Part shown: piece after piece, positions 1 through 64,000 of the stretch
How positions within the stretch are numbered: position 1 is the first letter of the stretch
How the letters are laid out: every line of letters starts with the position of its first letter
Virus record (IMG/VR): IMGVR_UViG_3300022934_000003
Reading direction: 5' to 3' (one strand)
DNA length: 64,000 nt
Origin: a virus
Notes under the pieces: model-generated
Told to the model about the DNA's origin: nothing
Databases searched by the model: none
Seen by the model: the letters and a program-made list of their open reading frames with translations, nothing else
Translations under genes and position numbers: made by a program

Positions 1-55
1 ATGGTGCATATGATCATAGTATGAAATATTATGTACAATACACCGAAGCGAATCA

Positions 56-370
56 ATGAGTGATATGATTGATCGCATGTTAGGCGACACATTGTGGATT
101 TATACTGCAATTGCTGGCGCTTTACTAGGTGCGGCATTCTTAGCATGGTTTAAAGAAACGCATGCAGGAATATGGTTAAACGGCAAGTTTGATAGTTTTT
201 TAGATTATCTTGCCATTCGCTGGGGTTGGACTTGGTTACAAGAACCAGAAGATGCCTGGCGTAAAAAGTATCCGAAGATTACTAAAAAAATTGATGAGAT
301 TGAGTTACGTCTTAAAAATGTTGAAGGTAAAGCGGGTACTAAAATAATAAGACAAAAGAAGGAGAAATAA
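56..370 (+). CDS. hypothetical membrane protein
   Basis: 104-aa ORF with an N-terminal hydrophobic helix (WIYTAIAGALLGAAFLAWF). Confidence 0.6.
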   Translation: MSDMIDRMLGDTLWIYTAIAGALLGAAFLAWFKETHAGIWLNGKFDSFLDYLAIRWGWTWLQEPEDAWRKKYPKITKKIDEIELRLKNVEGKAGTKIIRQKKEK

Positions 371-371
371 T

Positions 372-590
372 ATGTTAAAACAAGTAGTAGGTTGGATTAA
401 TGAGGCTACATCAGCAGGTGTTGCTTTAATCGCACTAGCAATCGTTTTACAGGTTATCTTTGGTGGTACTGTTCCATTCATCGGTGGCGACGTAATCGGA
501 ACAATCACTGGTATTGTTGCACAACTTGGTTCACAAGGACTAGTTGGTTTAGTAGCAGCAGCTGTATTGTATAAGATCTTTGCTAAATAA
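372..590 (+). CDS. small two-helix membrane protein, resembling a conserved marine bacterial protein
   Basis: AAGGAG SD upstream; almost wholly hydrophobic 72 aa; followed by a terminator. Confidence 0.7.
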   Translation: MLKQVVGWINEATSAGVALIALAIVLQVIFGGTVPFIGGDVIGTITGIVAQLGSQGLVGLVAAAVLYKIFAK

Positions 591-605
591 GACTAAGGTC
601 TTAAT

Positions 606-639
606 AAAAAAAGAGGGAGCTTAATTGCTCCCTTTTTTT
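606..639. terminator. bidirectional rho-independent terminator
   Basis: A7-GAGGGAGC-ttaatt-GCTCCC-T7 between convergent genes. Confidence 0.85.
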
Positions 640-829
640 ATCTAATGTGAGGATCTATATGGTCGTCATTATAAACTTCATCTCCAAGCGCCCTGATTTT
701 TCTGGCTAAACCATTATATCTAAATTGCCAAGTATCAGCTCTTTCTTTTTCAGCTTCATACTTTCCTTTCCAATCAGTTTTTTTAAATTTTTCTGCTTGA
801 AGTTTCCACCAGTTTTTTAAACTTGCCAT
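638..829 (-). CDS. hypothetical protein
   Basis: Start likely MASLK at 829, with AGGAG SD upstream. Confidence 0.6.
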   Translation of the reverse strand: MASLKNWWKLQAEKFKKTDWKGKYEAEKERADTWQFRYNGLARKIRALGDEVYNDDHIDPHIR

Positions 830-840
830 ATTATACTCCT

Positions 841-1134
841 TTAAACACAACCTGTGGGTTTAGGCAAACCACCATATTTAGTAATTGGTTTCATGGGACC
901 TGTCATCCACATTTTGAATACTTCTTTTTTATCCATACCAATTGCCTTTGCAAAATTACGAATAGCAGGAACAGCTGATGTATCCTCATAGATTTCTCTT
1001 GCTTTCATAATATGCTCAATTTTTTCATCAGTTAGTTCATATCCATCTTCTTCTGCCATTGCATTCATAACATCGACAGACCATTCTGACATATCTAACA
1101 AATAACCGTCACCATCTCTTTCTGGTAAACTCAT
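841..1134 (-). CDS. dsrC: DsrC/TusE/DsvC-family sulfur relay protein (single C-terminal Cys)
   Basis: N-terminal D-x-DGYL..W motif and C-terminal GPMKPITKYGGLPKPTGCV; penultimate Cys present, second Cys absent. Confidence 0.9.
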   Translation of the reverse strand: MSLPERDGDGYLLDMSEWSVDVMNAMAEEDGYELTDEKIEHIMKAREIYEDTSAVPAIRNFAKAIGMDKKEVFKMWMTGPMKPITKYGGLPKPTGCV

Positions 1135-1166
1135 AATATACTCCTAGGTATTTAATTAAAAAATAT

Positions 1167-1457
1167 TTATACTTCTTCAGTTGGTTTAAATTCTATTAAC
1201 ATATTTTTAAGATATGGATCACAACCTTTATCTTCTAATCTTGTCATCAACCACATCTCAAATGAGTCTTTGTCCTCGAATGTTCTTTTAAAGTAGAAGG
1301 TCTCGTTGGGTAACTCTCTTTCGAAAGATACCACAACAGGACCAGCATATACATCTTTGATAAACATTACAGCTACAACGACATATGCAATTACCCCCAT
1401 TAGCAATGCCGCTGCCCAACCTGGACAATTCTTTTCGTTACAGCTTGAACCTATCAT
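1167..1457 (-). CDS. hypothetical membrane-anchored protein
   Basis: SD AGGAG; one transmembrane segment near the N-terminus. Confidence 0.55.
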   Translation of the reverse strand: MIGSSCNEKNCPGWAAALLMGVIAYVVVAVMFIKDVYAGPVVVSFERELPNETFYFKRTFEDKDSFEMWLMTRLEDKGCDPYLKNMLIEFKPTEEV

Positions 1458-1471
1458 AGATTTCTCCTATA

Positions 1472-1756
1472 TTACTTCTCTTGTACAGGGAAGTTGTAGT
1501 ATGGTGATGCATAACCATAATTTTTATATGGATTATGCTGATAAGATACAACGTAATCTGGATCGTCAACTTCGTTAATCATATTTACAAATTCAGTTGG
1601 ATACCAACGTGGATCCATCATTGAATATGGATTAAACGAAAAGATACCGTTATCTTCTACATAACCATAGTTGTTGTTATTAAAAGGGCCAAAATCAAAT
1701 GCTGAAGCAGTTGAAACGGCTGTTGCCATAATTGTTGCTAATGCTAGCTTTTTCAT
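1472..1756 (-). CDS. secreted Asn/Tyr/Pro/Gly-rich protein, sulfur globule protein (Sgp)-like
   Basis: Sec signal peptide MKKLALATIMATAVSTASA|F; low-complexity NNNNYGY and PY-rich C-terminus; DNGIFSFNPY..MDPRWY block recalled from SUP05-type proteins annotated as sulfur globule proteins. Confidence 0.6.
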   Translation of the reverse strand: MKKLALATIMATAVSTASAFDFGPFNNNNYGYVEDNGIFSFNPYSMMDPRWYPTEFVNMINEVDDPDYVVSYQHNPYKNYGYASPYYNFPVQEK

Positions 1757-1955
1757 ATCTATTCTCCTATTAAGAATTAAATGATGCTCTTAAAGAGCGG
1801 GTTATAATAATTACGCTACTAGAGCGATTTTTTTACATGTTAGATAATCTAACTATGTTTGTTACTTTTATTTATAATACTAAATTACTATATTATAATA
1901 TTTTAATATTAATTATTTTAATAATAACTATCTATTTTTTAAATAGTTAAATTAT

Positions 1956-2198
1956 TTAAGCGATAAACCAGCGATAGATTCCGAAAATATCTATCCAAAG
2001 AAAGAAAAAGTTTTGTGCAAACATTGGCCAATCTTTTTCTCTTGCAAAATATAATGATAGTAGTACATGTCCTACTAAGAACATCCAGAATCCCCATCGT
2101 GAAGATTCTATATTTGCTGAGAGGATAGTCCCAGCACTTAAAAACATTATTGTTGCTGTCCATTTTGCAAATGACTCATTCATTATAAGCTTGGTCAT
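1956..2198 (-). CDS. small 3-TM membrane protein (PnuC-like half unit)
   Basis: Three hydrophobic helices, ends GIYRW. Confidence 0.5.
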   Translation of the reverse strand: MTKLIMNESFAKWTATIMFLSAGTILSANIESSRWGFWMFLVGHVLLSLYFAREKDWPMFAQNFFFLWIDIFGIYRWFIA

Positions 2199-2392
2199 TA
2201 TACTCCTGCATTTAATGGATGAGTAAGTTCATCTATCATTAGATAAATGTCTTGTTCTATTTCACACCAATCATCTTCTGAATAAAAGAAATCAAAATAA
2301 CCTTCATCAGAAAGACGATTCATGATTTTACCTGAATCAGTCATTCCATCTTCAACAACAAATTTTTCAACAATTTTTTCAAAATTTCGCAT
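2198..2392 (-). CDS. acidic hypothetical protein
   Basis: AAGGAG SD and a sigma70 promoter upstream; stop/start overlap with the next gene. Confidence 0.6.
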   Translation of the reverse strand: MRNFEKIVEKFVVEDGMTDSGKIMNRLSDEGYFDFFYSEDDWCEIEQDIYLMIDELTHPLNAGV

Positions 2393-2423
2393 AATATTAC
2401 TCCTTATTGCATTATATAATCAT

Positions 2424-2452
2424 ATTATAACATAGTATACAGTATTTGTCAA
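2424..2452 (-). promoter_or_regulatory. sigma70-type early promoter
   Basis: TTGACA-17 nt-TATAAT with TGn extension on the minus strand. Confidence 0.75.
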
Positions 2453-2617
2453 CTATTTGTCTTTACCTCTTTCGCGATTAAAATGATCTTTTTCTTTTTG
2501 TGACATTTTAATGTATTTAGCAAAAGAAATGCATTCTACATTACCATTCTTATCTGGTGTAGAACACCACATTCCACTTGATACGATATCAGAATTTTTT
2601 ACCATTTTTACTCCTTT

Positions 2618-2878
2618 TCATTTTATTTTGTTTTGTTTAATGGGTTTATTACCTAAAGCCTTACGTGATTGTTTTTTAAATTGAGCATTCATTTTCTTTT
2701 GCTGTGCTTGCGCTTTTCTAGCTTGTACTTGCCCACGCTTTGTGTAATCAGTACCTTTTTTTGCTTTTTTATTAATTGTACGACGTACATCAAATATAAT
2801 TTTAAATTTTGGAAGGATTTCAATTCTGAACCATCCTACTCTAAAATTAAATCTCATAATCTTATTGTTCCGTGACAA
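2618..2878 (-). CDS. basic hypothetical protein (start uncertain)
   Basis: Lys/Arg-rich ORF in the early cluster. Confidence 0.4.
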   Translation of the reverse strand: MSRNNKIMRFNFRVGWFRIEILPKFKIIFDVRRTINKKAKKGTDYTKRGQVQARKAQAQQKKMNAQFKKQSRKALGNKPIKQNKIK

Positions 2879-3135
2879 GTACCATCATGACCAGTTCTTT
2901 GTCTATTTAATGGTCTCATGCCTGTACTAATTAAATCACCTAAACTAATATCACCAGCGGCTAATACTGCTACTAATAAATCTTGAGCATCATCTATAGT
3001 CATGTGAGTACATCCAGCACGACCACTTTGTACACAATTAATGTTATGTTGAATATCATCCTGCCAAGTATCAACTTGTGGGATTCTAGTATCATCAGGA
3101 GTAACTCCCCAAACTAAAATATCTTTCATAATCAT
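2854..3135 (-). CDS. hypothetical protein
   Basis: Directly downstream of the repeated promoter and an AAGGA SD. Confidence 0.6.
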   Translation of the reverse strand: MIMKDILVWGVTPDDTRIPQVDTWQDDIQHNINCVQSGRAGCTHMTIDDAQDLLVAVLAAGDISLGDLISTGMRPLNRQRTGHDGTCHGTIRL

Positions 3136-3150
3136 TCCTTTTTAATTTTT

Positions 3151-3187
3151 ATAGTTATATTATACACTAGTTCTAAGAAGATGTCAA
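3151..3187 (-). promoter_or_regulatory. repeated 37-bp early promoter, copy 1
   Basis: TTGACA-TCTTCTTAGAACTAGTG-TATAAT-ATAACTAT. Confidence 0.9.
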
Positions 3188-3195
3188 GGCTTTTT

Positions 3196-3666
3196 TTAAA
3201 AAACTATGTATTTTCTTTGATCATCTACCCAATCATCAAATGATCTGTCATCTTGTGGAATATATCTATCATCAGCACCAGCCATTGTATTAATTTTGTG
3301 CTTAATTGATCCATTTAATCTTCTACTTAAAGCATGTTTATGAAAGTGAACTCCAACATGACCATCTTTAGGGTACCACATATCTACAATGTCAGTTTTC
3401 ATAGCAAGCTTATCAATCATATTAAGAGTGTATCCTCCAAGATCAGATTTTTTGGCTTGTGAACCATCAACATTATCCCAACCCCATTTAGGATGGTAGT
3501 GAACAGTATCAAAGATTAATGTTAACTTGTCATCATTGTGCATAACGAAATCAGAATTACATGCGTCTAAAAGATCATTCATAATATCGTTAAGATCATT
3601 ACGATTGTTGACTTTGAACCTTAATCTTGAAGCGTACTTGTCATTATCAGTAAATCTTTTTGCCAT
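3196..3666 (-). CDS. hypothetical early protein
   Basis: 156-aa ORF downstream of the repeated promoter, AAGGA SD. Confidence 0.7.
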   Translation of the reverse strand: MAKRFTDNDKYASRLRFKVNNRNDLNDIMNDLLDACNSDFVMHNDDKLTLIFDTVHYHPKWGWDNVDGSQAKKSDLGGYTLNMIDKLAMKTDIVDMWYPKDGHVGVHFHKHALSRRLNGSIKHKINTMAGADDRYIPQDDRSFDDWVDDQRKYIVF

Positions 3667-3690
3667 TTTTAACGTCCTTGTTTATTAAAT

Positions 3691-3727
3691 ATAGTTATAT
3701 TATACACTAGTTCTAAGAACATGTCAA
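3691..3727 (-). promoter_or_regulatory. repeated 37-bp early promoter, copy 2
   Basis: TTGACA-TGTTCTTAGAACTAGTG-TATAAT-ATAACTAT. Confidence 0.9.
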
Positions 3728-3780
3728 CTTATTTTAATAATATTTTTTTATTATTATAATAAATTATTTTTATAATTTTC

Positions 3781-3857
3781 TGGTGGGCCCACTAGGATTT
3801 GAACCTAGGACCAATGGATTATGAGTCCACTGCTCTAACCAACTGAGCTATAGGCCC
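3781..3857 (-). tRNA. tRNA with CAT anticodon, probably Ile2 (lysidine type) rather than Met
   Basis: GGGCCTA acceptor stem, AGCTCAGTTGGTTAGAGC D arm, CTCATAA loop, GGTTCAAATCC T arm, encoded CCA; resembles ileX-type tRNAs. Confidence 0.9.
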
Positions 3858-3866
3858 AACTTAATT

Positions 3867-4742
3867 TTAAGGGAGTTTAATTTCTAAATTGTATTGATCT
3901 AAACACATGTCTTCTAGTGTTTTTGTGAGAGTAACTAAATTACTTAGATCATCTACTACACTTGCTGTAGCATCACCTTCTCTACGAGGTGCAATTTCTT
4001 TTTCGATTTTAATACCTGTAACTTTTTCCATGCAATCAAGTACTTCTAATACACTATATCCTTCATTACTTCCAAGGCATTCATATGGTGTATTTGCAGG
4101 ACCTGTTTCTACTGCATTTACAATTGCATTAGTGAGATCCAAAATATGAATATAATCACGTATGCAAGTACCATCGCGAGTAGGATAGTCATTACCGTAT
4201 ATAGAGATTTTAGGAAGTTTGTTCGCAGCAACCATAGCAGCAACACGAATAAGATGGGTAGGAGCACCGAGCTGTCTGTTAACGCCATCAGTACCAGAAA
4301 CATTAAAAAAACGGAAGATAGTATACCCATTTGCTTTCTCCTTAATAATATCTTCTGCTGCTACTTTACTTTTAGCATAAGGAGAAGCCATTTCCCAAGC
4401 ACTACTTGTACTTGCAAAAATAAAATGGTCAGTACTTACGTTATCTAACATATTTGCAGTTCCCATAGCATTTACTCTATAGTATTCAGTTGGTTCTGAC
4501 ATACTTTGAGGAACAACACTACGTCCTGCTAAATGTACTACAGCATCAAATTTACCACCAATCTGAGGATCGGTAATATCTATATTATACCAGTCTGGAC
4601 AATAATCTGAAATATCATTATATTCACCATGAATATTAGTATCCCATCCTGTAACATGATGACCATGTTCTTTTAACATTTTACATACATGACTACCGAT
4701 ATAACCAGTTGCACCTGTCACTAAAACATTTTTTACTTCCAT
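3867..4742 (-). CDS. galE: UDP-glucose 4-epimerase (compact GalE)
   Basis: TGATGYIGSH Rossmann motif, YAKSK (YxxxK), FRFFN, GNDYPTRDGTCIRDYIH. Confidence 0.9.
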   Translation of the reverse strand: MEVKNVLVTGATGYIGSHVCKMLKEHGHHVTGWDTNIHGEYNDISDYCPDWYNIDITDPQIGGKFDAVVHLAGRSVVPQSMSEPTEYYRVNAMGTANMLDNVSTDHFIFASTSSAWEMASPYAKSKVAAEDIIKEKANGYTIFRFFNVSGTDGVNRQLGAPTHLIRVAAMVAANKLPKISIYGNDYPTRDGTCIRDYIHILDLTNAIVNAVETGPANTPYECLGSNEGYSVLEVLDCMEKVTGIKIEKEIAPRREGDATASVVDDLSNLVTLTKTLEDMCLDQYNLEIKLP

Positions 4743-4764
4743 AATATAATCTATATTTTTTTTA

Positions 4765-5040
4765 TTAAGAAGGCATAACCAAACCTGTTACGGCTTGTGT
4801 ATAACTCTTAGAAACCTGAGGAGCTGTTTCAGTTACAAAAATTGCATTATTGAAAACTACTTCTTTAGGATTATCTTTACCTGTAAAACAAATACCACGA
4901 GCAAATCCAAGTTGACCTTCGTCATTCATTGTAATCATCTTTGGATTATCAAGTGTTATAACATTATTGCTCATAGTAACTAATTTACCAACATACTCAC
5001 CTGAGGCTGTTTGTACTGTTACAATATCATTCTTTTCCAT
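4765..5040 (-). CDS. hypothetical protein of a type common in T4-like phages
   Basis: True start MEKNDIV at 5040 (AGGA SD); the longer track ORF overlaps tRNA-Cys. Confidence 0.7.
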   Translation of the reverse strand: MEKNDIVTVQTASGEYVGKLVTMSNNVITLDNPKMITMNDEGQLGFARGICFTGKDNPKEVVFNNAIFVTETAPQVSKSYTQAVTGLVMPS

Positions 5041-5066
5041 TTTTATTCCTACTTTTATAATTAAAC

Positions 5067-5142
5067 TGGACTTGGTGACAGGACTCGAACCTGCATAGAA
5101 CGGATTTGCAATCCGATGCATAACCAATTCTGCCACACCAAG
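5067..5142 (-). tRNA. tRNA-Cys(GCA)
   Basis: CTTGGTG/CACCAAG acceptor stem, U discriminator plus CCA, TTGCAAA anticodon loop, GGTTCGAGTCC. Confidence 0.95.
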
Positions 5143-5146
5143 AATT

Positions 5147-5224
5147 TGGCCTCGCCGGGAGGACTCGAACCTCCAACCTACAGCTTAGAAGGCTGTTGCT
5201 TCTATCCGCTTGAGCTACGGCGAG
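5147..5224 (-). tRNA. tRNA-Arg(TCT)
   Basis: CTCGCCG/CGGCGAG acceptor stem, CTTCTAA loop, GGTTCGAGTCC, CCA end. Confidence 0.95.
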
Positions 5225-5228
5225 ATTC

Positions 5229-5660
5229 TTACTTCTTAAATTTAACTGTTCTAGTTACACCATTTTCTGTGAATGTAACTACTGAATGACTATAAACTTC
5301 TTTCTTTTCTTTAGTATAGAGAATAACATCTCTACATTTTTCTACTTGTGTATAGCCAACAACATTGGTTTTGTTACTAACTGAATCAGCTCCAATAAGA
5401 GCACCAAGAACTGTTAATGCATCTTTACCAGATCCACCTCCAAATTGATTGCCAATAACTCCGCCAACAATAGCACCACCTAAAGTTTCAGAAGTAGTTG
5501 GTCTGCGAGTATGGTAAATAGGTTCTTCTACGATATTGCATGTTTGTACAACTTTAGGAACTTTTACTGTTTCCGTTACAAAAATATCTTCAACATCGGC
5601 TGCATAAGCACCAGACGACAGCATTGTTGCTGCAATTGTAGTAAGTAAAGTACGTTTCAT
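5229..5660 (-). CDS. glycine-zipper 2TM domain secreted/membrane protein
   Basis: Signal peptide plus LGGAIVGGVIGNQFGGGSGKDALTVLGALIG. Confidence 0.8.
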   Translation of the reverse strand: MKRTLLTTIAATMLSSGAYAADVEDIFVTETVKVPKVVQTCNIVEEPIYHTRRPTTSETLGGAIVGGVIGNQFGGGSGKDALTVLGALIGADSVSNKTNVVGYTQVEKCRDVILYTKEKKEVYSHSVVTFTENGVTRTVKFKK

Positions 5661-5692
5661 AATCAATCCTTTTTTCAATTTATAGTACCATT

Positions 5693-6058
5693 TTATACCA
5701 TGTTTGTGAGAATGTCAACATAATTTTGCACAAAATTATTAGCATTATTGCTTGAAGGCATATAAAAACTATTATTTACCTGATAAATGCTATTATTTTC
5801 TATCATTATTTGCTTAACTTCTTCTAACATTTTTCCAATAATATAGAGTACTTGATCAAATTCCAAATCTTTTGTACATACCATTAAAGTATATTCCTCT
5901 TCACCATTTTCATAGATTAGGCCATTTTTTCCATCATCGAATGTTTCTGGCCAAGCTTCTACTGTTATTTTATTTGGAAAGATGTCTATTTGTGCACAAA
6001 CATAATTAACAAATTGCTCTGTTAATATGGGATCTATGTTATATGCTTCTACTTTCAT
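5693..6058 (-). CDS. hypothetical protein
   Basis: Translationally coupled to gp52. Confidence 0.6.
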   Translation of the reverse strand: MKVEAYNIDPILTEQFVNYVCAQIDIFPNKITVEAWPETFDDGKNGLIYENGEEEYTLMVCTKDLEFDQVLYIIGKMLEEVKQIMIENNSIYQVNNSFYMPSSNNANNFVQNYVDILTNMV

Positions 6059-7398
6059 TACATTTTATCCAAATCTTTTTTAAATTGATCATTTGGTGTA
6101 GTCGACTTCCAATATGCTAGTCGACTTTGACACTCTTTAATCTCTTGTTGTAGTTCTTTAACCATTTCATCTGTTAGACTTAATATATTTATTCTAAGTA
6201 ATCTATCAATATCTTCAGGAATAGCTTCCGTATTTAATTTAATTTGATTAGCAACATCATCTTTTTTCTTATTTTTAAATTCAATTTTATTATCAAGTAC
6301 TGCTTGAATAAATTGCATTTTAATTTTTAACCATCTTGCTAATTCGCTTTCTTCCATCTTACGAAGATCAATTCTTTTTTGTAAAATACTTAAGCGATAA
6401 TCACAAAAGTCTTTAACGAGCTGGCGTTCGTCAGTATATTCTCTAAGCTTTCCATCAAATCCAATTACAGTTAAATTTTCTGTAAGAGGTTTGCTTAATT
6501 TAAACTTAGAAATAACTTTATCATTATTCCAATTTGCTGATGTATTTTGTTTTAACTTAACTTCAAATTGAAACCCAGTCTTATCGCATTGATCTTCATA
6601 AGATACGATGTCACCTTTATCTTCTAAAGCATCTAGTACTTTAACATATGATTCGCGATCATAACCATATGGAACCTCTGTAATTTGTAGAACCGTTTTA
6701 CTTTTCTTTTCGAAATTACCTAATACGGTATACTTATTTTCAGCTTCATTGTACTTTACAGTTCCGCTGAACTCTGGAAAAGTTATAGGAATTCTACGAG
6801 CAATATTACCAGTATTAAGATACTCGTTACATGCTGTAGAGAGGTCACTAGGGTGACGTGGAAGAATATTTGTAGCAAATCCAGTTGCAATACCTTTAGT
6901 ACCATTTGCTAATACTAATGGAATAACTGGAATATAAAATTTAGGTGGTTCATGTTCAGGATCATCATGTTTAGGTGCTAAGTCGACATCCTGAATATAC
7001 TTATCAAAATTAGAATGAACTTTTGTATAAACATAACGAGGTGCACCAGCTTCTTGTACTAATCTTGTACCAAAAGATCCACGACCTTCAACTAAACAAA
7101 CATTATTGTTCCATGTAGCAGCCATCAATTGACCAGCACCTGCAGCACTTGCTTCACCATGCGCATATCCATAATCAGAGATAATACCTGCAATAGCACT
7201 TACTTTCTTAAAATCTTTTTTAGAATTAAGTAGAGAACTATATAGATAAAATCTTTGTACTGGCTTAAGCCCGTCTATCATATTAGGAATAGCACGTGCT
7301 TCAACAGTATACATAGCAAATGAAAGCCATTCATTGCTTGCTACTTGAGAAATTGGATAATCTGTATTCATAGAGTTATTTGTCTTTAAATCATTCAT
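6058..7398 (-). CDS. gp52: DNA topoisomerase II medium subunit (GyrA/ParC-like)
   Basis: RAIPNMIDGLKPVQR, YAHGEAS, GAPRY catalytic Tyr, PLVLANG.KGIATG. Confidence 0.95.
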   Translation of the reverse strand: MNDLKTNNSMNTDYPISQVASNEWLSFAMYTVEARAIPNMIDGLKPVQRFYLYSSLLNSKKDFKKVSAIAGIISDYGYAHGEASAAGAGQLMAATWNNNVCLVEGRGSFGTRLVQEAGAPRYVYTKVHSNFDKYIQDVDLAPKHDDPEHEPPKFYIPVIPLVLANGTKGIATGFATNILPRHPSDLSTACNEYLNTGNIARRIPITFPEFSGTVKYNEAENKYTVLGNFEKKSKTVLQITEVPYGYDRESYVKVLDALEDKGDIVSYEDQCDKTGFQFEVKLKQNTSANWNNDKVISKFKLSKPLTENLTVIGFDGKLREYTDERQLVKDFCDYRLSILQKRIDLRKMEESELARWLKIKMQFIQAVLDNKIEFKNKKKDDVANQIKLNTEAIPEDIDRLLRINILSLTDEMVKELQQEIKECQSRLAYWKSTTPNDQFKKDLDKM

Positions 7399-7439
7399 AT
7401 AATAATATTATAACATGTTTTAGTTTAATGTCAACAAGT

Positions 7440-9266
7440 TTATGCCATCATATATTCTTTACGTAGCTCAGAATTTTTTCCAAACATCATTTGAAATATA
7501 TTAGCATTATCAACTGTTACAACATCATAAACTGGTTTATTAATTATTTGATCATACTCGTTTTCTTGTAATGATCCTAAACCTTTTATGTAACGATGTT
7601 TCCAACCTGTCTGAGTCGACTTGAATTCATTAGCCTCTTCATATGTATAAAACCATTTAACATCAGATCCTTTAGATGAAATCATAATTGGTGTACGAGT
7701 GATTTTAACTTTTTTCTCAGTTAATAATCTTGGCCAGAATTTATAAAAGAATGCAATAAGTAATGGACTAATATGTCCGATACCATCATGGTCAGCATCT
7801 GTTAATGTAGCAATATATTCATATGTCATATTATCAACAGAGTTCGGATTAGTGATATCGAGGCCGAGAACAGATACTAATTCACTTAATTCTTTATTTT
7901 TAAGAACTTCAGCTGGTTTCATATCCCACGTATTCATAATAACACCACGTAATGGATATGCGCCTACCTTATCAGGATTTCTTACTTTAAGAAGGAATCC
8001 CATTGCAGAATCTCCCTCTACAATTTTAAGTGTTGCATTATCAGTATTTGCTGCAATATGTTTTGCAACTTTAACTTTACGTAATTTCTTCTGTGCAAGA
8101 GTAGCAGCACGTCTATCTGCTGCAATCTTCTTAGCAAGCTGAGCTTCAATAATAGGATCAATAATAGAAGGTGTATTTAAAATCTTTTTAGCATAGAAAG
8201 ATGCTTCTTTAATTCCAGCTTCAATTGAATGTTCCTTAACATTACTCATTGGATTTGTTAGACGTTCTTTTGTTTGAGAATCAAATTTAGGATTTGTAAA
8301 ATTCTTTGCAAACATTACAAATGTTAAACCATTCTTAATAGTCGACTTTGCAACTTCAATTTTATGTCTACGCTTAATCATTGCACCTAATTCATCTAAA
8401 ACAATATTAGTCATGTAGTCGACATATGTACCACCCATGCGAGTGTTAACACCATTAATAAATGAATTAGATCTAAATCCATCATCGGATGCAGAGAAAA
8501 AGAAAGATAAATTATCAGTCTTTTCAATAATTGCTTCTTCGCCAAATAACTCAGAATATTTTTTAAGATTATTTACTTTAATACGACGTTTATTAAATGA
8601 GAATGCAATTTCTGGGAATGCCATTTGTAAACTCATTAAACGATCTTCTACTAAATCAATCGTATCTAAATCAAATAGATTATCAGTTTCATATAAACTA
8701 AAATCTGGAACAAACATAACTTCAGTACCAGATCCTACAGGATATTCTCTTTGTTCTACTTTAATATCCTCACCACCATTTTTACAAGTAACTTGAACCA
8801 ATTTACCATTGGACCACGTTTTACCTACAAATTTAGTCGACAAAAAGTTAGTTGCTGCTGAACCTACACCATTTGTACCAATAGTAACTCGTTCATCATC
8901 AAATGAAGTACCAGCATTTACTCTTGTCCAAGCAGCGACTGGTCTAAGAATTTTATCTTTAGTTGTTTCATCAAAGATTTCATCTTGTGGAATACCACGT
9001 CCATTATCTGTAATTACAACAGAATTATTATCTCTTATAGAAACATTAATTTTATTTCCATATTTAAAATTAGTACGAATTGCTTCATCAATAGAATTAT
9101 CGAGAATTTCATCAATCATTTTAGACAAAGCAGGAACATAAGTATGTTTATCCCACTTACCTAAAACAAATCTTTCAATAACTTCTTGAGAAGAAGAACC
9201 CATATACATACCAATACGTTCTCTGACGTGCTGGCGTGCGGTTAATATTCTAAAATCTTCAGACAC
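7440..9266 (-). CDS. gp39: DNA topoisomerase II large subunit (gp39 and gp60 in one ORF)
   Basis: EILDNSIDE, DNGRGIP, GTNGVG GHKL motifs; VEGDSA, PLRG, TDADHDG TOPRIM; YIKGLG. Confidence 0.95.
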   Translation of the reverse strand: MSEDFRILTARQHVRERIGMYMGSSSQEVIERFVLGKWDKHTYVPALSKMIDEILDNSIDEAIRTNFKYGNKINVSIRDNNSVVITDNGRGIPQDEIFDETTKDKILRPVAAWTRVNAGTSFDDERVTIGTNGVGSAATNFLSTKFVGKTWSNGKLVQVTCKNGGEDIKVEQREYPVGSGTEVMFVPDFSLYETDNLFDLDTIDLVEDRLMSLQMAFPEIAFSFNKRRIKVNNLKKYSELFGEEAIIEKTDNLSFFFSASDDGFRSNSFINGVNTRMGGTYVDYMTNIVLDELGAMIKRRHKIEVAKSTIKNGLTFVMFAKNFTNPKFDSQTKERLTNPMSNVKEHSIEAGIKEASFYAKKILNTPSIIDPIIEAQLAKKIAADRRAATLAQKKLRKVKVAKHIAANTDNATLKIVEGDSAMGFLLKVRNPDKVGAYPLRGVIMNTWDMKPAEVLKNKELSELVSVLGLDITNPNSVDNMTYEYIATLTDADHDGIGHISPLLIAFFYKFWPRLLTEKKVKITRTPIMISSKGSDVKWFYTYEEANEFKSTQTGWKHRYIKGLGSLQENEYDQIINKPVYDVVTVDNANIFQMMFGKNSELRKEYMMA

Positions 9267-9339
9267 TAAATTTTGCTCCGTTTTTAACTTATAATAAATA
9301 ATAACATAACTTTAAAAAAATGTCAACAGGTAAATTTCA

Positions 9340-9828
9340 ATGATTACAAATTATTTATCGCCGGTATCATTTCTTGTAACTATAGATAGAATACCCAATG
9401 TAGAGTTCTTTACTCAAAAGGCTACTATCCCTAGTTTAACTATGACGCCTATATTACAAACTGCTCCTATTCACAATATATATAAAGAACCAGATCGCTT
9501 AGACTACACAGAACTGGATCTATCTTTTATTGTTGATGAAAATATGACCAACTATAAAGAAATATTAAACTGGATGGAAGGTCTTGGTACTCCAGTTAAA
9601 TCTGATCAATACGCAAATTTAGCCAAAACAAAAGAAGGTATTGTATCAGATATATCTATACTTATTCAAAATAGCGCTCGCAATCCAAATATTAAATTTA
9701 CTTTTACAGATTGCTTTCCAACTTCATTAGCACCCGTCATGCTAGATGTAACTTCTCCAGATGTTTTTTATCCAGAATGTAACGTTACATTTAGATATAA
9801 TAACTTCTTTATGGAAACTATTAGTTGA
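9340..9828 (+). CDS. gp3: tail tube terminator / tail completion protein
   Basis: NYLSP..F...RIPNVEFF.Q...P, FIVDENMTNY.EI.NW, FTDCFP; position before uvsY. Confidence 0.8.
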   Translation: MITNYLSPVSFLVTIDRIPNVEFFTQKATIPSLTMTPILQTAPIHNIYKEPDRLDYTELDLSFIVDENMTNYKEILNWMEGLGTPVKSDQYANLAKTKEGIVSDISILIQNSARNPNIKFTFTDCFPTSLAPVMLDVTSPDVFYPECNVTFRYNNFFMETIS

Positions 9829-9891
9829 CATTTCTAATAAACTATGTTATAATATTATATATTGTGAAAAACTGAATGTCAAGGATTTGTA

Positions 9892-10329
9892 ATGAGTACT
9901 GAAGATATTAATAATATTTGGGCTGAAGATTCTCGTATAGATGAATCAAATTTAGCCGGCGAGCTTAAAAAAATTCCAGCTTTGCATAACAAATATTATA
10001 CATTATATTATAAAGAAGCATTAACTGTCAAAAAATTAAGAGCAGATTATAAAGTATTAGAGCTAGAAAAGCGAGAATACTATGATGGATCTATGGCAGA
10101 AGAAGATCTTAAAGAACGTGGGTGGGTCCCATTTCAGAAAAAAGTACTTCGTAATGATGTAGACAAGTACATCCAAGCAGATAAAGATATTATAAGATTG
10201 AGTCTCAAAATCGATCTCCATTCAGCAAGAGCAAACTTTTTAGAAGATATTGTAAAGACTTTGCATTCAAGAAATTTTATTATTAAATCAATGATAGATA
10301 TTATTAAATTCCAACACGGCGAATATTAA
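9892..10329 (+). CDS. uvsY: recombination mediator UvsY
   Basis: W.EDS.ID...L..E..KIP.LH.KY; YIQAD.D; RNF.IK. Confidence 0.85.
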   Translation: MSTEDINNIWAEDSRIDESNLAGELKKIPALHNKYYTLYYKEALTVKKLRADYKVLELEKREYYDGSMAEEDLKERGWVPFQKKVLRNDVDKYIQADKDIIRLSLKIDLHSARANFLEDIVKTLHSRNFIIKSMIDIIKFQHGEY

Positions 10330-11822
10330 TGAGTGAAGTAATAAAAATTGAGCCGCATGATGCTGTACACATGGTTGTACATGCAGATTCTGGTACTAAA
10401 ATGGAATTAGAAAATTATTTCCGTTTTCAACCAAGTGGTTATCAATTTTCTCCAGCATATAAAAATAGAGTATGGGATGGATGGATTAGAATTTTCCAGG
10501 CATTACGTCCAAAATTATATGTTGGTCTATTACCTCATTTACAAAAATTTTGCGAGGAAAGAGGATATGATTTAGATGCTCCAGATCATATGATTTTTGG
10601 AGAAGATGTTCCTGATGATTATGCATATAAATTAGCAAAAGAAATTGATTGTAAATTTGAACCTCGTGATTATCAAAATCAATATGTAATTGATGCATTA
10701 AGAGATCAAAGATCTTTATCATTATCTCCCACATCATCTGGTAAATCATTAATTATCTATTTAATTCAACAACATTATTTTAAAACATATAATCATCGTA
10801 CACTTATTATTGTACCGACAATTGGATTGGTCCATCAAATGGCAGGTGACTTTGTCGACTATGGATGTGATCCGGATTTAATTTATAAGATACAAGGTGG
10901 AGTCGACAAGAATACAGATGCTCCAATTGTTATTTCTACATGGCAATCATTAGTTAAATTACCAAAATCATGGTTTGCTCCATTTAGAGTTGTACTTGGA
11001 GATGAAGCACATCAATTCCAAGCTAAATCTTTACAAAAAATTATGGAGTCTTTACCTAATTGTTATTATCGACATGGCTTTACTGGCACATTAAAATCAG
11101 AAGAAAGTAAAACACATCGTCTTGTATTGGAAGGATGTTTTGGTAAAGTAAGAAAGCACGTGTCGACTAAAGAACTTATGGATAAAGGTACTGTTGCAGA
11201 CTTTAATGTAAAAGCAATTGTACTTTCTCATTCACCTGATGTAAGAAAAAGTTTTTATTCTGCATATAAACAAATTAAAGAATCGAGTAAACGTTATCCT
11301 GCGGAAAGAGAATTTATTGTTAATAATACAAAAAGAAATATTTTTATAAGAAATCTTTTATGGTCCCTTGAAGGACAAAATAATCTTGTATTATTTGATC
11401 TTGTAGAAAAACATGGTAAAATATTAGAACCTCTTTTACAAAAAGAAGATCGTCAATTGCATTTTATATATGGCGGAACAAAAGGAGAGGAAAGAGAAAG
11501 AATTAGACACTTAGTAGAAAATGATCCAATTAAACAGCATGATATTCTTGCTTCTTATGGAGTTTTTTCAACTGGTGTTAATCTAAAGAAATTGGATAAT
11601 GTAATATTCGCTTCTGGTTCTAAATCAGAAATTAAAGTATTACAATCTATTGGTAGAGCATTAAGAAAAGGGAATGACGCTGATAAAGCGACATTGTATG
11701 ATATTGCAGATGATTTATCTCTAAAATCTTTTGAAAATTATACGTTACAACATTTTAGAAAAAGAATGGAAATCTATGGATCAGAACAATTTCCTGTTAA
11801 GATTTTTACAGTTGATGTTTAA
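10329..11822 (+). CDS. uvsW: DNA helicase UvsW (SF2)
   Basis: PRDYQ, SPTSSGKS, DEAH, GFTGT, QSIGRALR. Confidence 0.95.
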   Translation: MSEVIKIEPHDAVHMVVHADSGTKMELENYFRFQPSGYQFSPAYKNRVWDGWIRIFQALRPKLYVGLLPHLQKFCEERGYDLDAPDHMIFGEDVPDDYAYKLAKEIDCKFEPRDYQNQYVIDALRDQRSLSLSPTSSGKSLIIYLIQQHYFKTYNHRTLIIVPTIGLVHQMAGDFVDYGCDPDLIYKIQGGVDKNTDAPIVISTWQSLVKLPKSWFAPFRVVLGDEAHQFQAKSLQKIMESLPNCYYRHGFTGTLKSEESKTHRLVLEGCFGKVRKHVSTKELMDKGTVADFNVKAIVLSHSPDVRKSFYSAYKQIKESSKRYPAEREFIVNNTKRNIFIRNLLWSLEGQNNLVLFDLVEKHGKILEPLLQKEDRQLHFIYGGTKGEERERIRHLVENDPIKQHDILASYGVFSTGVNLKKLDNVIFASGSKSEIKVLQSIGRALRKGNDADKATLYDIADDLSLKSFENYTLQHFRKRMEIYGSEQFPVKIFTVDV

Positions 11823-11854
11823 GAGCCTTTTATTGGTTTCTAAGGCATAAGCCT

Positions 11855-11960
11855 ATTATACATGGCTTTTAAAAGTTTGTCAACCCTTTTTTTAACTTTT
11901 TTTTAAAAATAATTTAATTTAATAAAAACAGTTGACATTTCATTAAAAATATGTTAGAAT
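11855..11960. promoter_or_regulatory. divergent sigma70 promoters in an AT-rich intergenic region
   Basis: Minus: TTGACA-17-TATAAT (11883-11855), antisense to uvsW; plus: TTGACA-17-TAGAAT (11932-11960) before gp55. Confidence 0.8.
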
Positions 11961-11993
11961 TATTTAAAATTATTACAACACGAGTGAGGAACT

Positions 11994-12515
11994 ATGGCTA
12001 AGCGTAACTACGTTAATAATAAAGACCTACTCGCAGCAATGGTAGATTATAAAGCAAGTTGCCAAGAAGCAGAAGAAGCTGGTGACAAAAAACCACGCGT
12101 TCCTGATTATATTGGTGAATGCATTTTACAAATTGCTACGAGATTGGCTACTAAACCAAATTTTTCTGGATATTCATATAAAGAAGATATGATTTCAGAC
12201 GGTATTGAAAACTGTTTACTTTACATAAGCAACTTTAATCCAGATAAATCTAATAATCCATTTGCATACTTTACACAAATTATTTGGTATGCATTCTTAA
12301 GACGTATTGCAAAAGAAAAGAAACAAATGTATATTCGTTTCAAATCTTCTCAAGCATTTCTTGCAGCAGGTCAAACATATGAAGGTGATGAAGATTTAAG
12401 TTTACATTTAAATACTGCAGCAGATTATATGAATACATTTATTGAAGATTTTGAAGATAAACTTAATCGTGATAAACAAAAGAAAAAAGAAAAAGAAGAA
12501 GAAAAGAAAAAATGA
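11994..12515 (+). CDS. gp55: late-transcription sigma factor
   Basis: NYVNNKD, PDYIGEC, PNFSGYSYKEDMISDGIENC, NPFAYFTQI. Confidence 0.95.
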   Translation: MAKRNYVNNKDLLAAMVDYKASCQEAEEAGDKKPRVPDYIGECILQIATRLATKPNFSGYSYKEDMISDGIENCLLYISNFNPDKSNNPFAYFTQIIWYAFLRRIAKEKKQMYIRFKSSQAFLAAGQTYEGDEDLSLHLNTAADYMNTFIEDFEDKLNRDKQKKKEKEEEKKK

Positions 12516-12871
12516 GATTTACAAAAGAACACGAATGGATTAAAAAAGAAGGTGACTTATATTTAGTTGGAGTTACTCAACATGCTATTGAATTATTAGG
12601 TGATTTGGTTTATATTGAATTACCAGCACCAGGTGAAGTGTTTGATAAAGATACAGAATGTGCTGTAGTAGAATCTGTTAAAGCAGCTTCAGATGTTTAT
12701 TGTCCAGTATCAGGCCTGGTGACTGAAATTAATGCATCATTAGAAGATACGCCTGAAGCAGTAAGTGATGATTGGACTACATGGATATTTAAATTAGAAA
12801 ATGTAAACGAAGCAGATTTAGAAGATTTTATGGATGAGGAAGCTTATAATAAGTATATCGAGGGATTATAA
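12512..12871 (+). CDS. gcvH: glycine cleavage system H protein (lipoyl carrier)
   Basis: FTKEHEW, GVTQHA..LLGDLVYIELP, VESVKAASDVYCPVSG with lipoyl Lys, MDEEAY. Confidence 0.92.
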   Translation: MRFTKEHEWIKKEGDLYLVGVTQHAIELLGDLVYIELPAPGEVFDKDTECAVVESVKAASDVYCPVSGLVTEINASLEDTPEAVSDDWTTWIFKLENVNEADLEDFMDEEAYNKYIEGL

Positions 12872-13932
12872 TGAAAATAGCAATGGTTACAGACATGCAC
12901 ATTGGAGTGCGTGGTGATTCTAAAATATTTCAACAACATCAAGAAAGATTTTTTCGTGAAATCTTTTTTCCATATTTAGATGAGCATGATATTAAAATCG
13001 TATTTGATCTTGGTGATACATTTGATAGACGTAAATATATTAACTTTGTAAGTTTACAAAAAGGTAAAGAGTTTTTCTTTGACGAACTTGCTAAACGTAA
13101 TATTGAATTTCATGCTTTAGTTGGTAATCATACAACATATTATACAAATACAAATGAAGTTAACTCAATGAATCTATTGCTTCGTGAGTATGATAACTTT
13201 CATATCTATGAAGATAAATGTGAACATTTGACAATTGGCTCAACTAAGTTTATAATGGTACCTTGGATTAATAATTCAAATTACAAAGAAATGATGGATC
13301 AAATTCGTAATTCAGATGCTAATGTATGTATTGGCCACTTCTCAATTCAAGGATTTGAAATGGATAAAGGACATGTATGCGATCATGGTTTAACTAAAGA
13401 AGTATTTACAAACTTTGAAGCAGTATACTCTGGTCACTTCCATCATCCATCTACATATAATAATATTTCTTACCTTGGTTCTCCATATGAAATGACATGG
13501 GCTGATTATCAAGGTAAACGTGGTTTTAGAGTATTTGATACTGAAACAAGAGAATTAGATTGGATTTTAAATCCAAATCCTATTTTTCATAAGATTGAAT
13601 ATGATGATGCTGATATGACTATTGATGATGTTGCTAATCTAAATACAGATAATATCGAAAATACTTATATTAAAGTTATTGTAAAAAATAGAACTAATCC
13701 ATATATCTATGATCTTTTTATTAATAGGTTAGTAGATTCTGGAGCAGCTGATGTAAAAGCAGTTGAAGACTCTTTAAATTTAGAAGCTGAAGGTATTGAT
13801 GAAATACTAGATGAAACTAAAGACACAAAAGAAATATTACATAACTATATTGATGCAATGGAAACGCGTGTTGATAAAGTTCATGTAAAAAGAATTATTG
13901 ATGAATTATATACTGAGGCACAATCTATATAA
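12871..13932 (+). CDS. gp47: recombination endonuclease subunit (Mre11/SbcD-like)
   Basis: TDMHIG, LGDTFDRR, VGNH, GHFH, YLGSPY. Confidence 0.95.
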   Translation: MKIAMVTDMHIGVRGDSKIFQQHQERFFREIFFPYLDEHDIKIVFDLGDTFDRRKYINFVSLQKGKEFFFDELAKRNIEFHALVGNHTTYYTNTNEVNSMNLLLREYDNFHIYEDKCEHLTIGSTKFIMVPWINNSNYKEMMDQIRNSDANVCIGHFSIQGFEMDKGHVCDHGLTKEVFTNFEAVYSGHFHHPSTYNNISYLGSPYEMTWADYQGKRGFRVFDTETRELDWILNPNPIFHKIEYDDADMTIDDVANLNTDNIENTYIKVIVKNRTNPYIYDLFINRLVDSGAADVKAVEDSLNLEAEGIDEILDETKDTKEILHNYIDAMETRVDKVHVKRIIDELYTEAQSI

Positions 13933-15645
13933 ATGAAAATACAATTTAAAAAGATCCGCTATAAGAATATTCTTTCAGCGGGTAATGCATTCACTGAAAT
14001 TCTTTTCGATAAAAGCAAAACAACTCTGGTAAGTGGCACTAATGGTAGTGGTAAGTCGACTATGCTTGATGCTCTTACATTTGCTTTATATGGAAAAGCT
14101 TTTCGTAAAGTAAAGAAGGACCAATTAGTTAACTCAATTAATAATAAAGAATTAGAAGTTGAAGTTGAATTTGCTATTGGATCATCTTATTATAAAATAC
14201 AACGAGGTATTAAACCAAACTATTTTAAGATTTATTTGAATGGTAATTTAATAGATCAAGATGCTGCTGTTAAAGATTATCAATCTTATTTAGAACAAAA
14301 TATATTACGTCTAAACTATAAATCTTTTACTCAGATAGTTGTATTAGGTAGCGCAACTTATGTTCCATTTATGGATTTAGCAGCAGGCCAACGAAGAGAT
14401 ATTATTGAAGACTTACTTGACATTGAAGTATTTAGTGTTATGAATACGTTATTAAAAGATAAAATAAGTTCAAATAAAGAAAGCATTACAGAAAACAGTT
14501 ATCAAAAAGATATGATCGAAACAAGAATTGATTCAGCAAAAGAACATAATGAATCAATACGAAAGATTAAAGAAAAAGAAGTCGACAAGATTAAAGAAAA
14601 GATGAAAGTACATCTCGAAAATATTGAAAATGAAAAAGCTTCTATTGATGTACTTGATAAAGAAATTGCAGAACTTAATGAATCTATTAAGGATAAACCA
14701 AATGTTAAATCTAAATTAGATAAAGCAAAACAACTTAAACGCGATTTAACATCATCATTACAAACTCTTATAAATGAGCATGCTTTTTATCATAATAATG
14801 ATAACTGCCCAACTTGTGAGCAAGCTATTGCTCATGATTTTAAGCAAGAAGCAATGACTAAAAAATCAAATAAGATGGATGAAATTAAAAGTGGTACTGT
14901 AGATCTTGATGCTAAAATACAAGAATATGAAACTCGTATGAATGAAATTTCAGATGTCGAAGATAAGATTTCTGATAAAGCACTTACAAGTGCAGATCAT
15001 AGAGCTCATATTAAAATGGCAAAGAATGCTCTTGTGTCTTATAAAAATGAATTAACAAGTGCTGAGGAAGAAGTCGAAGCAGTTGACACATCTAAATTAG
15101 AGGAATATAATAGACAATTAGAAAAGATTGAAAATCAGCAAACAGTTTTATTTGAAGAAAAAGAAGTGATTGGAGTTATTAGAGCAATGCTGCAAGATGG
15201 AGGTATTAAAGCTAAGATTATTAAACAGTATGTACCTGTTATGAATAAACTTATCAACAAATATCTAACAGCGTTTGATCTCTTTGTCGACTTCCAACTA
15301 GATGAAAACTTTAATGAGATTATTAAATCTCGTTTCCGTGATAAATTCTCTTATGCTTCATTCTCAGAAGGTGAAAAGCTACGTATTACATTATCAATTA
15401 TGTTAGCGTGGCGAGCTGTAGCAAAATTAAGAAATTCAGTAGCAACTAATCTATTATTGCTAGATGAAACATTAGATGGTGCTCTTGATGGAACTGGTAT
15501 CGAGATGTTAATTGATACTTTACATAACTTAAATGCTGATGATAATATCTTTGTTATCTCTCATCGTGGACATCAGTTTGGTGACAAATTTATGTCTCAT
15601 ATTAAATTTGAGAAAGTAAAAAACTTCAGCCAAATTGCAGCTTAG
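13933..15645 (+). CDS. gp46: recombination endonuclease ATPase subunit (Rad50/SbcC-like)
   Basis: GTNGSGKS Walker A, CPTC zinc hook, FSEGEK signature, LLLDE. Confidence 0.95.
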   Translation: MKIQFKKIRYKNILSAGNAFTEILFDKSKTTLVSGTNGSGKSTMLDALTFALYGKAFRKVKKDQLVNSINNKELEVEVEFAIGSSYYKIQRGIKPNYFKIYLNGNLIDQDAAVKDYQSYLEQNILRLNYKSFTQIVVLGSATYVPFMDLAAGQRRDIIEDLLDIEVFSVMNTLLKDKISSNKESITENSYQKDMIETRIDSAKEHNESIRKIKEKEVDKIKEKMKVHLENIENEKASIDVLDKEIAELNESIKDKPNVKSKLDKAKQLKRDLTSSLQTLINEHAFYHNNDNCPTCEQAIAHDFKQEAMTKKSNKMDEIKSGTVDLDAKIQEYETRMNEISDVEDKISDKALTSADHRAHIKMAKNALVSYKNELTSAEEEVEAVDTSKLEEYNRQLEKIENQQTVLFEEKEVIGVIRAMLQDGGIKAKIIKQYVPVMNKLINKYLTAFDLFVDFQLDENFNEIIKSRFRDKFSYASFSEGEKLRITLSIMLAWRAVAKLRNSVATNLLLLDETLDGALDGTGIEMLIDTLHNLNADDNIFVISHRGHQFGDKFMSHIKFEKVKNFSQIAA

Positions 15646-15653
15646 GAGAAAAT

Positions 15654-15869
15654 ATGCAACACAAAATTAGTGACTTCTGTAAAAAAATTAATCTAATGCA
15701 CGAGAAAGCATCATACCTTCGTTATGAAAAATACAGTGTGCCAAAGGAAAGACGTGATGAAGGAATGATTAGAGCTCTTATTGATGACATTCAAGCTCTT
15801 GCTATTGAAGTTGCGCATGACCGCGGAATCCACCCAAAAATGTCAGAAAAGGATGTAAATAATAGTTGA
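15654..15869 (+). CDS. hypothetical protein
   Basis: AGGAG SD, 71 aa. Confidence 0.6.
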   Translation: MQHKISDFCKKINLMHEKASYLRYEKYSVPKERRDEGMIRALIDDIQALAIEVAHDRGIHPKMSEKDVNNS

Positions 15870-15929
15870 CATTAATGCGCTTTTTTGATATAATGTTAAC
15901 TATAATGTACAAAACACATAAGGAAATTC

Positions 15930-18509
15930 ATGCCTGATTTTTACACCAACGTAGATCGAATTGGTAACTTTATTCTATGGCGAGGATATCAAGCCGGACG
16001 AAAGTTCGAACGTAAAATTAAATACGAACCTACTATCTTTGTAGGTACTAATAATAAAGAATCGATGTGGAAATCTCTTATTGATGATAGTCCACTTCAG
16101 GCTACTAAAAAAGGTACGATGAAAGATACTCGTATCTATATCGAAGATCATAAAGATGTTCATGGATTTAAAATTGCTGGTAATAGTAATTATGTTGCGC
16201 AATTTATTCAAGAGCATTATCCTGATAATATTGAATTTGATCCATCATTAATTAATATCGTTTCGTTTGATATAGAGGTTGATATATCTGATGGTTATGC
16301 TAATATTAACCAAGCAGATAAAGAAATTACATCTATTGCTTACAAGTCGACTAAACACCTAAGGTATCATTTGCTTGGTCGTAAAGACTATGATAAGACT
16401 CAAACTATTACTGATATTAATCCAGATAATATCGAATTTAAAAAGTTTGATACTGAACATCAATTACTTCAAGAGTTTAAACGTATTTGGATGGAAGACT
16501 ATCCTGATATTGTAACTGGTTGGAACGTTGAATATTTTGATATTCAATATATTATAACTCGTATGATTCGTTTATTTGGCGAAGACTGGGTTAAAGATCT
16601 ATCTCCTTGGCGTAATATTCGTCAGCAATCTCGTGAAGTATTTGGTAAAAAACAATCAACTTGGTCTATATCTGGTATATCGATTATTGATTATATGGAT
16701 GCTTTTAAGAAGTTTGGTTACAAATATGGTCCACAAGAATCTTATAAACTAGATCATATTGCTTACGTCGTGCTTGGTGAAAAGAAATTAGATTACTCTG
16801 AATATGGTTCTTTGACTGCTTTGTACGAACAAAATCCACAACTTTATTTGGATTATAACCTTAAAGATACATGGCTTGTTGAAAAGCTTGAAGAGGAATC
16901 AGGTCTACTATCTCTTGTAATGACTGTTGCTTATGGTGGAGGTGTAAACTATTCTGATGCATTTGGTACCGTGAGTATTTGGGAAACAACTCTTTATCGT
17001 CGACTGATGAAAAAAGGTATTGTGCCTCCATTAAAAGGTGGTCCTGGTGAACGCGTTGCTGAACTCGTTGGTGGTTATGTTAAAGATCCAAAGGTTGGAA
17101 TGCATCCTTGGGTTGTCTCATTCGATCTAAATTCTCTATATCCACACCTGATGTTACAATATAACTTGTCACCAGAAACATATGTAGACAACGCACGAGA
17201 ATATATTAACCAAGATATGGTGCTCAATGGACAAGAAGTTGCAGATCCTAATAATCCTGGTAGTACAATGCGTGTACCATATCAAAACAGATCTAGGTAT
17301 GCAACATGTGCTAATGGTGCATGCTTTAGAAAAGATAAACTTGGTATCATTCCTGAAATCATTGATGAATATTATGCTACTCGATCTGGAATTAAAAAGC
17401 GTATGTTACAAGTTGAACAAGAACTTGAAACTGCGAAGGGTACTGATAAATTAGCTCTTAAACGAGAAGCTAACCAATTACATAATCAGCAAATGGCGAT
17501 TAAGATTGCTATGAACTCTTTGTATGGCGCAACAGCAAATATTTACTTCCTATATTATATTAACGATATGGCTGAAGCAATTACAACATCTGGCCAATTG
17601 TCAATTCGTTACGCTCAAAAATCTGTAAACGAATATCTAAATAAGTTATTGAAAACAGATAGTGTTGATTATATTATCTACATCGATACAGATTCTATCT
17701 ATGTTAATATGGGACCTGTTATTCAAGCTTCGTTTGGTACAATGGATATCGATCGTGCTAAAGGTGAAGAGTTCCTTGATAAAATTTGTGAAATGAAAAT
17801 TGAACCTATTATTGATGCTGGTTATAAAGAACTTGCTGAAAAGATGGGAGCATATCGACAAGCAATGAGTATGAAGCGAGAAAAGATTACTGATAAAGCA
17901 GTATTCATTGCAAAGAAACGTTATATTTTAAATGCACTTAACTCAGAAGGTGTACATTATGAACAACCTAAGATTTCTGTTACAGGTTTGGAATCAGTAC
18001 GATCTTCTACTCCGGAAGTTTGTCGTGATAAACTGAAAGCAGCATTTAAAGTAATTATGAATGAAGGTGAAGAAGCAATGCAAGAATTTATTGCTAATTT
18101 TAAAGATGAGTTCTTTAAACTACCACCTGAAGCTATTGGCCGTAACTCCGGTACAGATAATATAGATAAGTATAGGAATAGAGAAACATTGTACAAAAAA
18201 GGTTGTCCAATGCACGTAAGAGGTTGTATTCTTTATAATTATCATTTGAAAGAAAAGCAGTTAGATAAAAAATTCGAATCTGTTATTTCAGGTGATAAAG
18301 TAAAGTTTGTTTATCTTAAAACACCTAATCCTATTCGTGAAAATATTATATCGTTTCCCGGAGTACTTCCTAAAGAACTTGGATTGCATGACTATATAGA
18401 TTATGAAAAGCAATTCGAAAAGGTTTTTCTAAGTCCTCTTGAATCTATCCTCGAAGCGATCGGTTGGTCTGCAGAGAAGGTAAATACTCTTGAAGACTTT
18501 TTTGTTTAA
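15930..18509 (+). CDS. gp43: family B DNA polymerase
   Basis: FDIE exonuclease motif, [25 protein letters not shown]-terminal LEDFF clamp-binding peptide. Confidence 0.97.
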
Positions 18510-18520
18510 GGAGATATACG

Positions 18521-18703
18521 TTGAATGACGAAACAAAACGATGGAGATTAGATGTGCTAATATCAAAACATGATCACCAGCATAACATAGTAGAACAACT
18601 TATTGCTGAAGGTTGCTCAGATGATATTGTAAGCAAAGCTAAGAAAGAAAAATTATTATTAAAGGATGAAATAAGAAAATTAGAATTAGAACTAGGAGAA
18701 TAA
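18521..18703 (+). CDS. DUF465/YdcH-like coiled-coil protein
   Basis: KKEKLLLKDEI motif; AAGGAG SD, TTG start. Confidence 0.6.
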   Translation: MNDETKRWRLDVLISKHDHQHNIVEQLIAEGCSDDIVSKAKKEKLLLKDEIRKLELELGE

Positions 18704-18704
18704 C

Positions 18705-19220
18705 ATGAGTAAAGATTGGGCCCAAGATATTCATGAAATGCAAAACAAGTTCCAACTACCTAATTGGGTAAAGGATAATCCAGATAAACTTAAAGAGTTT
18801 TTAGAGTTTAGGATTCGTTTTGTTCGTGAAGAATTGGAAGAAACAGAAAAAGCGTTTGCAAATAAAATTGACGCAGAAGAAATTGTAGATGGTTTAATTG
18901 ATATATGTGTAGTTGCTATCGGCACACTTGATGCATTTAAAGTAAATTCTCATCAGGCATGGGATCAAGTTATGGAAGCTAATATGTCAAAAGAAGTTGG
19001 TGTAAAACCAGAAAGACCAAATCCACTTGGTTTACCAGATTTAATGAAACCAGAAGGTTGGCAAGCTCCATCTCATGCTGGTAATCACGGTTTATTAGCA
19101 AATCTATATCGTCTTGATAAGATTGGACAAGGACTAAAACAGCAAGTAGAATCAGGAACTTTGTCTGCAGATGATCTAGATTATATTGAAAAAATTGCAA
19201 AAAGTTTGAAAAAAGGCTAA
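18705..19220 (+). CDS. all-alpha NTP pyrophosphohydrolase (MazG/PRA-PH-like)
   Basis: EELEE...EEIVDGLIDI, ANMSK, KPEGWQAP. Confidence 0.8.
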   Translation: MSKDWAQDIHEMQNKFQLPNWVKDNPDKLKEFLEFRIRFVREELEETEKAFANKIDAEEIVDGLIDICVVAIGTLDAFKVNSHQAWDQVMEANMSKEVGVKPERPNPLGLPDLMKPEGWQAPSHAGNHGLLANLYRLDKIGQGLKQQVESGTLSADDLDYIEKIAKSLKKG

Positions 19221-19227
19221 AAAAGGG

Positions 19228-19264
19228 TTGACATCTTCTTAGAACTAGTGTATAATATAACTAT
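19228..19264 (+). promoter_or_regulatory. repeated 37-bp early promoter, copy 3
   Basis: Identical to copy 1. Confidence 0.9.
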
Positions 19265-19289
19265 ATTAAATAATAAAGCAAGGAGATTT

Positions 19290-19565
19290 ATGATTACAAA
19301 AGAAAACTTTAGAATTGAATCTAACTATCTAACATTTGTACCTTCAACTGCGAAGACTCATGCTGACTTTACTCATGTTTGTTCTAGAGATCGTAGATTC
19401 CACAAATGGACTTGTGCTAAAGTCCGTAATCTTATCATCAAAGAATTAAATGATAATAACATTACAGAAGATAAAGTTAATCGTGATCTTATTGAGTCTT
19501 TCTTAAATGACGGTGTTGTTAAAGATTACATTACTGCTAACGTACCATCTTTTATGAGAAAATAA
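19290..19565 (+). CDS. hypothetical early protein
   Basis: Start MITKENF at 19290 after AAGGAG. Confidence 0.65.
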   Translation: MITKENFRIESNYLTFVPSTAKTHADFTHVCSRDRRFHKWTCAKVRNLIIKELNDNNITEDKVNRDLIESFLNDGVVKDYITANVPSFMRK

Positions 19566-19580
19566 TTTAGGAGTTATATT

Positions 19581-19829
19581 ATGTTAAAATATGAAAATGT
19601 TGCTGAAGTTGGTGATACTATCAAAGCTTTAGATTTTGAACCTTGGGTTGGCCGTGAAGATGTTTATCTAATTGGTAAAGTTACAGATAAAGGTATGAAC
19701 GAGCTTGGTTATGCCGCTTATACAGTAAAAGTTTTAGAATCTCCAGGATTCGAATCTCGTGTTGGAACAACTATGTATGTTCCATATCAATCAAACTTTG
19801 ATTTTGAAGGTCGTGTATGCCGGGTTTAG
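19581..19829 (+). CDS. hypothetical protein (small beta-rich)
   Basis: AGGAG SD. Confidence 0.65.
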   Translation: MLKYENVAEVGDTIKALDFEPWVGREDVYLIGKVTDKGMNELGYAAYTVKVLESPGFESRVGTTMYVPYQSNFDFEGRVCRV

Positions 19830-20065
19830 TTTATTGTGATTATATTGCAGATCGTGTTAAGACTGCATTAAATATTGATTCTGAAATAGAAGGATCATTA
19901 TTACAAGAAGTAGGTAATATCGAATGGGATCTGCATCCAAAAGACGGATACTTATTATCTACAGATAAATGGCTTTATGCCACAGATATTAACGGTAATA
20001 AATATCGAATATCTGTAGAAAAAATAGAAGAAGAATATGAACGAATTGCTGATAGAGCTATTTGA
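19817..20065 (+). CDS. hypothetical protein
   Basis: Overlapping co-oriented ORF. Confidence 0.55.
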   Translation: MPGLVYCDYIADRVKTALNIDSEIEGSLLQEVGNIEWDLHPKDGYLLSTDKWLYATDINGNKYRISVEKIEEEYERIADRAI

Positions 20066-20264
20066 AAAATTAGAGCAACCATATAATAGTTTAGTTGTAT
20101 TAAAACTAGCTGATATGATAGACACTATGATAGAAGATGGTGTTTTAGATGAATCTGATGCACAAATAGCTGAAAATATCGAATTTATTTGCAAATTACC
20201 AAAAAAATAATTGAAAATAATTCTAAGTTATTGATTTTTAATGAAAACTTTTTTCACAAAAAGG

Positions 20265-20301
20265 TTGACATCTTCTTGAAACTAGTGTATAATATAACTA
20301 T
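20265..20301 (+). promoter_or_regulatory. repeated 37-bp early promoter, copy 4
   Basis: TTGACA-TCTTCTTGAAACTAGTG-TATAAT-ATAACTAT. Confidence 0.9.
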
Positions 20302-20324
20302 AAAATAAAAAATTAGGAGATATT

Positions 20325-20603
20325 ATGCGATACTACGAACCCAACTACAATCCTACTGATGCTGAGAAATACGCTGCCCATCTTGGTCGTATTCTTATGG
20401 ATTATTCAATGAACATGCCTATGAAAGGCTTATCAAATGACGAGGTCGCTCGTTCTAATCGTATGTCTGCTTTTGGTGATAGACTTACTCGTATCGGTTC
20501 AGAGTTTGGACCAAAAACCTTTAATGATGTAATCGAATCTGCTGGTGTCACTATGACAGAAGCAAAAGAATTTCTTAAACTAGCTAAAAAGGAGGACAAA
20601 TAA
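20325..20603 (+). CDS. hypothetical early protein
   Basis: AGGAG SD downstream of the promoter. Confidence 0.7.
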   Translation: MRYYEPNYNPTDAEKYAAHLGRILMDYSMNMPMKGLSNDEVARSNRMSAFGDRLTRIGSEFGPKTFNDVIESAGVTMTEAKEFLKLAKKEDK

Positions 20604-20750
20604 AATGTCAGCAATTAGCGATATTATTATTGATATTCAGGAAATGCTTGCGGAAGGTTTTCCTTCTCTAGCGATTGCTCAAGCTCTGGAAATTCCAGTA
20701 GAATGGGTTGAAGAAGAAAAAGATAAGATGAGACGTGAAGGAGATTTATA

Positions 20751-21095
20751 ATGAAATACACATTTGATGAAAATATTTTTTCTGATCTATATAAAGATGC
20801 TTATGGTGTTCGTCCTCGTGGACATGCATTCTATACTGCTTCAAATGAAGAGAAGCAAAAAATATGGGATGATACTTTACAAGCTCAGATAGATAATGAA
20901 AAATTCGAAAGAGCAGTTGAAAAAGAATGTATTAATAAGTTTGAAAAAACTGTAGATCATTTAATTAAAATTGGAGCTAATAAACGTTCTACTGCTATTC
21001 GTTGGATGATGGATGCAAGTGATGCTGCCGGTGATTGGGATTACTTCTCTTATCAAAATAACTTACCTTACGATTATCTTAAGGAGGCTTCATGA
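20751..21095 (+). CDS. hypothetical phage protein
   Basis: SDLYKDAYGVRPRG motif typical of small early phage proteins; AAGGAG SD. Confidence 0.7.
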   Translation: MKYTFDENIFSDLYKDAYGVRPRGHAFYTASNEEKQKIWDDTLQAQIDNEKFERAVEKECINKFEKTVDHLIKIGANKRSTAIRWMMDASDAAGDWDYFSYQNNLPYDYLKEAS

Positions 21096-21272
21096 ATATA
21101 GAAGAGTTTGAAACAGTATTAAAAAATCATGATTGGTTTTCTGCTATGAGTGATGATCATAGAGTATGGAAACGCGGTCAGGAAGAGTTTGCAAAAATTC
21201 GTGAGATAGTTAAAGAAAACCCACAATTTGAAAATATTTTTAATCAATATGTAGAAGAGAGGATGATATAAA

Positions 21273-21530
21273 ATGGCAGAACTAAAAAGAACCCCATGTT
21301 ACAAATTTACAGTTCAAATGAAAGAAGGAAAACCAGTTGGTAATGACGCTAAATTAGTTGAACTATTACGCCAAAATGTTAAAGCAGAAAATGTTTTTGC
21401 AAAGCGTGGTAAAAAGAAATATGTTAAATTGCAAGGACGAGGCCATCGTTATGGTAGCCGTCGTTTTTGTCGAAGTCTTCCGCTATCATTAGCAGAAAGA
21501 GCAGATGTTTATGTTTATGATCGCTATTAA
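21273..21530 (+). CDS. hypothetical protein
   Basis: GAGGA SD; VKLQGRG..ADVYVY. Confidence 0.6.
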   Translation: MAELKRTPCYKFTVQMKEGKPVGNDAKLVELLRQNVKAENVFAKRGKKKYVKLQGRGHRYGSRRFCRSLPLSLAERADVYVYDRY

Positions 21531-21598
21531 TTAGTTGACATTTACAAAAAAACATGTTATAATATACTATTAAATACTTCGCGATACAAAAATATACT

Positions 21599-22237
21599 AT
21601 GAATATAAAAGCAGAAACGAAAGGTCAAGAGACTTTTAATGTTGATGGTGAATATACACCACTCATTAATGGAATAAGGCAAGTAATGCCAGAATTACAA
21701 AAAGTTTGGAAAGAGAAGTGTATTCCAGCTTTTGAAGATTTTAAAGGTGTTAATATTGTCGAATATTTTGATTCATTACCAGTTTCACAACGATCAGTAG
21801 AAATGAGTAAACAACTTGGTGATTCAATTAATAATTATATGGAAAAGCTTTTAATTGAATTGGGTGTTGGCATTCGAGTTGAACAAGAAGATGGATATGA
21901 TTGGGTATACACTAACAATCGTGAAACTAAAATTGAAGATAAAAATGCAATGTCTCAAAAGCCAGATAATAGACAATGGGTTGGTAATAGTGGCAGTGGT
22001 AGGAAAGTTCCTATGCACCTACTAAAGAAATTTAAGATTAATGATAAACTTGAAATCATTGGTGCTCATGCTTCATTAGTTAATCTTGATAATACAACTC
22101 AATACTGGGTAAATAGTGCTGGTGCAAGATCAACACTTTCGTTTAATTGGAATGATATCAATGGTATTATTCCTGCTTATGGACACTGGGATGGTAAAAA
22201 GAAAAACTTATTCCCACGTTTTGAATCAATCAATTAA
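21599..22237 (+). CDS. hypothetical protein, possible PD-(D/E)xK restriction-like nuclease
   Basis: Helix, then DGYDW...KIEDK spacing; own TTGACA/TATAAT promoter at about 21535-21563. Confidence 0.4.
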   Translation: MNIKAETKGQETFNVDGEYTPLINGIRQVMPELQKVWKEKCIPAFEDFKGVNIVEYFDSLPVSQRSVEMSKQLGDSINNYMEKLLIELGVGIRVEQEDGYDWVYTNNRETKIEDKNAMSQKPDNRQWVGNSGSGRKVPMHLLKKFKINDKLEIIGAHASLVNLDNTTQYWVNSAGARSTLSFNWNDINGIIPAYGHWDGKKKNLFPRFESIN

Positions 22238-22249
22238 AGGTTATATGGC

Positions 22250-22639
22250 ATGAAACAAAAAGTAACAAAAACTCCCGAAGCTTCAGTAAAGTATTCTAAA
22301 AATACTCCTGAGGCTGTAAAAGTACTTCAAGAGTGTATTGATTTACAACTTAAAAAATCTAGAGATTATCAAAATCCAAACTCACCAATCAAACAAGCAG
22401 ATTATTATCCAAGTGGTGTACAAACAATTTATGAAGTTATGTGGGCTAAAATGCTTCGTATGAAATCTGTTATGGAAGCAATGAAAGCTTCTGATGGATA
22501 TGATCCTAATTTTGAAAGCCTAGAAGACAGCGCTAAAGATCTTGCTAACTATGCAAGCTTCTTTGTTTCTTATTGTCGTGGAGGTATTGGAGGACAAACT
22601 GAAGGTAAAGATATTTTCAATAAACCAATAAAGAAATAA
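22250..22639 (+). CDS. nucleotide modification-associated domain protein (Nmad1/DUF1599-like)
   Basis: LQ.KKSRDY...K.LR...ESLEDS..DL.NYA pattern. Confidence 0.7.
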   Translation: MKQKVTKTPEASVKYSKNTPEAVKVLQECIDLQLKKSRDYQNPNSPIKQADYYPSGVQTIYEVMWAKMLRMKSVMEAMKASDGYDPNFESLEDSAKDLANYASFFVSYCRGGIGGQTEGKDIFNKPIKK

Positions 22640-22651
22640 AGAGGTAATATT

Positions 22652-23347
22652 ATGATGAACGTTGCTGATATTAAAAATTACTTTGTTGGTGAACTTGAAG
22701 CTCAACGCTTTACCGTAGATAAAACTGGTGCAAAAACTATTGAGATGCTTGGTGCATCTTTTAAAGCAGATAAACCAGCCATTTTTGGAGTACCTTCTGA
22801 TGAGTATATACAAAAAGAAATCGCGTGGTATGAAAAGCAATCAACCAACATTAATGACATCTATGGTGAAGAACGTGATGCTCCTGCTGCTTGGAAATAT
22901 GCTGCTGATGCTTATGGGAATATTAATAGTAATTATGGAAAAATAGTTTTTTCTGATCAATACTATAATCAATTTGAAAATGCATTAAATGAACTGAGAA
23001 ACAATCCAGACTCTCGTAGAGCTGAAATGGTTTATAACCGTCCAAGTATTTGGAAAGAGTTTGATGAGAATGGTAAATCAGATTTTATTTGTACTAATGC
23101 ACAAACATTCTATATTCGTGATGGTAAACTTCATTTGGTTTCTCAAATGAGATCTAATGATGTTGTATTTGGTTATAAAAATGATTATGCTTGGGCTCAA
23201 TATCTAATGGATAAAATGGTTACTGCATATAATGATACTATAGATCTAGATAGTGATTACATTACTAAAGGCGATCTTATTTGGCAAGTACAAAACTTAC
23301 ACGTTTACGAAAGACATTTTGAATTAGTTGAAGCGTATGGGATGTAA
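22652..23347 (+). CDS. gp42: dCMP hydroxymethylase (thymidylate-synthase fold)
   Basis: INSNYG, DSRRA, DFICT catalytic Cys, MRSNDVVFGYKNDYAW with the cytosine-specifying Asp, LHVYERHF; all match T4 gp42 as recalled. Confidence 0.88.
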   Translation: MMNVADIKNYFVGELEAQRFTVDKTGAKTIEMLGASFKADKPAIFGVPSDEYIQKEIAWYEKQSTNINDIYGEERDAPAAWKYAADAYGNINSNYGKIVFSDQYYNQFENALNELRNNPDSRRAEMVYNRPSIWKEFDENGKSDFICTNAQTFYIRDGKLHLVSQMRSNDVVFGYKNDYAWAQYLMDKMVTAYNDTIDLDSDYITKGDLIWQVQNLHVYERHFELVEAYGM

Positions 23348-23349
23348 TT

Positions 23350-23523
23350 ATGGCTAAATATAATATACAAATAACAAAAGACGGAAAATTTTCAGCGAAT
23401 GCATGTATGGTAATTAATGAAGATCATAATACATACGTGCATGAATGTCCATTGTTTGATACTATTGATGAAGTACAAACATGGATTATTGAAAACGCTA
23501 AATATATAACAGAATGTAAATAA
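23350..23523 (+). CDS. hypothetical protein (57 aa, not in the track)
   Basis: MAKYNIQ...ECK fills the gap between gp42 and the next gene, with stop/start overlap. Confidence 0.5.
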   Translation: MAKYNIQITKDGKFSANACMVINEDHNTYVHECPLFDTIDEVQTWIIENAKYITECK

Positions 23524-23810
23524 TGAAAAAATCACCTATTAATAATATGCAGCAATTGTTAGCAATTACTGCTGAGGAATGTGGAGAATTAACTCAAGCT
23601 TGCATGAAAATAATGAGAATGAATAATACCAAACAAGGAATGTTTGATAATAACGAGTATTATAATTCTTTATTAGATGAAGTTGGAGATGTTGCTTGTA
23701 TGATTGGGTTACTTATAGAGCACGGATTTGTAGATGAAGATGTTATAACAAACCGTGCAATAGCTAAAAGAGAAAAGTTAAGACAATGGAGTACATTAAT
23801 TAATGACTGA
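23523..23810 (+). CDS. MazG-like nucleotide pyrophosphatase
   Basis: AEECGEL...LLDEVGDV. Confidence 0.75.
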   Translation: MKKSPINNMQQLLAITAEECGELTQACMKIMRMNNTKQGMFDNNEYYNSLLDEVGDVACMIGLLIEHGFVDEDVITNRAIAKREKLRQWSTLIND

Positions 23811-24252
23811 TAAGTGGGATAAGCGATTTATGAATGTCGCAAGAGAAATCTCTACGTGGAGTAAAGATCCAAGTACTAAAATTGGTGCTATCATTGTTAA
23901 TGATGAAAGACGTATTCTTGCAACTGGTTATAATGGTTTTCCAAAAGGTATTGAAGATACTGATGAAAGACTATATAATAAAGAACAAAAATATACTCGC
24001 GTAATTCATGCAGAAATGAATGCTCTTATGAATGCATTATATAATGGAGTATCAGTTAAAGATTCTACTTTATACGTATGGGGTTTACCAGTTTGTTCTG
24101 AATGTGCAAAGAATGTTATCCAAGCTGGTATTAAAAGAGTTGTAATTCCCGATTATGAAGTTATAGATTTAAGATGGGAAAAAGTTTGGTTAACTAAATC
24201 TCAGCCAATGTTTGAAGAAGCGGGTTTACAAATCTCGTATTTGGAGTTATAA
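23803..24252 (+). CDS. cd: dCMP deaminase
   Basis: [30 protein letters not shown]. Confidence 0.92.
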
Positions 24253-24259
24253 TAGTATT

Positions 24260-24592
24260 ATGAGTTATTTAGTTATAGATAATTGTGTTAAATGTAAGCA
24301 CACTGATTGTGTTGAGGTTTGTCCTGTAGACTGCTTTTATGAAGGACCTGATATGTTAGTAATCAATCCAAGCGAATGTATTGATTGTGGTGTATGTGAA
24401 CCTGAATGTCCTGTTGATGCAATTGTGTTAGAAACAGATTTAAAAGAAGATGAACGTAAGTTATGGACAGAAAGAAATGAAAAGTATTCTGAAATCTGGC
24501 CTAATATTGTAGATAAAAAAGATCCTCCATTTGATTTTGATGAGTGGGAGGGTGTACCTAATAAGTTTGAAAAATTTGTGGAGCCAAAATGA
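24260..24592 (+). CDS. fdxA: 7Fe ferredoxin (FdxA type)
   Basis: [17 protein letters not shown] and [12 protein letters not shown]; start MSYLV at 24260. Confidence 0.92.
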
Positions 24593-25686
24593 AAAAAGTT
24601 TTAATTACTGGAATGAATAAATTACAATGTACAAAAGATTTCTTTTTGCAACAACAATTGCAAGTTGTACCTTCTCACTATTCTGTTATTCGTTCTCTTG
24701 AAGATATGGGTTATCAAGTAGAACAAAGACCTGTAGCACTTGGTGAAGATCTATCTGGTTATGATGAGGTTATTGTTTATATTCATAGTATTCAATCGTT
24801 TTGTCAATTCATTTGGTCTGGTTTATATGCAGTACATGCCCGCCCTAATTGTATTATTGCCTTTGATGATTGGCAATTTAATCAAATCTATGGAGCCATT
24901 CAAACATATAAAGAGAACCTCGAGAATGACGATCCAGGTGTTTTTAGACAATACCTATTTGATCTATGGCAGGGTAAAGAAGATAAAGAAACAGTGATGA
25001 AATATAAAGACGCATATATTGATGGCTGTAATATTATTACAAGTAAACAAAATAGATTATTAGTAAGTGCATTCGCTGGTGGTGATTTATCAACACTAGA
25101 ATTAGGATGGAGTCCAGAAAATACATACACATTTAATCCAAATCCATATCATCTTAATCGTCGTGCAGACAATGGATATGGAACTGGAACAGTGGGATTA
25201 GATAATTTCTTTGGTGATACACCAGAAAAAGAAATGAAATGGAACTTCGCTTCTCTAGTGCAAGAGAAAACGAGGAAATGGTTAAAGGCACAGCAACCTG
25301 ACGATTGGAAGTGGGAAATTGTTTATTATGGCGCTAAGCGCGGAAAATACAAGTCAGAGCGTAAAACTGAGCCCGAGATGGTGAAGGTATTCGAACAACA
25401 GTGGGGTTGTTTAATGCCAGGATACTTTCACGCAGGATCCGGGTGGTGGCGAGCACGCCCGCTTCAGGTTGCCGATGCCGGTTCTATTATCATTGGTGAT
25501 AAACCAGAAATGATGGTATATTATCAAGATGATTATTTAGCGGGACTAAAAGTTTCAGATGTAGAAGCAATGGATCTTACACAACTTAAACAAACTGCTC
25601 AAGCACAAAGAGATGCATTATATGATAATCATCCTCTAGATAAAAAAGTACAACAAGAAGAAATGAAGAATATTTTAGAAGCATGA
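24589..25686 (+). CDS. GT-B glycosyltransferase, T4 beta-glucosyltransferase-like (putative DNA glycosyltransferase)
   Basis: Colinear by-eye similarity to T4 BGT as recalled: VPS..EDMG.QV, YDEVIVY, AFDDW (cf. LFTDI, D100), IVYYG..R, RARPLQ (cf. TLRVWE), similar length. Confidence 0.6.
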
Positions 25687-26702
25687 ATATATTAGTAGTA
25701 GGCGCAGGATTATCAGGAGTAACAATTGCACGTGAGATGGCTGAAGCCGGACATATTGTAGATGTAATTGATAAACGCGATCATATTGCTGGTAATGCTT
25801 ATGATTATATTAATGAATATGGTATTCGTGTACATCAATATGGACCCCATTTATTTCATACAAATAATAAAGAAGTGTTTTCTTATCTTTCTAAATTTAC
25901 CGAATGGGTTCCATATAAGCATAAAGTGAAAGCATTATTAGAAGATGGTCGTTATGCAACTCTACCAGTAAATAAAGAAACAAAAGAAATGGTTGGTGAA
26001 TCAAATGTACTTGATATTTTCTTTAGACCATATACAAAGAAAATGTGGGGAGTTGAGCTTGATGAATTAAATCCTGATATTGTAAATCGTGTTCCAATTC
26101 GTGATGATGATAACGAATATTATTTTCCAAACGATGCATATCAGTTTATGCCAAAAGACGGTTATACTAAAATGGTGGAAAATATTTTATCTCATATAAA
26201 CATTACGGTAAAATTGAAAACAGAATACGATAAAGAAATGAATAGTCATTATGATCATGTATTTAATTCAATGCCAATTGATCAGTATTTTGATTTTAAA
26301 CATGGAGACTTACCATATCGATCTATTAAATTTGAAACTATAACAGTACCATTACCTATAGCATTACCAACTGCTACAGTTAATTTTACTCATGATGGTC
26401 CACAAACTAGAGTAACAGAATGGAAGCGCATCCCGTTTCATGGTATAAATAAATATCATACAACATTAACTTTTGAAACTCCGTGTGATTATAAAGATAA
26501 TAATATGGAGCGTTACTATCCTATTAAAGATAAAGATGGTACAAATAGAAAGTTATATGAACAGTATAAAAGTGAGCAACCGGATAATATGACTTTTATC
26601 GGTAGATGTGGATTATATGCGTATTTAGATATGCATCAAGCTGTAAATTCTGCATTAGCTACCGCAAAAAGATTTTTAGAGAATGAAACACGAAACCAGT
26701 GA
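25683..26702 (+). CDS. glf: UDP-galactopyranose mutase
   Basis: VGAGLSG FAD motif, HIAGNAYD, HQYGPHLFHT, YTKKMWG, LPYRS, RYYP, GRCGLYAYLDM. Confidence 0.93.
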   Translation: MNILVVGAGLSGVTIAREMAEAGHIVDVIDKRDHIAGNAYDYINEYGIRVHQYGPHLFHTNNKEVFSYLSKFTEWVPYKHKVKALLEDGRYATLPVNKETKEMVGESNVLDIFFRPYTKKMWGVELDELNPDIVNRVPIRDDDNEYYFPNDAYQFMPKDGYTKMVENILSHINITVKLKTEYDKEMNSHYDHVFNSMPIDQYFDFKHGDLPYRSIKFETITVPLPIALPTATVNFTHDGPQTRVTEWKRIPFHGINKYHTTLTFETPCDYKDNNMERYYPIKDKDGTNRKLYEQYKSEQPDNMTFIGRCGLYAYLDMHQAVNSALATAKRFLENETRNQ

Positions 26703-26815
26703 AAGTATTCCTATTAAATATTTAGATCGAGCAAAATATTTGATCGATAAAGGTTATGTCGTGAAACAAAATGCTGAGAAATTAGCATATAAAATATGGA
26801 AAAAGAATAAAGATA

Positions 26816-28015
26816 ATGAGTGAGTTTACACATGCAAGTATAGTACCTTTAATTGGTGGTGAAACAATAGGATCTGCAAATGCTTTTGGATCTCCTCCAT
26901 TACATTTTATGTCATATGAAGCGTTTGCTAATAACGATCAGCATATTAGAAATTATTATAAAGATACGCCATATTACGTTTTAGATAAAGGTGATAAAAT
27001 ACCAGAGCAAAGAGCTGATGTAGTTTCATCGGTATGTCCTTGTGCTGGTTTATCAATGATGTCTCACGGTTATGGCGATGATAATCAAAATAATAAATGG
27101 ATGGTAGAAACAGCAACTACTATTCTTGGTGATTATAGACCAAAAGTATTCTGGGGAGAAAATGCTCCAGGATTTGCTGGTAAGATTGGAAAAAATATTC
27201 GTGAACAATTAAGAGGTATTGGTAAAGAGAATGGATACACAATGAGTGTATATCGTACTCGTTCTTTATTGCATGGTGTACCTCAGGTAAGAGAACGTTC
27301 TTTTTATTTCTTTTGGCAAGGTAATCAAGTTCCTATTTTTGATTATTATAAAAGAGATTATACACCAATTGAAACGCTTATTCGTAATGCAAAAGGTACT
27401 CAAAATAATCCTATTAATAAAAACACACCATCTGAAAATCCATATTACAAATATATTCTTGAAGAGATTGAAGGTGGTAAAACACATGCTCAACATTCCA
27501 ATTCAGTTCCTCCAACATCAGCAAGAGGTGTAGATGCTTTTTCTTATATTGAAAGAGCAGGTAAAGATTATAGCCAAGTTGGTAAATGGATGGGTGAAAA
27601 TGGATTTGAAAAAGAAGTAGAAAAATGTGAATACAAATATGATAAACTAAAAGCCGGTAAAAGTATTATGAGACGTGGAGTAATTATTCCTAAAGATCGT
27701 ATTGGTGCTTTTGTTGGTCATTATCCTACAATGCTTACACATCCAGATGAGGATAGATTTATTACATATCGAGAAGCTATGTCTATTATGGGATTGCCAG
27801 AAGATTTTGAATTAGTAGATGCTAGTAAAAAGAATGCTAATCATATTTGTCAAAACGTTCCTGTAAAAACTGCTCAAGATATGGCGCATGAAGTATTACA
27901 AACTTTAAAAGGTAAAAGAAAAATGGTTGACACGGAGTACGTTTTGCAGTATAATACTACTAATAAGCTTGAATTTGATGAGAGCTTAAGTACCCTAGAG
28001 GATTTTTTAGTATGA
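26816..28015 (+). CDS. DNA cytosine-5 methyltransferase-like protein with an atypical motif I
   Basis: CPCAG (motif IV), ENAPG (VI), VPQVRER (VIII), RFITYREA..MGLP.DF (IX), QNVP (X). Confidence 0.8.
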   Translation: MSEFTHASIVPLIGGETIGSANAFGSPPLHFMSYEAFANNDQHIRNYYKDTPYYVLDKGDKIPEQRADVVSSVCPCAGLSMMSHGYGDDNQNNKWMVETATTILGDYRPKVFWGENAPGFAGKIGKNIREQLRGIGKENGYTMSVYRTRSLLHGVPQVRERSFYFFWQGNQVPIFDYYKRDYTPIETLIRNAKGTQNNPINKNTPSENPYYKYILEEIEGGKTHAQHSNSVPPTSARGVDAFSYIERAGKDYSQVGKWMGENGFEKEVEKCEYKYDKLKAGKSIMRRGVIIPKDRIGAFVGHYPTMLTHPDEDRFITYREAMSIMGLPEDFELVDASKKNANHICQNVPVKTAQDMAHEVLQTLKGKRKMVDTEYVLQYNTTNKLEFDESLSTLEDFLV

Positions 28016-28641
28016 GAACAGACTTTATTTTAGACTTTGAAACTATTGGACAAGTTGCATCGGAGGTTCCAGCAATTGAATGTTCATATACAACATTTGT
28101 ATGGGATCGTTTTTTAGAAGATCCATATACATTTGAAGAGCTTGTTTCAAAAATAAAAAAAGATAAACTTTCTATTTCGGATCAAATGAAAAATTATGAT
28201 TTTAAATATAAAGAGGATGATCTTAAATGGTGGATGAATCAATCACCTGAAGTAAGAAAGTTGCTTAAACCAAAAGATAGTGATCTTACAGTACCTCAAT
28301 TTATTGAACGTATGATAGAATATTTGAGAACATCTGATAAGATTGAATATTGGTGGGCTAGAGCAAATGGTTTTGATCCAGTTATATTAGATCATTTGTC
28401 TCGTTCTGCTAATAAAGATTTATTACTCAATGAGTATATTCCTTATTGGAGAGTAAGAGACACTCGCACATTTATTGATGCGAAGTTTAATTTTACAACA
28501 AGAAACGGTTTTGTACCAATTGCAGATGAAGAGCATTGGAATAAAATTTTTAATGCACATGATAGTACTCATGATGTGGCGGCTGATGTTCTACGATTAC
28601 AAGCTATTCATAGAGCAGAAAATGATTTAGAACAAGTATAA
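28012..28641 (+). CDS. dexA: exonuclease A (DexA-like DEDDh 3'-5' exonuclease)
   Basis: LDFET, WARANGFD, RDTRT, HDSTHDVAAD. Confidence 0.8.
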   Translation: MRTDFILDFETIGQVASEVPAIECSYTTFVWDRFLEDPYTFEELVSKIKKDKLSISDQMKNYDFKYKEDDLKWWMNQSPEVRKLLKPKDSDLTVPQFIERMIEYLRTSDKIEYWWARANGFDPVILDHLSRSANKDLLLNEYIPYWRVRDTRTFIDAKFNFTTRNGFVPIADEEHWNKIFNAHDSTHDVAADVLRLQAIHRAENDLEQV

Positions 28642-28653
28642 GGTAGCGTAAAT

Positions 28654-29532
28654 ATGGAAATAAAAGTAACAATCGAAGAACTTAGAAAGCATAAAGTATT
28701 TGTGGGAACACCAATGTATGGTGCTCAATGCGCTGGTACTTATACTAAATCAAGTACTGACTTAGCAATGATAGCAGCTGCAAATGGTTTAAATTTCAGA
28801 TTCTATTATCTATTTAATGAGAGTTTAATTCAAAGAGCTCGTAATTATATTGTAGATGAGTTTATGAGATCTGATTGTACTCATTTATTGTTCATTGATT
28901 CTGATATTGGTTTTAATGCAAGAGATGTTTTATCTTTATTGGCTGTTCAAACATCAGATCCAGAAAAATATAATATTGTTACTGGACCATATCCAAAGAA
29001 AACTATTGCATGGGAAAAGGTATACAAAGCAGCACAAGCAGGTAGAGCAGATGAAAATCCATTTGAATTAGAAAACTACGCTGCTGATTTTGTATTTAAT
29101 CCAGTAAAGAAAGTTAATCAGTTTAATTTATCTGAACCAATTGAAATTGGTGAAGGTGGTACAGGATTTATGTTAATTCCTCGTGAAACTTTTGAAAAGT
29201 TTGGTAAGGCATATCCTGAATTACAATATAAACCAGATCATGTTAGAACACAACAGTTTGATGGTTCTCATGATATTATGGCTTATTTCGATTGTATAAT
29301 CGATCCAGTGTCTAAGCGCTATTTGTCTGAAGATTATTTCTTCTGTCATAAAGCACGTGAAGCTGGAATGCATGTTTATATGTGTCCTTGGATGCAATTA
29401 CAACATATAGGATCTTATATTTTCAAAGGAAATATGGCTGCTATTGGAAGTCTTGGTGTTTCTGCAACAGCAGATTCTTCTGGTAGTCGTAAAACTTATG
29501 AAAAGAAAAAGAAAAAGAAACGTAAAAAATAG
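28654..29532 (+). CDS. GT-A fold glycosyltransferase-like protein
   Basis: GTPMYG, ESLIQRARN, LFIDSDI (DxD), TGFMLI.R, SEDYFFC. Confidence 0.7.
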   Translation: MEIKVTIEELRKHKVFVGTPMYGAQCAGTYTKSSTDLAMIAAANGLNFRFYYLFNESLIQRARNYIVDEFMRSDCTHLLFIDSDIGFNARDVLSLLAVQTSDPEKYNIVTGPYPKKTIAWEKVYKAAQAGRADENPFELENYAADFVFNPVKKVNQFNLSEPIEIGEGGTGFMLIPRETFEKFGKAYPELQYKPDHVRTQQFDGSHDIMAYFDCIIDPVSKRYLSEDYFFCHKAREAGMHVYMCPWMQLQHIGSYIFKGNMAAIGSLGVSATADSSGSRKTYEKKKKKKRKK

Positions 29533-29599
29533 TTGACAACAGTTGACTATTGTGATATAATTATAAAAATAATCGTGAATCATAGGAGCAAACTATATT

Positions 29600-30265
29600 A
29601 TGAAATTTTCTGAACAAACTCTTACTATTTTAAAGAGCTTTGCATCGATTAATAAATCGATTCTAATGAAACCTGGTAATACACTTAAAACTGTAACACC
29701 GGAAAAAACTTTGATCGCAACTGCAGATATTCCGGATACAATCCCATCTGAAGCTTGCGTATATGATTTATCAAGATTTTTATCAATTCTTGGTCTTTAT
29801 TCTGACCCAGATGTGGAATTTCATGATAAATACTTTATGATTAAAGATGGTAAGCGTAAAACAAGATATGCTTTCGCTGACATCTCTATGATTCATGCAG
29901 CGCCAGAGAAGACAATTCAATTGCCTTCTAATGACGTTGAGGTTGATGTATCATGGGACGACTTACAGTCTGTTATTAAGGCTGCTGGTGTTCTACAATT
30001 TTCTGAGATTGCTTTCGTTGGTGAAGCAGGTAAAGTTTACCTAAAAGCCGTTGATAGTACATCTGAAAATTCTGATGATTATGGAATTGAAATTGGTGAT
30101 ACGTCTGATGAATTTAAGATTATTATTAAAAGTGATAATCTTAAGCTTTTACCTCAGGATTACAAAGTTACTCTTTGCGCGAAGGGTATCTCTGAGTTTA
30201 AAGGCAAGGGTGCTACATATTTTGTAGCAATTGATACTAAGTCGACTTATAAGGAAGGAAATTAA
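29600..30265 (+). CDS. gp45: DNA polymerase sliding clamp
   Basis: MKFSEQTL.ILK.FASIN.SI, YDL..FL, NLKLLP.DY.V. Confidence 0.9.
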   Translation: MKFSEQTLTILKSFASINKSILMKPGNTLKTVTPEKTLIATADIPDTIPSEACVYDLSRFLSILGLYSDPDVEFHDKYFMIKDGKRKTRYAFADISMIHAAPEKTIQLPSNDVEVDVSWDDLQSVIKAAGVLQFSEIAFVGEAGKVYLKAVDSTSENSDDYGIEIGDTSDEFKIIIKSDNLKLLPQDYKVTLCAKGISEFKGKGATYFVAIDTKSTYKEGN

Positions 30266-30266
30266 A

Positions 30267-30539
30267 ATGAGTGAAGAAAACGCACAAGCACAAGAACAAC
30301 AGCCGGTACAGGTTTCTTTGCAAGACATTGCAACTGTAGTACAGATGATTGATGTAACATCACGTCGTGGTGCATTTGAAGGTAATGAATTGCAAGGTAT
30401 TGGTATGCTACGTAATAAGCTAGAAGCTTTTTTACGTCAAAACGCTCCTAAAGGTGAAGTACCTGAAGGCGAAATGCCAAACCCAGAAATGCCAGCGGAT
30501 GTTCCAGCAGACGCTCCATTAGCTGATAAAGTTAGCTAA
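30267..30539 (+). CDS. hypothetical phage protein
   Basis: Start MSEEN at 30267; IDV.SRRGAF.G.E motif. Confidence 0.7.
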   Translation: MSEENAQAQEQQPVQVSLQDIATVVQMIDVTSRRGAFEGNELQGIGMLRNKLEAFLRQNAPKGEVPEGEMPNPEMPADVPADAPLADKVS

Positions 30540-30547
30540 TAAAACTT

Positions 30548-30572
30548 GAGGGAGGCAACTCCCTCTTTTTTT
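30548..30572 (+). terminator. rho-independent terminator
   Basis: GAGGGAG-GCAA-CTCCCTC-T7. Confidence 0.9.
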
Positions 30573-30598
30573 CTTTTATATTATGATAAGGTGAATGA

Positions 30599-31552
30599 AT
30601 GGCTATTGACGCTAAAGAAAACGAAATTCTATTTGTAGAAAAATATCGTCCACAAAAGATTGACGATACAATTCTTCCAGAAAAAACAAAGAAAGCTTTT
30701 AAAAAATTTGTACAAGATGGAAGTATTCCAAACCTATTACTAACTGGTGGACCAGGTGTAGGTAAAACCACAATCGCTAAAGCAATGCTTGAAGAATTAG
30801 GTTGTGATTATATTGTAAAAAATGGTTCACTAAATGTAAATATTGATACACTGAGATATGATATATCAACATATGCATCAGCAGTTTCTTTAACTGGTGG
30901 TCGTAAATATGTAATTTTTGATGAAGCAGATTATCTAAATGCTGCATCAGTTCAACCTGCCCTTCGTAATTTTATTGAAGAGTATTCATCTAATTGCGGT
31001 TTTATTTTTACTTGTAACTTTAAAAATCGTATTATTCAACCATTAAGATCTCGTTTATCTGAAATTGACTTCACGATCGAAACAAAAGATCGTCCTAAAT
31101 TGGCAATGGACTTCTTTAAACGTGTTAATAATATTCTCGATAATGAAAATATTGAATACGATCAAAAAGTAGTTGCAAAAGTAATTGAAAAGCATTTCCC
31201 AGATTTTCGCCGAGTATTAACTGAGCTTCAATCATATGCTGCTTCAGGTAAAATCGATGAAGGCATCTTTGTTAATCTTAAACAAGACTCTATGGATGCA
31301 TTGTTTAAGTTATTAAAAGAAAAGAATTTTACTGAAATGCGTAAATGGGTTGCAAAAAACTCTGACCAAGATATGAATGAAATGTTTAGACGTATCTATG
31401 ATATGGCAACAGATAAAGTTGAAATGAGATCTATGCCTGGCTTTGTTGTAACACTCGCTGATTATATGTACAAATCTAATTTTGTTGCCGATCAAGAAGT
31501 AAACATGGTAGCATTTTTAACAGAAGTAATGTTAGAAGCTGAATATAAGTAA
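30599..31552 (+). CDS. gp44: clamp loader ATPase subunit
   Basis: EKYRP, GGPGVGKT, DEAD, LRSR, FPDFRR. Confidence 0.95.
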   Translation: MAIDAKENEILFVEKYRPQKIDDTILPEKTKKAFKKFVQDGSIPNLLLTGGPGVGKTTIAKAMLEELGCDYIVKNGSLNVNIDTLRYDISTYASAVSLTGGRKYVIFDEADYLNAASVQPALRNFIEEYSSNCGFIFTCNFKNRIIQPLRSRLSEIDFTIETKDRPKLAMDFFKRVNNILDNENIEYDQKVVAKVIEKHFPDFRRVLTELQSYAASGKIDEGIFVNLKQDSMDALFKLLKEKNFTEMRKWVAKNSDQDMNEMFRRIYDMATDKVEMRSMPGFVVTLADYMYKSNFVADQEVNMVAFLTEVMLEAEYK

Positions 31553-31731
31553 TGGGATTATTTAGTAAAAACAAAGCAAGTTGTTTTAATTGTGGTTCTA
31601 AGTTGAAAAAAAATAAAACATACACAGTTAAAATTAACACCATCGAAGGTTTAATGAATGTTAAAGCTTGTGAAAAATGCGGTTTAGAACTAGATGAAAT
31701 AGTTAAAGAATTTGAGCAGGTAATGAAATGA
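31552..31731 (+). CDS. small zinc-ribbon protein (59 aa, not in the track)
   Basis: MGLFSKNKASCFNC...ACEKC; overlaps the gp44 stop and the gp62 start. Confidence 0.6.
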   Translation: MGLFSKNKASCFNCGSKLKKNKTYTVKINTIEGLMNVKACEKCGLELDEIVKEFEQVMK

Positions 31732-32126
31732 GTAAAGATTATAGCCCGTTTGATTTTATGAATGCTGTATCTTTTACTAAAGAAGATCTTATTGGTAATT
31801 CTGATTTACCAGAAATGGTAGAAAAACAATATACACCTTATATGGTTAATCGTGGATTTACTAATTTTGAAGATACGATTTTACATGCAAACGAAATGAA
31901 TATGAGACATTATCTTTTTCATGATGCTCAATTTCAATATTATCGTGCAGCATTACGTAAAAGAAAACGTTTTAGTAAATGGCCAAAAGCAGATAAAAGT
32001 ATTGATTTAGATGCAATACAAGAAGTCTATCAATGTAATAGAACTGTTGCTAAACTATATTATAAAGCATTATCTGAAAAGGATATGAAATATGTACATG
32101 ATAAGCTCGTTACTGGCGGCGCATGA
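31728..32126 (+). CDS. gp62: clamp loader small subunit
   Basis: SPFDFMN, Y.PYMVNR, ANEMN, RKRKRFSKW. Confidence 0.9.
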   Translation: MSKDYSPFDFMNAVSFTKEDLIGNSDLPEMVEKQYTPYMVNRGFTNFEDTILHANEMNMRHYLFHDAQFQYYRAALRKRKRFSKWPKADKSIDLDAIQEVYQCNRTVAKLYYKALSEKDMKYVHDKLVTGGA

Positions 32127-32206
32127 GATTATTGTTTTAATAAATAATGTAAACGGTACATTCGAACCGATTGATTTTAACAATAATTATAAGGTGCTAA
32201 CTTATT

Positions 32207-32611
32207 ATGCAAACGGAAGATATTTTTAAGGGAGTTGGTGTGGAAATTACATTACCTACTCCAGACAGTTTCTTAAAAATTAAAGAAACTTTAACCAGAA
32301 TTGGTATTTCTTCTCGCAAAGAAAAAACTCTCTATCAAACATGCCACATCCTTCATAAACAAGGAAGATATTCTATTCTACATTTTAAAGAATTATTCAT
32401 TTTAGATGGCAAGTTAGATACATTTTCAGAAGAAGATAGAGCAAGAAGAAATACAATAGTGAACTTACTTGAAGAATGGGATTTACTTAAAGTTGTTGAT
32501 AAAGAAGAAGCAGAAGCAGTTGTTACTCCATTAAATCAAATTAAAATACTATCCCATAAAGAGAAAGGTGATTGGAATTTAGAAGCCAAATATAATATAG
32601 GAAAAAAATAG
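32207..32611 (+). CDS. regA: translational repressor RegA
   Basis: FLKIKETLTRIGI.SRK, CHILHKQGRY.I.HFKELF, KYNIG. Confidence 0.95.
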   Translation: MQTEDIFKGVGVEITLPTPDSFLKIKETLTRIGISSRKEKTLYQTCHILHKQGRYSILHFKELFILDGKLDTFSEEDRARRNTIVNLLEEWDLLKVVDKEEAEAVVTPLNQIKILSHKEKGDWNLEAKYNIGKK

Positions 32612-32614
32612 ATC

Positions 32615-33127
32615 ATGAAAATTTATAAAGTGAATAAGGAAGCAACTCTTCCTGAATACGCAACCGACGGTTCCGCGTGTTTCGATGTTAAAGCATGTGT
32701 CAAAAAAGGTCAAAGACTTAAATCATATAATAACTGGAATAAAGAGATGGCGATTGTTGTCAAAGGTGTTGGCAATTCTCAAGATGCATTTCAACTTCCA
32801 CCAGATTGTAGATGTTTAATCCCAACAGGTTTAATTTTTGATATTCCAAAAGGCCACGTAATGAAAATGTATATTCGTTCTGGTACTGCTCTAAAGAAAG
32901 GATTACAACTATCAAATGGTACTGGTATTATTGATTCTGATTATGTAGAAGAAACATACATTATGGTTACTAATGTAACTGATTCTTTAGTTACTATTGA
33001 AAATGGTGAAAGACTTGCACAATGTTTAATAGAAAAAACGTTACAAGAAGAAATTAAAGAAACTAAAACAGCTCCAAAACAAAAGACTAATAGAGATGGT
33101 GGTTTTGGAAGTACTGGAAAAAAATAG
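32615..33127 (+). CDS. dut: dUTPase (trimeric)
   Basis: SACFD, RSG, GIIDSDY, ERLAQ, RDGGFGSTG. Confidence 0.95.
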   Translation: MKIYKVNKEATLPEYATDGSACFDVKACVKKGQRLKSYNNWNKEMAIVVKGVGNSQDAFQLPPDCRCLIPTGLIFDIPKGHVMKMYIRSGTALKKGLQLSNGTGIIDSDYVEETYIMVTNVTDSLVTIENGERLAQCLIEKTLQEEIKETKTAPKQKTNRDGGFGSTGKK

Positions 33128-33174
33128 TTGACAAAAGTTTAATACTGTGTTATAATAGTATTATAAATAGGATT

Positions 33175-33257
33175 ATAGGAATGCCAATTGGGTTCCTGTA
33201 TTAGACGCCGAGCCTTAGGCTGGCAATTTTAAACTCGCTTAATAAAAGGAGAAAAAT
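33175..33257 (+). promoter_or_regulatory. ROSE-like RNA thermometer in the hsp20 5' UTR
   Basis: Two upstream hairpins, then CUC(G)CUU able to pair with the AAGGAG SD with a bulged G. Confidence 0.6.
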
Positions 33258-33731
33258 ATGACACGTTCAATTACGCAAACGATGCTTAACGACCCATTCT
33301 TTATCGGCTTCGACCGAGTTGTAGATAGAATGCTTTCGGCCACACCTGGCCAATCAAACTACCCTCCATATAACATTGTCAAACTCAATGACGAAGAATA
33401 TCAGATTCAAGTTGCTGTTGCAGGCTTTAATCGCGATGAAATCGATATTGAAGTTAAAGATGGTGTTCTTACAATTACTGGAGAAAAAGAAAGCGAAGAT
33501 GAGACTAATTTCCTATATAAAGGAATTTCTGCACGTCAGTTCCGTCGTCGTTTTACTCTAAATGATACAGTTGAAGTTCAAACAGCTGATCTTAGTGATG
33601 GTATTCTAACAATTGATTTAGTTAATATCATTCCAGATGCGAGAAAACCTCGTAAAATTGCGATTGGTTTAAACTCAAATGTATTAGAAGGAGAGAAAGC
33701 AGAAGCCGAACTTCTTACTGAGGAGAAATAA
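33258..33731 (+). CDS. hsp20: small heat shock protein (Hsp20, IbpA-like)
   Basis: FIGFD, NYPPYNI, AVAGF, YKGISAR.F.R.F.L, DGIL.I.L. Confidence 0.95.
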   Translation: MTRSITQTMLNDPFFIGFDRVVDRMLSATPGQSNYPPYNIVKLNDEEYQIQVAVAGFNRDEIDIEVKDGVLTITGEKESEDETNFLYKGISARQFRRRFTLNDTVEVQTADLSDGILTIDLVNIIPDARKPRKIAIGLNSNVLEGEKAEAELLTEEK

Positions 33732-33747
33732 AACACCACGTGTTTTG

Positions 33748-33771
33748 AAGGAGCCTTCGGGCTCCTTTTTT
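33748..33771 (+). terminator. rho-independent terminator
   Basis: AAGGAGCC-TTCG-GGCTCC-T6. Confidence 0.9.
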
Positions 33772-35527
33772 ATGATACGAAGCCAAATCCAGTACCAAAT
33801 CCACCACCATTACCGCCATTACCGCCATTATTAACATTTGCAAAAGTACTAGTTCTGTTTCCTTCATTAACAGTTACAGGTGCTCCACTTACATTATTAA
33901 TAATTGGCATGTTTATAGCAGTATTATTACCACCAGCACTTGATAGCATTTTTATTGCTTCATTGAAGCTACTGTTATTATTACTTTGTAAATCTAATAT
34001 TTGATTATCATAATCAAATTTATTCATTCCTGGCTGTGTTTTATTACCTGGAATAATTTTTTGTATCGATCCATCAGAATTGAATTTTTGTTCTAGAAGT
34101 TCTGTATAAACTCTTCTTAAAAAGTCTTTTTGGCGCTTAGGTAATATAGCAAAGTCTTCATCATTAATTTTAATATCTTGAAATTCTTTTAAGAGCTGAT
34201 TTGTTAATTGTACTGCTTGTGCTTGTACCATAGGATCTGCATTTGCTTTTAACTCTTTTAATTTATTAATAAGTGCATCTGCTTTCTCTTGATCTAAACC
34301 ACCTTCTACACCAAGTTTATCTCTAATTAAAGTATTAATTTCATTTCGTAAACTTGCCATTACTGGAGCATAATCTTGATCAGCAATGATTTTATCTTTT
34401 GCTGTTTGTATAGCAGCTTCTACTTTTAATTGTGATTTCTCATCACCGTCAATTGCTTTATTAATATCATCTTGATTAATTAAATCTAGATTCATAGCTT
34501 GTTTTGTAGCATACTGAGTATTGATAGTTTTAGATACATCAGATTCCGACTTTTCTGGATCTAAACCCATAGCTTTTAAATCCGCAGTCATTTTTTCTCT
34601 TGCAGCTTTCATTGCTGCTCTTCTATCTTCCAAATATTTGTATAAAGAATAACCAATACCTACAGCAAAACCTGCTATCGCTCCAACTAACATACCTCCG
34701 GGCCCAAACATTGCGCCTAACGCCATTCCTGAAATAGCACTATTTGCTAAATTTACAGTTGTATTAGCCCAGTCTTGATCCACTCCCAAATTTGTTAGCC
34801 AAGATTTCATATCATCGGCATACATGTATGCAAGACCCGCAACCATTAAAGCTGCACTTCTCGTTATTCCCATTCTTAAGGTACCACCAGTAGACAATTT
34901 AGTTCCTAGTACTCCTTGAACTATACCTTTAACACCAGCAGTAATAGCAGCACTTCCAAGTATAAAGCTCATAACTCCATCTAAACCTAAAGCAGCGAAA
35001 TCATTTAATACAGCACCAACTTTATCAACGGCTGTTCCAATAATTCCAAATCTTTCTTTTAATTTTGCTACTGGAATACCAAGTTCGTCTTCAAAAAACT
35101 TACTTGCACCACCATAAGCATCGAAAAAACCTTTAGCAACTAAGAATCCAGTTACACCTACTGCACTTATTCCTGCAAATTTTAATGCATCAGATACAAT
35201 TCCTTTTACTGTAACTTTTTCTTGCTCTTTCTCTTTTTCTACCGTGTTTGAATCTTCTGCCATTTGATTAGTTGCAGCAGCGCTATTTAATTCTGCTAAT
35301 TGTTCAGAAGTTCTTTGCGCTTCAAGCTGATCGGACATAATCCCAGCTTGATTTCTTAATATATTTGTCGAAGCTCTTATATTATATTCAATAGATTTAA
35401 ATAATGGCGCAAATTTTTCTAACTCAATTTTTACATTACGAATTGAATTTGTTCCTGAATTTCGTATAAGATCGCCTTCAGCTCGAAGTCTGTCGATTAT
35501 AGCCTGTGTGTTTTCAGAAATAGCCAT
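33770..35527 (-). CDS. probable tape measure / baseplate hub protein (gp29-like)
   Basis: Helical, Ala/Gly-rich, with hydrophobic glycine-zipper segments; follows gp26-gp51. Confidence 0.55.
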   Translation of the reverse strand: MAISENTQAIIDRLRAEGDLIRNSGTNSIRNVKIELEKFAPLFKSIEYNIRASTNILRNQAGIMSDQLEAQRTSEQLAELNSAAATNQMAEDSNTVEKEKEQEKVTVKGIVSDALKFAGISAVGVTGFLVAKGFFDAYGGASKFFEDELGIPVAKLKERFGIIGTAVDKVGAVLNDFAALGLDGVMSFILGSAAITAGVKGIVQGVLGTKLSTGGTLRMGITRSAALMVAGLAYMYADDMKSWLTNLGVDQDWANTTVNLANSAISGMALGAMFGPGGMLVGAIAGFAVGIGYSLYKYLEDRRAAMKAAREKMTADLKAMGLDPEKSESDVSKTINTQYATKQAMNLDLINQDDINKAIDGDEKSQLKVEAAIQTAKDKIIADQDYAPVMASLRNEINTLIRDKLGVEGGLDQEKADALINKLKELKANADPMVQAQAVQLTNQLLKEFQDIKINDEDFAILPKRQKDFLRRVYTELLEQKFNSDGSIQKIIPGNKTQPGMNKFDYDNQILDLQSNNNSSFNEAIKMLSSAGGNNTAINMPIINNVSGAPVTVNEGNRTSTFANVNNGGNGGNGGGFGTGFGFVS

Positions 35528-35540
35528 TTAATTTTAACCT

Positions 35541-35714
35541 TTATTTTGATTTATTTTGTTCGTTCTGTTCTTTTATATATTCAATTAACATAGTAAAGTA
35601 AATATCTCTCTCATAAGGTAACATATTTTCTATATCACTTATAGAATATTTATGATGCTGAGCCAAAGCGAATACAATTTTATAATACTCACTAAGACTT
35701 GTATGACTCAGCAC
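35541..35714 (-). CDS. gp51: baseplate hub assembly protein (gp51-like; not in the track)
   Basis: YYKIVFALAQHHKYSISDIENMLPYERDIY; GTG overlaps the gp26 stop in the -1 frame. Confidence 0.8.
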   Translation of the reverse strand: MLSHTSLSEYYKIVFALAQHHKYSISDIENMLPYERDIYFTMLIEYIKEQNEQNKSK

Positions 35715-36418
35715 TAGATAAAAAAAGTTCGCATTCCCTCCACTACAAACGTTTTTTCATCTCCATTACTATTCGTATATTTCATTTCATGTCTTAATTT
35801 AGGCATAGTTTCAAAAAACTTTTGAATGCTTTTAATAACATTCCCGTCTAAATTATCCATAAAACCATCAATATCTTCAGCAGAATGATCTTTAAAATAA
35901 TGCACTTCATCTGCAGAAGCAATTTTATCTAAACAATTAATCATTACATTATAGTTCGTAAGAGCATCATCATCTTTATTACTTAATAATGCAAAAAATT
36001 CATTAATTGTCGGATACTTTAAATATAATACAAAATCTTCATTAACTTGTATTTCATTTGTATGTTCATCATCATATGTTAATACTGGATCAGATTCTAC
36101 ATCTATACTTAGTGTAACTTCTTCTTCAGTATCCGGGTCTTTAATCGTAAATGCAATATTATTATCTACTGATTTAGATCTTAACATTAATAAAACATAC
36201 TCCAAGTCAAACATTGCTAAATCATCCACATCCATATCAATTAAGCAATTATTTACAACTTGTTTTGCAGCAAGTACCTCTTGCTCCGGTTCTTTTGATT
36301 CTTGTGCTACCAAAAGAATTTTTTCTTCTTTAACCGTAAACGGTCTATATTTAATTTTTTCTTGTGTTGATGGTAAAATCAACTCAAATATTGGCAAATC
36401 AATTTTTGGTAAAGCCAT
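35714..36418 (-). CDS. gp26: baseplate hub assembly chaperone
   Basis: MALPKI..P, YRPFTVKEEKILL.A.E, DLEY..L.LR.KSV, FFETMPKL, ends G...FF. Confidence 0.9.
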   Translation of the reverse strand: MALPKIDLPIFELILPSTQEKIKYRPFTVKEEKILLVAQESKEPEQEVLAAKQVVNNCLIDMDVDDLAMFDLEYVLLMLRSKSVDNNIAFTIKDPDTEEEVTLSIDVESDPVLTYDDEHTNEIQVNEDFVLYLKYPTINEFFALLSNKDDDALTNYNVMINCLDKIASADEVHYFKDHSAEDIDGFMDNLDGNVIKSIQKFFETMPKLRHEMKYTNSNGDEKTFVVEGMRTFFI

Positions 36419-36433
36419 AATATTAACTCCTCA

Positions 36434-37207
36434 TTATCTAGTTACTTGATTTATCTCCCTTGAAATTCTATCAACTGAATTAGTAACTCTTGTAAATTTA
36501 TTTACTGCATCTTGTACACTTCTTGGTATAATATTTTGTCCAATTAATTGTCCGACTCCTCCGATAGCGCTTATAAGTCCTAATAAGCCATTACCGCGTC
36601 CAAAAGGTGCAGTTGGTGAACCAATTTTTTCACCAGCATAATGAATTCTATCGTATTGAAAACTTACTGGTAATACAGAAAATTGGTCATTGTTTTCCCA
36701 AGCCAAGTCTACATCTCCCATTTGTAAAGGAAATGCACCATCTAAAACAACTTCATAATATTGGCCTGAGATATAATAGTTTGTAGAATAAGCTCTAATA
36801 ATAACACGAGCTGAATACTCATCTTTATATCCTACTTCAAAAGGTAATTTACCATCTACTTCGGCAAAATCACCACCTTCATTAGAAAAGTTGATTACAT
36901 TTTGTGCCCATGAATGCATGAATGATAATACTTGATGATCAGAATCTAGCATAAAAATAGCTTGCACTGGTTCTGGATTCCAAGTCATTGGCATAACTTT
37001 TCTCATTTGTGCAACAGGTTCCCAAATTTGAGATTGGAAAACCATTCCAGGAATAGTAGCATTTTTACAAAAGAAAGTCATATCTCTAGAATTAGCTCTA
37101 GATCTAACACCAGGATAATTTACAATCTGTAATTCAAATAAAGAAGGTTTGGCTGGGCCACCAAACCAATCCATTTGTGATTTAAATTCTGATACATTAA
37201 ATGCCAT
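36434..37207 (-). CDS. gp54: baseplate tail-tube initiator (tube-fold protein)
   Basis: GG.AKPS.F, FFC....PG, Y.DEY, L.GAFP, V.F.Y. Confidence 0.65.
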   Translation of the reverse strand: MAFNVSEFKSQMDWFGGPAKPSLFELQIVNYPGVRSRANSRDMTFFCKNATIPGMVFQSQIWEPVAQMRKVMPMTWNPEPVQAIFMLDSDHQVLSFMHSWAQNVINFSNEGGDFAEVDGKLPFEVGYKDEYSARVIIRAYSTNYYISGQYYEVVLDGAFPLQMGDVDLAWENNDQFSVLPVSFQYDRIHYAGEKIGSPTAPFGRGNGLLGLISAIGGVGQLIGQNIIPRSVQDAVNKFTRVTNSVDRISREINQVTR

Positions 37208-37208
37208 T

Positions 37209-37820
37209 TTATCCTCTTATAATTCTTCTAGAATCAGTATAAACTTTATTTGCCGTTGCACCAACAAATCTTTGTGATGGTAAGAATAAAGCAATATCCC
37301 ATTCCGATGGTAATATATGAGCAGGTTTAGTTCTTACATGCTCACTTAAATAATGTTTAACACAAGGTTTAAATTCTTTAAACTTTGTTATACCATTTAA
37401 CATTTTATAAGACGCTCTTATCTTAGTGCTTTCATCAAACCTTTTATTATTAAGAACTGTATATAATTGATCCATCAATTTAGCTCTTAAAATAGGTGGT
37501 AAGTAATGAAAGTTTATTCCTAAAAATCCGCCCTTAGCATTATTTATTGGAAATATTAAAGGATATCTATCATAATATGGTAAAGTTTCTTTATGTTTTG
37601 GGTCATAACCAAACATATACATATGACCTAACATAAATGTGCCTTTTCTATTAACGCGAGATTGACTTATTGCTCTAATAGTTTTTTCTGGATCTGCTCT
37701 AGATCTACTAACGCCTTTAGCTTGTTCACGATACCATTCACGAGCTTCGGCTGTACGAGCTGGTACTTTACCACCACGTATTCCGTCTAATAAAATATCG
37801 TCAAAAAGTTTAGAAGCCAT
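37209..37820 (-). CDS. gp2: DNA end protector protein
   Basis: YDPKHK.TLPYYD.YPL, GINFHYLP, CVKHYL, W.IA.FLP. Confidence 0.9.
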   Translation of the reverse strand: MASKLFDDILLDGIRGGKVPARTAEAREWYREQAKGVSRSRADPEKTIRAISQSRVNRKGTFMLGHMYMFGYDPKHKETLPYYDRYPLIFPINNAKGGFLGINFHYLPPILRAKLMDQLYTVLNNKRFDESTKIRASYKMLNGITKFKEFKPCVKHYLSEHVRTKPAHILPSEWDIALFLPSQRFVGATANKVYTDSRRIIRG

Positions 37821-38273
37821 TTATTTTATTCCTAGCTGATCTTCCGTATAAATTGCAAAATCCCATCCTCGTCCTGTGCACCAAGCTCGAGCCGCTTTCC
37901 ATTTTGCTTCGTTTATTCCCCAAGTTTTAACCTCGTTTAAATACCTTCTTGAAACCTTTCCGTTTGCAGTCTTTTTATTTCTAATATCTGGCGGTCTAGT
38001 TTGAGACTTAGGTTTGATTTCAATCATCAAAGTTCTAGGTCCTGCTGGTGTTTTCCTATGTATTACTACATCTGGAAAATACCTATGTCTTTTACCGTCA
38101 ATTGGTGAGTAATATGGTATTACGTATTCCTCACTTGCCCACCAAATAACATCAGGATGAATATCTACATGCCTAAAAAATTTAAACTCCCACATTGAGC
38201 GGTAGTATATTTTAGACGGATCACCCTTATATTTGCTAGGATTTTTTGGACGAAATCTTCCACTATAAGCCAA
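37821..38273 (-). CDS. gp4: head completion nuclease
   Basis: YSGRF.PKNP.KYKGD, YRS.WE, HRYFPD, IEIKP, N.AKW.AA. Confidence 0.92.
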   Translation of the reverse strand: MAYSGRFRPKNPSKYKGDPSKIYYRSMWEFKFFRHVDIHPDVIWWASEEYVIPYYSPIDGKRHRYFPDVVIHRKTPAGPRTLMIEIKPKSQTRPPDIRNKKTANGKVSRRYLNEVKTWGINEAKWKAARAWCTGRGWDFAIYTEDQLGIK

Positions 38274-38292
38274 ATCGTTCCTCGCAATTCAA

Positions 38293-38321
38293 TATAAATA
38301 GAAATAATAATTTTATTTATA
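38293..38321. promoter_or_regulatory. pair of oppositely oriented T4-type late promoters
   Basis: TATAAATA at 38293-38300 (+) and 38314-38321 (-) between divergent late operons; further copies at 33162, 52575, 62173, 62817. Confidence 0.75.
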
Positions 38322-38339
38322 AGAAATAAGGGCGATCAT

Positions 38340-39341
38340 ATGGCAAGAACTAAACGGGTTGAGTTTTATAGTAGACTAGCAGAAAAAGAAAATGCTGGTG
38401 CTATGTCTCATTTAAGATTTCCTGATAAGCCATTTCCACATACAATGTTAATGGTATTTAAAAAATATGATTTCCAACAATATAAAAGTGGTTTTGGTTT
38501 AAACGAATCTGCGTTTGATGCTGCTGATAGAGGATCTGGGATTGGACTAAGAAGTTCTGATTCTATAGAATTGCCTTTTCCAAAACAATTAGTTGATACA
38601 AATACAATGAGACTTAATGGATATGAAAGGTCTCCAATTACAGAAAACCTTACTTTACAATTAACAAAAGATATGGGAAAGGGAGAAGCTACTATAAATC
38701 AACTACCACAATTAATACAAGCTCAAGGTGCTTCTATTGCTGGTTTAGCTCAAAGCACAAGTGGCGGTGAAGTTATGGATTCTATAAAAGGTTTTAAGGT
38801 ACAAGATGTTGCAAGTGCTGCTACATATTTAGCAAGAAAATTAATTCCTGGCGATATTGCTAGAAGTATTAACTCAGCTACAGGACAAGTAGTTAATCCT
38901 CGTGAAACACTTGCTTTTGAAGGTGTTAACTTAAGAAATCATCAATTTAATTGGGATTTATATCCAACTAACCAACGAGATTCAGAAAGGATTAGAGAAA
39001 TAGTTGAAAAAATTAAACAAAATTCTTTACCATCTGTACAAGATTTACCAGGAATTAGAAGAGCATTCTTAAAATATCCATCAGTTGTAGATATTTACTT
39101 ATTAGGTGTTAATCAAGAATATTATATGAAATTTAAAACTTCTATGGTTACTAACTTTACTGTTGATTATGGTGCAGGTGGTAATTTAGCAATTATAAAA
39201 GGTGGTAAACCAGCAGGTGTAAATATCGCATTACAATTATCAGAACTAGAAATTGAAAGTGCCCAAGATTATGGAGTAACTGCTCCTGATAAAGCAAAAA
39301 CATTTGCTACAGGATATGATGGTGAAGGAGATACAGACTAA
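38340..39341 (+). CDS. gp48: baseplate tail tube cap
   Basis: I.LP.P, NP.....F.G..LR.H.F.W...P, LKYP, L.LSE.E. Confidence 0.8.
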   Translation: MARTKRVEFYSRLAEKENAGAMSHLRFPDKPFPHTMLMVFKKYDFQQYKSGFGLNESAFDAADRGSGIGLRSSDSIELPFPKQLVDTNTMRLNGYERSPITENLTLQLTKDMGKGEATINQLPQLIQAQGASIAGLAQSTSGGEVMDSIKGFKVQDVASAATYLARKLIPGDIARSINSATGQVVNPRETLAFEGVNLRNHQFNWDLYPTNQRDSERIREIVEKIKQNSLPSVQDLPGIRRAFLKYPSVVDIYLLGVNQEYYMKFKTSMVTNFTVDYGAGGNLAIIKGGKPAGVNIALQLSELEIESAQDYGVTAPDKAKTFATGYDGEGDTD

Positions 39342-39718
39342 TGACTAGATACTTTGAAGAATTTCCAACTGTAGAATACGAAGGACAACAAGTAAAAGAT
39401 ATTACTCGTAGAAATTCTTTAACTAACTTTGTATTAAATAATCCTATGCTGTATATGCCTTATACAGTAAAAGAAGGTCAGCGTCCAGAAGATGTTGCAA
39501 GTTTTTATTATGGCTCAACAGATTATACATGGTTAGTTTATATGTCTAATAATATCATTGATCCGTATATTCAATGGCCAATGGCGACTGCAGAATTTAA
39601 TGACTATTTAATTTCAAAATATGGTGAGCAATCTGGCAAAGTTGGAGAAGAAGTTGTTGAATGGGCATTTGAGCAAAACGGTGAAAACATTGTTTATTAT
39701 TATAAAGTAGTAGGATAA
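39341..39718 (+). CDS. gp53: baseplate wedge gp53, N-terminal part (LysM-like)
   Basis: YF..FP...Y, VKEGQRPE.VA..YYG....W, N.IIDP..QWP. Confidence 0.85.
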   Translation: MTRYFEEFPTVEYEGQQVKDITRRNSLTNFVLNNPMLYMPYTVKEGQRPEDVASFYYGSTDYTWLVYMSNNIIDPYIQWPMATAEFNDYLISKYGEQSGKVGEEVVEWAFEQNGENIVYYYKVVG

Positions 39719-39721
39719 AAT

Positions 39722-39979
39722 ATGGCTGTAGAAATTGTTAAATTAGCACCAGAATCTTTTAGAACAATATATCTTCGTAAAGAAGATCGTGTTATTTTAC
39801 GCACAGAACTTGGCCGTAAAATTATTGTTAAACGTATTATTCCAGACGAGTGGATTGAATGGAGAATATACGATCAAGAAATTACCGATAATGAAAATAG
39901 AAAAGAAATTTTCTTACTCGATCGAGATTATTTAAACCAAATTAGTGACGAATTCCGCAGAAAGATAAGAAGTAGATAA
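39722..39979 (+). CDS. probable gp53 C-terminal part
   Basis: YDQE...NE.RK.I.LL...Y matches the usual gp53 C-terminus; same frame as the upstream ORF. Confidence 0.6.
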   Translation: MAVEIVKLAPESFRTIYLRKEDRVILRTELGRKIIVKRIIPDEWIEWRIYDQEITDNENRKEIFLLDRDYLNQISDEFRRKIRSR

Positions 39980-41367
39980 TGGCTGACACATCATTTAATC
40001 CGTCTGAAGCCGAAATAATTTCTATTAAAATTACTTCATATGATGGATCAAAAACAGAAGATTTATCAACAAACTTTTATTATGAGTTTGGCGTAAAACA
40101 GAGCATAGATTCTCCTGCTTGGCAAGGTTATATCAAAGTTATTGATGCTATTGGTTTTTTAGAAAAGTTTCCATTAAGAGCAGAAGAAAAAATGGAATTA
40201 AAATTAATTGCTTCTGATTTAAATACGGAAATTAATTTATATACAAATATAATAAAAGTAACAGATATTCAACCGCTTCAAAGTAATAATGGATCATCAT
40301 ATACAATTCATTTTGTATCTGAAGAAACATTTAAAGGTGGTACAAGATCAGTATCTAAAGCATATGATTTACAAACAAGTGATACTGTAAGAGAAGTATT
40401 TAATACATATTATTCTAATATTCCTACAAAAGAAAATGCATCAACACAAGATTCAGTACATGATAGAGTATTACCGTTTGGTGCAAGAAGATATTTAATA
40501 ACAGAAACACAAAAAAGAAAACAACAAAGAAATCTTTTTATACAAGATACTGCATCTCGTTCTAGATTAGTAATACCGCGTTTAACTCCTGCAGAAACAA
40601 TGCAAATGTTAGGAGCTAGATCATATAATCCAGAAACTCCTTCTTGTACTTTTAGATTTTTTGAAACTTTAGAAAATTATTATTTTTGTACAGATGAATT
40701 CTTAGTAAAAGATATCGAAAATGATCATGTTATACAATTGTATTACAGCCCAACGGCAAGTGTAGATCCTAAAGCACCTTTAGATCAAATTAATAGAATA
40801 GAATCATTACATATCGCTCAAAAAAGTATTGATTTAGAAAAAGATGTTTTTTCTGGCTCATACAGAAGTGAAGTAACTGAATTAGATTTTGTGAGAAAGA
40901 AAGCAAATATAAGAAATTTCAATTATGATACTGATGGTAAATATATGGATATGAAAGGTGATATTAGAAGCCTGGATGATAATCCTCATACAGAAGAATT
41001 TCGTAATGATATATTCACAAAAGAAAATGCAAGATCATTTATGATCTTTAAAGATTATCAATCTAGTGGTGATCTAAGTTCTAATATACATAGAAATAGA
41101 TTTCTATCTGAAATAATTCAGAATAGAGTATCTTATCTTTCTCATTTAAATAATACACAAGTTGAAGTATCTTTAAAAGGTAGATTAGATATTAGACCTG
41201 GTTATATTGTAAATTTAAATATACCAGAATTATCTACTGGCACTTTAAATAACGAAACATTATCAGGTAGATATTTAATAAAAAGTACTTCACATGTAAT
41301 TAGTGAGGGTGTTTTAGAAACAAGTTTACAACTTTCTAAATTTGATTGGAATAGAGGCGATGTTTGA
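39979..41367 (+). CDS. baseplate hub protein (gp27-like)
   Basis: FRFFET, G.LDIRPG, LSGRYLI..T.H; located between gp53 and gp5. Confidence 0.65.
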   Translation: MADTSFNPSEAEIISIKITSYDGSKTEDLSTNFYYEFGVKQSIDSPAWQGYIKVIDAIGFLEKFPLRAEEKMELKLIASDLNTEINLYTNIIKVTDIQPLQSNNGSSYTIHFVSEETFKGGTRSVSKAYDLQTSDTVREVFNTYYSNIPTKENASTQDSVHDRVLPFGARRYLITETQKRKQQRNLFIQDTASRSRLVIPRLTPAETMQMLGARSYNPETPSCTFRFFETLENYYFCTDEFLVKDIENDHVIQLYYSPTASVDPKAPLDQINRIESLHIAQKSIDLEKDVFSGSYRSEVTELDFVRKKANIRNFNYDTDGKYMDMKGDIRSLDDNPHTEEFRNDIFTKENARSFMIFKDYQSSGDLSSNIHRNRFLSEIIQNRVSYLSHLNNTQVEVSLKGRLDIRPGYIVNLNIPELSTGTLNNETLSGRYLIKSTSHVISEGVLETSLQLSKFDWNRGDV

Positions 41368-43486
41368 TTTTGGTGTAGGTCTTAAAGATCCGGTATTTTT
41401 TGTAGGAGTGGTCGAAAATAATATCGATCCTCGCAAAGAAGGACGCGTGCAAGTAAGAGCCTTTGGTGTGCACGGAACTAACTCTGATGTCCCTACAGAT
41501 ATGCTTCCTTGGGCTATTGTTGTGCAAGGTGACTATAACCCTAACAATATTCCAAAGATAAACAGCTGGGTGTTTGGTGTGTTCTTAGATAGTAGAGATG
41601 CACAACAACCAATGGTACTTGGATTAATTCCAACTCAAATGACAGAACCATTAACACCTGATTCAATTAAAAAACAAGGATGGGGTGTAATACCAGATAG
41701 AGATAGTAAACTCTTAGCACAAGGATCTGAGCCAGAAAGTTTTGGACAACCTCAAAATTCAAGACTTGCTCGTGGTGAAAAGATTGAGGAAACAAAAGTC
41801 TTTCAACAAGAAATGGCTAGAAAGAAAAACGTTAAAGTCGGAGGTAAAGATGAAACGTGGGATGAGCCTGGCACTGCTTATAATGCTGAGTATCCCTTCA
41901 ATAAAGTAATAGAAACCGGAGCGCATACTATTGAACTAGACGACACTCCAGGTGCCGAAAGGATTATGATCCATCACGGTTCCGGTTCCTTTGTGCAAAT
42001 TGATACTAGAGGTACTGTTACAGAAAAAGCAGTATCAGATAAATTTGAAGTGATGGACCGTAAACAACACGTAGTTGTTGGCGGGATGAGCACAGTAACC
42101 ATTGAAGGTAATAGTTATGTTTACGTGAAAGGAAATAAAATAGAAGAAATCGAAGGAGATTTACAAACATTAGTTCACGGTAATCATATGTTATCAGTAG
42201 GTGGACAAAGCACGATTAATGCTTCTGATCAAGCTCAAATGAGAGGAGCTGATGTTAAGATAGAAGCCAACGTAGGTACAATGGCAATTAATGCTAATAA
42301 AGAAATGCAAATCCAAGCTGGTAAGTTTGGTAATCCATATGGAGCACTTTCAATTAAGTCAGAAAAAATTCTTGTGGATGCTACAGATAAATTACATTTA
42401 AGAGGTAATACACAAGTTAATGTACAATCTGTTGCAGAAATGAATTTCTCGGCACTTACAATTAATCAACTTTCAGCGACTTGGTCAGCACAAGCTTCAT
42501 TAACAACTACAATATCTAGTGCACTTACTACAGATATTACTGGAGGCATTGATGTTGCTATTGGAGGTGGAGTACAAACAAATATTAATTCTCCAATTGT
42601 AAATATTGATAACTTTGTTAACTTAGCTGGTGGATTAGCACGACCTGCTATACCTTCATTAGTAGCAGCTAAATTCACAATTCCGCCAATACCAAGTAAA
42701 GCATTTATTCCAACATCACCTATTCCTGAAATTGCTTGGGGAGCCGCTACAGTATTTGCACCTGAACCAGTTAATAAATCAACTGCTCTTATTACAGCAG
42801 ATTTAGGTTCGATGGGTAGTACTGGTTACAATTCTATAGATCATAAAGGTGAAACTCGTACATTATACGCAAGTAATGTGATTGCTTCTGTTTCTGCTGG
42901 AGCAGCTGCACCATTATTAGACTTTATTGGTGATTTAGAAAGTAACGGATATGATGATATTTCTGGATTAGTTTCCAAATCAAGATATCCGGCCAAGAAG
43001 CTTACTGATATGACTATTCAAGAAGTACTTGATTGGCAAGAAAGTATTGATAGTAAACAAAGCTCAGAGGCTGCTGGTCGTTATCAAATTATGGAAGATA
43101 CTTTACGAGGTTATAATAATGATAATAATAATGGTCCAGGAAGACCATTATATAAGAGAGCCGGCTTAAGTGCAAGTGATAAGTTTAGTGCTGCAAACCA
43201 AGATAAATTAGCAATTGCATTATTAAAAACAAGAGGATTAGATTCATACTTAAAAGGTAAAATTAGTAGAGAAAAATTTGCTTATAACCTAGCATGTGAA
43301 TGGGCTTCATTACCATTAGTTACTGGACCTAATGCTGGTAAGAGTAGATATGATAGTAATACGAATAAATCTTTAACTAAAGTAAAAGACTTTTTACAAG
43401 TATTAGATAAAGTTAAATCTAGTTATTCTATTAAAGAAGGTACTGCATTAGCTCAAACTATAACGCCTGGAGGTAACATCGCATGA
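41360..43486 (+). CDS. gp5: baseplate central spike with a C-terminal muramidase domain
   Basis: GVVENN.DP...GRVQVR OB fold, YPFN, ELDDTPGAERI, beta-helix repeats, then AAGRYQI...QD...EWASLP lambda-type lysozyme motifs. Confidence 0.9.
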   Translation: MFDFGVGLKDPVFFVGVVENNIDPRKEGRVQVRAFGVHGTNSDVPTDMLPWAIVVQGDYNPNNIPKINSWVFGVFLDSRDAQQPMVLGLIPTQMTEPLTPDSIKKQGWGVIPDRDSKLLAQGSEPESFGQPQNSRLARGEKIEETKVFQQEMARKKNVKVGGKDETWDEPGTAYNAEYPFNKVIETGAHTIELDDTPGAERIMIHHGSGSFVQIDTRGTVTEKAVSDKFEVMDRKQHVVVGGMSTVTIEGNSYVYVKGNKIEEIEGDLQTLVHGNHMLSVGGQSTINASDQAQMRGADVKIEANVGTMAINANKEMQIQAGKFGNPYGALSIKSEKILVDATDKLHLRGNTQVNVQSVAEMNFSALTINQLSATWSAQASLTTTISSALTTDITGGIDVAIGGGVQTNINSPIVNIDNFVNLAGGLARPAIPSLVAAKFTIPPIPSKAFIPTSPIPEIAWGAATVFAPEPVNKSTALITADLGSMGSTGYNSIDHKGETRTLYASNVIASVSAGAAAPLLDFIGDLESNGYDDISGLVSKSRYPAKKLTDMTIQEVLDWQESIDSKQSSEAAGRYQIMEDTLRGYNNDNNNGPGRPLYKRAGLSASDKFSAANQDKLAIALLKTRGLDSYLKGKISREKFAYNLACEWASLPLVTGPNAGKSRYDSNTNKSLTKVKDFLQVLDKVKSSYSIKEGTALAQTITPGGNIA

Positions 43487-45126
43487 TTCCACATTTAGAT
43501 CCTTGCTTAACTCCATCATCAGCTGCAATAAATATTAGCTCCGGAATACTAACGAATAATAACGGAGAATATACAAAAGATCAAATTGCAGTATTTGAAA
43601 AAGAATTTAAAGATTCAATTGTAAGAGAAGTAGAAACTAATCCATTATCTAAAATGGTTAAAGAATATGGAAATGATTTTTATGACGTTCATAATTATTT
43701 AAATCAAGCTCTAAAAAATAATAAAGATAAATTAAATAATTTTGGTGCTCTTAGTGAAAGAACAGATGGCGGAAAAAGTCCAGCAATAACTCCAGCAGAA
43801 ACTGCTGCAATGATGGATGATTATGGATTTACTGTTAACACTCTTACAAAAGCAATTAATGAAAGATTTGATGGTGTATTAACTCAATTAGATGGATATT
43901 ATAGAGATAGTTTTTCATCTAGTATTATGGGCGGATTTTGTGGATTATTCCAAAGCGCATTTGTATTAATTAATGGCTTCTTTAATTTAGTAGGACAAGT
44001 TCAAGGTTTAATAAGTGATGCAATATCTTTTGTAAATAAAATTAAAAATATTGAAGATGCGGCTAAAGCATTCTTTGAGCAATTAAAAGTTAAAGCATTA
44101 ATTGAAGCAATTAAAAAGAAAATTGTTGATACTGTTGAAGGTGTTATTAAGAGCGTTGTTTCCGCGATTGAGAATTTTGATATAGGTGAAGTTGTTAATG
44201 ATATTGGAGTTTTTATTCAAGAAAATATTATTAATAGAGTTGAAGATATTAAAAATGGTATTGTAGAATTTTTTAGTGATGAAAATATAGAAGGTATTAA
44301 AAACAAAATCACTGGATTATTTGATTACGCAGTAGGATTATTTGAAAATCCTTCTTTAGAAGAAATTCAATTTTTAATTTTGAGAATTTGTGGATTTGCA
44401 GCAGGTGTCGAAGGATTAATTAAAGGAACAAGAGCACCATTAGACGATTTCCAAAATAGATATAGAGAAGTTTTTAACAATTTACAAAATGCTTCTAATA
44501 GAATTGAAGGTGAATCTATTAGAGCTGGTGCAATAAGATTTTCTGAGCCAAGACGTAAAGAGGTAATAAATAATACTAAGGAAGAGTGGGCAAATATAGA
44601 TCCTGATTATCAGTATCAAATAACAGAAACTACTCAAACGACTACTGAAGATGATGGTGAAATACCAGTATCTAAATATGATGGTTTAGTAGAACAAATG
44701 AAGTCTCTTCCTAAATGGAAAGATTTGAAAAACGGAAAAGATTCTAGATTTAAAGTAGAAGGTGATTGGGTTAAAGATCTTGGTGCTGACGGTTGGAATA
44801 GAATACTAGATAAAGTTAAACTTCAATTACAAAGTTTACAAAAATCTGCTAAAGAAGCAGGAATTACAGATCAATTAATTATTATGAGTGGCTGGAGAAG
44901 CCAAGAATATAATAAGAAGCAAGTTGAACAAGATCCTGGAACTGGATCACACAGCTTTGGATTAGCTGTTGATGTTACTTGGGATGATTTTTATGCTCGA
45001 GCAGATAAAACGGATGAGTTTGCCGAATTGGCAAAAAAGGCAGGATTTAGAAATATAGGAATGAGAGATAAGTTTATACATCTTGGTATGGGACAAACTA
45101 ATTATTGGGATGTAAGAACACAATAG
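43483..45126 (+). CDS. virion protein with a C-terminal peptidase M15 domain
   Basis: SGWRS..YN, SH..G.AVD, FIHLG. Confidence 0.75.
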   Translation: MIPHLDPCLTPSSAAINISSGILTNNNGEYTKDQIAVFEKEFKDSIVREVETNPLSKMVKEYGNDFYDVHNYLNQALKNNKDKLNNFGALSERTDGGKSPAITPAETAAMMDDYGFTVNTLTKAINERFDGVLTQLDGYYRDSFSSSIMGGFCGLFQSAFVLINGFFNLVGQVQGLISDAISFVNKIKNIEDAAKAFFEQLKVKALIEAIKKKIVDTVEGVIKSVVSAIENFDIGEVVNDIGVFIQENIINRVEDIKNGIVEFFSDENIEGIKNKITGLFDYAVGLFENPSLEEIQFLILRICGFAAGVEGLIKGTRAPLDDFQNRYREVFNNLQNASNRIEGESIRAGAIRFSEPRRKEVINNTKEEWANIDPDYQYQITETTQTTTEDDGEIPVSKYDGLVEQMKSLPKWKDLKNGKDSRFKVEGDWVKDLGADGWNRILDKVKLQLQSLQKSAKEAGITDQLIIMSGWRSQEYNKKQVEQDPGTGSHSFGLAVDVTWDDFYARADKTDEFAELAKKAGFRNIGMRDKFIHLGMGQTNYWDVRTQ

Positions 45127-45135
45127 GAAAAATAA

Positions 45136-45552
45136 ATGTCACAAACTTTATTTACAGGTAATACAAAAAAGATAACAATCTATCAAGATTTTAAAAAGAA
45201 TCTTGAAAAAAGTCCTGTCTCTGCAGATCTTACGGTAAATAAAGATGAAGAAGCTGTAAAAGAATCAATCAAAAATCTTATTCTTACCGATAGAGGTGAA
45301 AGATTAATGCAACCAAATTTAGGTGCAAGTATTAGAGGTTTATTATTTGAAAATATTACTCCTGCAACTCTTAAATTAATTCAAGATAGAGTTGAAGAAA
45401 CAATCAATTTATACGAACCAAGAGCAGAGCTTATTGATGTTGTCGCAGAATCAAACATCGATGACAATATAGTACGTGTTAAAATTGTATTTTACATATC
45501 TAACATTCAACAGCCTATAACAGTGGATGTATTTTTAGAGAGGACGCGATAA
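45136..45552 (+). CDS. gp25: baseplate wedge subunit
   Basis: AVKESIKNLILT..GER..QP..G, YEPR. Confidence 0.92.
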   Translation: MSQTLFTGNTKKITIYQDFKKNLEKSPVSADLTVNKDEEAVKESIKNLILTDRGERLMQPNLGASIRGLLFENITPATLKLIQDRVEETINLYEPRAELIDVVAESNIDDNIVRVKIVFYISNIQQPITVDVFLERTR

Positions 45553-47346
45553 ATGGCTAAACTAAATATTTCAGAATTAGATTTTGAAACGATTAAATCA
45601 AACTTTAAAACATATTTAAAAGATCAGACTCAATTTAAAGATTATAACTTTGAAGGATCTAATATGTCTGTATTTTTGGATGTATTAGCTTATAATACAT
45701 TTCAAAATAACTTTTATACCAATATGGCAGTCAATGAAATGTTCCTTGATTCAGCCGTACTAAAAAATTCTATTGTATCACATGCGAAAGAATTAAATTA
45801 TCTACCGCGTTCTAGAAGATCAGCTCGTGCTGTTGTTAATGTAACTATTACAGACACAACTGTATCAGGACAAACGGTAACTATTCCTGCTTATTCAGCG
45901 TTTACAACAAGCTTTAAAGGTACAAATTATAACTTTATTAATGCAGAAACATATATCGCTCGTAAAACTGCGCCAGGTACTTTTGTTGCAAGTAATGTAG
46001 AAATTTTTGAAGGAGAAATGCTTTCTAGTTTTGAAAGAGAAGGTTTCTTTATAGATGATGATGGTATTTTAAGAGTTATTCTTTCTAACGAAAATGCTGA
46101 TACTGATTCTATCGAAGTGTTTATCGATGCTGAAGCAACAGATAATGAAAATGTTTTCATTCGTAAAAATGATGTTTTTGGTGTAGGTCCAACAGATAAA
46201 GTATTTTATGTAGAACCATTTTATGATGGAAGATATTCTATTTATTTTGGTAATAATATATTTGGTCTACAACCTGCTGAGTATGAAGATGTACGTGTAA
46301 GATATCGTATTACTTCTGGTCCTGAAGCAAACGGTGCATATACTTTTTCATTAGAAACAACATCATCAAATTCAGAAGCAACAGTTCAAACAGTTGAAGC
46401 AGCAGCCGGCGGAGCTGAAAGAGAAACTCAAGAAAGTATTAGATATTTTGCTCCAAAATCATTACAAATTCAAGAGCGTGCTGTAACAACAACAGACTAT
46501 GAAATTTTATTGAAAAAGCAATTCCCAGAAATTCAAGCCATTTCAGCTTATGGCGGTGAAGAATTAGATCCACCACAATTTGGTAAAGTTGCTATTTCAG
46601 TTTATCTTGGTGAAGGCAGAGAAGGTTTATCAAGTACATTATCTTCTGCATATATTGAATATTTAAAAGATAAGAGTCCGTTAGCAATCGAGCCAATCTT
46701 TATCGAATCACAATTTATGTATGGTTGTACATATGTTGATGTTTATTTTGATGCAAAAGGAACTAATAAATCTGCAGCACAAATTGAAACATTAGTTAGA
46801 GACGCGGTAACTACTTATAATAAAGATAAGCTTGATAACTTTAATGTTACATTAAGACTATCTAAATTAATTTCCGCAATTGACGCAGCTGATAGTTCAA
46901 TTCAATCTAATCAGGTAGAAGTAAATCCTTATGTTTTATATTCACCTGTTGCTGGTATTGCAGAATCGCCTTCATTTAAATTCTTTGCCGAATTAAAGAA
47001 ACCATATCCATTTAGAGATTCAAACTTTACTGATTATAAACCTGCTGTTAAAAGTAGTGTATTTGAATATAATTACGTAGATGCGTATTTACAAGATGAT
47101 GGTGAAGGTAATATCCAAATTGTAACATCTAATATTGTAAACCCAGAAGTAATCGTTCCTGTTGCAGGAAGTGTAAATTATAAAACTGGTGCTATTGAAT
47201 TAATTAATTTTAAAGTTACTGCATTAGAAGGATCTAGTATTAGAATTATGGTAACTACTAAGAGAGATGATATTGTTTCTCCTGCTGGTAGAATATTCTT
47301 AATTCAAGATGATGACGTAACAGTAAATATGATTGAGGCAAAGTAA
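45553..47346 (+). CDS. gp6: baseplate wedge subunit
   Basis: LDFE.IK, FKDYNFEGS, LAYNT, NEMFLDSA, Q.RAVT..DY, PPQFGKV. Confidence 0.95.
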   Translation: MAKLNISELDFETIKSNFKTYLKDQTQFKDYNFEGSNMSVFLDVLAYNTFQNNFYTNMAVNEMFLDSAVLKNSIVSHAKELNYLPRSRRSARAVVNVTITDTTVSGQTVTIPAYSAFTTSFKGTNYNFINAETYIARKTAPGTFVASNVEIFEGEMLSSFEREGFFIDDDGILRVILSNENADTDSIEVFIDAEATDNENVFIRKNDVFGVGPTDKVFYVEPFYDGRYSIYFGNNIFGLQPAEYEDVRVRYRITSGPEANGAYTFSLETTSSNSEATVQTVEAAAGGAERETQESIRYFAPKSLQIQERAVTTTDYEILLKKQFPEIQAISAYGGEELDPPQFGKVAISVYLGEGREGLSSTLSSAYIEYLKDKSPLAIEPIFIESQFMYGCTYVDVYFDAKGTNKSAAQIETLVRDAVTTYNKDKLDNFNVTLRLSKLISAIDAADSSIQSNQVEVNPYVLYSPVAGIAESPSFKFFAELKKPYPFRDSNFTDYKPAVKSSVFEYNYVDAYLQDDGEGNIQIVTSNIVNPEVIVPVAGSVNYKTGAIELINFKVTALEGSSIRIMVTTKRDDIVSPAGRIFLIQDDDVTVNMIEAK

Positions 47347-49668
47347 ATGGCATTTTATAATAATCAGCCTTTAATTGAAAAGAAAATATCTTTTAAGATA
47401 CCACAGCAATTCCCTGCTCACTTTAGAGAGAATGGCCCCGAATTAGTTCAATTAGTAAAAGATTATTATGAATTCCTTGAAACACAACCAGATATGAGTG
47501 TCTATAATAATAGACGATTATTTGAATATAGAGATATTAGTCAAACATTAGATTCAATGCTTGATTTCTTTAGAAAGAAATTCATGGCAGATCTTCCTGT
47601 ATTATCTGATGAAAAAACAAAATTTGTAATTAAAAACATTTTAGATCTATATCGAAGAAAGGGTACTGAATCAGGTATTAGATTATTTTTTAGAATGTTT
47701 TATGAAGAAGATATTGATGTAATCTATCCTTCTAAATATATGTTAAAGCCATCTGATTCAAAATGGCAAACTGGTACTTATTTGCAAATGATGCAAAATA
47801 ATAATGAGTTTCCAAATAGAGCGGGTACAATTATATACACGTATTTAGATTTAATTAGTAGAGATATTGTCGGATCTATTTCTAAAGCAAGAGCAGTTGT
47901 AGATAAAATTAATTTTGTTTTTCTTAATAAAACACTCACTCCTATTATTTACATTTCTAATCCAAAAGGTAAGTTTGTAAAATTTGATGAGATCGTTTCT
48001 CGAATTGATGGAGAGGATATTTCATTCGGAAAATTAAATGGTTCTGCTGATGAATTAGAAATAAATTTAGGATACGGCGGAACAACTGGAAATAAAGTAG
48101 GTGATATATTTAATTTAGAATCTGAATATGGTAAAGGCGGTACATGTATCGTAACCGATCTTGAAGATGAATTTACCGGTACTATTGATTACAATCTTCT
48201 TGATGGAGGATTTGGATATACAATAGAAAATACTAAAATACTTGTATCTAATCAAGTATTAGTTATACCAAATGAACCAAGAAGATTTACCGTATTAGAA
48301 AGATTAAAAGATAGTGCAAATAATGTCGGTACTGTTATTGGACAAAATGGTATTGCAGTTGGTTTAAAAATGGAAGGTGGACAAGAATTTGCATGGGGCC
48401 GCACGATTGAAACAATGGACAGAAGTCCAAATATTGTAATTCCATTTTATAATGCTAATTCAGCGCCTGATGGTATTTTAACAGTAGGTGGAAAAAATGA
48501 TTCATCGCCTGGTCCGTTATATGCAAATACCGGTGATCCTACTCATGCTAAAGTAGAAACATTAAGTAATATTGAAACTGTTAGTCTCATTACAGATAAA
48601 TTAGCAGGCTTTTTAAATGTACCATTAAATTCATCGAATTTTAATGCTGTCCCTCCTGCGACCCAACCAATGTCTGGTAATACAGATCCAGTAACACTTG
48701 CTACAGCATTAGAAGATGCTTTCGATTTAACTCCATTTGATATTGGTACTATTGAAACATTTGAAAATATCGATCCTGGCGAAAATTATGTTAATGATGT
48801 TTGGACTCTCGTTAAAGATGAGGTAATGATTGGTTTTGACAGAAGAAACCAAATTTTAACATTTGATGATTTTAATGCATCTTTTTCTGAAGGAGATGTT
48901 ATATCTCAAAATCAAGGTGGGGGTGTAATTGTTAGTGGTGTTATTTTAGGAGTTAATAGTAATTTAAAATATATTAATGTAAGACCTTATAGTTATTATG
49001 GATTTAAGAAAGGCTTTAATGTTAACCATTTCGGTAATTACTTCGAAGTAATTTCTGTTGAGGTAGATTATAGCTCTGAACAATTTGGTGATAACGCTGA
49101 TTTATTTTCAAAAACATTATTTTCACAAGGAAGAATTGCTGCAGCAAAAGTTTTAAATTCTGGTTTTGGTTATATTGATAAAGAAACAGTATATCTAACA
49201 GATGATGAAGGAACTCGTCATGCAGAAGCAGAATTAAGAGCAAATTCACAAGGTATTACTGCAGGATTTTGGGGATCAACAACATCTCATATTAATGGAT
49301 ATACTAAAACATTAGCAGAAGATGGAGAAGATTTTTATTACGATTCTCAAATGAAAATACAAGATAGTGATTATTATCAAGAATTTTCTTATGAAATTAA
49401 ATCTACAATTGATCCTAAACGTTATGAAACTGTATTAAAAGAAAGTATGCATTTAGCAGGTACTAAATTATATGGAGACTTCATTTATAAAAATAAAGCT
49501 TCAGTTGGACTTGGTGCTAAGATGTTTGTACAAACTAAAGATGATTATATTAAAGGCGGTAATCCAATTGTCGGTCCAGGTCAAAGTATAGGAAGTCAAG
49601 TTGTAACAGCAGATAATTATGTTTATACAGTAGATACTACTTCATTTGCTGCTGACCTTGCAAGATAA
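47347..49668 (+). CDS. gp7: baseplate wedge initiator
   Basis: QFP, YYEFLE, Y..KGT..G..L.FR, KPSD.KW, IQDS.YYQ.FSY.I, H.AG. Confidence 0.8.
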   Translation: MAFYNNQPLIEKKISFKIPQQFPAHFRENGPELVQLVKDYYEFLETQPDMSVYNNRRLFEYRDISQTLDSMLDFFRKKFMADLPVLSDEKTKFVIKNILDLYRRKGTESGIRLFFRMFYEEDIDVIYPSKYMLKPSDSKWQTGTYLQMMQNNNEFPNRAGTIIYTYLDLISRDIVGSISKARAVVDKINFVFLNKTLTPIIYISNPKGKFVKFDEIVSRIDGEDISFGKLNGSADELEINLGYGGTTGNKVGDIFNLESEYGKGGTCIVTDLEDEFTGTIDYNLLDGGFGYTIENTKILVSNQVLVIPNEPRRFTVLERLKDSANNVGTVIGQNGIAVGLKMEGGQEFAWGRTIETMDRSPNIVIPFYNANSAPDGILTVGGKNDSSPGPLYANTGDPTHAKVETLSNIETVSLITDKLAGFLNVPLNSSNFNAVPPATQPMSGNTDPVTLATALEDAFDLTPFDIGTIETFENIDPGENYVNDVWTLVKDEVMIGFDRRNQILTFDDFNASFSEGDVISQNQGGGVIVSGVILGVNSNLKYINVRPYSYYGFKKGFNVNHFGNYFEVISVEVDYSSEQFGDNADLFSKTLFSQGRIAAAKVLNSGFGYIDKETVYLTDDEGTRHAEAELRANSQGITAGFWGSTTSHINGYTKTLAEDGEDFYYDSQMKIQDSDYYQEFSYEIKSTIDPKRYETVLKESMHLAGTKLYGDFIYKNKASVGLGAKMFVQTKDDYIKGGNPIVGPGQSIGSQVVTADNYVYTVDTTSFAADLAR

Positions 49669-49709
49669 AATAAATAATAAATTAAACAAATTAAAATAGG
49701 AATAGAAAA

Positions 49710-50876
49710 ATGGCAAAGCAAACAATTAATATCGGATTAGCTCCTAATGATGGAAATGGCGATCCTATAAGAGATGCTTTTGATAAAGTTAATGATAATT
49801 TTACAGAATTGTATAACTTCGATGCGGGTTTGCCGGCAGTTGCAACATCTGGAGATTACGGAGATTTACAGGGTTTGCCAACCTTATTCACAGCAAATAA
49901 TATTAGTGTTAATACTGCTAACACAGCAAATACTTTTTCATTAAACTATAATAATACAACTGCAACAATAACTTTAATACCAGGAAGAATTCCAGATGAT
50001 TTAACTGATTTAGGAATCGCAGACGGGGCTAATGGTACTGTATTAACAACTGATGGTAGTGGAAATTTTAGATTTTTATCAGTTGGAGCTGTTGGTGGCG
50101 GTGGAATCGCTCTTACTGATTTAAGTGTTGGTACTCCAGCTTCCGCTAATAGCAGTGGTGCTTTAGCATATAATAATACTAGCGGTGTATTTACATACAC
50201 TCCTCCAGTTATTCCAGCAGATTTATTAGACTTGGGTATTAGCGATGGTTCTAATAATCAAGTATTAACAACCGATGGTGCAGGTAATTTTACATTTAAA
50301 ACAGTTACAACTGGTGGTGTTTCATATGCAGATTCCGATGTAGATGCTCATTTAAATACAAGTTCTGCCGCAAATAATGAAGTATTAAGTTGGAATGGTA
50401 CTGATTACGACTGGGTTGCACAAAGTAGTGGCAGCGGCGGTGGATTATCAAATACAGAAATTATTAATCTAGTATCTGGATCTGGCCTAGTCATGTTACC
50501 AACAAGAACTACAAAAACTGGTACAACAACATCTCTTGCTGATGGCGCTAGTGGTAATTTAGACATTACAGGATTTAAATCTTATGGATTAATGTCAATT
50601 CAAACAGATAAAGCTGCTTGGGTAAGAATTTATACAGATGATGCTTCAAGAACTGCAGACGCATCTAGAGCAGAAACAACAGATCCTACTCCAGATGCTG
50701 GTGTTGTTGCAGAAGTAATTACAACAGGAGCAAGTACTATATTAGTTTCACCTGGTGTATTTGGATTTAATAATGAAGCAACTCCAACTACAACAATTCC
50801 TTGCGCAGTTAAAAATAAATCTGGTTCTACAGCTACTGTACAAGTTACACTTAAATTATTACAACTAGAGGCTTAA
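49710..50876 (+). CDS. tail fibre/connector protein with a gp9/gp10-like N-terminus
   Basis: MAKQ.INIG..PNDG.GD..R.AF.K.NDNF.ELY; internal repeats. Confidence 0.7.
   Translation: MAKQTINIGLAPNDGNGDPIRDAFDKVNDNFTELYNFDAGLPAVATSGDYGDLQGLPTLFTANNISVNTANTANTFSLNYNNTTATITLIPGRIPDDLTDLGIADGANGTVLTTDGSGNFRFLSVGAVGGGGIALTDLSVGTPASANSSGALAYNNTSGVFTYTPPVIPADLLDLGISDGSNNQVLTTDGAGNFTFKTVTTGGVSYADSDVDAHLNTSSAANNEVLSWNGTDYDWVAQSSGSGGGLSNTEIINLVSGSGLVMLPTRTTKTGTTTSLADGASGNLDITGFKSYGLMSIQTDKAAWVRIYTDDASRTADASRAETTDPTPDAGVVAEVITTGASTILVSPGVFGFNNEATPTTTIPCAVKNKSGSTATVQVTLKLLQLEA
49989..50292 (+). repeat. intragenic duplicated module
   Basis: IPDDLTDLGIADGANGTVLTTDGSGNF at 49989 and IPADLLDLGISDGSNNQVLTTDGAGNF at 50211. 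Confidence 0.75.
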
Positions 50877-50877
50877 T

Positions 50878-52566
50878 ATGCTAAGAGAATGGATTGTCAC
50901 TCTCCATAATAAAGAAGATCTCGAAGATTTCTATAATGATATGGAAACACCGGGAGGCAATTTATATATTCCAGACAGAGCTGTTGACCTAGTAAATAGA
51001 AGAGAAATTAGTCGTAATACGCATTATATGTTAACTGATGAAGAAGTTGAAGAAGTTAAAAAAGATCCAAGAGTATGGGGTTGTGATTTAAGAGAACTTG
51101 TTGATAATACAACAAAACCCTGTGGTTATTCTCTTACAAATGCAGATTTTGAAAAGTCTTGGCTTAGTGCTGCTGCAACGGATATTAACTGGGGATTATT
51201 AAGAGAAACAGAAGTTGATAATAGAACTAACTGGGGAGATAATGGAACATCATTAGTTACTGATAATTTAACAATTACTGCTTCGGGAAAAAATGTAGAT
51301 GTATTAATTGTAGATGGTCATATTGATCCAGATCATCCAGAATTTGCAGTTAATTCAGATGGCTCTGGTGGTTCAAGAGTTGTACAATATAATTGGTTTC
51401 AAAATAATGTTGGTTCTGGTACAGGTACTTATACTTATGATAGATCTGGTTCTTATACAAATGCTTTAGATGCGGATGATAACGATCATGGTTGTCATTG
51501 CGCAGGAACAGTAGCAGGTAATACACAAGGATGGGCTAGAGATGCAAACATTTATAATATTAGTCCTTATGGTTCGAATCCAAACTGGGGTAATGTAGGC
51601 TACGGCTCTTCTACAATGTGGGATTATATTAGAGCTTGGCACAATTCAAAACCAATTAATTCTGCAACTGGCAGAAGAAATCCTACTATATCAAATAATA
51701 GTTATGGATCTAGTATTATTTCAAATTATTCTGGAAGTTATACTACAGGTGCTATTACTAGAATAAATTATAGAGGAGTTGATTTTAATCCTGGTAGAGA
51801 TCTAACCGTTGCTGAGTTAGAAGCAAGAGGTTGCTATACTAATGCAAGTACTACAATGAGTATTCCGAATTATTTTACATCTCGTGAAGCTGATATCCAA
51901 GATGCTATTGATGATGGAATTATTATTGTAGCTTCTGCAGGAAATGATAGTTGGAAGATTGTTAATAGTAATGACCAAGATTATAATAATTATTTTGAAA
52001 TGGTTTATCAAGGCGTTAATTTTAGTTGGTATTTACATAGAGGTACAGGATCAGCAGCAGGCTACGCCCCTGTTATAACAGTTGGTGCCGTATGTAATAA
52101 TACAACAGAAGAAAAAGCAACATTTAGTAATTGTGGAAGTCAAGTAGATGTTTATGCCGCAGGTGAAGCGATTAATAGTTCTTTACATAGAGCTTCTAGT
52201 GGAGGAGCAGGTAGTGGTGTAAATGATCCAAGAAATGCTAGTTATGCTATTGGTAAATATCAAGGAACAAGTATGTCCGGACCGCAGGTTGCAGGAATAC
52301 TTGCTTTGCTTGCTGAAAGTTGGCCAAATATGAATCAAGAGGAAGCTCATGCTTGGATTGTTGATAATGCTAATGATAATAAAATGTACGATACAAATAC
52401 AGATGATCCTACAGATAGAGTAAGTTTACAATTTGGCGATAACAAATATGCTAGATGGATTAATCAAAGACAAATAGATGGAAATAATTTTCCACAAAGA
52501 AATTTTGCAGTAAGACCTACGTCTGGTACTGCATATCCTAGACCAAGAATTAGAAGAAGAGGCTAG
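50878..52566 (+). CDS. subtilisin-like serine protease (S8)
   Basis: IVDG (Asp), HGCHCAG (His), ASAGN (oxyanion Asn), GTSMSGP (Ser). Confidence 0.9.
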   Translation: MLREWIVTLHNKEDLEDFYNDMETPGGNLYIPDRAVDLVNRREISRNTHYMLTDEEVEEVKKDPRVWGCDLRELVDNTTKPCGYSLTNADFEKSWLSAAATDINWGLLRETEVDNRTNWGDNGTSLVTDNLTITASGKNVDVLIVDGHIDPDHPEFAVNSDGSGGSRVVQYNWFQNNVGSGTGTYTYDRSGSYTNALDADDNDHGCHCAGTVAGNTQGWARDANIYNISPYGSNPNWGNVGYGSSTMWDYIRAWHNSKPINSATGRRNPTISNNSYGSSIISNYSGSYTTGAITRINYRGVDFNPGRDLTVAELEARGCYTNASTTMSIPNYFTSREADIQDAIDDGIIIVASAGNDSWKIVNSNDQDYNNYFEMVYQGVNFSWYLHRGTGSAAGYAPVITVGAVCNNTTEEKATFSNCGSQVDVYAAGEAINSSLHRASSGGAGSGVNDPRNASYAIGKYQGTSMSGPQVAGILALLAESWPNMNQEEAHAWIVDNANDNKMYDTNTDDPTDRVSLQFGDNKYARWINQRQIDGNNFPQRNFAVRPTSGTAYPRPRIRRRG

Positions 52567-52603
52567 ACTGTGATTATAAATATTACAAAAGATTGGATAA
52601 GAA

Positions 52604-54250
52604 ATGGCTGAAGTACTAACTACCACACTAAAAAACGATATCGCTAGATTATTCTACGAAGATTTAACTAATAATGATTATTACGTTATGGTTTCTTCTG
52701 TCTCTAACCAAGAATTAGTAAGAGTTGACGCTGTTAATTCTCAATATAGTAAAAACGAATTTAAAGAAAAAGTTCTTTTTGGTAAAAAATTATATCAAAA
52801 TGATCTTAAGTTTATGATTAAATATTATCCTTGGCAAAAGGATGAAACATATACTCAATATGATGATCAAGTTGATTTAGAAGGAACTAATTTCTATGCT
52901 GTAGTTGGTCCAACTAATAATGACTCTGGAGATTATAGAGTTTATAAATGCTTGTCAAATAATAATGGCAATCCTTCTACGGTACCACCTAATTATAATC
53001 CAACAACAATCAATCAAATTTATAGAACTGCTGATGGTTATGTTTGGAAATTTATGTATTATCTTACAGAGTCTGATTTCGAAGCTTATAATGCTATTGG
53101 TTTTATTCCATTACATGGCACGTTTGAAATTAATCCAAATCCTTCAGCGAATGCAAATAATATTATTACAGGAGCTGAGGTAAGTGATATTTTTGTAGAA
53201 AATTATATTGATAATAATGGTTATACTTTTGTATCTGTTGGAAATGTTCCATCAACACCCGGTAATCAATCTCAAGTTCAATTATCATCTTCTGAATTAA
53301 GTCAGATTACAGATTATTATTCTGGAATGACTCTCGTCCTTACTAAAAATACACAAACATGGACTTATTTAATTGATTCATATACTTATAGAGATTCTTC
53401 TGGCACTGGTTTTGCCACGGTCGTTGGTGATCCGCAAGGTGATGGTGTAACATTAGGCGCGTCATTTAAGATTGTTCCTACAATAGAAATTAAAGGTGAT
53501 GGCACAGGTGCTGTAGCAATACCTTATGTAAATAGTGAAGGACGTATTACTTCAGTACAAGTATTAGAAACAGGTTCTGGCTATCATAGAATTACTGCAA
53601 CCGTAAAAGATCCAGCTTTTGATTTTGATCCTGATGATCCAACAACAATTGATGTTAGAGCAACTTTAAGACCAGTACTTTCTCCAGAAGGTTATCATAA
53701 TTGGAATCTAATTGATGAAATGCATTGTCGTCATATATTGCTTTATGGTTATATTACAGAAGATGATAATAACCAAATAGGTGCAACAAATAATTATTCA
53801 GCAATTGGTATTATAAAAAATCCAGAATTTACTTCAGATGCAAGTGGTAATACAGCATCGCCACATGTATTTGATAATAGAATTCAAGTTATAACAGACG
53901 ATTATGGAAAAGCAGTTGTCGATGGAAGATTATATCAAGTAGATACAGATCAAAATATAATTTTTGATTCTAGAGTACATGACATATATGGACAAGCAAA
54001 CACTGTATACTTATGTGATTATATGGGACCATATATTAATCAAACAAACAATGATATTTCTTTTGATTATACAAAAGATTTATTTAATTCAACAGGACAG
54101 AGAATACAAATAAATAATCCAGTAGCCAATAATGTTATTGAGTCAAGATATGTACAAAGATCTGGCACAGTATATTTTATGGAAGACTTCTTCCCGTTAG
54201 AAAGATCGGAAACTTCTAGAGAAGAATATAAACTGGTTTTAGAATTTTAA
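52604..54250 (+). CDS. gp8: baseplate wedge subunit
   Basis: W.....Y..YD, VYKCL.NN, TADGY.WKFMY, SG...F, E.YKLVLEF. Confidence 0.8.
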   Translation: MAEVLTTTLKNDIARLFYEDLTNNDYYVMVSSVSNQELVRVDAVNSQYSKNEFKEKVLFGKKLYQNDLKFMIKYYPWQKDETYTQYDDQVDLEGTNFYAVVGPTNNDSGDYRVYKCLSNNNGNPSTVPPNYNPTTINQIYRTADGYVWKFMYYLTESDFEAYNAIGFIPLHGTFEINPNPSANANNIITGAEVSDIFVENYIDNNGYTFVSVGNVPSTPGNQSQVQLSSSELSQITDYYSGMTLVLTKNTQTWTYLIDSYTYRDSSGTGFATVVGDPQGDGVTLGASFKIVPTIEIKGDGTGAVAIPYVNSEGRITSVQVLETGSGYHRITATVKDPAFDFDPDDPTTIDVRATLRPVLSPEGYHNWNLIDEMHCRHILLYGYITEDDNNQIGATNNYSAIGIIKNPEFTSDASGNTASPHVFDNRIQVITDDYGKAVVDGRLYQVDTDQNIIFDSRVHDIYGQANTVYLCDYMGPYINQTNNDISFDYTKDLFNSTGQRIQINNPVANNVIESRYVQRSGTVYFMEDFFPLERSETSREEYKLVLEF

Positions 54251-54262
54251 GGAAATAGATAA

Positions 54263-57200
54263 ATGCCAATTAATACAGATTTAAACATAGCACCATATTT
54301 CGATGACTTCGATATAGAAAATCAATTCTATAAGATATTGTTTAAACCTGCATATGCGGTTCAAGCAAGAGAATTAACTCAACTTCAAACTATTTTACAA
54401 AACCAAGTAGAGCAATTTGGAGATAATATTTTCCAAGATGGAAGTATTATTAAAGGTTGTACATTTACTGATTTGGACGGTTTACAATATGTTAAAGTAG
54501 TTGATAAATCTGGTGTTGATGTACAAACACTTATTGGTGGTGCAGATACAGATATTATTGGTGGTGTTGAAACAGAAATTGATGTTGCATATGAATTAGA
54601 AGGTGTACAATCTGGACTTAAAGCAAATATTGTTTCTGCTACTCGTGGATTTGAAACTCGTCCACCTAATTTAAATACTTTCTATATTAACTATACAAAT
54701 TCAAATGAAACTGGCGGTTATAAACAGTTTATTGCTGGTGAGCAATTAAGAATTAATCGTTACAAATATAATGGTGGAGCAATTTATAGCTCAGAATTAA
54801 ATATAGAAAATATTAACGTTACATTACAAACAGATCCAGTTGGTAAATCATTTGGTATTCAATCATCTGCTGGTGTAATTTTCCAAAAAGGTCATTTCTT
54901 ATTTTCTGATGCACAAACATTAATTGTTTCTAAGTATGACGATAATCCTGATGGTGTATCTGTTGGCTTTGAAGTAAAAGAAGAATTAATTTCATCATTA
55001 CAAGATCCATCTTTATATGATAATGCAAATGGATCATCTAATGAAAACGCGCCGGGTGCAGATAGACTCAAATTAATCCCATCATTAGTTACTAAAGACA
55101 CAACTCTTGCAGATGTTGACTCTAATTTCTTTTCATTAATAAGATATAAAAATGGAGCTGCTGTTACGTTAAGAGATGTTTCTCAATTTAATTCTATTGC
55201 AACAGAACTTGCAAATAGAACATATGAAGAATCAGGTAACTATGTTGTTGAAAGATTTAAAGTTAATGCAGAACGTAGAAATAATGTATTAAATGCATTA
55301 GTTGGAAAAGGTATTGCATATGTCAAAGGTTATAGAGTAGAACAAAGAGGTGATTCTAATTTTGCAATTGATGAAGTTGCAAATACATTTACACAATCAA
55401 GTGCTACATCATTTAATTATGGTGCATATGTAAATATTACTACTGCAAATACTGGAAGTCAACTTAATTTAGAATATGATCCAGTTGATTTAATTAATTC
55501 AAGTAATGCAAAAATTGGTACAGCATTTGTAAGAAATATTACGCCGAGTGAAGTATACTTATTTGCTGTTAATATGACAGGAAGTAATTCTATTAAAGAT
55601 GTTGTTTCAATTAATAACAATTATTTAAATGCTGATAAAGTAGGTATTGATGCCAGTTCAATTTTACATGAACAACATAAAGCTCCTGCTATTTTCCCAA
55701 CCGGTACGTCAAGTATAAAATCTATTACAAATATTAATTTACCAGTAAGAGTAAGTAAAGACATTACAGGTATTGCTGCTAATCAATTTACTGTTGTTGC
55801 AGATGCGGATACAGATTTTGCGGTAGAAAATACTGATATGTTATTTGTAGATGCTTCTAATAAGATTATTCCTATTACAAATTATACTACTTCAAATAAC
55901 AATACAGAACTTAATATTGATTTAGATCCTGCCTATAGTTCAGATTCATCTGGTAAACTCTATTATAATATTAGAAAAGTTGGTGTTGAGCCATATAATA
56001 AAGTTGCAGTTGAGCCATATATTAAAGTTAATTTTACATCAGCAACAACTAAATACAGTTTAGGTTTTCCTGATGTAGTTGAGATTATGTCTGTACAAGA
56101 TACAGCATTAACAGAATATAAAGACAGTTTTAGATTACAAACAAATCAGAAAGATGGATACTATGATATATCATACATGGAATATATTCCAGGTAGACCA
56201 TTACCGGCAAACGGCGTATTAACTATTCAACTTAAAGTATTCCAATTAAATACTTCTACAGGTGATTATTTCTTTAATGTTAATAGTTATCCTGTTGATG
56301 ATACATCAACTTCATTGCCTGCAGGTAAAATTCGTTCTTGGAGTATTCCAGTATATACAGGCAAAAATGGAATAGAATATAATTTAAGAGAATGCTATGA
56401 CTTTAGACCTTACGTTAATAAAGACGCTTTAGCAGATTATAATCAACTAACTCCAGCTTCTGCTCCTACAATTACAACTGCGGTCGGAGCATATACAGTT
56501 TCGTTTAGTGATAATGCTGGTAATCATGTTATTCCTGCTCTTAATGGTAATTCAAATGCAGATATAGAAGCATATAATAAGAGAATTGATGTAATTACTA
56601 TGAACTCTTATGGTATTCTTAATTTAGTAAAAGGTAATGAAGCAGATCGTCCTATTCCTCCAAAAACTAGTGAAGGTGAATTGGCAATTTGCACAATTAC
56701 TATTCCAGGTTATCCTGCATTAAGTCCTAAAGAAGCGGCTGAACAAAATAAAAGAGATTATGCAATTAAAACTCAAGCATCAGGTACCGAAGGTTATACG
56801 ATGCGAGATATTGCAAAGATTGAAAGAAAAGTAGAAAGTTTAGAATACTATATTAGTTTAAGCCAATTAGAACAAGATACAGAAAATCTTCTTGTACTTG
56901 ATGAAAATGGTTTAACTAGATTTAAGAATGGTTATGTTGTAGATCCATTTAAAGATTTAAATATTGCAAATCTTATTGATCCTGAATTTAATGCAGCAGT
57001 TATGTCTGATAGAGAGGTATTGACTCCTAAACAAAATCATTTCCCATTAGATTTAAAATATAAGAGTGGATCGAATGCCTTACCTTGGCCAACAACAGGT
57101 ATTCCTGAAGTTGGAACATTAAGTAGAAATGTACATGTAGAATTACTTGGACAAAAATATGCAACTAATTATAGAAGTTGTGTAAGTAATTACTGGAAAT

Positions 57201-59719
57201 ACGATGGTATTGGACAACTTTCTCCGCAATGTGATATTTTACCTGATGTTGATACTAACCCAGAAAAAATTGAATTAGATTTAGCAACTCCATTTAAAGA
57301 TTTTGTAACTCAATTCCAAAAATTTTATCCATTAACTAAAACAGATTGGAAAGAAATTGTTGGTACTGTACAAATTGGTGATCCAAATGTTTGGCAAAGA
57401 ACAGAAGTACAAAGAGGTATTGAATCACAGTTAGAAGTTGGCACAGGAAAAACTAAAAAGATTTTTGATGGATCATTTGTAACTGATGTTGCATTTGAAC
57501 CTTATATGAGATCTAAAGAAATTAAAATATTTGTTTCAGGACTTCGTCCCAACACAAGACATTATTTTTATTTTGATGGAGAAGATGTAAGTTCATTTAT
57601 GTATAATGGAACAAATGTAACAGATGCAGCTGAGATCGAAAAACTTGGAGCAATTGGACAGCCAATTAAGGGACCAAATAATGAAGATATCTATCCAGGT
57701 ACAACAGATGATGATGGTGTATTAACTGCAGTATTTGGTCTACCAGGTGGTAAATTCTTTGTTGGCGAAAGAGTATTAACTATTGTTGATGTTCCAACAT
57801 ATGATAATATAGATTCAGCGTCTTCTTCAAAAGCAGAATTAACTTATTATGCTTATAATGTAGGATTAAGTAGTGCTACATTGTCTACAAGACCACCAGA
57901 GTTTACAATAAGAGAAACAGAAACTACTAGAAACTTACCAAGACGTAGAGTTCCACCTCAACCGTCTGGAGATCCTATTGCTCAAACATTCTTTATTAAG
58001 AAAGCTATGGGGCAATCAAGTAAAAATAGTCCAGGATCTAATTCAGTATTTGCTTCTAAAATAGATCTTTATTTTAAAAGAAAGAGTGATGCAGGTAATG
58101 GTATAACTGTAATGCTAAGAGAAGTAGTTAATGGTTATCCAAGTTCTGAAATTTTACCTTTTTCAAAAGTACACATAGATGCAGAAGATGTAAATGTTTC
58201 TGATGATGGAGAAAGTGTTACAACAGTAGAATTTAGAGCACCAATAAGATTGGATACAGAAACAGAATATGCGTTTGTTATTATGCCTGATGCCAATGAT
58301 CCAAACTATTTAATCTATACATCTAAGGTTGGAGGAATATCTTTGGGTGGTAGTACAATAGGACAAGCAGTAAGTGCTGACTGGGGAGACGGTGTTTTAT
58401 TTGCTTCAACAAATAATAGAGCATGGAAATCATATCAAGATGAAGATATTAAATTTACTTTATACAGACATGATTTTAATGCATTAACTGGTAGTGTTAC
58501 AATGACAAATAATGATCACGAATTCTTTACATTGAGTTCTTGGTCTGGTAGATTTAATGGCCCTTCAAGAGGTGTTTTAGATGCACCTGCAGAGATGGTT
58601 TATAAATCAATAGCAAATTCTGAATCAGTAAGTCTTACTACAGGAAATAATGTAATTACTTCTTCAACAGTTAATTTTGAAACAACGTATTCAGCAGGTG
58701 ATTATGTTCATGTAAATGATGGTGGTTCAAATAAAGAAATATTTAGAATTGCTTCTGTAGATAGTGCAACAGAAATGACACTTACTAAACCAAGTCCATT
58801 CACTGCTAGTAATGGAGCTGGTGAAGCAACACCAATTGTTGCTGGTTTAATTTCTCATTATAGCTCATTAGATAGATCTGTAATGCATCTTCAAGCAAGC
58901 TCTGCAACATCTACTAAGAAATTTGTAGCTGGAGATACTATTACAGGTTTTGATAGTGGTACAACAGCGACTATTGGAACAATTGATGATATCAATCTAA
59001 GTTATATTCAACCAATGATTATGAAAGCAAATGATTCAATTACAAATGTAACAATGAATGGTACTTTCGTAGATTCTACTAATCCAATTAATACATATAA
59101 TACTCCAATGAACTTTGGTTCTAATTTATATTTTAATAATGGTAAAGGAGTTGTTGTATATAGTAAATCAAATGATCCAAGTAGAACAAAACCATTTGAT
59201 ATAACATTAGAAATGGAAAATAGAGGTGAGAAAACATCTACGCCAGTTATTGATTTTGAAGTTTCTGGCTTATTAGCTTATCAATACGAAATAACTAATA
59301 CGTCATCAGCAACATCATCTAAATATATTTCTATTCCGGTAGAATTAGCTGAAGATTTAGATGCTGAAGATATGGAAGTTATTGTTACAGGATTTAGACC
59401 TGAGGGAACTAATATTAAAGTTTATATTAGACCACAAAATCCATATGATAGTTCTACATTTGATAATATTAATTGGATTGAATTAGAATTATTCAAAGGA
59501 GTTAATACATATTCTAATAATAGAAATCTAAATGATTGGAGAGAATTTAGATATAAAGTTGCTGATGCTAATAAAGATAGTAATGGCATTTTACAATATA
59601 CAAGTGATGCTGGTACATTCTCAGGATATAGAACATTTGCTATTAAAATTGAAATGTTAGCTCCTACTATGTTTGATGTTCCAACACTTAAAGATTATAG
59701 AGCAATTGCGTTGACATAA
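54263..59719 (+). CDS. large virion structural protein (VrlC/DUF4815-like)
   Basis: LN..PYFDDF, LFKP...VQARELTQLQ, APGADR, RTYEESG.Y, YTM.DI, DPIAQTF. Confidence 0.85.
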   Translation: MPINTDLNIAPYFDDFDIENQFYKILFKPAYAVQARELTQLQTILQNQVEQFGDNIFQDGSIIKGCTFTDLDGLQYVKVVDKSGVDVQTLIGGADTDIIGGVETEIDVAYELEGVQSGLKANIVSATRGFETRPPNLNTFYINYTNSNETGGYKQFIAGEQLRINRYKYNGGAIYSSELNIENINVTLQTDPVGKSFGIQSSAGVIFQKGHFLFSDAQTLIVSKYDDNPDGVSVGFEVKEELISSLQDPSLYDNANGSSNENAPGADRLKLIPSLVTKDTTLADVDSNFFSLIRYKNGAAVTLRDVSQFNSIATELANRTYEESGNYVVERFKVNAERRNNVLNALVGKGIAYVKGYRVEQRGDSNFAIDEVANTFTQSSATSFNYGAYVNITTANTGSQLNLEYDPVDLINSSNAKIGTAFVRNITPSEVYLFAVNMTGSNSIKDVVSINNNYLNADKVGIDASSILHEQHKAPAIFPTGTSSIKSITNINLPVRVSKDITGIAANQFTVVADADTDFAVENTDMLFVDASNKIIPITNYTTSNNNTELNIDLDPAYSSDSSGKLYYNIRKVGVEPYNKVAVEPYIKVNFTSATTKYSLGFPDVVEIMSVQDTALTEYKDSFRLQTNQKDGYYDISYMEYIPGRPLPANGVLTIQLKVFQLNTSTGDYFFNVNSYPVDDTSTSLPAGKIRSWSIPVYTGKNGIEYNLRECYDFRPYVNKDALADYNQLTPASAPTITTAVGAYTVSFSDNAGNHVIPALNGNSNADIEAYNKRIDVITMNSYGILNLVKGNEADRPIPPKTSEGELAICTITIPGYPALSPKEAAEQNKRDYAIKTQASGTEGYTMRDIAKIERKVESLEYYISLSQLEQDTENLLVLDENGLTRFKNGYVVDPFKDLNIANLIDPEFNAAVMSDREVLTPKQNHFPLDLKYKSGSNALPWPTTGIPEVGTLSRNVHVELLGQKYATNYRSCVSNYWKYDGIGQLSPQCDILPDVDTNPEKIELDLATPFKDFVTQFQKFYPLTKTDWKEIVGTVQIGDPNVWQRTEVQRGIESQLEVGTGKTKKIFDGSFVTDVAFEPYMRSKEIKIFVSGLRPNTRHYFYFDGEDVSSFMYNGTNVTDAAEIEKLGAIGQPIKGPNNEDIYPGTTDDDGVLTAVFGLPGGKFFVGERVLTIVDVPTYDNIDSASSSKAELTYYAYNVGLSSATLSTRPPEFTIRETETTRNLPRRRVPPQPSGDPIAQTFFIKKAMGQSSKNSPGSNSVFASKIDLYFKRKSDAGNGITVMLREVVNGYPSSEILPFSKVHIDAEDVNVSDDGESVTTVEFRAPIRLDTETEYAFVIMPDANDPNYLIYTSKVGGISLGGSTIGQAVSADWGDGVLFASTNNRAWKSYQDEDIKFTLYRHDFNALTGSVTMTNNDHEFFTLSSWSGRFNGPSRGVLDAPAEMVYKSIANSESVSLTTGNNVITSSTVNFETTYSAGDYVHVNDGGSNKEIFRIASVDSATEMTLTKPSPFTASNGAGEATPIVAGLISHYSSLDRSVMHLQASSATSTKKFVAGDTITGFDSGTTATIGTIDDINLSYIQPMIMKANDSITNVTMNGTFVDSTNPINTYNTPMNFGSNLYFNNGKGVVVYSKSNDPSRTKPFDITLEMENRGEKTSTPVIDFEVSGLLAYQYEITNTSSATSSKYISIPVELAEDLDAEDMEVIVTGFRPEGTNIKVYIRPQNPYDSSTFDNINWIELELFKGVNTYSNNRNLNDWREFRYKVADANKDSNGILQYTSDAGTFSGYRTFAIKIEMLAPTMFDVPTLKDYRAIALT

Positions 59720-59898
59720 TGTTAAAAAGACATTCAAAAAGTAATGCAGTAGTTAATACAGATGTACAAGCTCTAAATAAATATAAACAAGAAAGAGCAT
59801 TACATAGAAAAGTACAAAATTTGGATAAAGAAATTAATGAAGTTAAAAATCTTTTACAAGCAATTAATGAAAGATTGGATAAATTAGAGAGTAAGTAA
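59719..59898 (+). CDS. small coiled-coil protein (not in the track)
   Basis: AVVNTD..AL.KYK...EI.E.K.LL; fills the intergenic gap. Confidence 0.65.
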   Translation: MLKRHSKSNAVVNTDVQALNKYKQERALHRKVQNLDKEINEVKNLLQAINERLDKLESK

Positions 59899-61122
59899 AT
59901 GGCAAAACCAAGTATAACAAATATTACAACAACTCAAACTTTTCAAAATTGGTTTGATAAAACTAATGAACAAGTTGATTTGTGGCGAAATTCAGCTCTT
60001 ACAGCTTCAGTAGCTGGTGATTCTGTTACAGGTGATTCTATCCTTCTAGGAGAATTTACTGCAAATACTTTAATAGGTTATGATAAAGTAGAAACAGATT
60101 TAATTACTTCAAGAGTTACTGGTAATAATGTACACATAACTTCTCCAATTGAAGTTATTTCTTCTGCATCTAATATTTGTGCCACGTTCCAATTTAATTC
60201 AACAGGTGCTAGAACAAGATATACAGATGGTGCTAGTGCTTGGGATGTCGGATATGAAAATGCAACAGACGATCGTTTTATAATTACAACAGGTAGTGGT
60301 ACTCCACAATTTGCGTTATCTACTGATGGAACATTAGAGATTGAAACATTAAAAATTACAAATAGCATTGAAACATCTGGTGTTGGTGGTGATATTAATG
60401 TTGCAAATGTTACTAGTACTGATACACTTACTGCAAACACCGTTAATGTTACAAAGCTTACTTGTTTGGATATTAATGGAAACTTTACTGGTGATATCTA
60501 TCATCCTAATGCAGATTTTCCTGGTTTAGATAATTCGAATAAAATTTTTGAAAATGGTGGACCAACTAATAATAATCTTCCTACATTTAAAGGAAACGTA
60601 CAAGGAACAGTAAGTTCTTTATTAAACCATAATACTGATGCACTCGCAGAAGGTTCTACTAATCTTTATTTTACTACTGCAAGAGCAAGAGCTTCACTAA
60701 GCGCGGGCACTGGTGTAACTTACAATAATGGTACTGGTGTTATTTCAATTGGTCAAGCAGTTGGAACAGGTTCTAATGTTACATTTAATAATATAAATGC
60801 AAGTGGTAATATTCTTGCAGAAGGTAATATTACCGCGTTTGGTAGTATTTCAGATGCTACAATGAAAGAAAATATTAATCCTATTACAAATGCATTAGAT
60901 AAAATTTCACAATTAGGTGGATATACATTTAATTATAAAGGAGATGAAACTCCTATGACTGGTGTAATTGCGCAAGAATTAAAAGATGTTTTACCAGGCA
61001 TTGTTTATGAAACAACAGATCCAAGAACAAAAGAAACATGTTATGCAGTAAGACATGGAAATATTATAGGACTTTTAATAGAAGCAATTAAGGAATTGAA
61101 AGAACAAATTGGAAAAAAATAG
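59899..61122 (+). CDS. tail fibre with a C-terminal intramolecular chaperone (peptidase S74)
   Basis: SD..MKENI..I.NALDK, G..F.Y, GVIAQE, LLIEAIKEL. Confidence 0.85.
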   Translation: MAKPSITNITTTQTFQNWFDKTNEQVDLWRNSALTASVAGDSVTGDSILLGEFTANTLIGYDKVETDLITSRVTGNNVHITSPIEVISSASNICATFQFNSTGARTRYTDGASAWDVGYENATDDRFIITTGSGTPQFALSTDGTLEIETLKITNSIETSGVGGDINVANVTSTDTLTANTVNVTKLTCLDINGNFTGDIYHPNADFPGLDNSNKIFENGGPTNNNLPTFKGNVQGTVSSLLNHNTDALAEGSTNLYFTTARARASLSAGTGVTYNNGTGVISIGQAVGTGSNVTFNNINASGNILAEGNITAFGSISDATMKENINPITNALDKISQLGGYTFNYKGDETPMTGVIAQELKDVLPGIVYETTDPRTKETCYAVRHGNIIGLLIEAIKELKEQIGKK

Positions 61123-61125
61123 ATC

Positions 61126-62166
61126 ATGGCAATCAATCCTACTAATAATACAGTTACTTTAACTGCTATTCAAGATGAGTTTGGTGGTACAGAACCAACG
61201 TCTTTAAACGAATATTATCGAGGTGGAGCTTACGTTCCAGATACTCCAACAAATAGAACTTGTGGTAAAAGAAGAAAATCTGATGGATCATTTGTGGAGA
61301 CTGGTACTGGTATTCCAAAATCTGGAAAGATTGAATTTGATGACTTTTTCGGCTCAAGCGTTTTAGTACCATTAGAAGTTAGAATAACAGGATCAGGCGG
61401 AACTGGAGGACAAGGTTTTCAAGATGGAGCTGGTACAGGAAGAGCAGGATCAGGCGCAAAATGCGGTCTTATAACAGAAGCAACATACAACGCTAAAGTA
61501 CAATCAGGATCTTACAATAATGATTCTGATTGGGCAGCCTCTGATTTTATTCTTGGACAAAATACTGTATCTGGAGCCAATCAAAGAATGTATGCAAACG
61601 GTGGTCTTGGCGGATCAAATGGTAATCAAGGTGACACGGGTACTGACGGTAAAGCATCATATTATGGAACTGGAGGTGCAGGAGGTGCATCCTGGAAAGC
61701 TGGAGATGATGCCCCATTCAATTATGGCGCCGGAGGTGGTGGCGGTGGTGGAGATCCTTCTGGCGGATCTGATACCGGAGCAAGTATGCCGTATCCTTCA
61801 TCAGGTGCTGATGGTGGACGGCTTGAAATAGATGTAGCACGAGGTTATTATGGTGGCGGTGGTCCTCCTCCAGACGAGGCTGGTAAAGGTGGATCTGGCG
61901 GTGAGGCTGGCCAGACAATTACTTTTAAAGTTGAATTAGCACCAGGAACTTATTATGCCGTACTTGGTAAAGTTGGATCCAGAGCTACTGTTGGTAATTT
62001 TAATGGCGGACTTGGTGCAAAGGGTACACTTGCAATAACAACAGAGCTAGAATCAGGTCAAAACACTCAAATAGTACCAGCCCCGATCAGTGCCTCTAAT
62101 AGTCGACTATTAACAAATTTAGTAAAAATTACAATAAAAGGCAACGGAAGTGTTGTCATAGGATAA
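61126..62166 (+). CDS. glycine-rich tail fibre tip / adhesin-like protein
   Basis: IQ.EFGG..P.SL.EYYRGG N-terminus, I.F.DF.G, polyglycine tracts. Confidence 0.7.
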   Translation: MAINPTNNTVTLTAIQDEFGGTEPTSLNEYYRGGAYVPDTPTNRTCGKRRKSDGSFVETGTGIPKSGKIEFDDFFGSSVLVPLEVRITGSGGTGGQGFQDGAGTGRAGSGAKCGLITEATYNAKVQSGSYNNDSDWAASDFILGQNTVSGANQRMYANGGLGGSNGNQGDTGTDGKASYYGTGGAGGASWKAGDDAPFNYGAGGGGGGGDPSGGSDTGASMPYPSSGADGGRLEIDVARGYYGGGGPPPDEAGKGGSGGEAGQTITFKVELAPGTYYAVLGKVGSRATVGNFNGGLGAKGTLAITTELESGQNTQIVPAPISASNSRLLTNLVKITIKGNGSVVIG

Positions 62167-62184
62167 AAGGAATATAAATAATAT

Positions 62185-62799
62185 ATGAAACTAGCCGATC
62201 TGAACGAGTTTAGAGGATTTTATCCAATGCTAGATAAAGTATTGGACCAATATCCACATGACAGAATATGGAGACTGATTTTTTCTAGAAGACAGTCAGA
62301 TTTTTCTGTTGGTTTAGTCGTCAGATATGAGAACAATGATACTGATAGAGTACATTTCGAAACGTTAATAGGCTTTAAACTTCCGGATGATTTTTATCTA
62401 ACACCAGAGGGTAATATTGCTGCTATTTGTGTAGACTTAGAAAGTTTAAATACAGATAAAGTTAGATTATATAAAGATCAACCACACGGAAGGAGTCTGG
62501 TCGGACCAGGTGAACCTTGGATTGAAAACATTGGTTATTATCTTGATAGAGAAGCTAATGTATATGGTACTAAAACATATACAAGAGATGAAAAAGTAGG
62601 TGAATATAGAATTCACTATTATGATAAAGATAATAACTTACTTAAAGTTGAAAAAGAAGTCTTAGGTAAAATTTCTGATTGGAACGGACCAAGTGAAATA
62701 GTTGATGTTGTAAAAAAACAAAACTTATATTATGCTATGATGAAAAAAGTTAGTATAGACCAAGGTTACTTTATTGTTACCAACAATAGAATGCCTTAA
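62185..62799 (+). CDS. hypothetical protein
   Basis: 204-aa ORF preceded by TATAAATA. Confidence 0.65.
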   Translation: MKLADLNEFRGFYPMLDKVLDQYPHDRIWRLIFSRRQSDFSVGLVVRYENNDTDRVHFETLIGFKLPDDFYLTPEGNIAAICVDLESLNTDKVRLYKDQPHGRSLVGPGEPWIENIGYYLDREANVYGTKTYTRDEKVGEYRIHYYDKDNNLLKVEKEVLGKISDWNGPSEIVDVVKKQNLYYAMMKKVSIDQGYFIVTNNRMP

Positions 62800-62858
62800 G
62801 ATCATACTCATTTTTTTATAAATAATAGAAATTAATAACGTTTTAAAGGTACATATAC

Positions 62859-64000
62859 ATGTCAAAGATTTCAGAACTAGGTTCGATTAAGGGTAGTAAT
62901 ACTAGATCAGAAGACCTATTTGTCATCGTTAATTTAATTCAAGGCGATGACGGTACCAAAAACATCACCCGTAAAGAGCTTGTTGATGCTTTACAATATG
63001 AAATCTTTGCTAGAATTACCATCACTGGTGGTAACATCTCAGGCGTTAGAATATTTAGTGCAACACTAGATAATAACGTTCTTTCTGATAACCAAATTAT
63101 CAACGGTACTATGGAAGGTACCGATATTACCGAAGTAACTATTGATACAGCTGAGGCTAAGAACATTACAATGTCTGAGTCTGAAATTGCTAACTCAGAT
63201 TTCTCAGAAGGTACCGGTAATAATAACATCTTTACAAATACAATTGTTGACCAAGGTGAGTTAAATAATTCAACTGGTAATAATAATGTATTCACAAATT
63301 CTCGCATCGATGATTCAGAATATAATAATGTAACAATCGATCAAGGTACTGCAAACGGTCTTATCCTTACAAACATCGAAATCGATGAACTTATTCTTGA
63401 AGATGCATTCATCTCTAATTCAGAAATTATTACTACATGGTTCCATGATGGTGATATTTCAAATGTTGCAGTTTCTAATGCTACTGTAGTTGATTCTGAT
63501 TTTTCAAATGGTGTAATTAGAACAACAAGATTAGATGATGTAGATATTACAAATTCACGTTTCTCAAATGGTACAATTTGGGATTCAGGCTTCGCAAACA
63601 ATATTCATACTACAAGTATTTTTGATAACAACGTTTTCTCTAATGGAGAAATATTCGATACGAATGCTAATAACGTTGTTATGCAAAACTCTGAGATTTA
63701 TAACATTACAGGTAATAATGTTATCCTTACTAATATGTCAAATTCTGATCTTACTACATCAGATTTTTCTAATGGTACTGGTAACAATAATATTTGGACA
63801 AACTCAACAATTGATACCGCTGCAATTAGTAATGCAACACTTGCTAATTCTTCATTTACTGGTTCAATGGATGGTGTTGTTGCAAATGACTTAACAATTA
63901 CAAGTTCATCTGCTAATAATATGTCCTCTACATCATCTACATTTGATGGTGGTAAGATTACAAGATCAACATTCGAAGATGGTACAATTGATGAATCCAA
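62859..64000 (+). CDS. large structural protein with pentapeptide-like beta-solenoid repeats (runs off the window; not in the track)
   Basis: Open frame from MSKISELG to the window end; N/S/T/D-rich with a hydrophobic residue about every 5 aa; late promoter upstream. Confidence 0.8.
   Translation, partial: MSKISELGSIKGSNTRSEDLFVIVNLIQGDDGTKNITRKELVDALQYEIFARITITGGNISGVRIFSATLDNNVLSDNQIINGTMEGTDITEVTIDTAEAKNITMSESEIANSDFSEGTGNNNIFTNTIVDQGELNNSTGNNNVFTNSRIDDSEYNNVTIDQGTANGLILTNIEIDELILEDAFISNSEIITTWFHDGDISNVAVSNATVVDSDFSNGVIRTTRLDDVDITNSRFSNGTIWDSGFANNIHTTSIFDNNVFSNGEIFDTNANNVVMQNSEIYNITGNNVILTNMSNSDLTTSDFSNGTGNNNIWTNSTIDTAAISNATLANSSFTGSMDGVVANDLTITSSSANNMSSTSSTFDGGKITRSTFEDGTIDES

Follow-up and report, generated by a model that had tools for sequence, protein, structure and literature searches.

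In oxygen-poor seas and at vents, SUP05 bacteria are the drivers of sulfur oxidation and carbon fixation in the dark. Phages of these bacteria carry dsrA and dsrC and are presumed to exploit stored sulfur. To our knowledge, the route of access to globule sulfur is not settled even in Allochromatium vinosum. The viral DNA analysed here (64,000 nucleotides; IMG/VR record IMGVR_UViG_3300022934_000003; hereafter the window) raises the question of whether a phage might also act on the sulfur globule itself. It encodes a small exported protein similar in architecture to sulfur globule proteins (Sgps), located two genes upstream of a dsrC/tusE gene in the same minus-strand unit, as an earlier note on this DNA had observed. 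Our preferred answer, held tentatively and drawn from sequence comparisons, is that the gene is a host-derived auxiliary gene whose product would be a sulfur-globule surface protein of a second Sgp class, perhaps keeping globule formation and turnover running late in infection.

The gene and its transcription unit

By inspection, T4-type topoisomerase, polymerase, clamp-loader and tail-region genes mark the window as part of a T4-like phage. The RNA sequencing runs that hold its sequence are labelled salt-marsh metagenome. The locus comprises the following features.

1472-1756, minus strand: 94-residue exported Sgp-like protein, the phage form of the DPRW-core family (intact reading frame and homologues)
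1700-1756, minus strand: predicted Sec signal peptide, residues 1-19, with an A-S-A cleavage site (inspection, hydropathy, conservation in the alignment)
1565-1657, minus strand: conserved core, residues 34-64, ending in an amphipathic acidic helix, residues 51-64 (alignments, AlphaFold)
1484-1492, minus strand: F-P-V tail motif, typical of phage copies (count of F[PS][AVT] in the last 30 residues)
1869-1876, minus strand: T4-type late promoter TATAAATA, located 120 nt upstream of the start codon (octamer match)
1835-1858, minus strand: hairpin or near-palindrome in the leader (leader fold z -2.8)
1167-1457, minus strand: 96-residue gene whose product has a single hydrophobic segment at its N-terminus (accompanies the Sgp-like gene in related phages from salt marshes)
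1164-1171, minus strand: second late promoter TATAAATA, 37 nt before dsrC (octamer match)
841-1134, minus strand: DsrC/TusE-family sulfur carrier with the penultimate Cys only, the second Cys position being Thr (PF04358, TIGR03342)
638-829, minus strand: 63-residue reading frame, last gene of the unit (gene call in L001-L006)
614-633, minus strand: intrinsic terminator-like hairpin and T run that close the unit (hairpin search)

The reading frame of the Sgp-like gene is preceded by the ribosome site AGGAGA, and gene calls on 24 public contigs include it. The late-promoter octamer upstream and the terminator-like hairpin downstream together delimit a unit of four genes, namely the Sgp-like gene, the 96-residue gene, dsrC/tusE and the 63-residue reading frame. 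The octamer TATAAATA, which is the established T4 late-promoter consensus, has only nine sites in the whole window. Many other T4-like loci also have it, 43-79 nt ahead of the homologue, compared with a background rate of 0.048 per 200 nt; it is absent from the close salt-marsh relatives. We infer that the Sgp-like gene is expressed late in infection. No counterpart of the leader hairpin is evident upstream of homologues, and Rfam gives no match for it. Contigs from salt-marsh RNA libraries are identical to the window over the Sgp-like gene; two have their ends at 1834 and 1843, and one spans 913-1843. They are weak evidence of expression because contigs reveal nothing about strand or level and might stem from carried-over DNA.

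The product of the 96-residue gene looks membrane-anchored and has an N-terminal C-x4-C. Most salt-marsh-clade loci have this gene beside the Sgp-like gene or close to it, and no family or atlas match to its product was found. The carrier encoded at 841-1134 matches PF04358 (E 1e-21) and scores above the TIGR03342 cut-off. One-Cys forms of DsrC are common in phages (Kieft et al., 10.1101/2020.08.24.253096).

Several other elements of the window were noted. Two perfect TTGACA-17-TATAAT promoters (3187-3159 and 2452-2424, minus strand) drive small upstream genes, and three tRNA genes are located at 3784-3857, 5070-5142 and 5150-5224. A gene for the lipoyl carrier H of glycine cleavage (12512-12871, plus strand) lies behind a sigma-factor-like gene, and in the related locus L033 a GcvH gene directly follows dsrC. 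A phage-encoded 4Fe-4S dicluster ferredoxin of the FdxA type (DUF3470) is found at 24248-24592 on the plus strand.

A conserved core outside PF17228

The cleavable signal peptide claimed in the earlier note is borne out by inspection. The N-terminus consists of MKK and a hydrophobic stretch (Kyte-Doolittle 1.5-1.8), A-S-A occupies residues 17-19, and the lipobox Cys is absent, all of which indicates a signal of the Sec/SPase I type. The n/h/c pattern and the A-x-A site are conserved across the family by inspection of the alignment. The mature part has 75 residues, including 11 Asn, 11 Tyr, 8 Pro, 7 Phe and 4 Gly, with no Cys, just three Lys or Arg and a net charge of -7. This region had been described as N/Y/P/G-rich and of low complexity. 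The richness in Asn, Tyr and Pro stands, and extends to Phe, but Gly reaches only 5%, clear repeats are absent, and the protein is less low-complexity (sequence entropy 3.76 bits) than PF17228-type proteins (3.25 bits).

No Pfam, NCBIfam or PHROG model matches the 94-residue protein, the core matches no solved structure, and single-sequence scans of viral and genome contigs gave nothing; alignment-based searches were needed to find homologues. Feature matches in the ESM Atlas all score below 0.9, and a PF17228 cluster at rank 15 (score 0.81) is a lead only. Profile searches define a family whose members combine a signal peptide with a core some 30 residues long, NG-[IF]-F-x-x-N-x-Y-x-x-x-DPRW-Y-x-x-E-x-x-N-x-x-x-E-x-D. 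AlphaFold predicts the helix at residues 51-64 as the sole structure past the signal (local pLDDT about 78), the remainder being of low confidence (overall pLDDT 59, pTM 0.39). The helix has a hydrophobic moment of 0.42, which 3.6% of shuffles reach or exceed, and it is amphipathic in the query and in six homologues.

Close named homologues in genomes belong to the SUP05 group, including Thioglobus, Ruthia, Vesicomyosocius and mussel symbionts, and others come from metagenome-assembled genomes (MAGs) with vaguer labels. The profile search thus found relatives in the three genera where the earlier note had proposed to look, and the DNGIF.FNPY..MDPRWY block that it had linked to SUP05 proteins does match proteins of that group. 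The Thioglobaceae homologues Rmag_0508 (A1AWF5), A5CWS6 and A0A6N0HNX2 match the family profile with E of about 1e-28; UniRef labels them 'Sulfur globule protein CV1', and NCBI labels them hypothetical. The CV1 names appear to be automatic, unvalidated database labels.

Membership of the characterised Sgp family, which had also been suggested, is contradicted by direct comparison. At the PF17228 cut-off of 26.7 bits, the query, 39 aligned members and the host copies give no match. Alignment of the DPRW core with the SgpA/B core (GD-F-x-F-x-M-S-G type) by hhalign yields a probability of 0.27% and E 0.23, and in the full-length profile match to PF17228-type proteins it is mostly the signal peptide and the N-terminal part that align. 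Because the architecture and distribution are Sgp-like and the core is unrelated, the protein is best classed as Sgp-like but outside PF17228, with a putative role at the globule.

The family resembles SgpA and SgpB (CV1 and CV2) of A. vinosum in its size of about 10-14 kDa, its Sec signal, its mostly disordered, aromatic and Pro-rich mature chain, and its lack of Cys. Host homologues further share GYG repeats, a Pro/Ala tail and a distribution among rDsr oxidisers. In contrast, the central core differs, and the phage form is acidic and Gly-poor. Tested Sgps contain Gly-rich repeats (Gly 17-32%), whereas phage copies lack these repeats (Gly 3-9%). Rmag_0508-type proteins have the same core as phage copies, but are longer, carry Gly/Asn repeats and lack the FP tail. 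SgpC and SgpD of A. vinosum provide a precedent for unrelated exported Pro-rich sequences in one globule coat (PMC10386293). Outside Chromatiaceae SgpD is nearly absent, and it contains long helices; the likeness of both proteins to the present family is judged from descriptions.

PF17228 matches none of 101 Thioglobaceae genomes, compared with 54 of 401 control genomes of the class. Yet the SUP05 bacterium T. autotrophicus stores globules in its periplasm, and four putative sgp genes are reported for it (Shah et al. 2019, PMC6509183). The argument that the DPRW-core family must be the coat, given that PF17228 is absent in Thioglobaceae, was rejected because a second candidate family exists. 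This is a multi-copy exported family of about 170 residues in Thioglobaceae (L174-L183), with GGSNWGPF and KGQADAYA repeats, located beside icd (isocitrate dehydrogenase) and lacking a Pfam or NCBIfam match. SP60_00735, which has 171 residues, neighbours the icd locus tag and is among the most abundant proteins, is probably a member. This makes the icd-linked family a strong contender for the principal globule coat in SUP05 bacteria.

Sulfur oxidisers and phages that carry the family

Host copies have the architecture of Sgps, with a signal, an A-F-W start, a G/N/W linker, GYG repeats and a Pro/Ala tail, and they often occur in tandem arrays of two to four paralogues. Some host paralogues are short and have no repeats (86 residues; L104 and L107). 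In three MAG loci (L104, L105 and L107), a short core-bearing paralogue lies directly behind a gene for a repeat-rich exported protein of about 170 residues. A more distant branch in other Gammaproteobacteria carries N-x-Y-D-x-W-DPRYW-M-EEM or ND-W-P-x-W-TPMYW-M-EEM, and some of its proteins bear the NCBI name 'sulfur globule protein'. The hits P0021 and P0027 were discarded as repeat artefacts.

As a proxy for sulfur-storing, rDsr-type sulfur oxidisers among the sampled genomes, we used dsrA. The 101 Thioglobaceae genomes divide into 61 with both the family and dsrA, 6 with the family only, 7 with dsrA only and 27 with neither. The family is thus present in 61 of 68 dsrA-positive genomes, and dsrA in 61 of 67 family-bearing ones. 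The 27 genomes with neither fall mostly into one block, which is probably a single lineage without sulfur oxidation, so the correlation within Thioglobaceae counts as roughly one event. The test outside Thioglobaceae is more independent. A core search of 400 Gammaproteobacteria matched 22 genomes, 21 of them dsrA-positive. All 18 core-bearing genomes outside Thioglobaceae have dsrA, compared with 125 of 401 overall (31%; Fisher p 2e-10, uncorrected for relatedness). Inspection by eye confirmed each of these 18: all show the signal, the core and G/Y/P repeats, and most end in a Pro/Ala tail. PF17228 also matches in about 12 of them, in some cases weakly and possibly to the same gene. The earlier note had named occurrence beyond sulfur-storing bacteria and their phages as grounds for abandoning its proposal; a wider distribution was looked for, and in the sampled genomes homologues are found only in rDsr sulfur oxidisers and phages.

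Co-occurrence with dsrA would be explained equally well by a periplasmic sulfur-oxidation protein outside the coat, such as a scaffold or partner of sulfide or thiosulfate enzymes, or of polysulfide transfer. The conserved and sequence-specific core and helix, which are not pure repeats, suit such a role, as does the flavocytochrome c sulfide dehydrogenase gene that adjoins a family gene in two genomes (Pfam-confirmed in L148, judged by likeness in L152). We nevertheless regard this role as rather unlikely: host copies share their N-terminal and GYG/Pro-Ala architecture with SgpA/B and are multi-copy, and the SUP05 and phage forms have neither Cys nor a metal motif.

A bacterial gene order of dsrC-like gene, lepB and family gene (L038, L039, L042-L044, L054 and L088) was rejected as support because the DsrC-like protein lacks the C-terminal Cys (it ends RRKGGY), the orientation is divergent, and only 2 of 64 genome loci have this order. 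These loci do contain a DsrC paralogue without the C-terminal Cys, divergent from lepB, and some symbiont genomes have lepB ahead of the family gene.

Judged from neighbouring genes, the family is carried by T4-like, T5-like and podovirus-like phages, and IMG/VR contains 21 loci with a family gene. The sulfur-auxiliary setting proposed from the window recurs in other phages. The family gene is directly upstream of tusA-dsrC (L223), of tusA (L224) and of two dsrA copies (L021 and L215), and many other phage loci have dsrC within about 0.5-6 kb, in varying gene order. DsrC is also encoded by 9 of 17 IMG/VR records, most of which are 3-31% complete. T5-like contigs have no dsrC, and an SgpA/B-like gene is immediately upstream of their family gene; its product matches PF17228 with E 0.003, below the cut-off, and a PF17228-positive protein with E 6e-7. 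A contig filed under a 'Methanosarcinales archaeon' MAG (L102) is a T5-like phage contig, and is likely mis-binned.

A podovirus-like record that is 83% complete has the family gene and neither dsrC nor dsrA. Perhaps, then, a captured host gene serves a purpose unrelated to sulfur, such as superinfection exclusion, lysis timing, or as an envelope or virion accessory, jobs that small exported late proteins often perform in T4-like phages. The phage-specific tail would fit. This explanation is improbable, because the gene is repeatedly found beside tusA, dsrC, dsrA or the SgpA/B-like gene across gene orders and phage types, and the host core is kept almost unchanged in phage copies.

Phage copies are shorter than host copies (median 92 versus 118 residues) and have a distinct E-F-T-N core variant. 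Within the last 30 residues, F[PS][AVT] occurs in 13 of 15 copies from phages but in 0 of 98 from Thioglobaceae, and the core is duplicated in a few phage copies (L021). In a core tree of 39 columns, phage copies fall among Thioglobaceae-type sequences, apart from other Gammaproteobacteria (support 100/99), and form one side of a branch with support 70/87. Phage copies thus appear to derive from the host group, although 39 columns do not prove the direction of transfer; a single capture followed by phage-to-phage spread might have occurred, and the tree neither shows nor rejects it. The shortness, low Gly content, FP tail, core variant and position on one side of a branch suggest that phage copies are a specialised form.

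Other genes were observed in these cassettes. In L021 (6001-11425) and L215, the core-duplicated family gene is followed by two tandem full-length dsrA genes, iscU, iscA-like genes and a two-Cys dsrC. A small exported two-Cys gene adjoins the sulfur cassette in T4-like phages of the OMZ/vent type (L015:6591, L019:6585, L021:11538, L023:7139, L223:5134 and L224:4716), and amtB and a porin-like gene are often near it.

Possible roles at the globule

In A. vinosum, sgpB plus sgpC mutants form no globules and oxidise neither sulfide nor thiosulfate, SgpC serves to expand globules, and the bacterium can do without SgpD, whose loss changes neither globule formation nor degradation (PMC10386293). Oxidation of stored sulfur depends on Dsr proteins (PMC3368242). 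Because tested Sgps form or expand globules and Dsr proteins oxidise the stored sulfur, a structural surface protein supplied late is the best-supported reading. The phage protein is presumably structural and not catalytic, since it has no Cys and is mostly disordered. Late in infection, it would be exported by Sec to the periplasm, where its aromatic, amphipathic core might sit at the S0/water interface and the protein could top up the globule coat during the shutdown of host gene expression. Globules might then keep forming and turning over as many small globules with a large surface, and sulfur flow to TusA, DsrC and rDsrAB, and thus energy production, would be maintained.

The earlier note favoured the release of stored sulfur. 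On a version of this view, the trimmed phage protein would bind the globule through its core, weaken or fragment the coat, and speed release of sulfur to the Dsr pathway. Loss of the cohesive Gly repeats makes this plausible, the specialised phage form is consistent with it, and the late-promoter octamer and linkage to dsrA and dsrC fit a late draw-down of reserves. However, the proposed direction runs against the genetics described above, both for the Sgps needed to form or expand globules and for SgpD; the Dsr dependence of stored-sulfur oxidation and the repeat-less short host paralogues also argue against it. We consider it unlikely.

For a coat role, including topping-up by a late structural protein, we count the co-distribution with dsrA, the Sgp architecture, the tandem paralogues, the three MAG loci shared with the exported protein of about 170 residues, the adjoining sulfide dehydrogenase gene in two genomes, the placement in sulfur cassettes, the SgpA/B-like gene of T5-like contigs, the sgpB plus sgpC mutants, and the globules of SUP05 bacteria that lack PF17228. 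Counted against it are the core unrelated to SgpA/B, the missing Gly repeats, names that are only labels, the rival coat family of about 170 residues, a Thioglobaceae correlation owed mostly to a single lineage, and the podovirus-like record without dsr genes. In the literature searched, no member of the DPRW-core family has been localised or mutated. Taking topping-up and loosening of the coat together, a putative association with the globule is likely. It is possible, if somewhat doubtful, that the DPRW/WTPMYW core defines an undescribed class of coat protein, whose repeat-less form has been spread by phages of at least three types and changes globule size or turnover.

Phage sulfur auxiliary genes described previously (dsrA, dsrC/tusE, soxC and soxD, together with soxYZ; Kieft et al. 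2021, PMC8190135 / 10.1101/2020.08.24.253096) occur in the same phage groups and cassettes. Those genes encode enzymes or carriers, whereas the Sgp-like protein would be structural and periplasmic. The text of the preprint of that survey (10.1101/2020.08.24.253096) does not contain 'sgp', and the openly accessible papers searched contain no report of a phage or viral globule protein or sgp gene. What appears to be new here is a phage sulfur auxiliary gene of Sgp-like type outside PF17228, with a putative function. If the assignment is correct, this would be the first viral gene that acts on the coat of a bacterial storage inclusion and not on an enzymatic reaction in sulfur oxidation. Targeting of the globule surface by such a small gene would offer a direct, testable handle on access to globule sulfur. 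The gene would also extend the phage sulfur auxiliary genes by a structural class, one that HMM-based screens miss because no Pfam, NCBIfam or PHROG model covers it, and its core motif would flag possible globule proteins in hosts without PF17228 matches. The SgpA/B-like exported gene of the T5-like contigs (L009:5641-5973; also in L008, L010 and L011) is possibly a phage-borne Sgp of the canonical type.

Follow-up and report, generated by a model that had tools for sequence, protein, structure and literature searches.

Discussion of short palindromes in phage genomes usually treats them as words avoided because of restriction. In the T4-like phage DNA considered here, a 64,000-nt stretch (the window), one such word, GTCGAC, shows the opposite sign in a single block of conserved genes, which raises the question of what has gathered it there. 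An exact scan found 17 copies in the window, 15 of which fall between 6101 and 17004; a preliminary description of the sequence had given the positions of all 15 exactly and had noticed only two copies elsewhere (30241 and 62102), which holds for the whole window. Dinucleotide-preserving shuffles (100) gave a whole-window expectation of 2.46 copies and a largest value of 7. The excess also survives the codon-preserving shuffle proposed in that description: when synonymous codons were shuffled within the region's own genes, a mean of 0.42 copies (sd 0.67, largest 4 in 1000) was obtained against 15 observed, and a window-wide codon pool gave a mean of 0.23 for the region. A second-order Markov model of 6001-17100 predicts 0.37 copies (Poisson p = 2e-19). 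Outside the block, 2 copies stand against about 0.9 expected from the codon shuffle of the window. In a ranking of all hexamers by local clustering, the top places in the window went to GTCGAC and the word AGTCGA that overlaps it; the same held over 160 kb of the genome, bar words from a repeat-rich coding stretch about 70 kb upstream. The copies are spread across 10.9 kb at inter-site distances of 19-2893 bp.

The excess is restricted to the full hexamer. Sub-words, regional codon usage and GC content are all at background; once the sites are subtracted, GTC plus GAC and TCGA levels equal those of the rest of the window, and the near-words GTCGAA/TTCGAC and ATCGAC/GTCGAT are likewise at background. 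Positions whose residues permit the word (V-D, x-S-T and x-R-x) are filled by it in 15 of 37 cases in the region versus 2 of 153 elsewhere, and the fill reaches 13/20 of the protein-permitted positions in gp52, gp39, uvsW and gp46. The sites had been described as lying in different frames; clade-wide, all three are used, with 31, 13 and 15 positions in frames 0, 1 and 2. Selection on codon pairs or rare codons was rejected because the sub-words are at background and every frame is used. The context WGTCGACW, earlier ascribed to nearly all sites, is present at 14 of the 15 in the window; clade-wide, the flanks are A/T in about 79-80% of cases, only slightly above background. A longer dyad motif was ruled out for the cluster sites, the flanks having no symmetric extension beyond ±1.

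The sites occupy five genes. The gp52-like topoisomerase II subunit gene (GyrA-type; 6058..7398, minus strand; PF00521, E 5e-74) holds 6101..6106 (K-S-T, residue 431) and 6120..6125 (S-R-L), both otherwise found only in the L032 lineage, and 6982..6987 (V-D), where most relatives have GTCAAC. Four sites lie in the gp39/60-like topoisomerase II large subunit gene (GyrB-type; 7440..9266, minus strand; PF00204, PF02518 and TOPRIM_C): 7615..7620 (K-S-T; also in L004, L009 and L014), 8341..8346 (K-S-T, residues 307-309; 40/133 aligned loci, across deep clades), 8418..8423 (V-D; 28/133 aligned loci) and 8836..8841 (L-S-T), which is private to this lineage, relatives having other residues. Beyond a 73-bp spacer at the strand switch (9267..9339, between gp39 and a tail-tube-like gene), the genes described next lie on the plus strand. 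The tail-tube-like gene (162 aa; 9340..9828; phrog_45) has sites in relatives at 9382, 9532, 9597 and 9600, and uvsY (9892..10329; PF11056) has none here and one (9925) in relatives. The uvsW helicase gene (10329..11822; PF21241, PF04851) carries 10854..10859 (V-D; 12/130 loci), 10902..10907 (V-D; 9/129) and 11162..11167 (V-S-T; 7/128). In gp46 (Rad50-like; 13933..15645; PF13476, PF02463), a private site at 14055..14060 falls in the Walker A motif (G-K-S-T), followed by 14581..14586 (V-D; 5/75 loci) and 15286..15291 (V-D; GTTGAC in most relatives). The DNA polymerase gene, gp43 (15930..18509; PF00136, PF03104), contains two private sites, 16346..16351 (K-S-T; K-S-S in relatives, encoded by ATCTTC/GTCTTC) and 16999..17004 (R-R-L), and the cluster ends at its residue 357. 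Gain of the 16346 site requires two transversions and an S-to-T replacement; 8836, 6101 and 6120 are likewise gains of this lineage with transversions and residue changes.

All 15 cluster sites are in coding DNA, with none in the 73-bp or a 171-bp spacer. Sites in these spacers would be cost-free, and their absence there speaks against a selected array of DNA sites, although the two spacers make up only about 2% of the region. This confinement to transcribed coding sequence would suit a signal in RNA, in which an RNA-binding protein or ribonuclease recognizes GUCGAC in the mRNAs, or the copies pair with one another. T follows 13 of the 15 sites on the coding strand, and Thr is encoded by ACT at 10.4 of 15 frame-2 positions versus 43% ACT usage, as such a signal might also predict. 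An RNA word, however, has no reason to be perfectly palindromic, as just 64 of the 4096 hexamers are; the slight preference in the flanks, for A ahead of the word and T behind it, has the symmetry of a DNA dyad; and the sites are distributed over no fewer than three transcription units, which run on both strands and contain many internal consensus promoters. We therefore regard an RNA-level signal as very unlikely.

The enrichment belongs to one locus. A near-identical 196.6-kb contig supplied a 160-kb tiling of this genome, bounded downstream by a 3996-aa gene; it has 19 copies, of which 15 are in the cluster. No copy is found within that tiling in gp59, gp32, uvsX, gp41, RNase H or nrdAB; a regulon of replication genes was thus ruled out, and it is location, not gene function, that counts. 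The two copies outside the block in the window lie in longer palindromes, of 12 and 16 bp: TAAGTCGACTTA at 30238..30249, at the 3' end of gp45, and TAATAGTCGACTATTA at 62097..62112, at the end of an ORF (61126-62166) that is followed by a late promoter (62173). At the gp45 3' end, ACTAAGTCGACTTAT is identical in four diverged lineages, while silent positions nearby differ. Relatives show the same concentration near the topoisomerase genes, with 6 of 8, 10 of 12 and 5 of 5 sites there in G001, G002 and G005, and the density, whose uniformity would have spoken against a cluster, is uneven. The preliminary description had also considered a recombined block from a donor with a genome-wide excess of GTCGAC. 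The region is indeed a conserved core block flanked by variable DNA, but no such excess occurs in any relative's long contig or in the 160 kb of this genome, gp39 and uvsW shift in step in their identity to relatives, and lineages differ in their sites at both synonymous and non-synonymous positions. Plain codon or composition bias fares no better, since the block has background levels of GC, CpG and all other words and the codon-preserving null yields 0.42. Both forms of this explanation are close to refuted.

Whether relatives keep the cluster was addressed with about 160 related metagenomic loci, in which 57-59 distinct homologous GTCGAC positions were mapped. It is kept or regained in deeply diverged relatives: shared positions span deep lineages, interspersed with lineage-specific gains and site-free lineages, and each site-rich lineage has private sites of its own. 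In the gp39 tree, positions 7509, 7833, 8341, 8418 and 8682 are each occupied in several distinct deep clades that site-free lineages separate. Lineages at 75-82% protein identity, a distance at which silent positions should be saturated, have sites that recurred or were retained at identical codons. Nine close-strain contigs (99.8-99.9% identity) are no gauge of constraint because they are too similar; all 15 sites are present in the seven that cover the whole cluster, and the other two, which begin at about 7.2 kb, keep all 12 within their reach. The phage is abundant in some samples, as contigs such as ENA ERZ27313168 k141_1527521 indicate. Lineages without sites, among them that of the 62-kb contig G004, are evidently viable, and any function must therefore be dispensable or replaceable. 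Per-kb palindrome counts in 40 loci leave GTCGAC as the sole strong outlier, with ACATGT marginal by the same filter. Other palindromes of relatives (AGATCT in L010, TCGCGA, CTCGAG and CCGCGG) map to the same block and were set aside as being at about the level expected from multiple testing.

Site density in the clade is highest at 6-9 kb, in gp52 and gp39. It amounts to 0.26-1.07 sites per kb in these two genes, 0.17-0.34 from the gp19-like gene to uvsW, no more than 0.075 beyond 12 kb and 0.034 in unaligned DNA. After dereplication and against each locus's own codon usage, 83 sites are observed in the topoisomerase genes versus 19.1 expected, 27 versus 15.7 in the middle block and 15 versus 16.3 in the right part. 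The cluster midpoint that had been placed beside the uvsW-gp55 spacer is thus correct for this lineage only; the clade-wide centre is the topoisomerase II genes together with the divergent early promoter on the gp39/uvsY side. The 73-bp spacer holds a leftward sigma-70-like promoter for gp39 (9326-9298, TTGACA-17-TATTAT), and cumulative GC skew turns within it, at the strand switch. By positional analogy, the strand switch at about 9.3 kb, near uvsY, would be the probable place of an oriF-like origin. The T4 origins oriF (at uvsY) and oriE have no motif in common, and the iterons of oriE are 12-nt direct repeats in a short stretch (PMC3016281). The cluster resembles oriF in adjoining uvsY, with a transcriptional divergence and a change of skew there, and oriE in that the latter too has a cluster of repeated words (PMC3016281). 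It differs from T4 in that T4's own nine copies of GTCGAC are evenly spread.

Because their excess is independent of frame, is kept or regained in deep relatives and is confined to a single block, the GTCGAC copies behave as selected DNA recognition sites. To that extent the binding-site reading of the preliminary description stands; its partition role is not supported, since the sites lack a long dyad and the window genes scanned (small ORFs not each being taken singly) gave no Pfam match to a ParB family. These data have led us to propose, with a probability of roughly 0.6, that the cluster is a positively selected cis-acting array embedded in coding DNA and acting on one block. That block would straddle the strand switch and comprise the genes for topoisomerase II together with their recombination and replication neighbors. 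The word would be read as duplex DNA by a two-fold-symmetric protein with 6-bp specificity like that of Type II restriction, the palindrome being the form that a dimeric duplex-DNA reader would be expected to favor, and the benefit would rise with the number of sites in the block. Local recruitment, marking or roadblocking might then control early replication or expression by the probable oriF-like origin.

None of the genes in the cluster or close to it specifies a known sequence-specific binder. As candidate for the reader, some further protein of the phage or its host is possible, if tentative. The phage's orphan C5-cytosine-methyltransferase-like enzyme (26816..28015, plus strand; PF00145, E 7e-21; motifs PC, ENA and QVRER) is a doubtful one; this candidate offers no reason for the locality of the sites. 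Co-occurrence of methyltransferase and sites could be followed in only the six genomes that have both loci, a sample too small and confounded by phylogeny: with the window as query, methyltransferase identity is 77-78% in the related, site-rich G001 and G002 and 54-69% in three site-poor genomes. The phage's own type II topoisomerase is rather unlikely to be the reader. Its genes are the clade-wide focus, and a 4-bp-staggered dyad cleavage core fits G/TCGA/C; we know of no strict hexamer specificity among Type IIA topoisomerases. A gene-content association over 160 loci pointed to a 69-aa phrog_1811 ORF between gp39 and gp52, present in 18/27 site-rich versus 3/49 site-free loci, but it was ruled out as a required reader because it is missing from this window. 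Residue association in gp39 returned as its top column merely the Ser of the 8341 K-S-T site. As a speculative elaboration, GTCGAC could serve as a single-locus address label, providing docking or cleavage-core sites for the phage's own topoisomerase II or for a clamp-tethered C5-methyltransferase-like enzyme, and so controlling the firing of an oriF-like origin or feeding back on expression of the topoisomerase and replication genes. Such a label, if real, would be a cis element of a kind not described for T4-like phages.

The orphan methyltransferase-like gene also bears on a non-adaptive explanation. A sequence-specific mismatch correction of the very-short-patch type, partnered with a C5-methyltransferase, could turn GTTGAC/GTCAAC heteroduplexes into GTCGAC, so that the word accumulates without function, mainly where heteroduplex is frequent, as at an origin-linked recombination hotspot; functionless accumulation of this kind is also one proposal for the cyanobacterial highly iterated palindrome, HIP1 (GCGATCGC). 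Orphan DNA methyltransferases are the suspected partners of HIP1, which has no agreed function (PMC4390886, PMC5861425), and this tie between iterated palindromes and such enzymes is a precedent (PMC4390886). GTTGAC/GTCAAC is the most frequent near-neighbor at the homologous positions of relatives (320 cells versus 271 sites) and is itself over-represented in several of them, and viable site-free lineages suit a functionless word. Against this, GTTGAC/GTCAAC is undepleted in the cluster (7 versus 4.0 expected, scaled from the rest of the window), and most V-D positions lacking the word read GTTGAT or GTAGAT, which are two steps from GTCGAC. Several sites required transversions and amino-acid replacements that lie beyond T:G-to-C:G repair, no Vsr-family match was found among the window genes scanned, and the locality demands an additional, supposed hotspot. 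Conversion drive is accordingly judged unlikely.

HIP1 (PMC4390886, PMC5861425) resembles GTCGAC in being a strict short palindrome far over codon-aware expectation, mostly genic, in any frame and variable between lineages. The codon-null excess, genic position and use of all frames are found here; genome-wide spread is not. HIP1 occurs genome-wide at up to about one per gene, whereas GTCGAC keeps to 5-11 kb out of roughly 215 kb of genome, with chance-level frequency in the remainder.

The resemblance of the 6-bp palindrome to a Type II restriction site raises the further possibility of programmed cleavage, in which a restriction-like nuclease or nickase of phage or host cuts GTCGAC inefficiently in modified DNA and the array secures at least one break per genome in the block, seeding recombination-dependent replication or packaging. 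Small PD-(D/E)XK nucleases are encoded in the genome, namely a TnsA-like gene behind a late promoter (37821-38273) and, upstream, a second TnsA-like gene and a PDDEXK_1 gene. The block contains gp46/gp47, uvsY and uvsW, which are break processors in T4 (PMC3016281). However, the TnsA-like gene is present at 75% identity in the site-free G004, conversion would be expected to lose cut alleles rather than gain them, and the places near 3.8 kb and 7.2 kb where contigs repeatedly break off resemble strain-variable spots, not termini. Programmed cleavage appears quite improbable.

The proposed array of recognition sites can also be set beside other clustered words. Clusters of methylation sites are known from GATC in E. 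coli oriC, P1 oriR and P1 pac, which are 100-250 bp of non-coding DNA with a known methyltransferase and reader. Here too a restriction-type palindrome is concentrated at one locus, which in those systems acts in cis and is read through its modification state, but the GTCGAC sites extend over kilobases of coding DNA rather than a few hundred non-coding base pairs. The parS, matS and stoperator words are 13-16 bp long, parS and matS being long dyads and stoperators asymmetric and oriented. They share with the array many copies of one word, often genic, and serve to mark a domain or block transcription; in the GTCGAC array only 6 bp are specified, and the window genes scanned included none of ParB-like or repressor type.

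No relevant description of a local cluster of GTCGAC or another palindrome in T4-like phages was found in the literature, and a local palindrome excess of this sort appears to be undescribed. In these uncultured marine phages, a widespread T4-like clade, a restriction-type word accumulates at a single locus even though rare codons and sometimes amino-acid changes are the price. Should a reader exist, the array would offer a compact handle on how such phages mark or regulate an early replication block, with a possible bearing on origin choice, topoisomerase action or site-specific DNA modification. If conversion drive were instead true, the locus would be a rare, local viral analogue of biased gene conversion. 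Under either reading, comparative controls are at hand in the 57-59 mapped positions and in the lineages naturally free of sites.

An exact count gave 17 copies of GTCGAC in the window, 15 within 6101-17004 and the remaining two at 30241 and 62102, precisely as listed in the preliminary description; the excess is stronger than stated there. Dinucleotide-preserving shuffles of the whole window gave an expectation of 2.46 and a maximum of 7 versus 17 observed, and a second-order Markov model predicted 0.37 sites for the 11.1-kb region where 15 are found (p = 2e-19). The excess also survives a codon-preserving null: synonymous-codon shuffling within the region's own genes yielded 0.42 sites (sd 0.67, maximum 4 in 1000) versus 15 observed, and 0.23 with a window-wide codon pool. 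When every hexamer in the window was scored for local clustering, the top ranks went to GTCGAC and to AGTCGA, a word overlapping it.

Comparison of the region with the rest of the window showed that enrichment is limited to the full hexamer. With the 15 sites set aside, GTC+GAC and TCGA frequencies in the region equal those elsewhere, the one-step neighbours GTCGAA, ATCGAC and GTCTAC occur at background, and GC and CpG are no different. The sites lie in gp52 (6058-7398, minus strand), gp39/60 (7440-9266, minus), uvsW (10329-11822, plus), gp46 (13933-15645, plus) and gp43 (15930-18509, plus; codons 1-357 only), encoded as V-D, x-S-T or x-R-x; since all three frames are used, a translation effect is excluded. 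Among positions where the protein permits a site, 15 of 37 are filled in the region's genes versus 2 of 153 elsewhere in the window, the fraction for gp52, gp39, uvsW and gp46 being 13 of 20. The WGTCGACW context proposed earlier fits 14 of the 15 sites here, but clade-wide the flanks are just slightly above background in A/T, and no symmetric extension past ±1 was found in the clade-wide flank comparison, indicating that the unit is the 6-bp palindrome itself. Such a contiguous palindrome with uninformative flanks points to recognition of the Type II restriction-modification type rather than to a typical operator. The cluster most likely represents recognition sites under selection that act in cis as an array and are read on duplex DNA; the earlier proposal of coding-embedded recognition sites is supported by the hexamer-only excess, the use of all frames and recurrence in relatives.

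The window comes from an uncultured T4-like phage of marine origin. The best cultured matches to its UvsW are ~44% identical, and no DNA-level match to the window was found among GenBank phages. Relatives were represented by 80 IMG/VR and 80 metagenome loci with UvsW or gp39 75-83% identical, each aligned to the window at codon level. Many of these 160 loci keep a GTCGAC cluster in the same block, though others have zero sites. L111/L112 carry 14 sites in 21 kb (11 in 7.9 kb), and L023 and L032 10 each; among long contigs of relatives, G001 (62 kb) concentrates 6 of its 8 sites in 6 kb, G002 has 10 of 12 in the block, and the block of G004 (62 kb) is without a site. Across the clade, 57-59 distinct homologous positions are used, with densities per covered kb of 0.77, 0.26 and 1.07 in gp52/gp39 (6-9 kb), 0.17-0.34 at 9-12 kb and at most 0.075 beyond 12 kb, compared with 0.034 in unaligned DNA. 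Dereplicated counts, with expectations from each locus's own codon usage, were 83 versus 19.1 for the topoisomerase genes, 27 versus 15.7 for the gp19-like/uvsY/uvsW block and 15 versus 16.3 from gp55 to gp43, which places the clade's focus on the genes of topoisomerase II, adjacent to the strand switch (spacer 9267-9339). The centre had been put by the uvsW-gp55 spacer; that placement holds for this lineage only, and the extension into gp46 and gp43 is likewise its own. Many relatives have an insertion between gp39 and gp52, a phrog_1811 ORF (67-79 aa, motif GIGEHPD; L003:6746-6979 and L039:6760-6969, both minus strand, and 33 other loci) that is absent from the 64-kb window and occurs in 18 of 27 GTCGAC-rich versus 3 of 49 site-free loci.

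On a gp39 tree, sites at 7509, 7833, 8341, 8418 and 8682 recur in several deep clades that are set apart by site-free lineages. With proteins 75-82% identical, saturation is expected at silent positions, and these sites thus imply retention under constraint or repeated regain. Every site-rich lineage has private sites, and at 16346, 8836, 6101 and 6120 this lineage departs from its relatives by transversions and residue changes. Comparison of relatives led us to reject the use of different palindromes by different lineages at the block, and a general T4 trait is rejected because T4 has nine evenly spread GTCGAC sites, in contrast to the local cluster here. Uniform density and a donor with genome-wide GTCGAC excess, the outcomes named beforehand as contrary to the cluster, were both looked for and not found. 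A donor block or composition effect is rejected since every other word is at background, gp39 and uvsW change together in their identity to relatives, and genome-wide excess is seen nowhere, either in long relative contigs or in 160 kb of this genome. The most serious non-adaptive rival is a conversion drive of the very-short-patch type, which has been discussed for HIP1, the highly iterated palindrome of cyanobacteria (PMC4390886). However, GTTGAC/GTCAAC are not depleted in the block (7 observed versus 4.0), unfilled V-D positions are mostly two steps from GTCGAC, several site gains are impossible by T-to-C changes, and no Vsr-type gene was found among the window genes scanned.

Proteins identical to those of the window were found on numerous metagenomic contigs, the longest of 216.7 kb. 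Nine contigs are 99.8-99.9% identical; the seven spanning the cluster retain all 15 sites, and the two beginning at ~7.2 kb retain all 12 that they cover. We tiled 160 kb along one 196.6-kb contig (window coordinates -87.6 to +72.8 kb), reaching 87.6 kb before the window start and 8.8 kb past its end, and found 19 GTCGAC, just two of them outside the window; window and tile overlaps show a small register offset, which leaves the counts unchanged, as the tiles include all 17 window sites. In this stretch gp33, gp59, gp32, uvsX, gp41, RNase H and nrdAB contain no GTCGAC, indicating that the signal tracks location, not gene function. Independent metagenome contigs of this phage, at 99.9% identity, recurrently end at window ~3739-3842, 7163-7177 and 18573-19841, which suggests that the edges of the conserved topoisomerase-to-polymerase block carry insertions varying between strains. 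About 68 kb upstream, the same genome encodes a SegE-like GIY-YIG homing endonuclease (L259:10358-10783); SegE of T4 targets the uvsW region. Between gp55 and gp47, this lineage alone carries a glycine-cleavage H-protein gene (12512-12871), with no counterpart among the 160 related loci. An ORF running off the window end (62859 onward; L251:10675 onward) encodes a 3996-residue protein.

The two outlying sites and the bare hexamers may not be elements of the same kind. That at the gp45 3' end lies within a 12-bp palindrome, TAAGTCGACTTA (30238-30249), at the stop region, and four lineages, G004 among them, share the 15 bases around it despite variation at nearby silent positions. The other lies within the palindrome TAATAGTCGACTATTA (62097-62112), just ahead of a late promoter. 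As to other words, ATTCGA/TCGAAT shows a weaker local excess at 15956-21000 (13 of 28 copies within 5 kb), which starts where the GTCGAC cluster ends and contains ATTCGAAT palindromes at 18272 and 19748. Some 67-80 kb before the window begins (L259/L260), the words ACCTTG, CCTTGA and ACAAGG show extreme clustering: 88 of 161 ACCTTG copies lie in a 6-kb stretch comprising an 877-aa gene, an FG-GAP gene and their surroundings, probably repeat-rich coding sequence.

The block spans the coding-strand switch, where the cumulative skew also turns, and adjoins uvsY (9892-10329, plus). This position resembles that of T4 oriF, which lies by uvsY; T4 oriE, oriF and oriG are at transcriptional divergence points (PMC3016281). 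The block is thus origin-like in position by analogy only, and the origin, partition and methyltransferase parts of the earlier interpretation are conjecture. Perfect TTGACA-N16-18-TATAAT promoters (sigma-70 consensus) number 17 in the window (expectation 0.2); all lie in the early region (2424-33156), nine of them between 7.4 and 15.9 kb, and several share the spacer TCTTCTTAGAACTAGTG. Leftward promoters at 9854-9882, 10002-10031 and 11855-11883, antisense to the tail-tube-like gene (9340-9828, plus), uvsY and uvsW, could act in antisense control or supply transcripts that prime an origin.

Literature searches turned up no account of a local array like the GTCGAC cluster. A putative reader would recognize GTCGAC on duplex DNA of the block, in cis. 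One candidate is an orphan C5-methyltransferase-like enzyme (26816-28015) with catalytic motifs present; identity to its homologues is 77-78% in G001 and G002, which are related and site-rich, and 54-69% in three site-poor genomes. This candidate is weakened in that it gives no reason for the locality of the sites. Some other protein is a further candidate. As a side observation, small PD-(D/E)XK nucleases are encoded: a TnsA-like 150-aa gene (37821-38273, minus), directly behind the late promoter TATAAATA at 38314, has >1000 relatives in marine metagenomes, and a second TnsA-like gene and a PDDEXK_1 gene (L260:13938-14312 and L260:15493-16164) lie ~80 kb upstream. Type II topoisomerases have loose sequence preferences, which weakens the candidacy of the phage's own topoisomerase II, whose genes are the array focus and whose two-fold, 4-bp-staggered cleavage core would match the geometry G/TCGA/C.

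Follow-up and report, generated by a model that had tools for sequence, protein, structure and literature searches.

Within a 64,000-nucleotide stretch of DNA from an uncultured T4-like phage (hereafter the window), we found a gene module that almost certainly serves the glycosylation of 5-hydroxymethylcytosine (hmC) in DNA. It combines a gp42-type dCMP hydroxymethylase, a GT-B fold glycosyltransferase and a UDP-galactopyranose mutase (Glf). Galactofuranose is the probable sugar, which we infer with good support, and which donor the transferase uses is predicted from gene linkage alone. Taken as a whole, the reading that the module makes galactofuranosyl-5-hydroxymethylcytosine DNA in a T4-like phage is the one that we favor on balance. 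This predicted base has not yet been described.

Table 1. Features of the proposed module and its surroundings, with positions in the window.
Feature	Length (aa)	Position	Strand	Evidence
GalE-like UDP-hexose 4-epimerase	291	3867..4742	-	best PDB matches all UDP-glucose 4-epimerases, E 2e-39
MazG-like or hydrolase protein	129	22250..22639	+	phrog_18404 'hydrolase' 4e-11; directly upstream of gp42
gp42-type dCMP hydroxymethylase	231	22652..23347	+	T4 dCMP hydroxymethylase structures (1b49), E 4e-66, residues 2-228
ORF, function unassigned by Pfam/PHROG	57	23350..23523	+	
Small MazG-like NTP pyrophosphohydrolase	95	23523..23810	+	phrog_4856 1e-19
dCMP deaminase		23803..24252	+	PF00383 1e-22, phrog_174 2e-47
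FdxA-type 7Fe ferredoxin		24212..24592	+	NF045490 FdxA 150.7 bits vs cut-off 135, residues 17-121
GT-B fold glycosyltransferase, predicted DNA hmC galactofuranosyltransferase	365	24589..25686	+	AlphaFold model, Foldseek, synteny
UDP-galactopyranose mutase (Glf)	339	25683..26702	+	Pfam GLF PF03275 3e-53
C5-cytosine DNA methyltransferase-like enzyme		26816..28015	+	PF00145 7e-21, 75 bits vs cut-off 22
3'-5' exonuclease, Rv2179c-like fold		28012..28641	+	PF16473 2e-12, phrog_255 9e-27
GT-A fold glycosyltransferase		28654..29532	+	model pLDDT 85.8

Layout of the module

From gp42 to Glf, the cluster is co-oriented on the plus strand and tightly packed, as the earlier note had described. However, gp42 and the transferase are separated by four ORFs, namely the 57-aa ORF, the small MazG-like protein, the dCMP deaminase and the ferredoxin. 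The 57-aa ORF had no Pfam or PHROG match, and a tblastn search of the related loci was also empty. In 57 of the 80 related loci, gp42 is immediately preceded by a homologue of the protein encoded at 22250..22639; BLAST found no similarity between this protein and T4 gp56, and its candidate role is that of a nucleotide pyrophosphatase depleting dCTP. Three MazG-like pyrophosphatases are encoded within the window, and for the protein at 23523..23810 the Pfam MazG match (0.004) is under its cut-off. Among the ORFs scanned, which were part of those in the window, no dNMP kinase was identified. The dCMP deaminase was found in 57/80 related loci and the 3'-5' exonuclease in 28/80.

The ferredoxin was found in only four of the 80 relatives. 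It probably begins downstream of the TTG, because NF045490 matches residues 17-121, and its stop overlaps the transferase start by ATGA, as read in the sequence. Speculatively, this adjacent ferredoxin may hold the Glf flavin reduced. The C5-methyltransferase-like gene comes after the transferase or Glf in 75/80 loci, and no variation was seen in its PC, GEN and QxRxR motifs among 55 relatives. A conserved and apparently active C5-cytosine methyltransferase in the module is hard to square with a full replacement of C by hmC. The C-terminal tail of this enzyme (STLEDFLV) matches the DNA polymerase tail.

The GT-B transferase and its linkage to the mutase

The transferase had no Pfam or NCBIfam match, and its sole PHROG match was phrog_14998 ('unknown function'). 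The earlier note had aligned it with T4 beta-glucosyltransferase (BGT) by eye as colinear. At the sequence level this did not stand, as phmmer against the PDB returned nothing and hhalign to T4 BGT gave a probability of 4.5% over 61 aligned N-terminal columns. At the fold level, however, the likeness was borne out by structure prediction. The AlphaFold model (pLDDT 87.6, pTM 0.85) has a GT-B fold, and T4 BGT ranked first among solved structures in Foldseek (1qkj, E 2.5e-7, TM 0.56-0.58), with T4 AGT and the phage HY126 glycosyltransferase next. With VIA-align, T4 BGT (1c3j) reached a Z of 15.9 over 291 aligned residues, joint first with other GT-B enzymes. The first match outside the transferase family in a viral structure library was a 351-residue entry.

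Thirteen residues are invariant across the family including its distant members (R47, E53, R85, D94, W95, Y187, E261, W286, R288, R290, Q293, D296 and E307). An analogy to GT-B enzymes points to Asp94, which directly follows strand beta-4, as the likely general base and to the loop W286-x-R288-x-R290-x-x-Q293 together with E307 as the likely UDP-binding site.

Co-occurrence of glf with the transferase, which the earlier note had proposed as a check, was found across very distant T4-like phages. In the cultured-phage collection, each of the 23 Straboviridae or Kyanoviridae records in which the transferase has a homologue also has Glf adjoining it (19 Aeromonas, two Stenotrophomonas IME13, Erwinia FBB1 and phage C48C1); we judged adjacency by the coordinates in each record that both homologue searches listed. 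Glf precedes the transferase in Straboviridae and follows it in the window phage and in C48C1, where the pair comes after a Tet_JBP dioxygenase in place of gp42. Among 80 IMG/VR loci, gp42 accompanies the transferase in 72 and Glf comes after it in 48. Transferases without Glf group in one derived clade nested among Glf-linked ones (SH-aLRT 99, quick tree); in evolutionary terms, the association of this clade with the absence of Glf is a single event.

A second glycosyltransferase

The GT-A fold glycosyltransferase, which was overlooked in the earlier note, carries the motifs DxD (D82-S-D84) and ED (E226-D227) as well as a poly-Lys tail. The top Foldseek matches of its model were STIV A197 (2e-8), COLGALT1 and GlfT2 (4fiy, 1.5e-6). 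Perhaps this enzyme is a second DNA glycosyltransferase, and, with its place in the same gene string and GlfT2 among its top fold matches, it could be the user of UDP-Galf. The glycan would then be built in two steps, with the GT-B enzyme adding a pyranose hexose (Glc or Gal) and the GT-A enzyme galactofuranose, or in the reverse order, giving a disaccharide in which Galf is not base-proximal. The DxD and ED motifs and the basic tail of the GT-A enzyme speak for this, a galactofuranosyltransferase, GlfT2, is among the fold matches, and successive pairs of DNA glycosyltransferases are known in phages (bioRxiv 10.1101/2023.12.21.572611; PMC13326640). However, GlfT2 is one of many matches near E 1e-6, and the GT-A gene is not specific to this module: it occurs in 64/80 loci, with and without Glf alike, and also precedes gp45 in phages without the GT-B enzyme. 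Furthermore, no Aeromonas or Erwinia phage was named among the GT-A matches, although both groups retain Glf together with the GT-B enzyme. We regard this two-step route as rather unlikely and favor the direct transfer of galactofuranose by the GT-B enzyme.

The mutase, the epimerase and the sugar

The UDP-galactopyranose mutase reported earlier, including its ATGA overlap with the transferase, was found as described. Its matches include the UGM structures of D. radiodurans (E 3e-73) and K. pneumoniae (E 3e-68). It lacks approximately 35 residues of the helical domain, equivalent to K. pneumoniae UGM 104-137, and scores 284 bits with TIGR00031, under the equivalog cut-off of 303.75. Because of this deletion and the score just below the cut-off, its substrate could differ. 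The galE previously placed at 3867-4742 is GalE-like, on the minus strand, and likely supplies UDP-Galp. It matches TIGR01179 with an E of 1e-61, yet its 208 bits fall below the equivalog cut-off of 262. The gene is only loosely linked to the module, lying approximately 20 kb from the cluster on the opposite strand, and is facultative in relatives. A homologue is located between the dCMP deaminase and the transferase, directly upstream of the latter, in 17/80 loci, all of which have Glf; galE is missing from three Glf-bearing contigs (73-79% complete), and one Glf-less contig has a homologue.

The same architecture might make another furanose if Glf and the GalE-like enzyme handled, e.g., UDP-L-arabinose or UDP-GalNAc, which would give arabinofuranosyl- or GalNAc-furanosyl-hmC. 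The Glf deletion, the shortness of the epimerase and the scores of both enzymes below their cut-offs speak for this. Bacterial UGMs have a side activity on UDP-L-Ara, and 4mo2, among the structure matches of the window Glf, is the C. jejuni homologue, which handles UDP-GalNAc; both count in the same direction. In addition, phage cytosines with arabinofuranose are already known (PMC13326640). Against it, the window Glf aligns end to end with bacterial UGM structures apart from the deletion, with matching residues in the substrate-contacting motifs. The known phage arabinose enzymes (isomerase, phosphatase, kinase-uridylyltransferase) are also quite different, and none was seen here. Another furanose is thus considered improbable, and galactofuranose is retained as the predicted sugar.

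DNA as the probable target and hmC as the probable modified base

DNA is predicted as the target of the transferase from domain fusions within its family. Of 19 long members tested, 10 are fused to a C5 DNA methylase domain, with UDG present as well in three of them, and one further protein carries dUTPase_2. Glf normally serves cell-surface glycans, and the transferase and Glf might instead act off DNA, on host surface glycans or virion proteins, as Glf-carrying Streptococcus and Lactobacillus prophages probably do. Glf homologues were found in Streptococcus suis and Lactobacillus phages, and in most phage GT-containing contigs a base-modification gene is not adjacent (bioRxiv 10.1101/2023.12.21.572611). 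The fusions argue against such a role, as do the ranking of T4 BGT, T4 AGT and the HY126 enzyme among the best solved matches, the gp42 linkage and the TET/JBP dioxygenase of C48C1. Moreover, the transferase lies inside a replication and nucleotide-metabolism block at the T4 b-gt position (43 ... 42, then b-gt). Action off DNA is very unlikely, and DNA remains the preferred target.

The gp42-type enzyme with its YKNDYAW motif was found where the earlier note had placed it, and its catalytic Cys lies within DFICTN. It has Asp at the equivalents of ThyA-143, -169 and -177, the same as T4 and unlike RB69 gp48. The residue at ThyA-169 is the criterion that separates hmC from 5-hydroxycytosine (5hoC) synthases, with RB69 gp48 as a proven 5hoC synthase (PMC13326640). 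Asp occupies this position of E. coli ThyA in the window enzyme and in each of the 72 relatives (MRSND), whereas RB69 gp48 has Asn (MRSQN); the DFxC and MRSND motifs are identical in window gp42, T4 and all 72 relatives. The enzyme is a close T4 gp42 homologue with the marker residues of hmC synthases, and 5-hm-dCMP is its predicted product. The alternative that the aglycone is 5hoC, as in RB69, DLP3 and RL38J1, which the earlier note had left standing, draws on thymidylate-synthase homologues long annotated as dCMP hydroxymethylases that make 5hoC in RB69 and many phages (PMC13326640), but is hardly tenable given the missing ThyA-D169N change, an Asp instead of Glu at the L143 position and T4 gp42 itself as the top match (E 4e-66).

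Proposed pathway

The cluster would thus constitute a pre- plus post-replicative module for cytosine hypermodification. In the first step, gp42 would turn dCMP into 5-hm-dCMP, as close homology and the diagnostic residues suggest. This would presumably be phosphorylated and built in instead of dC, with the MazG-like proteins as candidate dCTPases. According to their family assignments, the GalE-like epimerase and Glf would take UDP-Glc via UDP-Galp to UDP-Galf. Finally, the GT-B enzyme, which resembles T4 BGT in structure, would attach galactofuranose to the hmC hydroxymethyl group in duplex DNA, a step that we infer because the pairing of transferase and Glf is conserved. The product, galactofuranosyl-5-hydroxymethylcytosine, would protect the genome against restriction and CRISPR nucleases. 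The earlier note had put this base forward as uncharacterised; fold, linkage and gp42 support the reading, but a phage Glf had earlier been suggested to feed DNA glycosylation in Rhizobium phage RL38J1 (PMC13326640).

Comparison with known systems

T4, which makes glucosyl-hmC, offers a close parallel, with a gp42-type dCMP hydroxymethylase of identical diagnostic residues, a GT-B transferase downstream of gene 42 within the 43-to-45 block, BGT as the best solved Foldseek match, and pre-replicative hmC formation followed by post-replicative glycosylation. In contrast, the sequence of the window transferase is not significantly similar to that of BGT, and the enzyme is translationally coupled to a UDP-galactopyranose mutase, an enzyme missing from T4. 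Galactofuranose is predicted here in place of glucopyranose, and the module also has a C5-MTase-like enzyme, a ferredoxin and a GT-A enzyme.

RL38J1 (Pootjesviridae) likewise encodes a Glf, 34% identical to that of the window, and is so far the only phage for which UDP-Galf use on DNA has been proposed. There, Glf was suggested to supply UDP-Galf for cytosine glycosylation, with galactose as the base-proximal sugar and the furanose form as a proposal (PMC13326640). However, RL38J1 uses a ThyA-D169N 5hoC synthase and an ether linkage, and its Glf is apart from the transferase (gp84 vs gp215) (PMC13326640). Its glycosyltransferases belong to other families, and RL38J1 was absent from the tblastn matches of the window transferase.

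The T4-like phages RB69 and DLP3 also place a furanose on a C5-oxygenated cytosine and encode GT-B enzymes beside a thymidylate-synthase homologue, but with 5hoC as the aglycone, D-arabinofuranose as the sugar, and a pathway of isomerase, phosphatase and kinase-uridylyltransferase without Glf (PMC13326640). Lastly, MT/5mYOX(TET)/GT clusters have T4-BGT-like GT-B enzymes acting on DNA 5hmC, often with a partner sugar epimerase; galactofuranose and a mutase are both unmentioned in that work (PMC8256090; bioRxiv 10.1101/2023.12.21.572611). The C48C1 relative, with Tet_JBP beside transferase and Glf, and the C5-MTase-transferase fusions within the family resemble these clusters, whereas hmC in the window would come from gp42 and not from MT plus TET.

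Module, product and phage background

The cluster around gp42 is a real module, and we consider it very likely to be a DNA cytosine-glycosylation system. For its product, galactofuranosyl-5-hydroxymethylcytosine (Galf-hmC) is the best-supported reading and a reasonably probable one. The features involved are listed in the table; every coordinate in the earlier note proved correct.

Features of the window and of related sequences considered in the analysis
Feature	Coordinates	Strand	Description
GalE-like epimerase	3867-4742	-	closest to GalE
gp43 polymerase, C-terminal tail	18486-18509		NTLEDFFV
MazG-like NTP pyrophosphohydrolases (three) and dUTPase-family protein (one)	18705-19220, 22250-22639, 23523-23810, 32615-33127		in the replication block
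gp42	22652-23347	+	dCMP hydroxymethylase type
FdxA	24212-24592	+	7Fe ferredoxin, proteobacterial type
Transferase	24589-25686	+	365 aa, GT-B
Glf	25683-26702	+	UDP-galactopyranose mutase (UGM)
C5-MTase-like gene	26816-28015	+	C5-cytosine methylase-like
GT-A enzyme	28654-29532	+	second glycosyltransferase
Phage C48C1 (locus L001, OQ984149)	6580-10027		Tet_JBP dioxygenase, transferase, Glf
Metagenomic fusion proteins P0176, P0179, P0183, P0186, P0189, P0192, P0234, P0239, P0252, P0267, P0249; locus L092			750-1400 aa for C5 methylase fusions

The 64-kb window has a G+C content of about 32% and carries a T4-type replication and morphogenesis set, comprising topoisomerase II subunits, a DNA helicase (phrog_16), UvsY, gp55 and gp46/47, and further gp43 polymerase, gp45, gp44/62, RegA, and baseplate and fibre proteins. 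Among 50,697 phage records, megablast retrieved none that matched the 4-kb cluster, and the DNA polymerase shares no more than about 44% identity with those of Kyanoviridae. With no near relative and a polymerase this distant, the window is assigned to an uncultured aquatic T4-like myovirus.

Fold and family of the transferase

An AlphaFold model of the transferase was built with a 33-sequence alignment (pLDDT 87.6, pTM 0.85). It adopts the two-Rossmann GT-B fold, and all of its top structural matches are GT-B enzymes. In a Foldseek search against the PDB, the best five matches were entries of T4 beta-glucosyltransferase (BGT; best E 2.5e-7, TM 0.56-0.58), followed by SenB, T4 alpha-glucosyltransferase and a glycosyltransferase of phage HY126. 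With an independent all-against-all aligner, T4 BGT tied for first (Z 15.9, 291 residues aligned). The by-eye colinear alignment with T4 BGT in the earlier note, however, finds no support in sequence: neither phmmer with the single sequence nor the 33-sequence profile retrieved BGT or another glycosyltransferase from the PDB, the sole match being spurious (E 0.05), and hhalign against T4 BGT gave an insignificant probability of 4.5%. What survives, in structure, is the idea of a BGT-like enzyme. The transferase is predicted to work as BGT does, yet it stands outside the BGT sequence family.

Residues D94, R288, R290 and E307 are invariant in the sequence alignment of the transferase family; in T4 BGT, the catalytic Asp is D100, and Arg and Glu residues bind UDP. 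The family is large: a profile run against 1.8 billion representative proteins yielded 593 clusters at 50% identity, 262 IMG/VR stretches were found to encode a relative, and the members are at present annotated only as 'hypothetical'. An internal GLDNFFG was considered as a clamp-binding motif and rejected, as no more than 38 of 61 family members contain it and the three distant ones from cultured phages (C48C1, Aeromonas phage 25 and Erwinia FBB1) all lack it.

DNA as the probable acceptor

The transferase gene occupies the position of b-gt in T4, just 3' of gene 42 and within the 43-to-45 block. Among the long family members, a C5-cytosine DNA methylase domain was found in 10 of the 19 examined, and three of these ten fusions (P0192, P0234, P0239) also carry a UDG-superfamily domain. 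Two fusions (P0186, P0192) contain inteins with LAGLIDADG endonucleases, and no recognised domain was found in the linker of about 350 aa in the UDG-less fusions. One further family protein is fused to a dUTPase_2 domain, and the contig of one fusion protein also holds a thymidylate-synthase homologue and a dCMP deaminase. None of the fusions and neighbourhoods of the family pointed to surface-glycan synthesis. Taken together with the b-gt synteny and the fold match, the fusions and the absence of a surface-glycan context make a role outside DNA unlikely. From the synteny, the linkage to gp42 or TET enzymes and the DNA-modifying fusions, the predicted acceptor is hmC in duplex DNA.

The cultured phage C48C1 encodes a Tet_JBP dioxygenase beside the transferase and Glf, and neither gp42 nor a C5-MTase homologue was found in its genome. 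TET/JBP dioxygenases are the other known route to a 5-hydroxymethylpyrimidine in DNA. The acceptor in C48C1 could be 5-hydroxymethyluracil, which would yield a galactofuranosyl analogue of base J.

gp42 and the choice of aglycone

The gp42 gene product is a full-length protein of the thymidylate synthase / dCMP hydroxymethylase fold (PF00303, 3e-18) and matches crystal structures of T4 dCMP hydroxymethylase (PDB 1b49) over residues 2-228 with an E value of 4e-66. Its catalytic Cys and the Asp at the ThyA-N177 position, which accounts for cytosine specificity, lie in DFICTN and YKNDYAW, compared with DFMCTN and FRNDYAW in T4; a gp42-type enzyme with the cytosine-specifying Asp, as originally read from the sequence, is thereby borne out.

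A 5-hydroxycytosine (5hoC) aglycone had been raised as an alternative, and a 2026 study gives it some weight by reporting that many 'dCMP hydroxymethylase' homologues actually make 5-hydroxy-dCMP; Asn at the E. coli ThyA-169 position was proposed there as diagnostic of such enzymes (PMC13326640). We aligned the window gp42 with T4 gp42, RB69 gp48, the homologues from two further cultured phages (Aeromonas phage 25, Erwinia FBB1) and 72 relatives from metagenomes. MRSND and DFxC are shared in this region by the window enzyme, T4 gp42 and all of the relatives, whereas RB69 gp48 has MRSQN and TLEYPC. The Asp at the ThyA-D169 position is kept in the window and in 72/72 relatives, and the residue used as the L143 criterion is likewise acidic. 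By the criterion of PMC13326640, the window gp42 classes as an hmC synthase with 5-hm-dCMP as its predicted product, so that a 5hoC aglycone is unlikely.

The replication block also encodes three MazG-like NTP pyrophosphohydrolases and one dUTPase-family protein. When T4 gp56 dCTPase was compared by BLASTP with three window candidates of the MazG-like or dUTPase type, no similarity emerged, and hence no dCTPase can be assigned. The best candidate for this function is a 129-aa MazG-like protein, which is encoded directly 5' of gp42 in 57/80 relatives.

Glf and its pairing with the transferase

Glf matches PF13450 (8e-17; FAD-binding N-terminal GxGxxG) and the GLF profile PF03275 (3e-53, positions 2-203 of 203), and, apart from one missing stretch, it aligns over its length with bacterial UGM structures (E value 3e-73). 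In comparison with the UGMs of K. pneumoniae and D. radiodurans, the motifs YT..WG, R.P.R...YF, TR.TE.K, YYP and GR...Y.Y.D all agree; we take these to hold the substrate-contacting Arg/Tyr/Trp residues of the bacterial enzymes. The ATG of Glf overlaps the transferase stop codon as ATGA, and the earlier description of an overlapping UDP-galactopyranose mutase is thus confirmed in both respects. The protein scores just below the NCBIfam equivalog cut-off (TIGR00031, 284.2 vs 303.75 bits) because a stretch of about 35 residues, equivalent to K. pneumoniae UGM 104-137 in the helical domain, is lacking. The Glf of C48C1 (336 aa) is equally short, with 2 gapped positions relative to the window copy; the copies in Aeromonas and Erwinia phages are not shortened.

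Whether the transferase is tied to Glf is the question on which the choice of sugar turns. Among cultured phages, tblastn detected the transferase in 36 records and Glf in 90. Wherever the transferase occurs in Straboviridae or Kyanoviridae, Glf is present as well (23/23 records: 19 from Aeromonas phages, 2 from Stenotrophomonas IME13, and Erwinia FBB1 and phage C48C1). The two genes lie side by side by coordinates in every record listed in both searches. This adjacency was confirmed in the annotation tables of phage 25, FBB1 and C48C1, whose Glf copies are 42-58% identical to that of the window by direct comparison. Glf precedes the transferase in Straboviridae and follows it in the window and in C48C1. 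As the order is swapped and the transferase has diverged to 27-33% identity, the adjacency has survived both rearrangement and divergence.

Using the transferase family profile, 80 IMG/VR loci were recovered, of which 72 also carry gp42, 75 the C5-MTase-like gene and 48 Glf. Together with the cultured records, these counts bear out the co-occurrence of glf, transferase and gp42 that the earlier note had put forward as a check. In a maximum-likelihood tree (quick search), all Glf-less transferases form one clade (SH-aLRT 99), which is nested among Glf-linked ones; the cultured-phage sequences, all Glf-linked, fall outside. The simplest reading of this topology would be an ancestral pairing with Glf and one subsequent loss, statistically a single event. 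Two large contigs of the Glf-less group, 74% and 61% complete, contain no Glf at any position. The Glf-less clade (loci L043-L081) has fixed changes at transferase positions 289, 291 and 292 (A to S, P to V and L to Q), which interleave with the family-invariant W286, R288, R290 and Q293. We infer that these four residues mark a putative donor-binding loop, and the changes are consistent with a donor switch.

A second glycosyltransferase

The GT-A enzyme has no Pfam match and hits only phrog_1574, a PHROG of unknown function. Its model shows a GT-A glycosyltransferase fold (pLDDT 85.8), for which Foldseek retrieved, among others, STIV A197, collagen galactosyltransferase and GlfT2, a galactofuranosyltransferase; the sequence contains DSD and EDY motifs and ends in a poly-Lys tail. 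This enzyme could add a second sugar. However, its gene is present in IMG/VR loci with and without Glf and lies just ahead of gp45 even where the phage has no GT-B enzyme (Stenotrophomonas DLP_6, Sinorhizobium phiM7/M19/N3), as it does in Pelagibacter phage HTVC023P. Being independent of Glf and GT-B, it is kept as a rival or an extension, outside the core of the module. A proposed equivalence of this ORF to the UDG-containing linker of the MTase-transferase fusions was discarded, as the two show no correspondence.

Possible sugar supply and reductant of the mutase

The 30 best PDB matches of the GalE-like protein, an SDR epimerase, are all UDP-glucose or UDP-galactose 4-epimerases, in keeping with the galE of the earlier note. 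It scores under the TIGR01179 cut-off (208 vs 262 bits) and falls about 45 residues short of E. coli GalE in length. In 17 loci, all with Glf, the genes for the dCMP deaminase and the transferase are separated directly by a galE homologue, so that the genes run galE, transferase, Glf. On the other hand, the gene lies 20 kb from the transferase in the window, and it is facultative in relatives: galE was rejected as an obligatory part of the module, being absent from three Glf-bearing contigs (73-79% complete) and having a homologue in one Glf-less contig. It was not found in the Aeromonas and Erwinia phages, which presumably use host UDP-Gal. Supply by galE is a reasonable assumption and the weakest link of the chain.

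UGMs are active only with reduced flavin. The FdxA gene overlaps the transferase start by ATGA and is thus translationally coupled to it; the FdxA family match starts at residue 17 of the TTG-initiated ORF, and the true start is probably downstream of the TTG. One may speculate that the ferredoxin serves as reductant for the Glf flavin, and speculation it stays, since FdxA occurs in only 4/80 relatives.

The C5-MTase-like companion

The most faithful companion of the transferase in the IMG/VR loci is the C5-MTase-like gene, which is fused to it in other phages. The protein scores 75.4 bits against PF00145 (cut-off 22), its catalytic motifs PCAGLS, GEN and Q.R.R are invariant in relatives, and the family has a conserved P-L-I-G-G where the canonical SAM motif I is FxGxG. 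As the cytosines would already be 5-substituted and the catalytic motifs are intact, it could not be an ordinary methylase of those positions in such a genome. Cytosine may be incompletely replaced, or the enzyme may have another activity.

Its C-terminal tail, STLEDFLV, resembles that of gp43 polymerase, and no other credible ORF in the window carries a tail of this type; most C5-MTase-like relatives keep [ST]LExF[FL]. In T4 and RB69, the C-terminus of gp43 binds the gp45 clamp. By analogy, the C5-MTase-like enzyme may ride the gp45 sliding clamp in the manner of the polymerase. A replisome-tethered modification machine, in which this enzyme docks on the clamp by its polymerase-type tail and has a C6-attack or base-flipping role, is nonetheless a long shot in our estimate. 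Such an enzyme would perform covalent C6-attack chemistry on hmC or glycosyl-hmC, or alternatively would flip bases and present them to the transferase just behind the fork; if true, either role would be novel for an enzyme of the C5-MTase fold. The predicted complex of transferase and C5-MTase-like enzyme scored 0.01 against a mark of 0.32, a value that counts neither for nor against binding.

Comparison with known systems

Glucosyl-hmC of the T-even phages is the textbook case. Sugar-modified cytosines determine which restriction, type IV and CRISPR systems cut a phage genome, and cytosine glycosylation systems are a source of enzymes for epigenomic sequencing. To our knowledge, galactofuranose has not been demonstrated on hmC and is absent from mammals. 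Because isolated phages of Aeromonas (25, Aes508, Aes012, phiAS4, AS-gz and others), Stenotrophomonas (IME13) and Erwinia (FBB1) carry the transferase and Glf pair, the Galf-hmC prediction is directly testable in them.

In RB69 and DLP3, 5-hydroxycytosine bears arabinofuranosyl chains, as worked out in 2026 (PMC13326640). MT/TET/GT clusters have yielded hexose, HexNAc, heptose, Kdo and HexA on 5hmC, with no mention of galactofuranose or of a mutase (bioRxiv 10.1101/2023.12.21.572611). A literature search pairing galactofuranose with hydroxymethylcytosine or with phage DNA hypermodification yielded one relevant paper, PMC13326640, and nothing on Galf-hmC; a search on DNA glycosylation in Aeromonas phages returned nothing relevant.

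In print, a phage Glf is tied to DNA only by the proposal for Rhizobium phage RL38J1 of the Pootjesviridae (PMC13326640). That system differs from the window in several respects. Its aglycone is 5hoC, made by a synthase with ThyA-D169N, whereas the window has Asp at this position. Its Glf lies far from the transferases, whereas the Glf of the window overlaps its transferase. Finally, its transferases are unrelated: among 50,697 phage records, tblastn with the window transferase matched none from Rhizobium or Agrobacterium phages, while the Glf search does match them. The module would bring a new sugar and a transferase family not yet characterised to a type of system already known, and Galf, as a new furanose chemistry, would join the glucose, arabinose, heptose, Kdo and HexNAc decorations described so far.
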